Assembly (NCBI GenBank): GCA_030141605.1
Contig: JAQGDQ010002371.1
Span: forward strand, 310,001-374,000
Origin: Tubiluchus corallicola
Taxonomy: Eukaryota; Animalia; Priapulida
DNA length: 64,000 nt
Direction: 5' to 3'
Below, in pieces: positions 1 to 64,000 of the stretch. Every line of letters starts with the position of its first letter. Within the stretch, counting starts at the first letter, position 1. The position numbers were made by a program, and so were the translations under genes. Under the pieces are notes generated by a model, which had not been told where the DNA came from, did no database searches, and saw only the letters and a list, made by a program, of their open reading frames with translations.

Positions 1-2335
1 GCAAAACTCTTCCCTGCTCTTTCCACAAACAGTTATTTATAACCACCGTAAAGTCGGCAATAATTAAACCGACATTTGAGACAGGAATAAAACTTTTCTG
101 CCTCCTTATAGCAAGCAGCAAACAGCCGCAAGTGCGTTAACTTAAACGGTGCTTTCCGTTTGGTCTTTTGTAAAGATCAGTCTCAAGAGGCTGAACGGTT
201 AAACGTTTGGATTTGTTGAATTGTCCAACAATTTTTTTCGAAACACTCTTCGACTTCTAATGGTACAGTAATTGATGATTGACAGTAACGTTACTGCGTA
301 AGTATAGCTGACAAAAGCAATCAATTGCAAAACAGAAAATTATTTTAAATCCACAAAAGGTCATCCTATTTGATAGTTGGCCTTTGTAAGTATTCTGATC
401 ACGCCATATGCAAAGTTACGTATTTATATTTAACATCATTAAAAACTATCATTACAACATGTTTTAGTTGGCTTAAAATGGTAATCTGGCAGGGTTTATT
501 TTAGGTACAATATTGTGAGTTATGAGAATTTTAATATAGCAGTATTCGGTTTTATTAGTCTCCCTTGGGTTCATTTTTCTCTTTATTGTCGTGTGACATT
601 AGATACTACAGGCCACTGCGTGAAGAATATAAAATATTAACAAGGCATGTAAAAATGATTCTGCTTCGTGTCTGCTAAGCACAATGGGTTTACCAAAATG
701 TCTAAATTTTTAAACTCGTAGCAGCAGAAGCAGGATTTAATATAGGAAACAAAAACGGTCATTTGCAGTTCAGCAGTTTAGCAAAAATCCTTATGTAAAT
801 GTTAAACTTCGTTTACAATACTTAACAAAAATGGGCACTTACCTACAATCTATTTAAAAAAACACAATAAAGAAAAAAAGATAACCACAGCGCTCAGTAC
901 ACCTCTGCGGACTATAGTTAGGCGAAGAAGAAAACGAAAAATAATCACTAAATACCATTTTTGGTATAGAAGAAAATACTCGAGTCAGTGTACTTTACTA
1001 TACTTTCGCCTTTGCGTTTCTTTCGACGCAGTGCTAAATTTAGCTTGTTCAATTAAAACGCATGTTAAAATAAAAAACATTATTATGGTATTGGTGACAA
1101 AAAGATTGCGTAACATAAATTTGTCAGAAACTGAACATAGAACTCAGGTGTCAACCGAAAAAAGGGTCTATTGCAGTATTAACTGGTAAATTACTTCCTG
1201 TAAATGTAGGAAAGAAATGATTAAATGATTCAGTAACTTAATTCTTAGCTAGATTGCATTTGTGTTTATATTATTTAGTACAAACATAAAGTAAAAGTCT
1301 CTATTCCTTGGCAAAGAATAACGTTAAGAACAAGTATATGATGTTATTGGTGTACATGTCTCTAGTGGCAAAGCTGTGCAAAAAGTTATTATTTTTTAAT
1401 TAAAATGGGCCTTAATTTGCTTGAGTCTCGTTGCTGTTAATATTGTCAGAACAACACAGCTCCGTATTCTAGTGTTCGAAAACGCGAAACACTCGTGACA
1501 CACAAACGTGAAAACACGCTTCGCAGCTTCCTAACAGAATCACATTCAAAAGATTTAGGAGTAATCTAGCTGTCACTGCACGTTTTGCAAAAGCAAAATT
1601 TTTACTATTACTATACTGAAACATGGCTGCATCCGGTGCAGCGAGCTATACATTTGCTGTGTTTATGGATTGCAGCATACCGCTTTTCTGACAAAATTCT
1701 CCTATTGTTAGAATTTTTCAGAATTTTCAGAATGTATTCATGAATTGGGAAATCTGTTCAGGTATTGACGTTTCGTTTCGAAAGAACAATTGTAAATTAA
1801 ATGTTAGCCATAACAAAACAGTCTGTGAAAAAGCTTTTCTCTCACTAAGTTCTTTATTTGTTTAGAAACTTAGTACCTCCCTCATAAGACCTCGTCAGAT
1901 GTTAAAAAAGGTACGTCTAATGCCTTATCAGAAATAAACACGCGTTAGTAGTAAAGCATTCTTGGAGTAAATATTAAGGCTACATTTTTTTGTTTAAATG
2001 AAATTACAAGCATTGTAAATTTATTTACTTAATGATTGAATGATTCAGCAGCCAGGTCAGCAAATTTGATCGTGGAAACTAAAATGATTAATAGTAGTCT
2101 ACTGTAGACGAACATATCTAGATAATCTTATGTAGCTTATGAAACGTCAGCAGTATCCTGAGTGTAACAGAATTAAATGCACCCCGAAAAAATTTCCTTT
2201 AAGGGTTAATACTTGGTCCTCTGCTGTAGATGATTTATGTCTACACTATGATCTTAGATCTTACATTTCGTGATAAGAGCATTAATATCTTTCCTAATTG
2301 GATTTGGCCTTCATTTCTAAAGTTCAAATTGTGCA

Positions 2336-2380
2336 ATATATATATATATATATATATGTATATTTATATATATATATATA
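2336..2380. repeat. (TA)n microsatellite, imperfect
   Basis: Run of TA dinucleotides with two interruptions, read directly. Confidence 0.9.
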
Positions 2381-2570
2381 TTGGTAAAATTCAAACACTC
2401 TAGGTATACCGTTTTATTAGATTTGGTGTTAACAGTGGGCATTTTCCAGGTCGCGTCAGTCAGTTGGTTGACCAATCATATAGTCGAATGAATAACTAGA
2501 GTGACCGAACGACCACATCACTGACCGGCAATAGATTGAACTGCCAAATAACTAGGATAAATAAGCAACT

Positions 2571-2662
2571 ATGCATACAGACAAGCAAGTGAGCAGACAA
2601 ACAGGCAAACACCCGGAATAAAACTATTACACCTCAGCTTAACTTCGTGGTTAATGGGTAAT
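2571..2662 (-). mobile_element. HINE/DINE-1-like (Helentron-derived) short element end, decayed
   Basis: ACAG/AAAC-type microsatellite followed by a short hairpin-like terminus (attacacctc...gggtaat). It has the same layout, in reverse, as the copies at 29287 and 35220. Confidence 0.3.
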
Positions 2663-5600
2663 TGGAAATGTAAAGAGAAGCCACTTAGTTACTTAATTAA
2701 AATCTAATAAAATAACTCAGTTACCCTACGATATTGGATTTTAGGATCAATAATGTCCACGTTTACTAATTTAATAAAACCGCAAATCAGCTTACTATTT
2801 TTGTGGCTAAGGCAGTGTTGAGAAATTGAAATATCATTTTAGCATTGCGCGTCTTCAATTTACTTGTGGTGACATATATTTTTGCCATGTGCATTATCAT
2901 CTGTTAAAAGTTCTTATCTGCTCCTGAAACCTTACAATGACACATCCGCCGAGCACTTCCAGCGTTTGCAATATCATTTTTGCGAAATTGCACCATATTG
3001 GATATCTTTTTTATGTCTCACAACATTTACAGTTAGCTATTAACGTAGCTTCAAATGCGTAACCTTGATTATCTACGTTCGACAAAACGTGGTAACGGTA
3101 ATTGTAACAAGTGAAATAATATTCAGACGCTTTGCATTCATGCGTACTAGATATATTATTTTTAGTGATTTTAGAGTTTTTGTATTGTTACTATAATACC
3201 GCAAGTTTGTTTTAAATGGTCAGGGCTTTCGAATAATCTGGATGCCTGAAGTTGTTACGGTTCACACTGCGCTTGACCGAACATGGGAAAATTATTAATT
3301 TCAAAGTTCGTCTGGGATATAAAATATCTGTTTGGGGCGTTGAAAAAATAAACCTTAAATAATCAAGTAGGGGTCATTATAAGAGGGTCTGCTTGTGAAC
3401 AAATTAATAACAAATCTTCTCTATAGCTCTCTTTCAGTTCGATGCTTTCCGCGTTATTCAATGCTGAAATGTGCTTAACAAAAAACGGGAAACAACTTCT
3501 TCAGAAACGTAAACAATGATAATCAAAGAAAAAGTTTAGCAAAATCATCAAAATGTACAAAAAGCCACGGTTCGTGGTTCCCGATGTTACAGTACGTAAA
3601 AGCAAATTATACTAATCGTAAGTGTATTGTGTTTGCTAAGAATGTTTTAAATCAGAGATATTGATTGAATGGAAGTAATTATCAGTAAACTAAAAATCAG
3701 TAAAATAAATCACTGCAAAATGGACCCATTCGCACAAATCGCAGATAAAATTGTAAAATCTCGTGCAAATGGCATGAACTGCAAAAACTACTATATAGTT
3801 GCTCAAAAACTGCGTTTTTACCTGTAATGTGTCGCCTAACGAAGAATTGAGTTCGTGTACCGGTTTGCAGTTTAAATAATCTGACCAATTTGACCACGTT
3901 CCTCCTAACAAACAATCTTTACTTGCATTATCTGTGAATGTAAAGGGAAATTAGTTATTATTTATTAGTTATTAATTTCATTATGCTTCATCAGCACATT
4001 TTTGGGCGTTAGATTTCTCCAAACCACCGAAAACATACAGAGATGCAAAATGCAAAAACAGAGGTCTCACTGCTAAGGCTAATTTCAAATTAATCTAGAA
4101 GCCATCCTCCCCCTCATTATTTTTCTCTGCGGTCTGCGCCCATGTAAGCCAAACCTATTGATTAGGAAATAATTAGGAAAAACATACGAACTATTCTTTG
4201 GAAAAATTGTCTTTCGCGCAAAAAATAAATTTTTCTAAACTAAAAAAATAATAGTTTTGACGTACATTCTTGTGGGAACAACATAGGATACTGAGGAAAC
4301 GATATAGTTTGTCATGTTGGAGGGTCGACATAGAATGTCGTTGTTACGACGTCCTGTGCTGGCTGAGCGACATGAATATTTTTATTGCCAAGTTGCAGGC
4401 CCAGACTGTGCACACAGAAAGATAACGATGTCTCTTCAATTAAAATTAGTCTTTTATTAAAATAAGGAAATCATTAATGTCACATGGTAATCATTGTGAA
4501 TGCAACATTTATTATCATAATCCTTTTAATGGTCAATAAGGTTTCAACAAATCGAAAAATCTATTTTAGAATGAAGTTTATGCAATAGAATAGCGCGATG
4601 GTTTCGACGACAAAGAAAAATAGTCTTTCAAGGAAATGATGTGGAAGACTGCACAGTGAATATACAATTATTTGAAAAATATATTTCATCGTTTCTTTGA
4701 ATTTCGTCTCTTTCGTAAGCAAGTCAGAATATTTGAAATAAATGCGGAATAAACTGTATTAGTATAGACCAGAAGTATTTGCGTTTACCGCATGAATGCT
4801 GTGAATAGTACTGCACGCGTAAATCGGTTAAATTTATGTCAACTTAACCAAACCCGTCGCAAATCGGTGAAAGTGTAAATGACAGCAAATCACGCTCAAT
4901 TCACGAGATGCTCAATTACATGAAAATAGTTTAATAGTGGAAATTGGGGCGTGGCAGTTTTCGCTTTCTTCAATTTGTTCTTCAAATTTGAGGATTTTCC
5001 AGGTATTAACAATGATTATTATTACGACAAACAATTTTTTCTAGTCATAGTATTGATTCTTTTGAAAGCTATTGCAAAATTTAGCCTACAAGTTATGCAC
5101 TTTTATCATTACTAGTTTAGTTGCTGAATGAATATCTGTGCAGTGTCGCCTGCATACATTCTGAATTATAGTTGCACTTAAAAGCGACAAAAACAAAGGC
5201 GAAGATTCGTCAATTGAACGCGAAAATGCAACAGAAATGCGAGCTTAGAAAACACCACAAATAAGAAAAACACAAAAAGTATAAGAAGATGAAACATGAA
5301 GAAATGTAGTGTTAAAGACGAGAACCTAAAAACTAATTAAAACCCACGAAAACACAAGCAAAATCAGAATAATACAAAGGTAGAAATTCAAAATGTGGGC
5401 ATAATGAAAACATCAAAGATAGAGGATCACTTTTAATACGTTTGTTAGTCAATACACAATTAGACGAAATAATGCGCGAACGAGAAAAAACAGAGAAAAA
5501 ATCTACAAGCAAGAAAAACAAAATTCAAAAACGTGACAACACAAAACTACAAAAACGCAAAGATGAGAAAACGAAAATACGAAACGTCTCTTCTTCGATT

Positions 5601-6481
5601 CCGTAATTGGTTTTCATCAAGGTGTGCCTACGCATAGGAAATCTGCCTGGTTATTAATTAATTTCACAATAGCAACATTTCTGGTTCACACGATAATAAA
5701 GTCGTGCTACTTTAATTGACAGCAGGAGTCTGAGTGCAATGACAATAAGAACTAATTAGTATTGCAATTATAACAGTTCCACCTCATTTTAAATGTCACA
5801 GTTAGCATCTATTAGATACAGATTAGTAATACAGCCACTGGGTTTGTGTTATGTAAACGCGTTACGTAGTAATTAATTATTTGTTTATTATTCTTTAATA
5901 GTAATGGTTATAGATATAATATCTGTATAGATGGATATAAGAGCATTTATTGAGTAAGTTCCATTGCTAGAACACCAGCTGTTTCATCACGCATCTTTGA
6001 CCATTACATACACCAACAGAAAGGTGTCTTCTCATTGGTGATTTTTTTCAGTTGGGCGCTGGGAAAAATTAAAGGAAAAACGCTATTTCTATTTTCGCTT
6101 TCTGCAACTCATGACTTATCAGCGTACTGTATACTGAACGTTTTATGTTTTCAAGATGTTAATATTCACTTCTTCGCGAGAAGTTATTTTTACTAGTTAC
6201 TGAGTTCGAAAAAAATGAGCTTAATTTCCTCTGATTCTTATAAATTAGCTTGAAACTCCAATTCAGGTCCTTTTAGATGGTGAGTTTTGGCAACCTCTTC
6301 CAAATACCTTTTGATACGTTGTTTTTATTATCAACGTCGGAGAAAGGGTCTTTTCCTTTAAAAACGTTAACATAAACACACAGCTATGCAAGAGATTTCT
6401 GTCTATAATTATGCCTATGATTTTTGTTATTACTATTTTAAATGTTGTAAGTATTAATTAATAAAACAACTTCACACTAAC

Positions 6482-6616
6482 CAGATGTGTCGTACTGTAT
6501 GTTTCCAACAAAAGCTGGACACGTTAGATATTGAGTGAACCCTTCTAAAGTAGGTGGCCAACAAAGAATGCCGTCAAAGTGCGCTGGACAGCGTCTTCTT
6601 CCGTTGTAGAAATACC
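6482..6616 (-). CDS. Class B1 (secretin-family) GPCR, hormone-binding ectodomain exon; CRF/DH44 receptor-like
   Basis: 135-nt phase 1-1 exon, ttcttcAG acceptor and GTtagt donor. It encodes YFYNGRRRCPAHFDGILCWPPTLEGFTQYLTCPAFVGNIQYDTS, with the C-x4-D-x3-CWP-x-T...CP motif. The CPAF...YDT tail resembles CRHR/DH44R. Downstream exons were not found and probably lie left of the window. Confidence 0.85.
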
Positions 6617-7024
6617 CTGAAGAAAAACGAAGAGAGACAATGATAATTTTGCTAGAGCCCAAAAAATGCGTGGGAAAATTCTGTGTTGCACGAACGACAT
6701 CTATGTCACACGCATGGGGTTATTATGACTTTCTTGTAATTTATTCCTAGACAGGGTAATAGCTCATTCCGGGCGCAAGCTAGTCTTGGGTGTTTACCTC
6801 GTAGAGTTCGAACAAGACTGGGACACCTCTACCGGTTCAGTAACTCATCTTAGAGGATTATCATTGATAGAGAGCCATGATCCGCTCACGCTACAAACAT
6901 CTCGTTGGGCAGTTGTCTGTGAGTGCTGGCTTCCGGCTTGCGGTGTAACAGCGCTATTTGACAAGAATGCGGTAAAATTCAACCATTGTGTCTGTGAGTG
7001 TCAACCAAGTGTGAATATTCTACG

Positions 7025-7921
7025 TAGACTAGAAGAAAATCCTGAAAAGGTGCTGCTTTAAAGTTGTAGGGGTGTTTTTTCTAAAACTGGGCAACATAGC
7101 CAGTCTTATCAATTTGAGTATCCTCTATCCGAAAAGGCTATTGTTAGCTTGAAAATTTATCGGAAAAGGGTCGAAAACGGAAAAAATAGCCATATTAACG
7201 AGAGCGATTACGACTTCAATTCCAGAGTAGTTGGACCTAAAAAATCCATTCCTGTTCCTGTTACTTTTATTTCAAAATGGCTGCTACGCAAAACGAAATT
7301 GTGCCGATCGTGCAATTTTATTAGCTGTACGTTTCATCTACAGTACAAAACAAAAAGCAAATTATTGCTGAATCTAGAAAATTGCTAGACTGCAAAAAAG
7401 ACGCCAAAGGCTTTTGAAACTGCTCATTAAGCAAAAAACAAAGTGTTCGTTGCCTCCCCGAAAAATTGCACAGTTCGCCTAAAACTTAAGAAACTTTGCG
7501 CAGTGTTAGAACCCATCAAGGTGTTTAATTTTGGATATGCTGTGAATAGAAAATTCTCCAATTTGGCAGCCATTTTCAAGATGACCGACAAGATAACGGC
7601 CGTTAGCATACATAGGCCATATCTTAAACAGGTAGAACAGATGAGATTATGATTTTGGTGTCTATAGGGCCTATATAGGTTTCCAAGGTTAAGAGATCCA
7701 CAGCTGATACTTAAATGCACCTTACTTATGACGTCCCTTACTTAGAATTTCAGGATGGTTGCCAAGATGGCTGTACAATAGCCGATTGTACAATACTTTA
7801 GCTATATCGCATGTTCTGCTTTACAGACCAAGGATTTAAAACCTTACTTGTTATTATTTTTTCATTATTATTGCTGTTGTTGTTGTTGTTGTTGCTATTG
7901 TTGTTGTTGTTGTTGTTGTTG

Positions 7922-8006
<85 letters not shown>

Positions 8007-8031
8007 CATTATCATCATCATTATCATTATT

Positions 8032-8066
<35 letters not shown>

Positions 8067-9783
8067 CATTATTATTTATATTGAACAAAATCACGAATAC
8101 ACATCACATATTCAATACAGAATCTGATAAAGAAGCCCGAAGATAAAAAAATCCTTGAAAGAAACAGTTTAGGTCAGAATTTATGGACCCTGATATAGAT
8201 AATACTGATAACCTCTAAAACAATCTGTCACGTTCACTAGTGCCGCCACACCACTGTATTTGGACCAGGCTGTGCAAACAAGTCTTGCTTGGACACATTT
8301 ACATTTGCCATAGTACCATTTGGCTGGCTGGCTGACAGCCATATTTAATAATTGCTTCAGTTCCACATGTCCGATGTGGTTCCCATGTCAAGTCAGTGGA
8401 TTTTCTCGGTGCAGTCAAATGGTGATGGTCAAGCTGGGGACAGTGATGAACGCTTGGCCTAACAGCATCCTGCCTCATATACCACATGTCTGGTGTACTC
8501 CAATAGTGCAGCAGGTCATCCCCGCAGATGTTGGAGAAAATGCCTCCATTGACATTGCCTTTCTTGTGAACAAGCCTTTATATGCTTTGTCAATTAGCAT
8601 CAAAACGTGCTTGCTGTGTCATACAAGAGTGTGACAAAACGTTCAAGCACAGGCGTGAGTTCAGTCAGCTGCTCAGCTCTAATCGTGTTTCTTAGCGATA
8701 CAAATCCTTCTGTTATCGCCTTAAACACTTGCCACGTAGGCCAAACCATCTTTTCCTTCTCTCTGTAAATGCTGAAACTTGGTCGGAACCAGTATTGGCA
8801 TGAAATACTGACGAAGCTGGTCTCTTTAAGTCCCATGCTATTCACAGTTTCAAAGGGCCAAAGATATTGCCTTTATAAACTAGTAACAGCTATTTCGTCA
8901 GCCAACGTGAAGATGGCGACCATATCGGATATTACCCTAAAGCCTTGACCTTCAAAGCCTACATATAAACAATAAAATCACCATTCTATTTGCTTCAGAA
9001 TATGCAATGTAGCTAATATATTAAACAAGTGGCTACAGGCACGAAATCTTAACAGAGGTTATATTATAGGCATTTTTAGGCATTAGACATGGATTCCTTG
9101 ACCTTGAAAACCTGTACTTAGACACCAAAATCGTCATCTAAACTATCTGGTCGGGCATCTTGAAAATGGCAACCATATTGGATATTTCTGATTGGTCTCA
9201 TATCCCAAATTAATCACCTTGATGGGTTCTAGCAGTGTGCAAAGTTTCATAACTTTTACGCAAAATTGGCAAGTTTAGGCAAATTATCTAGACTATATAA
9301 GTCGGAAACCGGGCGCACATTTTGTTTTTGTTTTTGCTTATTAAACTGTCTAAGTCGCCTTGTGTCTTTTTTGGGAGTCTTTTTTATATTCAGCAAGGTC
9401 GAATTAATAAAAATAATTTGCTTTTTGTTTTTATAACAAATCTTTAAATGAAATTGCATAGTTAGCATAATTTTGTTTTGGGCGACGGCCATTTTTGAAA
9501 TAAAGCTAAGAGAAACTAATTGCTTAGGCCCAGCAGCTTAAGCAAAATGTCATGATTGCATCTTAATGATAATGTTGTGGCAATGATTTTTTTAAATTTA
9601 TATTGTTTGTGCAAAAACATAGCGGTCATTTCTTTTTTATTTTGCATTTTGAGCCCTTTCCGCTAATTTTTCAAGCCGGCTAGGGTCTTTTTGATTTCAA
9701 ATTGACAAGACTGGCTATGCTGCCTAGTGCCCACTTAAAAAACGCCTCCAATGTTCCATTTTTCTGAAAAGTCGTCTAATCTA
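7025..9783 (-). mobile_element. Academ-like DNA transposon, internally deleted and non-autonomous
   Basis: Long imperfect TIRs starting TAGA and ending TCTA: 7025-7190 matches revcomp 9620-9783, and 7487-7700 matches revcomp 9090-9250. Near-identical 3-bp flanks acg/aca. The internal minus-strand relic 8180-8850 encodes LERFVTLLYD, WEPH and CKCVQARLVCTA, typical of the XPG-like/Cys-rich C-terminus of Academ proteins. Confidence 0.65.
7864..8074. repeat. Compound trinucleotide microsatellite (TTG)n-(TTA)n-(TCA/TTA)n
   Basis: Read directly. It explains the poly-L/N/I/Y ORFs in the track. Confidence 0.95.
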
Positions 9784-10414
9784 ACAATTTAACTAGAATT
9801 TAAACAGCGGTACAACTCCAAATGAGCATAAAAACCGAAATCTTTTTTGGAGGATTTCATAATTTTGTTGTGTGCAATGTTGCAGGCTATAAACGGACTC
9901 TAGCAATGGAGTGACCATAAACTAACGGAGCAGAATTTAGGTGGCTATTTGTTAGGAGCACTGACTGCTCTGTGCTATTAGAGGTTATTTATGAGAGCAT
10001 TCTTAAATTGACATTGATTTGTTGAAGGTAGCCGTAGTTCAGAAAGAATTCGTTTCGTCAACAAGCACCTTCATATCTAAGATCTGACAACCAGCAAGTT
10101 GCTGATTCACATTTTTTATATATCTGTTGCTGATTTGTCGCGGATAGTACTAATGTTACTCCTGTATTTGTAGGACAAATTATCATCACTTTAATTTAGA
10201 AAAATCTACTTGCTCCGCAGCAAAATTGTTTTTGGTTTTACGTACACGATGTCGTTTTGTTAGTTCCAAAAGGACAGAATTTTTTTGTATTTTGTTTAAC
10301 GAAACTGCTATAAACTTTGCATACAAATTTCTTGCCGACTAAAAAAAGCATGTAGAAGTTCAACAGACAATGATATGAAACAGCAGCTTTCTAGATAATT
10401 TCAAAATACAGATT

Positions 10415-10415
<1 letters not shown>

Positions 10416-10482
<67 letters not shown>
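10416..10482. repeat. (AG)n microsatellite
   Basis: Perfect dinucleotide run of about 67 nt. Confidence 0.95.
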
Positions 10483-10483
<1 letters not shown>

Positions 10484-11714
10484 GAGTGCACTGCATTGCA
10501 TGGGTGGCATCGCATTTGGTTGCGTTTTGTTTGCATTATATTTTCTGTTGCAGGTTAAATGAGAGAGTGAACACCGAGTAATTTAGCAATTTAATTAATA
10601 GTTTGTCTAATTAAAAAAACTTCAAGATCAAGCAACTCGTTAAAGCCTCAGTGGGTTTGATATCATCTTTAGATTTGATCAAGACTTTGCTAACTTAATG
10701 ACATGCTTCTAAGTACGAATCGATCTGCACAAAAGCATCTGATTAAACACAGAGTGCAGAGTGAGCATCCTCAGTGTTTATGATGACATCTCCCTCAGGA
10801 TGTAAGAATCAAATAAAGAAACCCAGTCTTGATGCTTCAGCATCGAACCAAGACCATTTTTCATAAACGTATGCATTTTTCGTTGAAATAATGTAAAACG
10901 CTATCGTAAAAGCAATCTTCTTTATTCATCCTATGCATCTCATTGAATTTTTGATGTTGAATAGTCTGTTACGCCTAGGCACTCATGCACATGTATAGAG
11001 CACGAATGGCTATCAGTGCTCGTAACTTGCAGACCTGATTGTTACGGCATTAGCTTGACTAATAATTATTATCAGGCATCTTGTGAAGACTTCCTTAGGT
11101 TTCCGAACTAAAAAACTCTAAAATTTAATAATCCACAACAAACTGTAAAGCAATAGTCATTTACCAGTCATGCGGATATAATTTGTTCTGAGATAACCTT
11201 AAGCATCAGCTACGAATTAAGATCGATAGATGCCCTAAAATGTAGAGGCCGTAAGCATAAGCACTAGAAAAATTTCGTTGCCAACATAATTATTTTTAAT
11301 TTAAAGAATACTCGGTTAACCATAAAATAAACATTTCACTTTCTGAAATAAAAGAAAACTTATACAGTAGGTTTATTTGGACATGCCTTAACCACGTGCT
11401 TACTTTTTTGCTTAATGTTAATCCAGCCCTGATACATATTAAAGCAGCATCGTCAATTTCTTCAATTTTGTTTATAATTAACGAGCATGAATTATTTTTG
11501 AAATTAATCCTTTACAGTAAAAATGCATATACATTTAACCCGTCGAGGAGCGTAATAGAAATTGATGAACAGGTTAGAGGGAACTGATAACATAATTGAC
11601 AGGAGACAGACAGGTAAATGCATATAAACCCTAAAAGGCTGTAAACCAAAATAATTATAAGATTAATATGTAATAACTATAATCAGCAATAGGCCTATAT
11701 AAATAAAAACTTAC

Positions 11715-11781
11715 TTGTATTATTTAAAGCGTTTAACTGCAGAACGGTGCACACTGATTCCTGATCCAGCTTCTCAAACAT
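11715..11781 (-). CDS. Probable upstream coding exon of the class B1 GPCR
   Basis: ATG at 11781 gives MFEKLDQESVCTVLQLNALNNT, ending phase 1 at a GTAAGT donor. This splices in frame to the 6616 exon and supplies the first ectodomain Cys. The exon may instead begin at an AG acceptor at 11802-11803. Confidence 0.5.
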
Positions 11782-12534
11782 GTTAGCAACAAGTGATTTC
11801 ACTGTTTATATTCCGTATATATGTCCAGAACTGCCAATACATATTTACAGTCATTATGCACAGTTTGGGTTATTAGAATTTTAGGCCAATAGACGACAAC
11901 ATTTTTAAGACGCTTCAGAAACATTCGTTCAGCGCTTCAAAATAAAATCATCTTGTCCTTATAAAACAATGTTAAAAATTGCACCTTGTTTAACGCCCAT
12001 GTTTACATTTACATTTAATGAAGACAATATCTAAGTAAAAAATTGTTGCCTAATATCAAGCGTCATAATTACTGCATTTAAACAAAGATTTCAGCTTAAC
12101 GCCAAAAAATAATACTAGCCTGTTTTAGTCTCACCACAAGATTACTGCATGAGTGGATCGCTTTATGAAGCCATCTTCCCTGATGTTGCTTTTCACTGAA
12201 GCCCGTTCCTGAGCAATGCTATAATCCAGTCTACGTTTCAGTTCAGCAGAGGAGCGCGCAAATGTGGTAATTAACTCGAAATTTCGATTGTAATGTTTGT
12301 AAAATGTTCGCCAGAAATAAATAGGACACCTGCGCCATTAACAGAATTAACGACATGCGCAAACTAAAAATTATTTTGCTTAGTTATCACAAATAATCAA
12401 AAACAGATACGATTATATCTTAAGATATGGCAAATTGGTAATTGCTCATGAAAAGTGTATATGTGACAACAAGGGCACTATCGAAATACGGAAGATGATA
12501 TCAATAATAAGCAACCTGTTTATATATATATAAA

Positions 12535-13051
12535 CTAAATAAGAACAACATTGCTATTGTTCTTGCAGATTAGAACTTGCACTTATTTTGACGTGAATTC
12601 ATGTACTGTGCCTATAGCAGTAGCAAATTTTTATTTTACCAAAATATTCTTGCGCGCCAGCTGGAATACAAATTGCACAGCAGTGAAGTGGTTAATTTAG
12701 ATGATCTACTGGATTGTTTAATGCCCAGATGATATATATTATGTCAAACTGATATAAGCATGCCTAATTTATATTATTTGCTTGAAAATCTTATCGATGT
12801 TATATTAGCACTGATGTTTTAATGCACTGACTCACTTGCACCTGCACTGTGGAGAGACTTGAATCAGGTACTACTGTTTTGTTAATCCACTTTAAACAAA
12901 TAAAGATTATATATATGTATTCCAGCTGGCGCGCAAGAATATTTTGGTAAAATAAAAATTTGCTACTGCTATAGGCACAGTACATGAATTCACGTCAAAA
13001 TAAGTGCAAGTTCTAATCTGCAAGAACAATAGCAATGTTGTTCTTATTTAG
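12535..13051. repeat. Perfect 136-bp inverted repeat with 245-bp spacer
   Basis: 12535-12670 (ctaaataagaac...ctggaataca) is the exact reverse complement of 12916-13051 (tgtattccag...gttcttatttag). Confidence 0.9.
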
Positions 13052-13879
13052 CAATAGTCTTATTTATTTATTCTTACTCAATATTTATTTTTACTTGAAC
13101 CTTTGGTTGATATTAACTAAATCTTGAACTATTGTAAATAGAACCATATTGCAACAGTTTAAAAAATTCATCACTGAATTAAACATAGATTTATGACTAA
13201 AATTTACAATTTGCTCGTGACTAACGAAGCAATTCATTTAGGAAAATATTGCACTCATTTGCATAACGTGTACATTCAAAAAAGTAATGTACTTAATTTT
13301 CAACGAAACTATTACTAGAACATATTCGGCTATCTGTTATGTTGCGAGAAAACAAATCAGAATTCAACTGTGTAAATTTCAAAATAAATCTATTTGTTAA
13401 CATTTCATGTTTTCTGGCTTCATTCTTTTTTACACTGATATTTATTATAGGATGTTCCCACTCCTTAGAAACAAGGCCTTTAAAGCAACCTGTTTTTTTA
13501 CTGTCATAGCAAGAATCGTTCATTACAAGACGATTTTTAATAATTATGTAACTAGCATAATCAAAGTTATGTGATATGACGATTAAAATGTGATGATGTA
13601 GCGAAAAGTAGTTTATTATATTTCTAATGTAGGCACATCATTCCTCAAATAGTATACTTATTACCTGCCAGAAAGTATAGTGTTCTGCCTAAGTGTCATT
13701 TTAAAAAACTGATATTCTAGTCAAAAATAGCCACAAGTAAACATTTTCTTAGTCTCTGATTGGCCCGTTCTATCTACTTGTAAATATACTATAAAATGCA
13801 AATATATCGATGTTAGTTAACGCTAGTTAAAAATCCTAGCTGAACCCAATCATTTCTTAGATAGCTCTTAGACCAGGTC

Positions 13880-14765
13880 TGCCACATCCGGCCAGATACA
13901 TTCATTCCAAAGTACAAAATTACCATAGTGTTAGAGGTATATGGACCTCTCATGTATAGGTTTTATTTGTTAGCTTTGTCTTGTACATTAATTATATTAT
14001 TAACGTAAATTAATTAATTACGTAATTAAGTAATTATATTAGTTGTGTTATAACAATGTCGTTATTATCTGTGATAAGTAAGTACTTTTAGTGTGTCGTA
14101 ACAAACTTGTTTTTCGTTTTCTGCTGCGTCCGTCGCGACTTAGTAATTTAGCAAACAACACAACCCCAAGACAACAGATGTTTGCGAGATATTAGCAGAT
14201 ACGTGCCGTAAGAAACTTTCTGCGCACCCCAGGTGTTATGCATTGGGAATTTTCCCAGACCTGCGTTATTTCTTGGATAAACTCTGTGCTGAAAACATCT
14301 ACCTCTCTCTTGAAGCAGCTGACTTCTTATTGTAATTGGTGTTCTGGACTTGATATGGTTGTCTATGAAGAACATATACGGTCTGGATGGATGATGGGTA
14401 TTGGTAGCCATTTTGTTGAAGTTGTTAGTAAAGTTTATGGGACACAGCTGTCGTGTGTTGGTGCTAGAACATTATACCTAGTGGACTGTCAAACATTTGT
14501 TCGTTATTGGTGCGCAATAAAATTTTCCTTGCAAGTCACACAGCGGAAGGACGCTGCTTCAATACAGATCAGTTGGCCTACCGTTAACAGTAGTGTAACA
14601 GTATATTAATTCGATATAAGCCTGTATCTTTTCTTGTTAAATTTGTACTGTTAATTAATAGACTAAAGTGGTTTATCATTCAGCTATAATTCCGTGTAGC
14701 TGTTTGAGTTTGAGGTTATTTTATCATGTTACGTGATAACTTGCGGTGCTAACACGTAATAGGAT
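13880..14765 (+). mobile_element. Possible decayed LTR with adjacent PBS-like sequence
   Basis: Begins TGCCACA and ends GTGATA (imperfect TG..CA-type termini), followed by GCGGTGCTAACACGTAATAGGAT resembling a Gypsy PBS. No gag/pol sequence is seen. Confidence 0.25.
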
Positions 14766-15570
14766 TGTAGTCCATTTTTGATAGTCTCTGTTTGATTTAG
14801 GATGACATTGGATTAAGTTGTATTGTGTTCTTTCCGGTTTTTAACAGCTGACGAATGTGACATTTTCGTTGGTTTTAGTACTATGTAAAGCAGTATGAAA
14901 AAGTTGAGTTTAATGGATTGAATTTGACTTGATGTGCAGTAGAGCGGTGGTTTAATGTAGATAACATTATTTGCTTTGCTGTTCAATTGGTGTAACTATT
15001 ATGGTATACTATTGGAATAAAAAATTATGGCGTAGTTTGGAATTGAGCGTTCTGGTTTTGTGTGGTGATGTTCGGAATATAATAATAATAATAAGACTTA
15101 CAGATTTCTCTGAATTGTGCCAGAAGGAAACAGATGCCACAGTGCAATAATACATTTTTCCTGCCTTGTGAAACGCGCCAAATACTCCCACCTACAAAGT
15201 CCAGTGAACTGAAGCCACGTAGCAGGAATAGTAAATTACGAATAGTAGCTGCTGATAACATAACCAACGACGAGTATCTAATATTAACTAAAACATGTTA
15301 ACAATGATTTAATAGTCTCAGTTATTTATTTCTCCTTTATTTATAATCAGCATGCTGCTGTATACAAAAACAAATAATAAATTTGACTGGATTGAATAAA
15401 TTTCAGTTTAAATTCATGATGAGTAATATCGTTTTCTAACAAGTTTTTGAAATTACAAGATTACGTAGTTAAGATAACAACAGAAAGTTTCCTATAAAAA
15501 CTCTAAAGCTTTGTCCACTCGTACAATCCAATATTGGTACCTACGTAACCACCTTATCCCTCTTGATCTT

Positions 15571-15960
15571 TTAGAAAAACATTGAAAAGTGACATTTTGC
15601 TCTCCACTGACTAAACCGTAACGTGTTGTACATGTAAATAACGACCAGAGGAAATCGTGTAGATATGTAACTCTCGGGGTCTCTTATAATCGTTTGTGCC
15701 ACGCTGCTTAAACCATTGTAGTACTTAATCAGGTTTCTGCCAAATCGAATGAAATCAGCAAATGTATTCCTATAAGGCATCGTTGTTCCAGGGATTTCTT
15801 GCCAGAGGCAGTTGTTTACCATTTGTGTCCAATTTCCACAGGTCGACCTAGCAAACGCTTGCTCAAGTTCGAGAGGTACCAGATCTCCACTGCCTTTGCA
15901 TCGTTTCATTTCTTGACACAACGCCCCGAGAAAGCGATTGCGTTGTTTAGTAGTCCAGAA
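15571..15960 (-). other. KEN (kinase-extension nuclease) domain
   Basis: Follows HPYFW directly: WTTKQRNRFL...W...YRNTFADFIRFGRNLIKYY...DPESYISTRFPLVVIYMY. Confidence 0.8.
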
Positions 15961-18900
15961 ATAAGGATGCGCTAGAACTTGTGCTATCGTTGGCCTGTCC
16001 ATAGGGTTTCGCTGCAACATCCAAATCACCATATCATTGTATTCCGCATTTATGAACCTCAGAAATGGCGTTCCCGCATTAACATTCGCCTCGCATTCTA
16101 AACAATTGCTACCAAATGGATGTTCTCCACCGGTTAGAATAAAGTACGAAAGCATTCCTGAGATGAAGACGTCCGATTTTGCACTGTAGTTGGCAACTGG
16201 CTCGGCGATTCTAATACATTCCGGGGGCTTCCAGTAGTTACTGTTCGACCACACTTCGTCTGAAACAGTTGAGTTGTCTGACTGAAGAAAAAGGCTAATT
16301 CCAGTGTCTGCCAACCGTAACATACCTGACTCGTCAAGTAGGACATTGCTAGGCTTCAAACCACCATGGAGTATAGGACCTGGCTTTTGTGAATGTAGAT
16401 AACTTACACCTCGGAAAAGCTGGTAAACCAAGATCTTGTTAAAATTCTCACTGCACGGTTTCTGCCTTATAGCTTGCAAATAGCTATATAAGTTATACTC
16501 ACACAACTCCATGGGCAAAAAACCTCCTTCTCTGGTTTCCAAAAGACCCTAATAAAAAATAAATTATTAAAATTTAGATTAAAATAAAAAACGCGTTAAG
16601 ATAAAAAAAACTTCTAACGCCACTTCTTACATCTATCTTCAGGATGTGTTGATCATTTAAGCTCCATAAACGAAATCTGGACACGATGTTTCGAAACTGT
16701 TGAAGTTTGTTCTTGCAAATGAACTTCAATGCTAACTCGGTTCCATCTTCATTAATGCCAAGCAAAACGCCACCTCCGTCAACTGATCTAAAAAAAGTTA
16801 ATTTTTTGCAGCTGTAATGTAACCGTTCCAGAAACTTCCTGAACATGTAGTGGTTCGAGATTTGATCTCAAAAAGATGCAGCTCAAAAATTATATTTACC
16901 TCTTTCCAATAAAGAACTCATCGGAGTAACAAAATCGTATGGTTCCCTTCGTGATTAGATCACTGGCATGCATTGAGGCTAACTTTCTAAATTTGTCATT
17001 CCAACGCTTGCTACGACTCTTCCAGTTTCCATTGGAAATGCTACCGTCACAATTGTGCAAGTCTTTCTGAAACAGCATTTCTCCAGGAGTGCTCATCTGT
17101 ACGCCTTGTCTTTGGCTAGCATGGACCAGGTTATCTACTGCAGGTTCTGTTGATATACTAATTAAGGAACTAGAGGACATGCAATCAGTATCGTCAAAAT
17201 CATTTTGTTGAATGTTATTGTACCTGTCACCGTTGTAGGTACTATTTGGTGGTCTGAGATTTCCTATATTCCATTGTTGCAAATCATACCCACGACCATA
17301 ACTACTTGTGGCTTGTGACATGGAAAGATTTACATCTGATGCGTGTGAAACAGCTTCATTAAATCCCACCGAATTTGTGCTGCTAGAAGAAGATGTGAAA
17401 TTGAATCCATTATCCTGCTGTGCAAATATTTCTGCGGGTGTAGACATCTGAGGAAGCACTTGAGCAGTTGGTTTCTGTTTGACTGTTGGACATTCGTTTT
17501 TCCTCATTTCAACCACAACGTCAGCATTTTTTGGTAAGTACACCAGATGATTCCTATTGGTTGAGGATAAAACACCTGGTTGACGAAATGGTTTTTCTGA
17601 TTGAGGCACGGTTATAGTTTCCTGCTGAAATTCAATTCCTGGTGGAGGAATTACCATAGGAGCATTGCCACTGGAAAGTGGCATGTGATTTTTGTTCCAA
17701 GGAGGCATTGAACCAGGAAAATTGCTCCAGAGTTGCTGAATAGCAACCTGAGGCAGTGTTGGAAAAAAACCAGGGGGTGGGGGCATCCTCCAGTATTGAA
17801 CAAAAGGCGGTGGTCTAACCATGTGATTAATACCTGGTGGACATGGGATTTGACATTGGTTACTAAGATTGGGATTGTCATGTGGCACTGTACTGACATT
17901 GCATCCCACAGAAGTGGAATTTGAGTTTAGCAATGTTTCCTGCCAGTTAAAATTACTTTGTGCAGCCAGAGGAACAAGAGACTGGATTATGTTGTGAGAA
18001 TTACTTTCGGAACATGTAGAACACCATTCTGGCCCAGACGGCAGATTCTGAATTTTTGAAGTGCAAGCCTGAAAGCTTTCGGATGGTTTGGATGATAACC
18101 CTGCTTCATTGGAAGATGTAGGTGTTGTATCGGCATTTCTAAGAACAATTTGACTGCCTGTGTTTTTGTTTGAGCAGTTTTCTTCACTGGTTGATAATTC
18201 TGGTGTTCTAACGTGATTTAGTGATGATTCCAACTCCCTATCTATCTGATCATAATTAAAACTTGAGCTGTCACTCAAATTTTGACTTTCATCACTATTT
18301 GTGTTTGTGAGTGATTTCCCAACACTTACAGTTCTTTCTGGAGATTGAACTGTAGATGTTTGCCCCGAAATATCAGACTCATTTGATTCTACTGAAAAAG
18401 ATTCATCAGATTGTGTCAAAGGTTGTATTAAGCAAGACTGTGAACGAGCAGTAACAACTTCTTGAATCCAATTGTTGATCATTCCCCTTTTTATTTCATC
18501 TCTAACGGGATCTTTTTCTGGTGAAACAGCCATATTGTTAACTGAAGAACGAGACAATATGTGTGACTCAGAACTTTTGAAAATTTTCAATAAAGGGCGT
18601 GACCAGTGATCATCAAAGCCATCAAGTGTTTTCCATACGTTGGTAATATCAGCTTGTGTAATGTTGGCATTATCATTTGCTATGTGAATTACATCAGATT
18701 GTATACCCTGGTTCACGTCAGATACGACTGGCATTTGCTGGTTCTCAAAAACCACTGTTTCTGAGGATTTTGGTGTAATTTCATTTTTTGGCGTGTCGGC
18801 TTCCACATGTTCACAGGAAATATTATTATTATTAACACTTATAATTTCAGTATTTTCTTCATATTTCACAATCCCATTATCTTGCTTGTCCTCTTCCAGT

Positions 18901-21900
18901 TTTTTTGCTTTTAATTGCCTTGGGAGGAACTCAGCACAATCGTCTTCAGTACCATTATCATTGTCATTCCACTGAACAACTTCAGATGGCAAATTGATTC
19001 TATATGACGTAGTATTTTGATTCACAGGTTCAATTTCATCTTTGTTGGAGATCAGGTGCAAGGTAAAAATAAAATCCAAACACAAAATTTCTTTTACGTT
19101 AGCTAATGTTAGTAATTGGTTACAACTGCATTCCTCATTGTCATGATCATGGTCGTTACCGCTTTCATTGTTTTCATTAGTGTTGAATAAGCTTTCCAAA
19201 ATTGACGTGTCATTACTGCTGCCATCTGTTAAAGGATCGTCGCCTTCTGATTCATCATTTGCAGTGTAATAACTTTCAGACGTCGATGTTGTAGATGTTG
19301 CATTTTCCACAATGACTTTATCAGCATGCTTTTCCTTTCTATCACAGAGATGATTCGCAAAGTCACTGCTTGTTGTAATCTGTGATGATTCGTTGTTTCT
19401 ATATGAATTATCGTCAGTGAAATGTTCCTTTTGCTGTAATTCACTGGAATGGTCTTCCGTCATTGTCTTATTAGTTTCTTCACTGCTGATGTGAACATTC
19501 TTATCTGAATTACTTGTAGTTTTTTTAAATGTCTTCTGAGGACTTACTGGTGCTGATTTTGCTACACATTTTCCGTTTGGCAAATCCAGTCTTTTTCTTG
19601 ATGGCACATCATTAACGTCATAGTACATGCCAACTGGTTGTTGCTGAGTTGTCTGCTCCCAAACGAAGAGTTGCTTGCTTCCATAATCAGAGTGTGTACG
19701 GTGTTTGGTAGGCGTTGTTTTGGTTTGAGTTTCTCGTGGCTTGCTTGATTCACCCTGCCCTTTTACTCCTGTTTTTGGTTTTATTACATTACCTGGTTTA
19801 ATTACTTTTGATACTTCATTCTGCGCTTTTTGTGGACTACATGTGCTCTTGTTATCCTGTGACATAGCTAAAAAGGTAGAAGATGGATGTTTTGCTTCTG
19901 CATGTTGCAAAGCAGTTGCGGTTTTCTCTGTAGCAGTCCACTTTATGAAATCCTCTATCTCGATTCTGCTTATTTTCACGTTTTTTGGTAGCAGGTAGTC
20001 AGAATCTGTAAAAGCAAGCCAAGGGTTTAATTCTTCTTCTGAATTTTTTATATGCTTTGTCTTTTTCTTTGCTTTTTCCACAACCTCAAATCTATCACCA
20101 ACATCAACCGGATAAGCAAAACCATGATTTAAACCCTTCGTGTAATCATCATAAATAGTTTCATCAGTAGATGATTTGGAATTTTTGTCCTTATCTCCCT
20201 TGAGCTTTTTATCTTCCCATAATTTCTCAACCTCAATTGTTCCGTCTTGGCCATGTTTAAGCTTACATTGAGATTGTTTTGGTTTCTTCTTGATTTTGGA
20301 CATCTTATCTGTGGCACTGTCTTCGTTATAAGGACTTGTTGTTTCTGATTTTTTGACATCTGGGGATTTATTTTTTGCCTCAAGCTGATTATGCGGCATT
20401 TCGTTTACGTCATCACTGTCTCCTTCATTTCCTAATCTTCCATTCGATCTAGTGGAGCTGTAACTGCCATCTAGTTTTTTTGAATTTTCTCGGTGACGTC
20501 GCTTTTTTTCACGCTTCCTGGCTTTTCTGGCCTTATCGCGCTCTTCGGATTTTAATAACTCGTTCTCATGAACAGCAGCCAATTGTTGCTCGACTTCGTT
20601 AAACTTTGCTTCAAAGGCTTCCCACAGCCTCTTAATGTGTGCCTTTTCATCTTCTTTGTGTGAAATGCAATACATTCGTTCAAAAGTCGTAAGAAATGGT
20701 TTCAACTTGTGATAGTTGTTCTGGAGCCACTTGAAACCTTCTGGTGCATCGCAGAGAGCAACTACTATCACGAGGCTGGTCACCAGGACTTGAAGATTTT
20801 CCATGTGACCCTTTGAGTATTTTACAGCTACTTTGATAAAAAATTCCAGTTTAGATTTGTCTATCAGGTAAGATGCAAAACGATTGTCTATCGTATTGTC
20901 TTCATTAAGGATCAGCTCTTTGCAGAATGTGCAAGATGCCAGAACAATTTCTTCTTGTGTCATGAACCTTTGGATGACCTGTATAGTAGCATCCAGTGTT
21001 TCGTATTCATCCATGTGATGTTTTACGTCTGGACTTCTTTTTAAAACGGCCGTCAGGCTTGGATAAAGATACTCCGTGTAAAACCGTGAAGCGCTGCGTG
21101 CTTTTGGATCTAACATTCTCTCTGTTCTATTCTGAAAATGTAAAGCTTTATAAGAAACGACTTAGACAAAAAAGTGTGAACTTCTCTTTGAAACTGCAGG
21201 CTGAAATGTTGTGGATGCGGATGACCACACTACTTTTCGCCATTCACCCAATGCAATATTTCATTTCAAACACACTGCAGCGGAGCCTACTTCTTTGCTT
21301 GTAGAAGACCGAAAGCAGCGTAGTGAACGACACTTCAGGCTGCAGTTCAAAGCAGAGGTTAAGTTTTAATTGACATAACTGTATGGCTTCGTTTGCAAAA
21401 GATAGGCAGTCATAGGTCTGATCTGAAATACTGGTGCGCCGTAAAGCAAGTAGCTCGTACGGAAAATGGAATTTACTACCAAGCAAGGACTATAACAAGT
21501 GACCAAGTGTTGAACAAATCAGAACGGATCTTTCTTCACTAGAGAAAGAAGAAAAGAGAAGGAGAAACATAGCGATGTGCAGCACAGTACCCACAGTTAA
21601 TTAGTGCTTAAAAATGTATTTTGTTCACTATTTTAAAAACAACTAAATGGTATTTGTTTTAGTTATACGTAAAAAACAACTAGCTAGTCCAAAACTGACA
21701 TCCACTTTTTCATTGTTTTATTTGTTTTTTCGACGCTGCGTCAGGAAATGATAACCAATTTGAGCATTTTTATGAATTAACCGCATTATTTTTGAAAAGC
21801 TAATTAGCTGCTTTTTAGTAATATAGAGACGTGTCTTAAAAGTGAAAGTTTAATAACCAACAAAATTTCGTTCTTACCTTAATGTAAACTGATATACATG

Positions 21901-24900
21901 TGTTACAATCTTTTGGACTGCATTTGCATTCTTTCCATAGCGTTTCCTTCATCTTTGGTACTTTACTGACCAATGCCAGGCAAACAGGGGTAATCCCAGC
22001 CTAAAAATATCAGAAACATAAATTGTGTATGCAAAAACTAATTACCCTTATCAATGACCAACATTCATATATGGCAAATGCAATGGCTACATACGACAAA
22101 TACACTTTTTTCTCATTTATAGCAAAACATTAAAACAAACAAGCAAATGTGCAAACAATTAAACAAACAAATAAACAAACATATATAAACAAATTACAAC
22201 CACAAATGAAAACAGATTTGGCATCACTTCTGACATTTGGGGCTAGGCGACCGAGATTTTAGCAGAGCCTCATAGGCTAGGTTAAAGTCTTTGGCCTGTT
22301 AATAGCGTTCATTATTGACACAAACGCAAATTATACGTGTAGTAAAAAAACTTGAAGCCATTGCGTGAGCTTGCGCGTTACAACAAAATTGGTAAGTACT
22401 TAGTACTAGTTATTGGTACCTTATTTTCCAGAAGAGCGTTACATTTAGCTTCAAGTAGCTTAAGCAGTACTGCTGGATAGCCGTTTTCTGCCGCTAGATG
22501 GAGTGCGGAATTACCATCGGCGTACCGCTGCAAGTTTTTAAATTTGTTCACATTGGGTCGTTTAAGAAGAAAATCAACACAGCTTTCCCAGCCTCTTTCA
22601 GCAGCTATAATGAGTACTGTTTCACCTAGCTAAAGCAAAATGTATGATTCAGAATTGTAGCTTGGTTGCTAACACATAGGTTTTCGTATCGACGTAAACA
22701 ATTGTTTGCAAGGTCTTGCTACATAATTACTGTTTATTTGTTTGCAACCTTACCAAGCAAGAATAGCATAAGGAAATTTAAACAAAACAAACGCCCTGCT
22801 ATTCATCATGCACTATTAAAAATTAATGAACAGCTAATAAATATTCGCGCTGGTGACTCAGCTAAAAGAGCCCATTTATAGCTAGTGCGGAAATGGCGCG
22901 CTGTCACTAAAACAATGAATTATTAACAAAAAGCGACTACATAAATTATATTTTGCAAATGCATGAGTGCAGAACTTTTCGTGAGTGACTGTACGTAAGC
23001 CATACAGGAAAACATAGGAAACTGTGGTAGTACGTCGACGATTATGGTGCCTTGACGATCTGCTCTTTTTGAATTACATGTAGTTAGTAGTGAAAATTTG
23101 TCCAATAATTAAAAATACTTTGTGTTATCCGAATATACTTTAAACATTCATTTACGCTCTTGCTTTTAATTGTCGAAATGTCTGATAATAACTTTTTGCT
23201 TCACTTCTTTGCCGAAGTCTTATTTCTTTGATTTCACTTCCCCTTTGCAGCACATGCTAAAACAAAGCCCGTTTCCTTACTTAGACTTTTTTATTCAGTT
23301 TAGCACTCTGCAAGCCAGGATCCAGCATTCATTGACAGATCTTACTTAATGTAGCTGCCGTGGTAAGACCAGAACCTATTTTATTGTGAAGGGTAATTCT
23401 CTAAGATATCTTTGTCAACATTGGTTCTACATATAATACGTCCTGCTTCAACAAAACAAATGATTCATGGGCAGCGTTGTAGATGAGACCGCCCAAAGGC
23501 AGTATTTCAGGTAGTCACGCACTTAGTTGCCGACCAAAATCAACGCCAAACACACGGGCAATTCTCCCTCAAAACACAACAGTGATTATTACACACACAG
23601 TAATCAATAAACAAATCCGCATGTTATCAGTAGTATCACTTTACAAGTGTATGATAAATGCTTGTGAAACTGAATCCATAACCTCTTATATGACAAGCAC
23701 ATCCGATATTACCATATAAGAAACTCTGGCCCATACACGAAAACAGTCCATTTATGGCATTCTAGTCCTATAATCTTAATTTTTTGTTTCTTTATATTAG
23801 TTCATAAAAACTGACGTCGATGGTAAATCACTATTTAATAAAAGAGAAGATAAAAGAAAAGATTAAAGTTTATTAAATACCACAACTAAATACGATGCAA
23901 CAGGGTTGCTCTCTTTTCTCGTTCGCCTGCCAATATCGTGTCTGCCAATATAGCCTGCTAATTCGCCTGCCAATAATCTAACCCATCAACATGAGCAATA
24001 GTGCTGCCCAGCATGCGTGCAACAATAGCAAAGCATATATTTCAAAGGTAGAGATGATGTTGTACCTTGGTTAGATATCAAAGGTGAAACGATGGCAAAT
24101 TAAAAAAAAACAATTATGCTAGGATGGAAGTCAACCGATATACCTAAAACGGAACCTGGGTATTGAAGACTTGAATATCCTTCACTTGTGGGTAATACTT
24201 TCTTTCATTGCCTGACACCTAGAACTTTTTTATTGAAACATGTAATAATACTTCGAATTTGATAGCTAGTTCTAGGAATGGAATTACGGGAATGGTTTAC
24301 CTTATTAGCGTAGCTAAAATCAATGTGGGGTTCATGGTTAATCAGCAGTGAAAAATTGGCCGCATTTCCATTCTTTGTAGCCATCATGATCGCGTTGGAA
24401 CCATCCTATAAAATGGAAAAAATGAAAAAAAACATTCTAGTAACAAATTTCATGTTAATTAAAAGAAATTTGTTGACTAACCAATAAAAATACGTGCTCG
24501 AGCAACTGTGTTACATAAAGGCCGAACAAAAGCGTGGACAGATAAGCGAACAATTAATTTCACAAAAACAAATCTATAAAGAAATTAACTAATGCATTAA
24601 TGAACGATCGACAAATAAATGATTAAAGAATTAACAATAGACAGAACATAACTCGCATAAACAATTGATAGAATGGCTAAACTTAAACAGCAAACAAATT
24701 AAAAAGTGAACCGACAAATCGCTGCCCAGCAGATGTTCCATTAAGAAGGTGAAAAAGTATACGAAAGCAAGAGTTGGGCAAACTATCAAATGAAAAAAGG
24801 ATAGACACAGACAGAAAAAAATGGCTAGACAAATATTCAAATTTCTTTTGCTGCCAAAATTAACTTACCAAAGACGTGGCATTTACGTCAGCTCCAGCTT

Positions 24901-27900
24901 TCAGCAATCTCTCAGTGATTTCTGGCCAGCTGTGTTTGCAAGAAACCAGTAAGGCTGTGGCTCCATCCTGTAATAAAATTTTGCAATATCTCTTGACTTT
25001 TTCGATAAAACTATTCAGCAGACACGTAGCCAGGGGGGAGCCTGAAAACTTCCCCTTCACTGAATTTAAAAAAAATTATGAATGTTTTGTTTCCTAGTTG
25101 TCCGATGGATCGTATTAAACAATTGAAGAATTAACGAATAAACAACATTTGATTTAATGTGCTAACATTTTTATTTGTTATGTGTATTTTCTCTTTCAAA
25201 TGCTTTTTGTGGTTAAACTTTTAAAATACTATTTATATGCTTCTTTCGCGAGAGCTTCTGAAAGCATGTGACAAACAACAGTTTCCTAAATTATGTTTAC
25301 TGTTGACAATAGGTGTTGTCATTCCAGTGTCTATAAGCACACCAGAAAGAACTTTCTCTGACTTACCTGTGCCTTATTTTCCGCGCCAATTTTCCTGTGC
25401 TATTTTTACCTGTACCATTCGTTTTTGTCTCAAAAAATTTGCTTAGCTTGAGTGCAACATTGAGTTAAAGATTTACGTTGCGTACTTCACTTTACTCAAG
25501 GCGTACCAACCTATGTTAACCCGCGTAGCTTGCGTGGTATAGTTTCAAATGTTTTACTCAAGACACTAAATTTGAATCATCTTTAAAAATTTGTCACTAT
25601 TGAACACATAATTTACGACAAGCAGTTATGAAATCTAGTTAATGACCGTAACTTGTTATGTGTGCCACAAAATTATTTATAAGAAAAAGTAACTCAAAAT
25701 AAATTTATATCTCTTGCGTAATTATGTAACTTTCGCAACATAAACTAAATAGTATAGAAGTTCAAACAGTAGCTCAGTTTTTATAGCACGCATAAATTCA
25801 TAACAATAACAAATAAAGTTATCGTTCTTACAGTTAATTTTTATGCCATTCTTTACTTATTTGTAGTAGATCCTACATGCACTTGGCGCGAAATTTGGTA
25901 CGGAATTACGGTACGATATTTTATCGTACTAGTACGATACGATTCGATTTTGTAGGTCCGGCACGGAATTATGGTACGGTATTTTTTAGAGGTACGAAGT
26001 GCGGTATTTTTCGTACCGTACCGTGCCGTACTGCCAGCCATGCCCACATGTACCTGAACAAAGACGAAATAGACATTGAAAATGTAATACAGGGGTTTGC
26101 AGACCTCAAAAAGGCACATTATTTTATAAGTTACAGTTACAAATAATTTTGTAATTTATTCTATTGTAATTACGATGAACTTTAAGTAAACTCTACCTTT
26201 AATAAAAATTGAAAACAAAACTTTACTTTTAATTATACATGGCGAACCCAATTTGTTTACGAGGTATGGGAGTGCAAACTGTATTAGACTACACAGTACA
26301 TCTATTAGTGACTACCTCATTCCCACTCCCATGGACTGAGCTCCGAAATTCAATTTAAGCATTGGACCAGATAGGTGTTACTGCCTCATTAAAGGGTGAG
26401 TACTACCTCTCGCAATGACCTAGGTAAATTGATAGATAAAACCACAGCTTGATGACCTGTAGAAGCGTTTTTCTCAGTTGGCCACAGATTGACGGGCCGA
26501 TTTGTCAGCCAAGCGAAAACCTCGAGCAGTGGCCAGTGAATGGATAGGAGGCGCCGATACAATATTCCTGCTGAGGAATTTATCTGTCATACTGCTTATG
26601 AATATTCAAATAAAAGTCTTAGTAAACTGCTCAGCCTTTTCTATTTAGAATAACCTTAAAATTGCAATGTCAAGCAAACAGGTGATTTTTATATTAGTTT
26701 GTTAACAAAGTCGATGTTAATATCTTAATACATGAGCTTAGTGACCAAGATTAAGCAAAATCATGGTTGGAGACTATTAACACCACCGCGTTCTGTGCGA
26801 TTGTATTCAAACTGTTTTCCTCTTAGAGGGACGATGCATTCACATCCGAATATGCAAAAATCATACCGGCATAGTATTACAGCTTAGAATATTAGAACCG
26901 ATAGTGATAATTGATAATTCCGCCATCACCATCCACATTAAGTAGGCGCTAGCATTGAGTATTGTAGACCAGCTTGAAAGTGCCAAACTGTATAAAAATC
27001 AACTGTTAGCTGAAAGAATGCAGTTTACGGTAGCAACATGTTTAGAGATACGAAGGGTCTACTTACGTCATTGAAGCTAGCGTTGACGCAACTCTTATCT
27101 TCTATGAGCTTTTCTACAGCTTTTACGTGGCCGACAGAAGCAGCGACTAATAATGTTGGATACGGAAAATCCTGCAAAATAAAAGAAATAAGAAAGCATG
27201 TCCGGGATTTCGCAAATTCACGGAGAGAACGTCGTTACGGTTCATTAAGTAACAAAAGATTCGTTATGGAACAGTATTATGTATCAAAGTAATACAGGGG
27301 TTGGTCTTGGTCTGTGGGTAGGCCCTGAAGACCAGACCCCAGATAGACCAGCCGTAGACCACAGACAGACCAACCAGATCTGTGACAAATGAGATTTCAG
27401 ATAAATCAGAAACCCCAGACTGATCAGCCACAAATTACACTACAGATATATTAGATTTCAAACAGATCAGTAAAATCAACCACATACCAGACCTCTGTCG
27501 ACCTTATAAGGACGTTATATTTTTAACAGCAACAACAACAACAAGAATAAACAACGGCTTCTACTAAAGTATAAAAACACCGTTGATTTGAAATTTGCAA
27601 ACAGGATTAACCAAAATGTAAGACGACTGAGAGACATGTAGTGCAGTTGATATCAAGAAACTTTTTCGATGTTTAGTAGATGAGTGTTCATACACACTAT
27701 AACTGTACAAAAATCACACGCTCAATAATTTTACTTTTTACGACAATTGTGGTTAAACGTACCCAAGGGAAAAAAGCTAAGGGTTAGAGCTAATATTAAC
27801 ACACTTGGCTATGACAGACCAAGATAATAATATTTATCTGACCTATCATAACAAAAAAACTAGCTGCTATAGCTACAAGTTACTGCGTTTCACAAGAATT

Positions 27901-28085
27901 ACCAAATTTTCAAAAGAAATAGTTCCTCTAGGGTCCAGTCGGTTTTCTTTCATTAATTCATCTAGGGCTAATCGAACATTCTCGGCTGTCACATCTACTT
28001 CTTTCTTATCCTTCTTCTTGCGAGTTCCGCATTCAGCGTCTTCAGCTTTCACTACAGGTGAGTTTTTTCTTTTTATTTCAGTCAT
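15571..28085 (-). CDS. RNase L-like protein: ankyrin repeats - long linker - pseudokinase - KEN RNase domain (~2063 aa, 9 exons)
   Basis: Exons 28085-27903, 27171-27067, 24967-24869, 24405-24301, 22629-22420, 22000-21878, 21131-16900, 16787-16631, 16548-15571. All are GT-AG with an open frame throughout. Ankyrin consensus in exons 2-6. IRE1/RNase L-type C-terminus: KSDVFISGMLSYFILTGGEHPFG, RPTIAQVLAHPYFWT, YRNTFADFIRFGRNL. Confidence 0.85.
15961..17024 (-). other. IRE1/RNase L-type pseudokinase domain (spans introns 7 and 8)
   Basis: LALK (beta3 Lys), MELCEYNL hinge, HGGLKPSNVLL (HRD degenerate), LADTG (DFG degenerate), WKPPE, GGEHPFG. Confidence 0.85.
25018..26268 (+). mobile_element. hAT transposon relic interrupted by younger insertions
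   Basis: hAT-like 5' end CAGACACGTAGCCAGGGGG. Dimerisation-domain halves LLKACDKQQFPKLCLLLTIGVVIPVSISTPERTFSDL (25250-25365) and MYLNKDEIDIENVIQGFADLKK (26048-26115). Confidence 0.55.
25876..26046 (-). mobile_element. MITE-like fragment rich in GTACG/CGTAC repeats
   Basis: Dense CGGTACG/CGTACCG units ending GCCGTACTGCCAGCCATG, inserted inside the hAT relic. Confidence 0.45.
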
Positions 28086-28958
28086 TGCATTTACATTGAA
28101 GGTAAAAATTGAAACGTTTGTTTCTCTGCTCTGCTAAGAAGCGCGCTTACAAAGTTAAAACGTTCTTAAAAATAATTATTCTAAAACGCACGCGTTCAAA
28201 CTTCTGTAGAAAAGCTTGGTTGTTTCTAGGGGAAGATTTGATGTGTTTTTCTTTGTGATGTAAGCAAATTGGGGTGCTGAGGTAGAATTTCCATTTTCAG
28301 AAGCAAAAGGCTATTAAAGAAGCGTTGCTTCTTTTAATTCAATAATAAATTGCCTCACGTAGTAACGTCTATTTTTATGCAAATCGCCCCCTAAAAAGAT
28401 TAGTGCGTAAAGGGGCTACGTACGCCAGCTCCTAAAAACATAGAACTACAAGTAATTTGTTTGTGGTACATTTGCTAACGTTCTTTTTAAAGGCGTGAAA
28501 TAACAATGTTCTGGTAATTCTAAAATTACCAGACGAAAAATGATAGATGTACCAGCTGCTACTGATCTGCGTTTTGCATAAGATAAAATATGATGGCGAT
28601 AAAAGGTTTAAGTAACAAAAACAGCAAATTTTATCACCTATAATTATGCTGTCACTGTGCCTGTACAGTTTTTTGGTTCAGTTGTCACGTATAATGACAA
28701 AAATCGCTGTATTAGCACAATTGCATATATTTAGTATAAGCCTATAACAAATTTTAAAGCACAAGATTATAAAAATACGGAAACTAAAAAAAATTCATGG
28801 GGTCATCGGAGACAGTGTTTATAGTGAGCTTCCATTTTACAGTTTTCTGAAATGCAGGCTGGCTGTTCGTCTAACAAAACTTCTTCCAAAATCTTCAACA
28901 CTAATTCAAGCGTCACTTAAGCTTGAAAAAATATCGGATAGATTGGGACACTCGTAGA

Positions 28959-29020
28959 TTCCTGGAAGATGTTGGCTTCTAGGAAATCTAAATAATCCCT
29001 TATATAATACCTACCGGGAA
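28959..29020. promoter_or_regulatory. Clustered STAT-binding GAS-like sites upstream of the RNase L-like gene
   Basis: TTCCTGGAA (28959-28967), TTCTAGGAA (28977-28985) and one-mismatch TACCGGGAA (29012-29020), about 0.9 kb 5' of the ATG at 28085. Confidence 0.4.
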
Positions 29021-29286
29021 AATCGTTGGAGGAAGAAGAAACGCAGTTTATCCTAGTCTTCATCCATATATTTATTAAATGAGACTAGCTCTGTTTAACT
29101 TAAGCCTTTAAGCTGGCTATCATTACCACGTATACTCAGATATTTTCTGACTTTGAAATAAATATATCGTGGGAGACAGAATTAAAATTTAGAATAGCAA
29201 AAACCGTTCAAAAACATTTTATGCGCGAACGATGAACTATACAAGTAATGTGGTTATTGATTACATTCCATGTGCATAATTTCTCA

Positions 29287-29410
29287 TTATCCCCTCGCAA
29301 CAAAATTGCATGAGAGGATATAGTAATGCCCTCTGTTTGTAGCTGTCTGTCCATCCAAGTGTGCGTCCGTTATTCCGCCATTTGCTTTGTGGACAAATTT
29401 CAAGCCAAAT
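29287..29410 (+). mobile_element. HINE/DINE-1-like short element 5' end
   Basis: TTATCCCCTCGCAACAAAATTGCATGAGAGGATA hairpin followed by a GTCT/GTCC-type microsatellite, the usual Helentron-associated element layout. Confidence 0.4.
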
Positions 29411-30649
29411 CCATAAGCAAGCCGTCGACTTTAATTGGGGTCTCAGTGTCAAAGGTCAGAGTCACAGGATCTATTGCACATAATAGTACGACGGTTCGTT
29501 GGGAGGAGATGGTCGCTTTGCGGTCCATGTTTACTTTGCTGTATTGTTGAGAGAAGCCATTTGCTGACCATTGTAGAAATGTAGAAACGTTTTCAAAAGT
29601 AGCGTTTTGTAATAAGCCATAGAAATCTCTCCAAGAAACCCGTACTTACAATTTCGCAAAATATATTTGAGCAAAATTTTGAAAACGTCGGTTGGCTGAG
29701 ATCACTAAAACGTCGGCAGCGGGAAGTAAGCTAATTAATAGTGTCTTATTCAGTATATGTGCAGTCAATAATTCATTCAAAAATATATTATATTATTATT
29801 ATTATATTAAAATTATTAATACAAATTAATTAATAACAATATTTATTCATTAATAGTTTGCCATTCAGTTAGCTGGTCACCCATCAATAAGCAGCCAGTA
29901 ACTGACATTTCTGGCATAAAAAGTAATAAAAAGGCCAAAGATTCACAGTAATTTAGTACTTAGCATTCTGTTACCTTAAAATGTTTGTGCTTTCCCTATA
30001 ATTATTAATTATGGCATAAACTTATGCTCTTACACTTTGTCAAATTTTTTTATAGCATTGCCTATAGATCTAATGTATTTGGCCTTGCATATTTCATTCA
30101 GTGAAAGCCTCCATGAATATAAAAAAAATATGTACCTCTTAGTTATTAAAGCAGTTTCCTGAGGCAGTCAAAATATTTCATCTGGTAAATACTACAAGAT
30201 TTACTAGTGCACAAACACAGACACACAAATATATTCATTTATTTCTTCCTACTATAACAAATCACAAATTAAAGAAATACCTAAACCTCAAATTGAAGCA
30301 AAAAGCAGACACCTTTTATTTAAATCAACACTGTTTAGCATATCAGAATATTTTAATGCTAATTAGTCAACAATATACAAGTCTATGTTATTAGCTTAAT
30401 TTTATAGTAGACTTTACTTGAATTGTACATACGACTAGAAACATTAAAACAGACCCAGTGAATTGTTACTCGTTGGTAAATTAAAAGAGCCACTAAACAA
30501 TTATAAGAGCAAGTATTTCAATGATAAAATTATTTCTACACTATAAATGCAAATATGATGCATACAGCAAAACCACAGTACAAGATTATGCAAGAATGTA
30601 AAAATGTCTAGTTATCACAGTTTTCTTTATCTTTCCAATGTTTGATTAT

Positions 30650-30905
30650 TCATTCTGCAGAGATAAAAAATTGCTGGAACTTTTTGAAGTTGATGAGGTT
30701 GTCATCATAATCGGTGCATTGTGCAATAACCTGAAATAAATTTAATATTATTTATAACTAACTGTTTCTGATGTTGGACAGTAAACTGTACTCCATCCTT
30801 GATCAAGCCTGGCAATGTACTGTTGTTCAATCATAAGTGCTATGCTATGTTAGTGTATTTTGCTTTATATATATATATTTATGTATATATATATATTTAT
30901 ATATA

Positions 30906-30938
<33 letters not shown>

Positions 30939-33900
30939 CAAGTATATAATACTTGTATGTTTAAGAACATAAAAGTACCAGAAAACAAACATCTTGGTTA
31001 TCATCACCGAGTTTTCTTCCTTTTGGTCAAGTAACAATCCAGCAAACAAAGATATGAGTGATTTAATTAGTCAGAATCAATAATTTGTGAATTTTTACAG
31101 ATCATGCTAACAATTAGTTCTATCAAGACATGTTTCTAGGTTTTTTTGATGACTCAGCCATTTTTAATAATTAAAGGTGTTTTTCCAGCATGTTTTTCAT
31201 GCGTGTACTATCTTACACATGCATTATGCAAGTACGTATCTCTTTAGACATTTTCCAAAGTTATGCAAAAGAATGAGTTTAAAACAATTTTTTAAAATAT
31301 TTACCAAATCCAGTATGTCATCGTCCAAAGGAATATTGGCACGTCGACAAAGGACTTTCAGCTCATTTTTCTCAATGTAGCCAGATTTGAATCCACTCCT
31401 AAAAGAACAATTTATACCAATCAAACTTTTATCTTAACAGATTTGCCGTCATTAACACGTACATATACTTGCTTGTGCCAAATGCTTGTGTTGCCTCGAC
31501 CGAACAATATGACTTTTTTGCACAAAATATCAAACACCAAAATACCAGTTTCTGGTGTAATGGTAAAAAGTTACTGCAAGGCTTATAATTAAAGCACACT
31601 TATCAACACTGTTTACTTTGGAATTTCAAACTTAATGCTTTCCTCTTACATAGTTGTAAACACTTATGAAAGTTCAACTCTATGGCTCATTTAATTAGCC
31701 TTGTTAGCCCATACTGCCCAGGCTTAATTACCTATAATTATCTGCATTTAAAAACTCCTTTTTCAAAGCATCTTTCTGCATTGAACACCACTGTTGTAGC
31801 ATTTTTTGAACACGATTCAGCAACCTTTCTGCATCATCATCTTTTCTGAAATGTATAAATCTATAAATTTAACTATATTAAATTTAATCATCCTATGCAA
31901 TATGCATAGGGAGATAAAAGATGTTCATTTTAAATTTGTGAGTTAAAAATTGCAGCTTCTGACACCAGTTTTATTGCATTTTACACAGACTACAATAATA
32001 TTATCTACATATAATATATGTGTTATATACAGACAGGATAATAATCTCGAATGCAAAAAATTCAAAAACTTTTCAGGCTATTTAATCTTAATAGCTGTTT
32101 CTCTAGACAACCTGATAATGTACCAACTTGAATTCAAAATATTGCTATCAGTGTGCAACTGGAAAAAGTACGAAAAGTAGGGTATGAATGAAACATACAT
32201 TTATTCACAGATGCCAAAAAAAATGTCTCATCAACTTAAGAGCACTAAGTGAACTTATACAGCTTGCTCAATAAGTGCTAAATGAGTCTCAGAAGCTTTT
32301 AACCATGTAAAATAAAACTAAATGTCTTTATGTATTTAATTTTCCATAATGCCTTAATTCAAATACACTGAAAAGGCCATAGCAAACTAACAAATTATCA
32401 ACAGTTGAATATTATTGAAACAATCATGTTCAAAATACAACTACATTTAACACAGTTCCAGATTATCTTGTACTTACTTATATGCAGTAGACCCTTGAGA
32501 AGTTGGCCCTTGTTTCTCCAAATGAGCTTTTAATGACAGCACAAGAGACGCTATTAAAAAATACAGCCAGGAACTTTAAAATATTGAAAAATCTTACCAG
32601 AAGGTAAAAAATAACAAAGTAACTTTAAATAAGTATGAGATGAAATAAAACTGTATGAATAGATACCAATTTAATTTCATTCACTAAAAAATGAAATTTG
32701 CAACAACACAATGTTTGATTTACGCTTTTGTAAAGATGAAATATTATGGTATTAAATTTTTAGAGTAAATGCAGTTTGCAGTAAATAACTTAGGCAGCAG
32801 AATCATAGATCTTTGTGAGTTGCATTCTAAGCTTGGATGATCCTTTCTTTAACACACAGACATGTCAACAAACTAGGCTATTACCATGCAAGCTTTAAAT
32901 TGTATTTACCCGGAAATTTGTCCTTGTGTAGCTCTACATATTTTACTACATATTCATCAACATCAACAATTTTGAAGCGATTGTTGAATACAACTATTAT
33001 GCTTCCAATGTCAAAATCCTGAGGTCCATAAAATTCAGGATTTTGCACTGATGATCCTGGCTTTTGAAGCCTTGTTCGTTCTAAAAATTTCCCTGAAATT
33101 TATTTAAATGGATTCAAGATAAAATGCTATTATGATGACATTGAAAAGTTTTTTACCTGATAGTAGAGACAACAGATATATGAATGAAAAACAAAATGTA
33201 CATAGTTGTAGTTGGATGTTTTAGCCTAAAAATGACTGTTTCACATTATTTTTCACATTCTAAGAGTGTGCATATAACTTACCTCCAAGAATTCCTGAGT
33301 TTCTCACAGGTGGTTCATATATTGTGACCATGTCATCAGCAAGTCGGTATGAAATAACGAACCTTCTGTTTTTGTCCTCTTGCTTGACTGTATCCTAATC
33401 CATGAAAATATTAATATTAATTCACAAAGATAGGGCAAAAAGTTGTTTTAACAACTAAATTCGAATATGTAACTCAAAAACAGTACGGCATGCATTTCTC
33501 GCTAAAATTTCTGAAGTCCAGATAAAAATGAATCTAATGACAACAAAAGAAATTAAGCACTATATCAGCAATATTACATTTATCAAATACGTACAACATA
33601 ACTGAAATGGTATAAAAGAACTTACCAGAATTGCAGCATAACGCAAGACATTATGGTCATTTTGCAACATCTTAACAACGTCTTTCTTGGGTGGTTGAGG
33701 TATAAGTGACAGACATGATTGCAAACTATCTTCCACTGAGCCGAAACCAGTGTAAGGTGGTACTTCCTAAAGAAAATGTGAAAAAAAAATCAGAAAAAAA
33801 TATGACTAAAAATTATTGAGGTTTTTATATCAGAACATTTTAATAATAATAATAATAATAATAATAATGCATTCTTAAATCAGGGAAATCAAAATCTCGC

Positions 33901-36900
33901 TAGATACACTTATAATGGTAATATGGATAGCTTAGTTAAAACACGTGAATTTTTCATATGAAAAATATATGTACAGAGCTGTTATTCAAAGAAATGAAAA
34001 TTGTGATGGTTGTAAATGTTTGTAAATTGAGAATGGCTTGTTTTGTGTACAGATATACAAATAATTTACTACCAAATACCTTCCAGTAATTTCGAATAGA
34101 GATTGATGTTCTTATAAAACAAAACTGCTAAACGATTGTCATTTTCATAAATGTAGAACTAATGTAAAATTACAATTGCTGATGTGTAGACAAATTATGC
34201 AAGGAATAGAAAACTATTAATATTAATCAAGTTACTATGGTCTAGTCCCTAGGCCATTTCTTACCCTAGAAAAATTGTTTATTTTTGTTGACTTTTTTCA
34301 GCAATAGACCTGGATTTTAATGTGTATCAAATAAAAGCCCTGTTAGATAGTTCTATCTTGGGCAAATATGGTAAAATGTGATAAATAGATAGCATACAAA
34401 ACAACAAATTCTATTGTTAATGCATTAGAAGAACATGCATTCCTGCTTCGTAATGGTATTATGTAGCACACATCTACCTTCTTCACTACACGTTTCTCTT
34501 GTCCGATGATCTTCTCTCTATCTATTGGTGTAAAATCTGAGATGTCAAAATGTGCTTTATAAAAATCACGAGTATATGCATCGCAGTCACAAATCAAGAA
34601 CCTAGTTAGGAAATATAATTTATGCCATTAAAAGAAGATTTCATTACGTTGTTCATTAAGTTATAGTAGTTCATTAATTATAGTTTCTCTGATGTATGCA
34701 TGTAACTACTTATATTAGATCATATCGTAGCGATGATCTAAGCAATATGATTGCAACAATAATTATTATTGTGCAGGTCTTCATTAAAACCCTTTCAAAA
34801 CTGCTCAACCAAAATGGTTACACGTAGCATTTTAAGAAAAAAAAAGAAAAGTGCGCACATACACAAACTTTCAATATACCAGGACATTCTCATTAACTTT
34901 AAAAACCCTTACTCAAAAAAAGACAGCTGGAGGTGTGGTTGTGTGTGGAAGTTTTAAAAATGCTGACATTACATTAGTGCATTTAGTCCTGAAGACACAA
35001 CCCACACCTTTAAATCAAAAAAGTCATGTATGGATTCACAACCATCCACCTTTAAATAGTTAGTGCAAAAAAGCCGGCCACTAACGAATGTAGGTAAAAA
35101 TGGCAACAGAAAAAATGGCACGGTAAAAATGGCACAGAATGAAAATCACACAGGAAAAAATGGCACACTTAGTAAAGTATGCGCTTAGGGTTAGGGTTAC
35201 AGTGGGGATAATTATTTTAGTTATTTTTACCTCTGCCAAAGAAGTTACTTTCAACACAGTTTGTTTGTTTGTTTGTCTGTTTATTTGGTTGTCTTTTGTC
35301 TGTTATGGTAATAAAAATATTACACAAAAACTATCTGACAGTTTTCCAAGAAACTCTGTGAACAAAAGTGGGCATAGGGTACTGAAGTTGGAATCTTTTC
35401 GTCGGTTCTTTTTTCTCAAAGCTTGACCGAACACCATATACAAAAAAACATTTGTGGAGTGCTTCATGGGGTCTTGGAGGGAGTGTTTAGTACTTCTTTT
35501 TTGTTATCTCCACTGGACACACAACTACGAGTTAGTTCCAGCTGCATTTTGAAAAATTCTGTCTTGTAAAACTGTGTACCACACTGCACCAGAAAGTCAC
35601 TTTCACACTGCACACTGTCTATACCATTGGCTTATTAGTGTGTATAGGCTTATAAGGTAATTTGGTATGTATATATTTGTCAGTCTATTACCATCGCCAA
35701 AATTAATGGTGAAAAGTTGGATAAACACCATGTGGAACACTCGTGCATTATTGACTATAAATCCATTTAATGAAAATTTTTTCCTGTTCCATTTTTACCT
35801 GAGCTATTTTTTCCTGCACCATTTTTTCCTGTGCCATTTTTACTGTGCCATTTTTACCCATGCCATTTTTACCGCATATTGGGTACTAACTAATGACTAT
35901 CTCGTTAAGTCTTTAAGAAGGAAGTTTCAGAAAAGGTGACAAAATAATAAACATTCTAGAAGATGATAGTGAACACTTTTCTGAAAAGACTAACTGTTTC
36001 ACGTCATTTTTTATTTTTCCTGATACTTTACAGGAACCATTATGAGGTTATAGGCCATATATAAACACATTATTTCATTTAACCTCCAAAAGCATAATTA
36101 CTTTCTGCCATAAATGACAAGAGAGTCCCCAATGCGAAAATCTTTTGGTGTGTACCACTCAGAAATGTCACTATCTGTCACCTCCATTGCTATGGTGGGA
36201 AACAATGCTGTAATTAGAATAAAGAAGTACATCAAAAACAAAAATTAGACACTGGTAATTAGTAATTTTAAGAAAACACTGAGATGTTTAAGCAACAAGT
36301 ATTGGCTTACATGGAAGTTTTCCTCTGTTTTTTGCAAGTTTTTGCCTTCGCATCAGAACTGGAAAAGGGTCCCTTCCATTATTTGCTGAATGTTGTTCTC
36401 TAATTTCTACTGTGTCATCAACTAAATAGTACTAAATAGAAAAGAACAATAAATAAGAAACAAGTAAAATTATATTAAATGACATTAAATGAATGCCCAC
36501 TAGTCCAAAGCAATTTTTGTTAAATCAAGATGCATTACATAGACAAAAACAACAAAATTTCTCTTGAATTTAATTAGGTACTACCTTACAGAACTATCAC
36601 ATGCATGCAACATTTTTTAATTAAGCTATATTGAAACTTATTAACTTACATGAAGAACACAAGGTCGTACTTCGCCAAACATGCTATCCCTATCATCCCA
36701 AACACAATAAAATCGTAAAACTTTTCTATCCAATTCCAGAAACTGACGAGTTTTATCAAATGTTGAGGGTGTTTTGTAGTTAGCAATAGCAGTTCTCTTT
36801 GCACGTGCTGTTGTATATGGATCATCTGGGATCAGTTCAGGATCATTGAGTTCAATGCCCTCACTTGCCATGAATTCCTGCAAAAGCCGCACTAATAAAA

Positions 36901-39900
36901 TGGAATAGTAGACAACTTTTTACAGGTTTGCTTAATTAGTGTAAACTAAAGACAGACGATTCACTAATGATTGAGTATAAATGGAGAATCAGCGAGTCTC
37001 TGTGAGGTCTTAAAATGAATAAGATTAATTGTTCAAACTCCTACATAATACAAGATGCTCCCACATGGAGTAGGCAGTTGAGAGTGTAATGACAAACCAC
37101 TTACAGAGCAGCAAAGATTTCCTAAAACGAGAGAGATTTATGGGGTGGCTTGCAGCCTGTCAATGAAGTTCAAACTACAGAGTCTGTGAGCGCATCCAGT
37201 GAAATTCGCGGGGTCAAAGCCTAGACTGCGAATGCGTTTTTATGCCATTCAGAAAATTTTGGAAGATTTAGGTACTCTTATAACTTATAAATTTTTACAG
37301 ATCATCTGAAAATGTCCAAGTATAATTTTAAATTTTATGACAAAGTCCTCAAACCCTAGACTTTAGGTTTTAGAAATTTCTAACACCAACAAAAAGCCAA
37401 AATCTTCGTAAGGCATCAGTGAGTAGCGTGGAGGGCTTCTTGACCTTGCAAAAAGCATTGATCTAATGACTGACAATGATAATAAAGTTTCCTTGTGTGA
37501 CTAATTATTAGTGATTATTAGTTATAATGTAAAGTTACACGAATTTTTATTTTTGTATTGCATTTCTGGATCACAATTTCACAAATCTTAAATATGCTAA
37601 CATTTATCATATCATATTAACTATCGTACTTCTGCTCACATATAACAATTTCTGATCATATTACATTGCCATAATCACTTAAATGCACATTCAACAACTC
37701 TATGAAATGACACTTTCAGTAGCTGATGTTTGAAACCTACAAGTCTCAAAAAAAATCTCCAAGATCATTGCAGGCTTTTGCTTGTTTTTATAAATTGACA
37801 AAATAAGAAGTCTGCATAAAATTTCCATGATTTGTGAACAAAAAAAGTTATTATTTTAACAGATGTATCAAAATAATCCTATTTCATGTGTTCGTCAAGA
37901 TTTACAAATGGTGGCAAACCCATTAATCAGAATTGAAGGTTTTAGCTACATTAGCCAGTGCTCAAATTGAGGGTGTATGGGGGTATACAATGTGTATATT
38001 ATTGAAAAAGTAAATGCAAGCAAAATTGAGTGCGAGTAGAACACACAATAAGACAAAATGAAAATGATAAATGAATGGTTATCAATTACCCATAAAAATT
38101 ACCAATGAACTATTGCTCAGATTTTAGATTTTTAGGTTTAGAAAATAACTTTTATTATATTTGTTGACCAAAACATGTAGCGAAAATGAGTTATAAAATA
38201 AGCGGAAAACTTTCTTACGAATACTCCCACATACCTTTCGGCTCAAAATACCCTTAAATGGTGTAAAATGCATTAACAACCGAAGCACTGCCACAAACTC
38301 TGCTGGGGAGACCCTATGCAGAGATCGGAAAACTCGGGCAAAGTGACAATTTTTTTAATTTTAATCAAGTTTGCTTATTCAAGTTCGCTTATTCTATTAA
38401 CATTTTAAATGTGAGAGAATAACATGCTGGCCAGCAGAGCGGGATAACACTTGCAAATGTGGATGGCACACACACCGAATTGGGGTGTCTTGGTACATAG
38501 AAACTTACATGTTAAAATGTACAAGAAAATCAATGGTTTTCACATAGACAATCCCTAATGCTGTATCTCCAGTAAAATGTGAAACAGCTGCAAAATCCTG
38601 CAATTTCAGACATGAAGATTTTACCAGACACAGATGAAACATGATGGAGTTAGGAAAGCACAGAAAGAGAGGAATCGGGCAAAATACCTTTGTCCAACCA
38701 TCGCAGTCAACAATATGAAACACTTTCCCATAAAAGACGACATTAATGCCAACATTAAAGTCTTTCCAGTGCCATGGAGTGCCGTCATCTAGTTTTGGAA
38801 TTTTTTGTCGTTTTAACAACTTGCCCTGAAAATAAAACATTTGAATGTTGATGTAGTGGAAGTTCAGGGCAAATGAACAGAAAGGTGATTTTTGTAATGT
38901 AAGGATCAGGAATAGTGTAACCTAACTACGTAAGAGCAAGCTTAACCCATTTACATTGAGGGCAATGTCTCTCTGCACCAATGTTAATTGAAAGTTCTTC
39001 CCTTAAATTTTCAGAACACTTCTCAGCTGGTTTAATTTTAGGAGTTTAAGATGACAAATCTCGGGACTCCACTCTAGCAACTGCTGCAATACACAGATTG
39101 GCAGTGCATGCAAAGCCAACCCTACCCAGCCCATTCCCGCAAAATGTTGCTCACTGACAGCAACTACAACATAAAATCTTCGACAATCCAAAAAAGCACA
39201 AAAATGCATACATGTTTAGTAGCAATTTGTTAATTATTCCAATAATTGTTATAAACTTACCAGACTACCAGAAAATGCTAAGCAAATCACTTCAAAGAAG
39301 GATTCATTTATTTCATTTAAAAATATTAAGATTTTGTATGAAAGATTAAACATTGTTACCCTTTGACCAAAATGCTAGGCGCTAACAAAAAAAGACAATG
39401 GATGTACAAACGTGTTGTAAACTTATAGTTTTTTCATATACTGCAATAAAATTAGTTCATATGAAATTTATACATGATCAATCTAAGACTAAAGTCAGCA
39501 ACAATATGGGTTTAAATGACATAAGGTACCCCAGCTATACTTTGTGAAAGGGTTCATCTCATATTCAATCTGATCCAGCAGCATATTTTTCTAAGTCTTT
39601 TTTTTGGTTTGGAGAAATAAATCTGACTCATTCTAACCTTTCCAGCCATTACATGTTGCACAATCATAAAATTCCTGTTTTATTGATAAACAAGCAGAAT
39701 TAAAGCTAGTGCGGATGGAAAAAAGAATAAAAATAATACTAAGAATGTGCACTTGATTTTGATTCTCACAGTATAGTTCAATACATTCTCCAGCTATGTT
39801 TGTGAGTAACCTTTGTCAGCTTGTCAGTTGAAAATATAAAAGAAGCATTCGATTAGCCATTGCAACATAGATACACTAATTGATTTTTCCTAATCCCTCT

Positions 39901-41611
39901 ATTACTTAAATCTTTCATTTCTTTTCTCATCACTTCAACATGGAAGAATTTTTTGCTTTTTCGCTTGTTTACAAAATTTAGTAAACAGTATGAAGTAGTT
40001 CACGACTGTAATCTAATTCATAGAATTACTAGACACAAACCAAGAGGCAAACCAAATATCGGCAAGCATAGTGTCAATTTTTTGTGCTAAGCATGTGGCG
40101 CCGTCTATTAATAAAAGAAAAAACACCATAACCTAACTGGTGGATACCTATTTTATAACGGTAGAGACTGTTCAATGTTCATTAAACTTTAATCACCTGT
40201 GGAATGCCACTATTGATTACAGTGGGCTCATTAACGACAATGCTATCATCTTCCAGATAATAGTAAATGTTTACAGGGCGAATTCGCATTGTTTCCTCAG
40301 CAGCTTCAACAACAGTTTCTGTGAAGTATGCATTAAATTTAAGAACCTAAAAAAATGAATTCAAACTTCAGCTCAAAAGAATATAATAAAATTAAGAATT
40401 ATAAAGTTATTAAGTGGAACAAGGACTTTGAAATCAATATGGATTTATATGTCCAATATTGCAATTATCATAATTTAAAGGCAATAAAAGTTGACATGCT
40501 GGTTAAAAGAGTAAAAATGACTAAAAAAATCAATAGTCAGAAAAGTGGAAGACAAAAGTTATTTAAAAATTGTATAGTGTTTTAAAGAAAATACTACACG
40601 TCATAATACGTGTCACATGTAGTGAAACACATTACGTAAAACCTGAATAAAATGTACCTTTTTGTCAAATACGAAATGGGCTGGCAAGAACTGTGTTTGA
40701 GGAACTAACTGAGAAATTTGACCTGGCCCTGCTCTGTAAGCTGCTGCAGAACGTGGTCCTGCAGCTGAAAGTGTCTTTGTTGCCCTTGCACCAATTTCAT
40801 ACACATATTCTGGATGCTCTGGAAGATTCTTGTCGGCTGCTTCAGATATAGATTTTGCTTTCAAAGGCTCACCACCAATGCCAGATTTTGGAGCATTACG
40901 CATTGGATACCCATTCACATATCCAAGAGATTGTTGTCGATGAAATGCCATTTTCTAAAAAATTGGTCGTTGCAACTAATTATAAGAATCGGTGAAACTT
41001 GGGACTTGGCACAATCAAAGAAACTTGCATACACATCTATTATATTGTAATATATACTACTAAGTGATAAACTGTTACAATGTTCATGAAAAACTGAACC
41101 AAATAACCAGCTGACTACACAATCTTTTACATCATTACATACATGCAGAATGTTACCTTTATGCATAGGTGCACACTACACACTATGCATACTATGTAGT
41201 AACTACTAAATTAGTCAGAAGACCCATAGGCCTGCACAGACATAGTAAGCCTATTAGCATATTTTCATGTTTAAGATCATGATTGAAGCAATGGTAACAG
41301 ATTAGTAGGCTACTAAATTAGGAAAAAGTTTAGCGTTAAATTAAATAAAGACAGTGATCAAGTGTGAAGTGAAGCAGATTATACGAGTACACTACAATAA
41401 TTGCAAGGCAAACAAAAACCGAATCACTGTAAAACATCAATGAAGTATATAAATGTTAGTTACAACTTGAAGTTTTAAACTGCATGTGCTTTTGAAGAAT
41501 TAACAATTTACATAACGCCCGCCTTGTGGCATTTTGGAAATTTAGAAAAACAAACAAACTTACGCTAGGGTCTTTAAAACTGTAACCTGGCAGTTTTGGC
41601 ATCTCCTCCAT
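30650..41611 (-). CDS. EFHC1: EF-hand domain-containing protein 1 (Rib72/myoclonin-1 homolog; 3 DM10 domains plus EF-hand), ~669 aa, 15 exons
   Basis: Exons 41611-41564, 40954-40658, 40346-40197, 38825-38688, 36877-36650, 36431-36311, 36207-36102, 34601-34478, 33766-33626, 33394-33283, 33092-32910, 32550-32478, 31845-31732, 31398-31305, 30730-30650. All GT-AG and phase-consistent. Motifs [83 protein letters not shown]. Confidence 0.95.
30866..30939. repeat. (TA)n-rich microsatellite
   Basis: Read directly, in the last EFHC1 intron. Confidence 0.85.
33841..33868. repeat. (TAA)n microsatellite
   Basis: Read directly. Confidence 0.85.
35085..35881. mobile_element. Foldback/MULE-like MITE with tandem subterminal repeats
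   Basis: Left arm has repeats of GG(T/A)AAAAATGGCA(C). Right arm has the reverse complement TGCCATTTTT(A/T)CC about 6-7 times. Degenerate 8-bp flanks gccactaa/ggtactaa. It contains TTAGGGTTAGGG and a nested HINE-like piece (35220-35380). Confidence 0.55.
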
Positions 41612-42005
41612 GGTCGTCTTACTTTAGCTTATTGTCCTAAATTCCACGTGTTTCTTTATCAAATTTTGCAAATTTACAATTTTTGTCAAATTTTAAGTAT
41701 AAAAGTGTGCAAACAGCACTGCGACAACAGAATATTACTTTAGCTCTGTTGCCAATGACGCGTTTCTGTGTTTGTATAATTGACGTATGCTGGAACTCGG
41801 TGCGCATGCTCAATAGATTTTAGCAGGCGGGTTGCCTTTGCTAGTTTGCCATAGTTAATGCTGGTGCAAGCGACCAAGCGTTAGGCTGACAAGTTTAACA
41901 GGTTGCAAAAGCATAACCGTGTCGGCAATGGACGGATTGATGTTTTGATATCATGTTCATAGAGAAAAATCGCTGTTTAATTCCAATGAGAGTTTTTGTG
42001 ATAAA
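41612..42005. promoter_or_regulatory. Bidirectional promoter region EFHC1/PHLPP with X-box-like motifs
   Basis: Only 394 bp separate the divergent ATGs. GTTGCC half-sites at 41748 and 41831, and TTTGCCATAGTTAA at 41845-41858, resemble RFX X-boxes. Confidence 0.55.
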
Positions 42006-45000
42006 ATGGATCGAATAGAGAAAGACAGCATTAGATCACAGTATTCTATGCTCAGTTATAAAGTGCGCTCGGGTCAGAACTGGTGGAAAGAGTTTATGGG
42101 CGAAAAGGGTATCGACTCTGTTTCTCGTAGCTCAAGTAGCAGATCACCAGAAAGTCGCAATATAGGACAAATAGAAGATGATATTGATAACTGGGAAATA
42201 AGTGAAAATTATGAGAAAGATAGGTCTCCTACGAGTAGTAGCAGTTCTTCGTTTTCTCGAACACATTCACAAGGTACTGAGCGCCAGTTTGAGGCTGAAC
42301 ATTGGCTGGGAGACACCAACCATGGTTATATCCGTGTTTATGATCCAGACACAAGCGTTTTGAAGTCTCGTTGTATACCGTGTTCACTGAGTACGACGGC
42401 ACATCAGATTTGTCTAAAACTTAACGCATTGTCAAATGCTCTGCACATTCAGTACAATGGCGGGACCATTAAACGGTTAGAGCCGTATGACCACCCCCTT
42501 GCTCTTCAAAATGAATATCTGACGAGACTTGGTTATACCGACATTTGTAGGATACAAGAGGTTGGACAAAGCAAAGAACTAGGCTACTTAATTCGATTTT
42601 ATGTTGGTAGGTATAAAGTGATGTTATCATGGCATTAAGAATTCCGGCAAAGTTTTATCATTCGATGAGTTCATTTATGAAGCCTCTTTAAATATTAGAA
42701 CTTCCGAATTTTAAACGTGTAATAATTACTTAGTAATATGTTGCTGTAGCTGTACTGTACTAGTTAGCAGCATTCTGTACACCAGGCTTGTATCATGCCA
42801 GGATAATAGAATGGCCTGCTCTACATTTATTTTATTATAGTTGGCCATAAAAATATCTAAGCAGTTTACAATTACAATACTTTGTGTGTATGTAAGTGTA
42901 AGTTCTTTTTCTGGGTACAAGGTACCCAAGTGAGCAATGTGGAGTTTAATTTTGAATAATTTGGAAACTTTGCAACCTGTTTTGCATGCTAAACAAGAAA
43001 AATTCCTGTTGTCTGTCTTGGCACACATATAAGACAATTATTCTCGAACAAGGAACCATTGTTCGTTAACGTTGGCGAGTGCTTGTTTTGCCCTTCGGCA
43101 ATAACTTTCTACCACTTCATGGACAGCAAAAACTTAGCCAAGCATCTGAGAAAAACATAATTTTAACTACAGAAATTTTTTAATGTTCGTTTGGGGAACA
43201 CATATGACAGTATGTTGCTCATATTATGTAGCATGCAGCAGTTAACATACTTAGCATGTAATAGTACATAAATACCCAAAGCAATAATTATACACCAATG
43301 AAATGAAACAAAATTATTTAACAAAAAGGCCAAGATAAGGAAAAATCAAAAATGCTCTACGTGAGCTGTTTTGGCTTTTAAAAATAACTCCTTCAACTAA
43401 TATGCTGCTGCTTTTGGGTGCAAAGGTTTCAGTTATAAATCTATAATCTAACAGTACAAGCTAAGAAATAAACAAAAAAGTGAAGAAAAAACATTTCGTA
43501 AAATGACAAAATCGCGGTTCGCAAACAAACAGTTATTTTGAATTGTTTATATTTTAAAAGAAAAATTATGTATACAGCTATTAATTGTCTATCATCATAC
43601 CTGGGGTCGTTTAATTGTGTATGTACTGTACACATTGCCCAGCTTAAAATGTTTGATTGGTTGACATTTGCCGTCACCCATAAGTAGGATGTAAGTCACG
43701 AACTATCAGGAAGATAGCTATCATTAATCCTGTGAATGTTTTTAGTTTTGTTTCATGCCTCGCCAGCTACGGGCCCTTATTACTTGAAATAATCTGTAAT
43801 GAACAGTTTTTTGTAATCTGAAGCTAGTGTCGCAATAAGCACCCTGATTTCCTACTGATCTCACTTGACTGTTCTGTAAAACAATTACTCAAACCAATTG
43901 GTGAAATAAAAGACACACAAAACGCTATATAAGAAGATGTGATTGAAATTAGGAAAAAACAAAATGATTTAGGCAGAAAATACTCAAACATTAAGAAACA
44001 GAAAAAAGCACTGACCGAGCAAGTTAGAAAACTCTCAGGACTTACATTAGAGATATTAGAAAAAGAAAAATGTGCCAAAAATATCGTAGTTTTTGGGCTA
44101 GCTGAACCCGAAGCGGATGGTGACCAAAGTGATATAGGGAATGTAATCACATCATTGATGACATCAAAGCGAGCGTACAGACCACGCCCTGTACTAGTAC
44201 AGCTGTATTCAAGCAGTGAGGCAACAAGCACTGTTCGGGGCAAAGAGACTGAAAGATGCGAGTGCGCAGTACAGACGTGTCTTTATCAGTCCAAATACAA
44301 GCCCCACAGTGCAGAAGGAGCATCAAAGCCTATTGAAGGTGTTAAAAGATGAGAAAAGCAAAGTTGAAAATGAACTTGAGAATTGACTGGAAAAATAAAT
44401 GTGTTCAATGAAACAACGAAACAATAATATTTTCTATACTCAGGTTTTTTTAATAACAGGGTAGATGCGCACAATAACAATGCTAAGCTACTGTCATGGA
44501 ACATACACTCAGTGACTGATAAATGTGAGAACATGTTCGATAAAGTTATCACCTTGTTTTGCTTGCATGATATCATTTGTTTGCAAGAAATTAGCACTTA
44601 TTGTTTTACTATCCCCAGTTTTAATGTACTAATACGTAGCAAATATAGCAACAAACGTACTATTAAAGGTGGTATTTTTGTATATCTTAGGCAATAATAT
44701 TTCTGATTATGTAATATTTGTAGATGATTCAACCCCTTGTCAAATGTGGTTAAGACTGCAATAGCCTGGCTAACATTCTTATTTGCTTCTGCTATGTTAC
44801 AAGGCACAACTATTGAAGCACAAGAGAATAATGAGAAGTACTTTATAATTGGTGATCTAAATGTAAGATGTGGTCAATGTAGAAATATACTGACAGAAGG
44901 GAACCAATGGAGGTATGCACATAATCCTGATATAAGAAGGAACACAACAGGCACGCGACTTTTGCAACTATGTAGGGATAATCACTTGATCCCCCTTAAT

Positions 45001-48000
45001 CATTTAGTAACATGTAACAGCTATGGTGATGGTTTGACGTTTAGGAAGCGCCAGAATTGGATATCCCAGCTAGACTTCCAATTGATGGAGTAACTTCCAT
45101 TGTCTTATGTTGAACTTGTGATGATAAACTTCGAAGTTTTTGTGCTCGGCAGGATATCGACTTATCACAATATGAGTCTGTCATATATCCAACAAGATGG
45201 GATATCGACGACCTATGTCAGAATGCCAAAGACATCAAATATGATTCTGCAACCAAATGTAGAATACAAAACGATACTTCAAGTAGACGAGCAGCAAACG
45301 CGAGATGCATTAATTTATTAAAATCTGGTAATATGAAGGCAATATGATGTGCTGTGGATGATGACCTATTCACACCAGATGAAGTCAATAATACTATCAT
45401 TAGTCTAAAACCCAACAAGTCGCCAGGCTGTGATAGTGGTAATGATATTATTGATCAAGTGTGTATCTGCACTATGGATTACGTTTATGACTGCATGTTT
45501 TAATACGGTACTTTCATCAGTTTACTACCCTAATAATTGGACTAAAACAAAGTTGGTAGTCTTGCAGAAAGGCAGTCGTCATGACTGCAATAACTACCAT
45601 GGTATCTCGATTTTGGACTTATGTCCATAGATATTTGACGGACTGATTAATACTCTCTTACAGCTCTGGTGGCAGCCTGGCCCAGAACAGGCTGGTGGAG
45701 AAAAAGAAAGAGGCTGTTTAGAACAAGCAGTTACGTTGCGCTTACTAACAGATTCAGCAAAAATAATACGATGCAAATTGTACATTGTATTCATCGATTT
45801 TGCTAAGGTGTATGGCATCGTATCAATGCACAAACTCATTCAAGAATTAGTGAAATTAGGATGTCGTCAAACAATAACACGTAAATCCAGGCCATGTACA
45901 TGAAAACTATGCAGCGCGTTAGGCTCTAGCTTGGTTACTAGTAAAATAGGTGTAAGACAGGCTGCGTCCTCGCGCAGCATGTTCGTGTTCACGTTATTCA
46001 TCAATCCTTTGATAAAAAGATTGGCTATAGTTCGGGATGACGATTTCTTGCCAAACAGACACGGTCTGTTAATGATGGTCAACTCTGTACTACTGCCTGT
46101 TCAAGAGAGCGCTGCATAGAAAAACCCACTATATTGAAGTCTTTTTGCGTTGAGCATGGTCTCGTAGTTAACGAGTTAAAGACGATGTTTCTTGTTATTA
46201 CATTGCAATGGTGAATAAAATGACCGCATGCCTATAATCGTTGAAAACTTACAAGCAAACTGGTGCTATAGCTACATCTACTTAGGCACAGTTTCTTTGT
46301 GCCGGCGGAAAATTGGCTCAGGCAATTGTGATTCAAAATAAGGAAAAACTTAACCACGAACTGAAATACGTAGCATTTGTCCGTAAGAACTTCTCCTGTC
46401 CAAGTATGGACTAAACAGACTTTGTTAAAAGCAGCTATATTATCTAGGCTTTTGTACAGCTGCGAGATATAGCTGTCCAATGATATAAGAAAATTGTCTT
46501 AATTGTGCACATCTGGAATTAAAAACTGCCTTGGAGTGCGCAAGGCAGTTCAAAATGACCTATCCCTTCTCGAGTTAGATATGCCATCGGCAGAGGCATA
46601 CATTAAGAGCCAGCACTACAGGTTTTTTACTAAGATGTTCAGTAATCCTGGTAAGCATCCTATATTAATGTATACGATAAATAAATGTCAGGCAATTTCT
46701 CTGTATGCGTACATCAACAGCATCATCACTCTGAGAAGAGACCCTGCAACTGAGGATAAACAAAACAAAGTGCAAGAATTGTGTGTGTTAACCTCTAGTA
46801 GGATAGTTACATACAGACTTTTGAATGAGGATTTATTTAGTTGGTCTATATATTCAAATAGTGCGGCGCCTGTTCAAAAACTCGAAAGAATTTCCCGGAC
46901 AAAGGCCAGAATATCAGGTCATAAATTGGCTACTGAAAGTGGCAAGTGAAAAATATACCTAGGCACAGGAGCTTTTGCGACTGCCCTACTAACGAAACCA
47001 AGGCCTGATCAAGACCAAGAACTTGTTTTCTGCAATTGAGCGAAGACTGACCTGGTCAGACCACTACCGTGGTTCTCTGATATTGATGTGGCATCGATCA
47101 GTTCTATATTCAGGCATAGCAGTAGCCAAACTGTTGTGAACTATATTCGCCACTGCCTTAAATGTTTTGCACAATGTTTTGCACATTGTTTCTTGTAGGA
47201 CTGGTAGTATAATGTAAAATACGTTAATTATATTGCGACACTCAGTTTAATCCCATTTTAGCACTTTTACGATCGGCAATGTATAAATGTTTTGGAGAAA
47301 ATGGGGTCGTTTGTGTGTCTTAATGTGTTGTTTTCTCTGCATCTACCCCGATTAAGTATAATAATAGTTGTTAGTCAATAAGTTACTTACTTGCTTATTG
47401 TTTACAAATTAATGTTTATTATGTAACAACATGTGTAGCCAGAGTGTAACCAATCGATGAATAAAATTTCACATTGAAACAACATTGTTGTGTGTATCAC
47501 TGGATTTAGAAACTTTTAAAACATCTACAGGACTCTGTATGGGGTGAAATTTACCATAAATGCTATCTGCGCTGCCGAGGTTGTTTAGCGTGAAGTTTTC
47601 AAGTAGCAGACTAGCATCTTAGATAGGCAACGATAATAGAACATAACACTTCAAGGAAGCTAATAAATGAAGTTCAATAGATAACATCGGTTTGTGTGGT
47701 TTTTGCAGCACCCGTTTATCAGACCTGCCTGATGCATTATTTTTTCTGCAGCTATTTCTTATTGATTTTTTATACGCAGCTATTCCTCAAGTGGATAACG
47801 CATAAGGCATTCCGAATGTTTGGTAAACAGCCGCGTAACGCATATGCGTTCCGGAACACCTCAGAACAAGTGAAGTTTTTGAAAAATTGACGTAGCTTAA
47901 TTCACAAGCAATAATACAAAACAATTTACAAAGTAACAAGCTTATAAATTAAAGAACTTACACATGCAATTATCAGTTATCAATTTTCGTAAGAACTGAT

Positions 48001-51000
48001 TATGTATATACAATTAGTTATGCTTCGTGTTGATATCACAAAAACACTAATTATGCTGAAATCTTGTGAATTGTGAATCAATGTTTTTTTTCAGGAAAAC
48101 CGACTCAAGATGGGACGTTTTCACGAAACAATGTTTCTGGTCAACTGTATGTTCGAAAAGGCAAAGTATTTCATCAGTGGGCCAAACGGTTTGTTGCCTT
48201 GTCTGGTACCAGACTTCTTGTATATCCTGGTAAGCGATTAACACAAAGCTTGTTATAGTTGTTAGCTATCTGTTGAAAAACTTTACGACGGGTTTATCTA
48301 CATATCTGAACTTCTGCTTCTTTGACCTGAAAACCACTAATTTAGTCAAATATAGCTAAAATAAACTGCCAATATAAGAAGTTTGCAACAAAATGAACTT
48401 TTATCCTGCTGGGCGAATTTGCAGCACAACGAATATAACAGTATAATTGTATTACCACGAAGACAATTGTCTTCTTCATGCAATCATTGGCAGCGTAATG
48501 ATTATACAAGTGTCTATTGTTTTAGAGAACTACTTTCCAAGCCTAACTTGACTTGGTTGGTTATGATTATTACCTATATTGAAAACTCCATTATGCACTG
48601 TATAGGATACATAAATTTATACATTTTAAGGTGAGATCCGTCTAAATTGTACAAGTGTCATCCACCCTGCACATTTTGAATAGGGATAATATTAAAAACC
48701 CATTAAACAAATTTTCATTAATTGCCATAGCAATTTCAGCGGCATACCCAGATTAATGATTTTCCATGCTTCCATTGTAAAATATTACTTCCTGGGCCAA
48801 ACACAAATTGCTGCGCCGTCCCATACCAGTTTTGAAATCAATTTGTGTGATATTATCAGTATGCGCGATTACTGCAGAAATTGCGTGTACAGATTTTTAA
48901 AGCTATTAAGATTTTATAGAATAAAACATCGAAAACTTGAAAGGTTTTAAATTATAGAACTTATAGATGTTCAAAGACGTATCAGCGAAACAGTGTATAA
49001 TATAATTAATATTTAAATTTGTTAAAAAATTCTTAACTATATGCTTAATCTACTGCATGCGTGAGCCCTTTTCTGTTCCTAACTATAACGATTTATAAGC
49101 GCTTACCTGTAGAGGGTTGAACATACAACGCCCAAACATTAATTTATTACGAATCCACTAAAACATGGCATAATAAATGTCAGATTGCATGACATCATTT
49201 GACATGGGATATTTACTGTACTATGTGTTTCACCCTTTGGCGGCCCATTTGGGCGGGTTATTAATTAATTGATTGTTTAAGGTCAGTGGGGCGTCCAGAA
49301 TAATACGTTTCAAGTTATTTTCAAGTATTTATGGTAATGAAAGAATGTGTTAATACTCAGCAACAATTATTTTTTATAATCTCTTGTTAGCTCGACTTAT
49401 GTTACTTACTGAATGCATAGCAAATTTCTAGTTTTGTAGATAACTTAACAAACCTCTATGTACATTGAACATTCGCCAAAGTGGGACTAACAGTTACTAT
49501 GCCTAGATCATTACTGCGTCTGTTACAAATTTCCAATACCTGTTTGCTTAGCAGCTTTGCAAATAAAACTTATGTGATTACTGCTCCAGTTATTAAAACT
49601 TGACATTGTGTGTTAAATTAATATTTTGCAGCTGATGGATAGATTTCTGCCTAATGTAACGTGTTCTACTTTTCAAACTAGGAATGTCTGAAAAACTGAC
49701 TTGTAGACATAGTTTCTAATTTCCTGGTAGAAATAATTTTGTTAGACTTATTGGGCTTAAATGGACTCCTCATGTTTCCGGCTTGTAATACCATCGAACC
49801 TCTCATCTACTGTTTTTGTTCCATCTCAGTTGGTTACATTTAATCAGTTTTAAACAAGATTGTGCTGGTACTTCTTCTGCTTAATTCACATTTTTATTGT
49901 CTAATGTTCCCATAACCATGGTCTCTCAGGACAATGATTACTTGTTCCACATGCAGTCTCTGAAATCACTTTGCCAAAAATTGATTTGTTAAAAGTTTTT
50001 TATTATTTGTACTTCTAGTTTCTCAGTCTACTGGTTCCTCTGTGCCATTTAGGGTTTAAATTGTTCTCGTATTCTCAGAGCAGAAAATTGTCACCAACAA
50101 AATTAAACGTAATTGTCACTAACAAAATTGATTAACAAAAATACTCCTCAAGTCTTAGGTACCAGAAACCATATCTAACTATTAGTGTGACGGTGGCACG
50201 GGATACAAAGACAACTCACTGCTTCCGTTGCTTTGTAGTTTTGTCTGTACAAAAAAGCATAGTGATGAGTTTGAATATTCATCGTTGGTTTGGTAATTGC
50301 TTTCTAAATGCGTCAAACTCATCTAAGGCACACATTTTAGCAATTACATGGCTGGGAGTTGTGCTTGTCGAATGTGACATGACAATACCAGTGATGAATG
50401 AGGAGTGTGACATCTAACCGCAGGCCATAAAACAATTCCGAGATGTTTGTTGGGGTCACATCTGTGAGCCTAGATTTGAAAGTTAAAACTACTGTCTGGA
50501 AATCCGATTTAAAAGTTTCAATATGTAGAGGCAATGTGCCAAAGTTACACGCTGACAGTTTTTATTGCAAGAAGATTAGATCAAGAAGGATAAATATATA
50601 TCTGTCATTAGTCTCAGTCCCTTCTAAGGCCTTTGATTTGATGATCTCGATTGTAATTTATGTTTGTTTAGCGTAGACTATTGATTAAAAATGTTTGCTG
50701 ACTTTATTTTATTTTATTTTAAATTTTGCACGTTCACGTAATATTTTGTTATTGTATTCCGTGAGAAAATAGTACATTATTAATGTTAAGTCAAAGAAAT
50801 GAGCTAAGTCAACCGGTCGCCAGCAATTACCCTGGATGCTTCAGGTTTCATAGCTTAAAGTTGACTCTAACACGGTGCGATTAGTAGCAAGCTCCTCAAT
50901 GTACCTGCTAAATATGACACCAAACTTATGTCAATTTTTGCACCAAACCAGAGTGAAAAAGGAGGTGAAAATAGGGAAAGATGCTGGCGAAAAAAAAACT

Positions 51001-54000
51001 AACTCAAGAAATCGCACCGTTACGGCAAATTAACACCAGTCGTTAACATGCTCCATCGGGTTTTGGGGCTTAACCAATTGAAACTCTCCACGTGGCGCCA
51101 CAAAAGGACGCAGCGACTCGTTTGTAATCTGAGCGACGATTTGGCAACCTATCCCCAAATAATATCTACTCTCCTATATATATATATATATATATATATG
51201 CATTATTATGAAATTTGAAAATGCTCTCTCCCAAACTTTTTGATTGATTTCGATTCGATAAAACGGTTCCTTTCGCTCCAGATTTGCTGTATTCATGAAC
51301 TATACATTTATGTCTCTCTTGATACTTCAAAAGCAGTGAATCAGTTCTCAGTGGTTTCTTTCATCCTCAGTCTTCTCTCGAAAAATTTCTGGAGGCACCG
51401 AAGCACAATATTTTCTTTCGCTTATTCACGACTCAGACATAAATGCAGTGAAATTTTAAAGAGACTGCAAAGCTGTAATGCGCAGAATCGGTCTGCTTTT
51501 TATTTTAACCAAAAGGTCCACAGGGGATTTTTTACAGATCCGTGACAGATACGCAATTGCAGTATATCTGTTGTGTTCAATGGACCTACTCACTTCATGA
51601 AGTTGCACTAGCTTTCACTTTGAGCTCTTCCACTGGTTTACACTCAGAGCCAGTGATCTTCATGATCTTCATTTCGCACCTAAGAGTTATCTGTTGTTCT
51701 GGCTTAGATGTATTGCTTATCCCTGTATGTAAAAGTAAGGTGAGAAACCACGTCCCTCCATTCGTTAAGAAAATCTTTGAGGCCTGGGAACATTGAATAT
51801 GGACCTTGCTGATGTTGCCATGATGCCATCATTGTTCTGCTTTTTCTCACTCCGTTTCAAATGCAGTAGGTTCTGTCACATACTCCAGCGACTCAGGACC
51901 CGCTTCGGAGCTTTCATCTCTATTTTTGTGGCTTGACCATGTCTACTCAAGTGTTCTTAAGACTTTTTCTTTACTGGAACTTTCACTTAAACTGAGTAAA
52001 ATTTCATTATCATGAAAATATAATAAGCATGATCGTACTTTGCCCATTAAATTTAATAACGCCAATATTTTCTACGTGCGGCTTTTATGGTTTTTGAATT
52101 CATGGGTTTGGTCTGACCCAAATGTTTAGAAAGCTACAGTTTCGTTTATAACAAGTGTGTTTCAAGTCAAGTGAATTACTGTCTGCTTGTTATGTACACA
52201 GCTTGATTTTACAGTAGTCTAACAACAATTATATCCAAGTAACAGCTTTCCTGTACCGTGACAGTCGCTCAGTAAAATTGTAACAAGTTTTCAAAACAAC
52301 CGTCGCATTGAGCTTAGACTAATGGTTTAGTGTTTAAACAATTAATTTTAAAATCTCGGGATTGGAAGATCATTGACCAGGGACAATACCACGTTTGTTT
52401 GCCCTCATTTCCTTTTACTCTTCGTATGACCATAAACTAAGCTTAAAATGGGAATGGTATTACCTGTAAATGGTCTGTTTTGGGACGTGCAGTCCCAGGA
52501 TCACTACACCTAAAAAGGTTGACATTCCACGTGGTGGCAATTCTTTATAGAATACCTCATTTTACAAGCGCTATCCAATAAAGTTGAACTATATTTTATA
52601 TACATATAACCAAGTAACCGATACTTTCCAATAAACTGCGCTCATTGTATAAAAGTATGTTCATGTAGTTTCCCTGTGGCTATATTGAAATTTTTAAACA
52701 CTTTCTCACTGTGTGCCAAGATGGCATGCGTGGCAATTTCGGACAATAAATTTTAAAAAAATCATTTTTGCTGGTGTACGTTTTTGTATTCAAAGCACAA
52801 CCAGAAATCTGAGAATACGTCTGACAATGTAATTGGATACAACTTGGCTTTCGGTTGACAGACCACTTGCGGAATGCAGCAGTAAACTTACTGTGTTTTG
52901 TTACTTTTCTAAATTGTATTATTGTAACAGTCACAAATGTTCGCAATGCCTGTTTACCCGCCGGGTCATTGGCTTGCATCAGTTACTTGTTATTCTATTT
53001 CAGTTAGTGTAATTGGCCGGATAATTATGTCTCGTATAGTAAATTTACTATCAAGCAATAAACGCTGTACAAGCAGGGACAGTCTTTGTTTTCCAAACTG
53101 CTGGCACGTAAATATCACTGGTTAAACGAGAAAACCCTTTTTTATGATTGGTTCTAAATTTTGTTAGCACTTTTTATTTTTTCAGCGTAACCATGGATGC
53201 GTTCAAGGACACGTCAACAAAAAAGTATAGCATTATTAAGAGTGGTTCATTATGTTGAAACCATTCTGTTACTTGGCATGCTTTGAACAAATATATTTGT
53301 TTCTAAGCTGATGCTTGTTTTTGACCAAGATTGTGTTTCAAACCTTGGATGTTTATCCTTTGAAGCTCATATTGAAACTCTTTCTTTCATTGTACAGGAT
53401 TTTGTTCTTAATTAATTGCACAACTTTCCTTTCTCAGGATTGGAAAAAAGAGGGCAACCCCATGTTTACATGTTGGCAAAGGGGAAAGTGGAGGAGATGA
53501 AATTCAAAAATCACGAGCGATGTCTAAAAATTACTGCTGAATTGCAAGCAGGTCGAACAGTGTTTCTTTCTTTTGGAAGTGATGCTGAAATTTCAAAATG
53601 GCTGAGAAAATGCATGAAGGTAATTAGCCATTATCTGTTAGACATGTACAGTGGCAAGGATGATAGTCTTTAAAATATTTAATTTAAGTGGACCAACAAC
53701 ACTACCCCTAATTCCAGTAATCACAAGTTCGTGTGAGGTTGGCACGATTTTGTCTGCCCTTAATGACTCAAAATTATAACACCCTTTATGTGTTCTGGTT
53801 TACGTATTTTTTGCTGTTAAATTACAGTTTGTAAACTTTAGCAGCTTATTATCGGTAGTTTTTTTACTTGTTAACTTACTTCTTTAGTTTACCTGTGTTA
53901 TTTTGTTCAACACTTCATGAGACTAACAACCCATTTACGTCATTATTAATTGGACAAATTTGTGCAGTGCTGCAACAAGCAAAAGTTTTGTGACTTGGGC

Positions 54001-56581
54001 TATTTCTATTAATGTATAGTAAAATATTATTAATATGATATATCTATTCCTCCGTAATATGACTAAAATGTGCAAACCGTTCTGAAACTGGACTTTTAAT
54101 GGCCTTTTTCTTGGGTTTTGAGGCCACTTGTGTAACTTCCACTAACTGCTTAATTTTTACATTATATGTGTTCCTAATTTCAGGCAGTAGCAAAGTTACC
54201 AAATTTAGCAGATTTGTCCAATAACCATTTGGAATACATCCCAGAAAATCTGTTTGTGAATGATCGCTTATCTCAGCTGAATCTTCGACACAATGCACTA
54301 AAGGAAAGACCTATAGAGGAAGATATTTACACAATTGGTAGGTGCAAAATCAAAATTGATTCCAAATTGCTTAGCTATCTAGTTATTTCTAACATAAAAA
54401 ATATGGTAGCATACAATTACGTAAAATTTGAATTACTTCTTTTCGTCCAATATTCATTCGGCTTTTTCTGTTATTTAAGTGTGCCATCTGGAACGTTAGT
54501 TGTTTTAAAATTGTAATTAATGAAATTAGATTTAGTTCATTTCACAACAGGTCTTAGCTTGATCTCACAATATGCTGATGTGCTGAAAGAATATGCGGGG
54601 TTTAATAAAAGTACTAAAATACAATTTAACGACTGTAAGATAGATGATCAAAATTTACATGCAGTATTGTATGTGTGAATATAACAGACACTACTTAGCC
54701 TTAATGTATCCTAAAATAATAATGACATTGTGCAAAGCATTAATTTCACCTCCACTTGCAGCTCAGTTGATCTTTAGTTTTTCCGTGTGTTCAGAGTGTG
54801 AATTCGTTACCCACAAGTTGCGCCTCAGGCCTTCATGAATATGTGACTGTTTTATAGTTGTTAGTCTGGCATATTTATTGACTAATGCATTATGCAAAAT
54901 AACAGAACTTATATACTTTTATAACAAACCGTTATGTATGCAGTTCTATATTCGTTTAAACTTGATAATGATATATTTATATTTTAAAATTATTGAAGGT
55001 AGGACATAAGTAGCAAACATCTACATTTTAATTATTTGGATCAACTTCAATTACTATGTGGAAATGTACAATGTATTGTTTGCATATACTTCACTTTTTT
55101 CATTACTTCAACAAACTCGTTTTCATATTCAAGTAACTAAAGCCATTGTAACAATTTCCACAAGTGTTCCACAAAGAAACACAAATTTGTTTTAAATACG
55201 AGTTTAAATTAATTTCATAAATTATTTAAAGTAGTTTTCTTAATTGCATGCCTGCTGTTTCTACAAGTCCTTTATAGTGTTCCTATTGTACCGTGACATT
55301 GAGTTTTCGACTTCATGCATTACCTAATAAATTTAGACCTGTTTCAAACCTTTACAATAAACACCATAAATTTTCTTGAGAGTCAGTTCTGCCCACTTGC
55401 TTCTGACATAAATCATAGATCAGAACACCCATATTTATTTGAAGTGTTTTCCCTTATACTGACGTTATAAAGATCATTAAAGCATTAGCCACCGCCCAGT
55501 TAACCTTGCCACCTCCGATTGTGCTTCATTGTGGCTTATAGGTATGTGGTGCATGTAAACAAACTGATTTAGTAACCTTGTTAAAAATGGACAAAAACTG
55601 TTTTGTTTCCTTATTCATCTGTGAATGTCTTTTTCTTAAGAATTACGTAGTAAATGTGCTTTTTAAAGAAAACTTTGCTGTTTTGGGATCATGTAGAGGC
55701 GTATAATTGCACATATACAACTGGGAGAATATTTTCTATGTTTATACCATTGATATTGTGCACAGCAACTGAACACTGAAACTATAACTAAAACAGTATA
55801 AGGAGTGTCGGGAAATGATTGTCCCACCACCACTCCCCAGGAGAAACCAATAAGAATGGATAAATACTGATAAAACCATGAGAAAGAACATTTTATATCT
55901 GAGTAAGAAACATTAATTTTGTCTTGCTAGGTAGTACTTTGTTATTTGCAGCTTGCAGGGCCGTAAATGGACAGGGTACAATTTGCATTGGTTTCTCAGT
56001 GGGAGTGATGTCTTTATCTTTTTTTCAAGAATGTTGGTGATTTTTTCTGATAACAAGTTTCGAAAAAATTAAAAAAAACTTTAAATAAGAAATATTTTAC
56101 TGATTGAAATGTGTATGTTCATATCTGCTAATGATTACTTTTAAGTACAGCCAAAGCTTTCATTTCCAGACACCCTGTACTTAAATATAATTCATTGTAT
56201 GTAATCTTTCTAGTTACCATATGAAGGTTAAGATTGGTTATAGTAATTATATGTCATCTTTGTATCATCTTGCTATGCAAAAAGATTAAATTTGTTCTGC
56301 AATGAATATGTGTGTTGACTTCAGGCGTAAGTTAAATGCTATAAAGATTTTTGAATACTACAGAGGTCAGCCGACCTTTCCCTCAACATTTAACAGTTTA
56401 TGACTATTACAGGATGGGTGGATGATTTGCCCAGCTTTCAGAATCTCCATACTCTGAATCTATCAGATAACGACATCTTCATATTCCCCAGTGCCATATG
56501 CCACATAACTACACTGCAAGAGCTGAATGTATCCAGTAATAAAATTGAAGAACTTCCACCAATAATAGCCGAGCTTACAAA
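42006..56581 (+). CDS. PHLPP: PH domain leucine-rich repeat protein phosphatase, 5' part (RA, PH, first LRRs); continues beyond the window
   Basis: Exons 42006-42606, 48095-48229, 53438-53619, 54184-54337, 56413-56581, GT-AG and phase-consistent. RA-like GYIRVY...CSLSTTAHQIC...PLALQNEYLTRLGY...LIRFYVGKP. PH domain SGQLYVRKGKVFHQWAKRFVALSGTRLLVYP. LRRs DLSNNHLEYIPENLF, LNLRHNAL, LNLSDNDI, LNVSSNKIEELP. Confidence 0.9.
43850..47470 (+). mobile_element. Near full-length decayed non-LTR retrotransposon (LINE; ORF1 + APE endonuclease + RT) in PHLPP intron 1
   Basis: Coiled-coil ORF1 relic with NIVVFGLAE and RPRPVLV. Endonuclease motifs LLSWNI, DIICLQE, GGIFVYL, IIGDLNVR. RT motifs KSPGCD, CNNYHGISI, EQAG...RGC, VFIDFAK, GVRQ. 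C-terminal ISGHKLATESGK. Many stops and frameshifts. Confidence 0.85.
51176..51199. repeat. (TA)n microsatellite
   Basis: Read directly. Confidence 0.85.
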
Positions 56582-59500
56582 GTAAGTATGTTTGCTATTT
56601 CATTTAATATGTAATTCCCTTCCAACAAACTCGTATCATTTCTGGGAAAAAGGTCATTTTGCAAATTAAGTCTGGGTTTGCTTATTAAAAGCAGTGATGT
56701 ATTCTGTTGTTTTTGCTTAGGACACCTTTTATTTATTCCTTGTTGTACTTGTGTTTAGTGTACATACATATATAACTGTATAGTACTTAGCATGTTAAAA
56801 CATGAAAAATCTAGCAGAACTGGTGCTAAAACCCACAATTACCGGAGTCTAATTCCTGCACGCACTGCGACAAAACAACTTGTGTCAAGGATGGGAGAAC
56901 TACCAATTTTCGTGTGCAATCACCATATTTTACAGAAAGTATAGAGAATTTGCTGTATGTGTCGGATTTGGCAGTTGTTAGCCCAAATGGATAGCATCAG
57001 AATGATAAATTATATTTATATAATTACTGTTATCTGTCAGTTTGTCATTAATATTAGCACACCGTAAGAATAAACTGTGGTATAACTTTATGATATTCTT
57101 TTAATCAAAATAATGCTTAGCTTTATTAAATCTGACTTGTAATTTTTAGTTCTCTGGGAACTTCTTCTTAGACAGATAGAATGTAAGCACTTGAGTGTGA
57201 TATCAGAAAACCTATTTATTGAAATTGTTAAAGCATAAAGATATGATTGATTAGGGGGCTACAATTGACTATTGAGCAAAGCATAAACCCCAGTACATGT
57301 ACAATAAGCACTTCAAATAGCATTTACGAATTTTTTTGCAAAGGAAGCATGTTGTTACGTTTAAGGGGAAATAAATGTTGGCTGATCTCCTTCTAGCTAA
57401 ATTACACCTTTTGTAAATTATAGTGAACGTTTTTCCAAGCATGTGACCTGAGGTGGTCAATGTAATTATTCTTTTTACTTAACATTGATTACAGGTTGAC
57501 TTTCGTTGTAATTTTTAAGCGCCGTTTAGTTGTTCTATTGTGCCTCGATACATCCGTCCAAAGCTTCGCATACAAGCTTTTCCCAATTACAAATCACCTT
57601 TAGATGCTGTCTTTCTAGAGGAACTATATGCTATCTAATTTGATCTGCAAAAGTGTAAAAAGTGTAAGAATGGTATAATAAGAACTATTTATGTCAGTTA
57701 GGACATTTTTTGCTTTTACATGACACGTTTGTTTTCTTACCTGGTATTTCTTTGATCTGAACATGTAATTCTCAGTTGCAAATTGTTCACAGTCGTGTCG
57801 CTGAATGTCGTGTAACCTGAAGGCTGACAGGAATCTATATATTTTCTGGAAAATTGACAGTAAATTGTGTGAGAACTTGACCTATTGGTCGCTAACTGGG
57901 ACGTAATCATCCTATTGAAGCTTATTAGAGTGAACCTGAGGCTCTCTAGTGGCAGCGTGAGACTAGTTAGTTTGGCGAGAACTTGTATTTTAAACAGCAC
58001 AAGCGCTTTATTGTTACATTTATATCATTTTATGGCATCCTTGAACATTTCTTGTCAAAGAGAAGGTGTAAACGCGATTAACAGGTAGTAAAAAACTCAT
58101 ATCGTGTAGGAGAGAAACCTGTTTAGAAGTGGTTTAGAAGGTTTTATTAATCGTAACCCATCAGCAGGCTTTTGCTATTTGGTAAATTTGATAATCTCTT
58201 AATTAGTTAGTTCACCATGCTTGGTACTACCGATGTATTCATAGTATTTTACTCGTGGAACATAAGATGTTGAAATAATAGTACATTTCTAAACAGACGC
58301 TTCACGTTCTCATAAAACAGCTAAACAATAAAGCACAACGACGAGGTACTCAAACAAATACTTTTTCTTTCAAGATATAAGTAAATTTCTAAGTACAACT
58401 GACACACCTGTAGTTGGGTACTGCATACATAATGAAGTTTTGGCACTAAAGTAAACTTACTTCAGTACTATTTTTTGAGACACAACCTTGAATACTTCTG
58501 TGTCTAGTAAACTGCATAATCATAATGTACCGTAGAGCATACCAAAATATTTAAAATCTAAATTTGCAAAAAACGAAAGGTATGTTATTGTTTAGCTGAA
58601 AGTGTCTTAATTTTCTTTTCTTTCACTTATTAAATTCTTTCACTGGCTTAGACTCCAGTTGTTTTGTTTGTTCTATTAAGTTTCTGTGAAATACATGTTT
58701 ACAAAAAAATTCTCATATTCTTTCAACGTGGTCTCAACTACCTGTAGCTGAGTCTGATGTAGGAAATTACCAAAAAATGCTTTTAAATTTAAAAAAAGAG
58801 CTAAAACACAGTTCAAGGCTGTAAAAAGTAAAGACCACTTTGCTGGTACAAAAAATTCATTTCTGCATCTGCACAGAAAACTCTATAGACACACGAAAAT
58901 GTTATCTAGTTGTGAATCTTGTAATTTCTAAAGAACACGAAAGTGACTAGAAGTTAGGAATCATGCAGAGCTGGTCCCTTAAGATGTTCATGTTGATGAT
59001 GTCACGTTGGATCATCATTATGCTTTCACGGGTGATTGTTCTCTTTTTCTGAAAAGCAATTTGGTCCACCTCTAATCTGGGTAATCTGTATTTTACGTTT
59101 CACTTCCTTCAGTCCTTATTACAGTAACTTGCTGGTCTTTCTTTTATTCAATGACCAACAGATTTTTACTTCAGTAAGTTGTATTAAGTACTGTAATTTT
59201 GTTAGCTTAACATGGCACTTTAATATCTGCATGGTAACACTAATAAAATTCATCACTAATGTGGCACGTATTCAAAATATTCTACAACATGTAATTAAAA
59301 ACAGACTCTGTATATTATATTAATAGTACAATCAGGTGAAGGTGAACTTCGCAAATATCTACTTGTATACTTAACTAGAGGAACAAGATGTTCGTGTTAC
59401 ATATTACCGACCTGTAAATACATGTGATATCGTGCAAAGCCACGAGCTTTTTGCACATAATTTGCTCCATCTTGTTACTTATTAAATTGAAGTAAAAATT

Positions 59501-62500
59501 GCTTACTTATTTATTTTCGTAGAATTTCGGTTAAGAAGTTAGACACTAAAGCTTTGAAACTTAACTGTAAGTTTCTAATATTCTTTGATTTTTTATTCAC
59601 CTGGATATTCAATATTTTAATTCTTATCCATTTACGCTAGTAAACTTGACCCAGAATACATGCTCTTGTTTTGCTTCGCTTGCCGATAAGTAAATTTCGG
59701 TTTTGGCAGTCACGCATTCTTTTTCAAAATCGGATTTTGTGTGGAGGGGCGTCATTGTGATTTTCAGTGTCGTGGATTAAAATTCATTATGGAAATCGTG
59801 TTAAGACTTCTCTATCCATTTGTTTAAATGCCAAAACACTATGCTTTTCTTGTCATGGACGACCTCTGAAAAAGCAGCATAGTGCAGGTTTAGTAATTAG
59901 TAATTGCTGTCTTAAGAGTTAGATGGTACAGGTCGTGACCATGTGTATATGGTCATACTGTAAGGTGATTACCCTCTGTAGTATTGTCTTTGACAACTTA
60001 ATTGTCATGTAGAACCGCCATCTTGTATCATCGTCTCTAGGTGAATCAGTTTGTTATACAAATCTCATTTGTAAATCAATTTTGTTGCTTAGTTGATTTG
60101 TCAATGCATTGTATAACTAGGACGCATCGATGGTTTAAAATTCAACGCACAGCAATGGCGGAATTGGGTCTGTTTTTGTACCTTCCACAGTCTCATTTAT
60201 AATTAGCGGTTCATTAATTACACACGTTATATTGTGTGTTTTTACTCAAGCGACGCTATTTCCGGTCTAAAAGGTGACCCGATTCTAGCATATCCGGTTG
60301 ATGGACGGTGCATATACACCGGCAAAATCCGATAAGTACAATTACCGTCACCTGTAGAAACAGCTCTTAAGATGGAAAGTACTGATTGTTTCTGCATAGG
60401 AAATGGCACTCAATGCAGCTGCCTGGCATTTCTTGTGCATATAAGGGGCAGTATAGCGTACCCTCACTAGAAAAGTAAATGCCCATTCACAATTCTATGC
60501 CCTTCACTAAGTAATTCATTTTTCATTTCGATACGTTGTGTGTGTTTATGTCGTTCTATATTCCTCAAATTCAGATACCTAGGACATGATAAATATTGCT
60601 AAGTTACAATATTACTACACTCGCACGTGATTCCATATATAAGCATATTATTGTTTTTAGTATCACGATCAATGAATACTCTGAAGTTATGGCATTCAAC
60701 AACTTAACCAATCTATAACATAATTACGCATTGTAATTGCAAGGATTGGTTCAGAATATCTATATCTTGTGTTCTGTATCTATTGGTGTTGGCGGCCATG
60801 ACATTGTCAGTAAAGAAAGGAATGATGAGTACTGAATAATAAGATTTAGAACATGTATAGCTGTAAAAATAATTACTGTTGTAATAGTGTTATTAAAGGG
60901 TAGGTCTAGTGTGATATGAGGGCACTTATACACTGAAAATCGCAAAAGTCTCTTTGTAAATTGCATTGAAATTGGTGAGGTATCAACATTTATATTGAAA
61001 GTATTATACTTCTGAGATGTTGCTATCGTAAATTGTGATCATAAGCAAGATGGACCAGGGCTTTTATTCAGCCTTTATTCATAGCCGTCGACTATTCCGC
61101 AAAACCAATTTTTCCTCATTTAATACATGACACTGATGAGTGTAAGTTATAGTCAGTTTCAGTTACCATACTACTTAAAATTTGCAGCTATATAATATAT
61201 ACATATATGTCTTTATTTGCCATAAATTAGATTACAATTATAATCTTCTTGCTATTTGGTGTTCACTAACTCACTAATTTCTAGAGAATAGTCTAAAGCC
61301 TAGGGATAAATATATTCTTATATAGAGTAATATGATGTGTTATTTGGAATAATCCTGAGTATTATATAGGACAGAAGTTCAACCGCTGGTGATTATGTAT
61401 TTTAAAAGTCTCTTGCGTGCTGGAATCATAAATTAAATTTTTTCTCTTTAATGAAAGTGCAATTACTATTGTTGCTGTAGACACTCAAGAACATTGGAAA
61501 AGTGTTCTGAAACTCTGTGCCTGCGCCATAAACTGTAATAAACATGTCTTCGTACTGTATTTGCGGAAGTAGACTACGCATACTATATCGTGGGGGCAAA
61601 TGGACACGTTTTTTCTCGAAAATGTTTGAGCGAAAGTACGTTAAGACAGCTTCCCGCGGTTATTGGGCAGCCGGAATTACATGAACGCAAATATTAGAGG
61701 TAGAAAGTCCCGGATTAAATGCTTTGTTCGATACACGAGAAAATAGTATATCAAGATTTGCTATCTCCGGTACGAGGATACCCTGATATCTTGGTTAATC
61801 CCATGGTTATCTTGAATAACAACAACATAATAGATTTTGAAAAGTTTAAGAATTTATCAAGGTACGGTTATTGTGTCCTCTCTGCGTGTTACTGATAGAA
61901 ATCTTCGGCCGTTAAACTGTCTGGTAAATGTAGGCTGCTTCTAATCAACGTAACAGTAATTGGACCATCTTTAGCCTCGCTGTAGTTGCTAGTTTATTTG
62001 ATTTCAAGATGCTTCACTTTCGTTGAATGTCACTACAATACTAAGGTAAGGTAATAAACTTATCATACTATATATAAGGCTGCATAGATAGTATGATATC
62101 AGGATATTCATACAAATCACAAAGTAAAAAAGTATTCAGTTTAAGACAACAATTTAGAAGCTATTCAAGCTAGAATAATTTATGGTATTAGCAATGATAT
62201 TATGTGAGACAAATTAAAAATTCTACTATACCACTAATACTGTACTACGATGACGGCGACGACTATTGCTGCCGCTGCCACTTATCTACTTATCTATCGT
62301 ACTTACTACAACCTATTTTATTGGAATACTTTGGGTATTATACGAATACGATCCAGTTCGATACGTGTAAATATGCTTTTGAAAATATTGAATGAAGTGT
62401 TCACCAGTTTTTTCTTCAAAGCACGTACAAAACATTTTTGTTGATATCAGACAACAGTAACTATTATTGCACTCCCACATTACCTGTAGCGACGCTGTAA

Positions 62501-64000
62501 AATTCATGCAGAGTGAAGCTCTCATCATTCTCTCCGTATTCTTTCACTTCCCTGTACAGTTTTGTCGTGCGACAAAAAGCTTGTTATGTATGCAAATTTA
62601 CAGTTTAATGCCCGACTTCTTTAACAAAACACTGCCGTGTCTACAGTACTTTCTTTACCATGTCTGCGTTGTGTTATCATCAGCGCTTTACTTTGTGCTT
62701 CTTAGCTGAATATTTTTCATCATGTGTTCTCATTGTTATAAGTACTTTCACCGTTTTCGCAATTGCTTTGTCCAATTTCAACCAATCAGTAAGTTTATAA
62801 TTATAGAAAAGTCGCAAAAATAAGAGAAACGTTTCGATGAAATCATTGACAATATTTCACATTAGATTTTGAGAGCAGCATAAAGTTACAATTTCAGACT
62901 GTGTTTTTATATAAATTTTTAGCAATAATTGCTTTCTGCATGGTGTAAACAAGGTAAATGGCCTGAAGTACAAGATTAAAACTCAGATTAAAGACACAAA
63001 TGTCACACCTAGTAAATTACTAGTTAGCTTCCATGGCGTCACTATAGCTATTTATTTTAGGTGCAGTAGACGGCTTTATTAGGGCATTCGTTTTAATATT
63101 TATTTAAAGGCCATTTACATTAATGTATAATTTACATACGGATGTCCGCAGTTATCTCAAGAGTCAGAACTCAAAAGGCCAAGAATGGCATATTTTGGCG
63201 TAGCTGCTACAAAGCTGCGTGGAGTTTATCCACTTGAGAAAAATACCAATATTTGATGCTTTTTAGTTTTTTTTAGTTGGGACAAGTATACTAAAGAAGA
63301 TTCAGTAAAACTGAATGTTGGTGACTAGTGAGGCCCCTGTTTTTTCCATTTGTGACTGTAACACAGCCTTCACATTTGTAAAAAGAAAAGATCACAGTCA
63401 GTGATGTGAAAGGGAATAGTGCTCAGGCCACTTCTCGGATTCTTATTATAAAGCCTGCAGCTCTGATCGTTGGTGCAAATAAACTTTCATTCCTGTACAT
63501 GTACATACTTCAGTTGAGCAGGCATCTCAAGTGCCCATATTCCTTGAAAAGAAATTAGACCACTCAAATTAAATGTAATTTTCTTCTCCATGTGCAATGA
63601 TGCAGGAAGGTGGTTTTACCTATGTTAAATGTCCGTTTCTCGATCTGTCCTGCTAAGCAATTCACTTGTGCACGCTCGTGGGGGTAAATTTGTGCTCGTT
63701 TGCTGTTTGCTCGCTAGCTATGTCCAAGGGCAGACGTGGAGATGTAGAAATTCCCATTCTTACTGTCACCTCCGCGGGTAGTAAAATATTTTGATTTAGA
63801 AAAATGTTGTGTATGTTACTGTTTTGAACGGCTTATTGAAGATATTGCAAGACGTCTCTCGCTTGCTGCTTTTGAAAACGTTGGCAACTACACTGACTAC
63901 AACAGTAATTACCAGAGGCAGCAAGAACGATAATTAGAACAAATCATCATAGCAGCAAAAGCAACAAAAACGACAACGAAAGGCAACAGCAGAGTCATGT

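What the first reader, a model, noticed from the sequence alone, without database searches (positions are those of the whole stretch)
15571..28085. Giant RNase L-like gene (ankyrin - pseudokinase - KEN) in an apparently invertebrate genome
Seen: one intact 9-exon frame of about 2063 aa joining N-terminal ankyrin repeats to a C-terminal kinase-fold plus KEN module, with no signal peptide, luminal domain or transmembrane helix. Known: kinase+KEN occurs in IRE1 (a membrane protein) and in RNase L (ANK-pseudokinase-KEN, ~740 aa, the 2-5A effector of OAS). RNase L is usually described as vertebrate-restricted, although OAS genes occur in many invertebrates with no established effector. Inference: a member of a poorly described cytosolic ANK-PK-KEN family, either an early RNase L relative or a convergent assembly, and a candidate innate-immune or RNA-regulatory sensor nearly three times the size of RNase L.
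Basis: partly seen in the sequence, partly recalled or inferred. Interest (0 to 1): 0.9.

Follow-up and report, generated by a model that had tools for sequence, protein, structure and literature searches.

The report
Disarmed RNase L-like invertebrate scaffold protein
This animal gene is predicted to encode a 2,063-residue protein built from the same parts as the antiviral enzyme RNase L and shared with an unstudied insect protein family, but it lacks key catalytic residues, so it likely works as a non-cutting scaffold and may show that this design is far older than vertebrates.

Summary
Nine GT-AG exons (minus strand, 28085-15571) give one 2063-aa frame with ankyrin, kinase and KEN domains above Pfam cut-offs. 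Splicing is not confirmed by RNA. (1) It is no orphan: a separately folded ARM-like domain follows five ankyrin repeats, then a ~1150-aa low-complexity linker, and the same layout occurs in uncharacterised proteins of many insects. An insect-only profile of the ARM-like domain picks out exon 7 (E 4.5e-7), which ties the ankyrin half to the kinase half. (2) Both enzymes look dead: the catalytic HRD reads HGG (HGN in relatives), and the KEN histidine needed for cleavage is tyrosine; 0 of 15 aligned family members keep the R-N-x3-H site. So it is not RNase L and probably not a nuclease. Best reading: a pseudokinase/pseudonuclease scaffold, perhaps recruiting GIGYF through three PPG-hydrophobic motifs. 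Insect members escape Pfam's KEN model (0 of 16), so domain surveys would miss them. A 2023 paper mentions unnamed ankyrin-bearing proteins outside RNase L. Whether this family is RNase L's sister is untested: no RNase L sequence was available for a tree.

The parts
27903..28085 (-). Exon 1 (aa 1-61): start codon, basic N-terminal peptide
   Evidence: a basic N-terminus also opens Timema P0004
27067..27171 (-). Exon 2 (aa 62-96): ankyrin repeat 1
   Evidence: Pfam Ank E 0.026, below cut-off; collinear with insect ANK profile
24869..24967 (-). Exon 3 (aa 97-129): ankyrin repeat 2
   Evidence: Pfam Ank E 1.1e-05
24301..24405 (-). Exon 4 (aa 130-164): ankyrin repeat 3
   Evidence: Pfam Ank_2 E 0.018, below cut-off
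22420..22629 (-). Exon 5 (aa 165-234): ankyrin repeats 4-5
   Evidence: Pfam Ank E 1.8e-11
21878..22000 (-). Exon 6 (aa 235-275): ankyrin cap, link to helical domain
   Evidence: aligned to insect cap motif
16900..21131 (-). Exon 7 (aa 276-1686), 4232 bp, one open frame from the helical domain to the first kinase strand
   Evidence: 7 of 13 differences in run X1 synonymous, no indel listed
20532..21131 (-). ARM-like alpha-solenoid domain (aa 276-475), family marker, followed by a basic stretch
   Evidence: insect-only HMM E 4.5e-7; model pLDDT 78; ARM-type matches Z 12-13
17039..20459 (-). Low-complexity S/T/N/D/E/K-rich linker (about aa 500-1640), inferred disordered
   Evidence: composition; no Pfam family
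17634..17840 (-). Proline-rich patch with three PPG-hydrophobic motifs (aa 1373, 1394, 1438), candidate GYF-domain ligands
   Evidence: consensus from PMC10187677 passages
16900..17024 (-). Helix-plus-strand extension in front of the kinase N-lobe (about aa 1645-1686)
   Evidence: conserved in family; family profile matches pig RNase L across it, E 0.0099
16631..16787 (-). Exon 8 (aa 1686-1738): kinase N-lobe with beta-3 lysine K1707
15571..16548 (-). Exon 9 (aa 1739-2063): kinase C-lobe, KEN domain, stop
   Evidence: Pkinase E 1.1e-26, Ribonuc_2-5A E 9e-08; IRE1 and RNase L alignments
16360..16368 (-). Catalytic loop HGG in place of HRD (aa 1799-1801); DTG in place of DFG at 16308-16300
15721..15738 (-). 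KEN site R2009-N2010-x3-Y2014: histidine replaced by tyrosine
   Evidence: aligned to RNase L and IRE1 chains
15325..15341 (-). Two AATAAA hexamers about 230 nt past the stop, candidate polyadenylation signals

Best explanation
The gene is predicted to encode a cytosolic protein of five ankyrin repeats, an ARM-like helical domain, a long likely disordered linker, a kinase fold lacking the catalytic aspartate and a KEN fold lacking the catalytic histidine, and it most likely works as a non-catalytic scaffold in RNA regulation rather than as a nuclease. Shown: the domains, the broken motifs, and the same layout in insect proteins. Inferred: the pseudokinase still binds nucleotide (beta-3 lysine and the aspartate of DFG are kept) and acts as a conformational or dimer module; the dead KEN domain binds RNA or a partner without cutting; the ankyrin-ARM solenoid binds a protein partner or ligand. 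More speculative (about 0.3): the PPG-hydrophobic motifs in the linker recruit the GIGYF-4EHP translational repressor, so bound mRNAs would be silenced instead of cleaved.
For: Catalytic loop HG[NG] in 15 of 15 family rows against HRD in both comparison rows; H-G-N-x-K-P invariant in all 17 relatives of alignment A4, so the loss is old and the fold still constrained. KEN R-N-x3-H complete in 0 of 15 family rows but intact in the Xenia and fungal rows; R and H are required for KEN activity (PMC3710099 passages). Insect C-terminus still superposes on IRE1 kinase-RNase, Z 33.2, rmsd 2.8 over 349 residues. Ankyrins collinear with insects as one 188-aa match, 72.0 bits; helical domain found by an insect-only profile. 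Exon 7 differences are biased to synonymous, 7 of 13, p 0.008-0.028. Three PPG-hydrophobic motifs here (ZNF598 has three, PMC10187677 passage); an identical seven-residue version in the snail protein and P0010.
Against: No experiment and no transcript. PPG motifs occur in only 4 of 18 family proteins, and the shuffle test (1 of 20000) used a window chosen after the motifs were seen. The window protein keeps R2009 and N2010, and the snail protein keeps N and H, so some lineages may retain weak or complemented activity; Timema has a histidine two places further on that would fit the looser Rx4-6H pattern. The snail protein has no ankyrin or ARM-like match. The beta-3 lysine is not kept in 4 of 15 family rows (arginine in three sawfly/wasp rows, leucine in the snail).
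Confidence: 0.5

Rival explanations
1. A pseudoenzyme regulator: the dead kinase-KEN module pairs with an active relative (IRE1, or a cytosolic kinase-KEN of the Xenia type) and dampens or retargets its RNase, with ankyrin-ARM supplying the input.
For: The kinase-KEN fold is fully kept while catalysis is lost; active kinase-KEN relatives exist in animals (Xenia row); KEN enzymes act as dimers (established knowledge).
Against: No partner identified; no genome was held to look for IRE1 or paralogues. Does not explain the PPG motifs or the long linker.
Confidence: 0.2
2. An active RNase L-like immune effector: ankyrins bind 2-5A or another nucleotide messenger, the protein dimerises and cuts RNA, using a variant active site.
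For: Same domain order as RNase L; Foldseek ranks RNase L first for the full insect model (driven by architecture); the last 158 aa score higher to human RNase L (42.4 bits) than to IRE1 (31.0); OAS genes exist in many invertebrates (PMC6307210 passages).
Against: Catalytic histidine absent here, site further decayed in insects; ankyrins sit about 1400 aa from the kinase, whereas in RNase L a structured ANK-PK linker takes part in 2-5A binding (PMC4718504 passage); five repeats only; OASb did not activate RNase L in yeast (PMC10400998).
Confidence: 0.1
3. A signalling scaffold with no link to RNA: the KEN fold survives only as a structural cap of the pseudokinase, and the protein organises protein complexes through ankyrin, ARM and linker motifs.
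For: Insect KEN has drifted below Pfam detection (0 of 16) while kinase and ankyrins stay well conserved; 14 of 18 family proteins lack PPG motifs.
Against: The window and snail proteins keep a Pfam-level KEN; conserved basic stretch after the ARM-like domain and PPG motifs point to RNA biology, weakly.
Confidence: 0.15
4. The model joins two neighbouring genes: an ankyrin gene (exons 1-6) and a kinase-KEN gene (exons 7-9).
For: No RNA confirms junctions; snail and Diploptera relatives are recorded without ankyrins.
Against: Similarity to insect proteins runs across the exon 6/7 junction (aa 68-431 against P0010, E 1.8e-20); the helical domain and first kinase strand share one exon; 15 of 16 insect-type relatives carry ankyrins and kinase in one chain, two of them on contigs barely longer than the coding sequence (5690 and 4200 bp), as expected of transcripts (inference).
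Confidence: 0.04

Closest known systems
RNase L (jawed vertebrates; ANK-pseudokinase-KEN)
   Same: Cytosolic, same domain order, pseudokinase, KEN fold; KEN side most similar to RNase L among solved chains; probable shared extension in front of the N-lobe.
   Different: KEN histidine lost; five ankyrin repeats separated from the kinase by an ARM-like domain and about 1150 aa of linker; 2063 aa against about 700-740; found in insects and a non-insect invertebrate-type genome; no evidence for 2-5A binding.
IRE1 (membrane kinase-KEN of the unfolded protein response)
   Same: Kinase-KEN module; best whole-module sequence score (73.7 bits against 52 for RNase L) and best structural match for an insect member (Z 33.2).
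   Different: No signal peptide, luminal domain or membrane helix seen; HRD and KEN histidine lost; ankyrin-ARM N-terminus.
Uncharacterised insect ANK-kinase proteins (Timema, Periplaneta, sawflies, beetles, Apolygus; P0002-P0017) and snail P0018
   Same: Same ankyrin-ARM-linker-pseudokinase-KEN layout (insects), same HG[NG] loop; one side of a branch at 92/92 against Xenia and fungal rows.
   Different: Only 26-31% identical over kinase-KEN; window lies outside the insect clade (99/100); window keeps more of the KEN site; snail record lacks the N-terminal module.
ANK-bearing non-RNase L proteins mentioned by Chu et al. 2023 (PMC10400998)
   Same: The paper says several proteins outside RNase L also encode ANK repeats.
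   Different: They are unnamed in the text and read as independent gains; figure and supplement could not be seen, so overlap with this family is unknown. Their search was seeded on PF06479, which misses 16 of 16 insect-type members.
PAN3 (pseudokinase scaffold in mRNA decay)
   Same: Functional analogue: a dead kinase used in an mRNA-silencing complex (PMC4718504 passage).
   Different: Unrelated architecture; analogy only.

Membership tests
RNase L | ANK, kinase fold and KEN in one cytosolic chain in this order | tested here: met
   chain inferred from gene model and homologues, not from RNA
RNase L | Intact KEN active site (R-N-x3-H) | tested here: not met
   R2009, N2010 kept, histidine position is Y2014
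RNase L | Ankyrin array directly joined to the pseudokinase | tested here: not met
   about 1400 aa (ARM-like domain plus linker) intervene
RNase L | Pseudokinase (catalytically deficient kinase fold) | tested here: met
   HRD reads HGG, DFG reads DTG; sequence-level only
RNase L | 2-5A-binding residues in the ankyrins, activation by 2-5A | not testable with these tools
   no residue-level ankyrin alignment to RNase L obtained; generic ankyrins outrank RNase L for the family profile
RNase L | Nests in the RNase L clade of kinase-KEN trees | not tested
   no RNase L or animal IRE1 sequence was available to the tree scripts
IRE1 | Signal peptide, luminal domain, one transmembrane helix | tested here: not met
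   hydropathy maximum 1.86 lies in a soluble helical domain; polar N-terminus
IRE1 | Active kinase (HRD) and active KEN | tested here: not met
Insect-type ANK-ARM-pseudokinase-KEN family (unnamed) | Five collinear ankyrin repeats plus ARM-like domain | tested here: met
   insect-only profiles: 72.0 bits and 25.7 bits, E 4.5e-7, best of 1000 shuffles 8.0
Insect-type ANK-ARM-pseudokinase-KEN family (unnamed) | HG[NG]-x-KP catalytic loop and broken KEN site | tested here: met
Insect-type ANK-ARM-pseudokinase-KEN family (unnamed) | One clade in a kinase-KEN tree | tested here: inconclusive
   open fork with 20 rows; 92/92, unstarred, long branches, with 12 rows

The most novel reading that the evidence does not exclude
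This family is the invertebrate sister of RNase L: the ankyrin-kinase-KEN fusion arose once, in the common ancestor of insects, this animal and vertebrates. One copy kept its nuclease, shed the ARM domain and linker and became RNase L; the other became a disarmed RNA-silencing scaffold hidden in insect and other invertebrate genomes. Ankyrin gain would then predate jawed vertebrates by a long way, against the current model.
Probability: 0.25. Interest if true: 0.85.

Novelty: new variant of a known kind. Interest (0 to 1): 0.6.

Why it matters
The current account has RNase L arising just before jawed vertebrates when a kinase-KEN protein gained ankyrins, with other ANK fusions as scattered independent gains (PMC10400998). 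Here is one conserved ankyrin-ARM-pseudokinase-KEN family spanning several insect orders and a distant animal, with insect members that the standard KEN profile does not detect. It gives a concrete test of where RNase L came from, and it is a rare double pseudoenzyme (dead kinase, dead HEPN-type nuclease) kept over long times. Orthologues in Tribolium and cockroach make it open to RNAi.

Tried and rejected
No whole genome is held, so IRE1, OAS and cGLR genes could not be sought; none is among 128 window ORFs scanned. RNA: no RNA holder listed; run X1 crosses intron 7 unspliced, so it is DNA, and X2 touches only an intron repeat. Word search with the helical domain: 0 of 894 candidates. Metagenome scan: 79 loci, weak kinase matches (best E 2e-18), none extending through KEN and none IRE1-like at E 1e-12. 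Atlas: generic kinases for exon 9; only sub-0.9 ARM-type leads for the helical domain. Foldseek for the helical domain: 0 matches at E 0.001. The 49-aa exon 7 end alone found nothing in PDB. A profile of the N-lobe extension alone was not built, so its likeness to RNase L rests only. Dimer prediction for an insect kinase-KEN module: no answer. An insect mid-linker helical segment has no match in the window protein. No Rfam match in the window; no meaningful repeats in the gene. Rejected: transmembrane helix at aa 390-408 (part of the modelled solenoid); canonical IRE1; the 2080-aa acceptor as main form (inserts 17 aa into the glycine-loop region), though it is not excluded as a variant. Literature searches found no paper describing this family.
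Full report
Observation. Reading the minus strand gives nine exons from ATG at 28085 to TAA at 15571, all introns GT-AG and in phase, for 2063 aa. An alternative in-frame acceptor at 16838 gives 2080 aa. Pfam finds ankyrin repeats in exons 2-5 (above cut-off in 3 and 5), a kinase and the KEN domain in exon 9. Exon 7 is a 4232-bp open frame, about 1e-45 by chance. One other DNA run covers much of it; 7 of its 13 differences in exon 7 are synonymous against 21-26% expected (p 0.008-0.028), and no indel is listed there. That run may be the source sample, crosses intron 7 unspliced, and does not cover exon 9. No RNA run confirms splicing. Two AATAAA hexamers lie about 230 nt past the stop. Neighbours are an EFHC1-type gene, a PHLPP-type gene and a hormone-receptor-domain gene. 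One EFHC1 exon scores 80.9 bits to chain 8snb (a sea urchin entry, label recalled) and 75.5 or less to the chains named EF-hand domain containing 1: an animal, probably not a vertebrate; the phylum was not determined.

Relatives. Exon 9 found 4 proteins among 1179 candidates: one Xenia protein and three Timema proteins. A Timema kinase-KEN query found 19 among 4303 candidates: 16 insect-type proteins (14 named from stick insects, cockroaches, sawflies, beetles and a bug; 2 unnamed), a snail protein, a fungal kinase-KEN protein that I read as IRE1 from its motifs, and a dinoflagellate kinase. All insect and snail names say uncharacterised, hypothetical or kinase-domain protein. The window protein is 26-31% identical to the full-length ones over kinase-KEN, and similarity also runs over aa 68-431, across the exon 6/7 junction (E 1.8e-20 to P0010). 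Profiles built from 12 insect-type proteins without the window sequence gave two independent tests. The ankyrin profile matches aa 66-253 as one collinear 72.0-bit domain. The profile of the following helical region ranks exon 7 first of 1145 window ORFs (25.7 bits, E 4.5e-7; next 9.2), and the real segment scores 30.6 against a best of 8.0 in 1000 shuffles. Since that domain and the first kinase strand share exon 7, this links the two halves of the gene. The domain models as helices only (pLDDT 78) and matches many armadillo-type solenoids at Z 12-13, rmsd 3.4-6.9, with no family standing out; the tool warns that such Z values for helical repeats may mean a common arrangement only. A model of the Nicrophorus member superposes on IRE1 kinase-RNase with Z 33.2, rmsd 2.8 over 349 residues, so the insect C-terminus is KEN-fold, although Pfam's KEN model hits 0 of 16 insect-type members at E 0.05 and only the snail among 17. 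The snail record has no ankyrin or helical match.

Active sites. In an alignment of 15 family rows (window, snail, 13 insect-type; P0003, P0004 and P0008 left out as near-duplicates or truncated) and two comparison rows, the catalytic loop is HGG in the window and HGN in the other 14, against HRD in Xenia and the fungus. The window keeps the beta-3 lysine and the aspartate of DFG (DTG). In KEN the window has R2009 and N2010 but tyrosine where RNase L and IRE1 chains have the catalytic histidine; no family row has the full R-N-x3-H, both comparison rows do. Mutagenesis shows R and H are needed (PMC3710099, passages; H672A inactive in PMC10400998). Against a clean loss: the snail keeps N and H, and Timema has a histidine two places later.

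Relation to RNase L and IRE1. The evidence is split. Whole exon 9 scores higher to IRE1 (73.7 bits) than to RNase L (52); so do the snail protein and the Xenia module. The last 158 aa score higher to human RNase L (42.4) and pig RNase L (34.8) than to IRE1 (31.0), a modest margin. A family profile of the N-lobe with its preceding helix matches pig RNase L over positions 8-118 (E 0.0099), the only one of the 60 rows shown to include the extension; IRE1 is not among those 60 of 117, but IRE1 crystal constructs begin about where the extension ends. Trees lacked RNase L and animal IRE1. With 20 rows the deep fork is open and 13 insect-type rows exclude the window at 99/100; with 12 rows window, snail and insects stand against Xenia and the fungal row at 92/92, unstarred, on long branches.

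Mechanism. Best reading: a double pseudoenzyme scaffold. The nucleotide-binding role of the pseudokinase, RNA or partner binding by the dead KEN, and partner binding by the ankyrin-ARM solenoid are inferred. The linker holds three PPG-hydrophobic motifs, the consensus bound by GIGYF GYF domains (PMC10187677, passages); the snail protein and P0010 share an identical seven-residue version, P0016 has one more, and 14 of 18 family proteins have none. Recruitment of GIGYF-4EHP is thus a lead, perhaps lineage-specific. Rivals are a regulator of an active kinase-KEN partner, an RNA-independent scaffold, a true RNase L-like effector, and a mis-joined model; odds are in their sections.

Known work. PMC10400998 (read: parts 1-2 of 6 and passages; figures not held; supplement unreadable) places RNase L's origin before jawed vertebrates and says several proteins outside RNase L carry independently gained ankyrins; these may include members of this family, which I could not check. 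Its searches were seeded on PF06479. PMC6307210 (passages) found no RNase L in twelve invertebrates with OAS. PMC3710099 (passages) lists KEN fused to kinase with ankyrins without naming this family. PMC4718504, PMC12922763 and PMC9334734 were seen as passages only. Searches found no description of an ankyrin-ARM-pseudokinase-pseudo-KEN family; the library lacks most subscription papers. Earlier scan notes: none by sequence; five on other architectures by words, not used.

Verdict. Real, conserved and apparently undescribed as a family; a new variant of the kinase-KEN kind, not a member of RNase L or IRE1. Interest 0.6: it makes the origin of RNase L's architecture testable and offers insect models, but it is probably not the missing invertebrate 2-5A nuclease, and its taxonomic range and tree position remain open.

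Noticed in passing
window 32884-40954, minus strand: EFHC1/Rib72-type gene: three DM10 domain exons above Pfam cut-off, upstream of the finding on the same strand.
   Followed up: partly
window 41949-56582, plus strand: PHLPP-type gene: PHLPP RA domain (E 9.7e-22) and leucine-rich repeats, head to head with the EFHC1-type gene.
   Followed up: no
window 3693-6719, minus strand: Two exons with hormone receptor (HRM) domain matches, probably one or two class B GPCR genes.
   Followed up: no
window 43933-46949, plus strand: Broken frames inside a PHLPP intron that look by eye like remnants of a LINE-type retroelement; no Pfam match at E 0.001.
   Followed up: no
window 7782-8146: Long AAT/ATT-type triplet repeat tract.
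   Followed up: no
window 25140-26300 (intron 2 of the gene): Multi-copy repeats: many diverged contigs pile up here, including a short element with internal repeats at 25897-25985.
   Followed up: no
protein P0001 (Xenia): Two kinase domains, one followed by a KEN with intact R-N-x3-H, recorded in one chain with a TROVE (Ro60-like) domain; either a mis-joined model or a kinase-KEN-Ro60 fusion worth a look.
   Followed up: no
proteins P0002-P0004 (Timema), mid-linker: A ubiquitin-tail-like LRLRGG motif in the linker of all three Timema proteins, absent from the other relatives and the window protein.
   Followed up: partly
insect relatives, about aa 550-655 of P0014: A conserved, confidently modelled helical segment in the middle of the insect linker with no match in the window or snail proteins.
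   Followed up: partly
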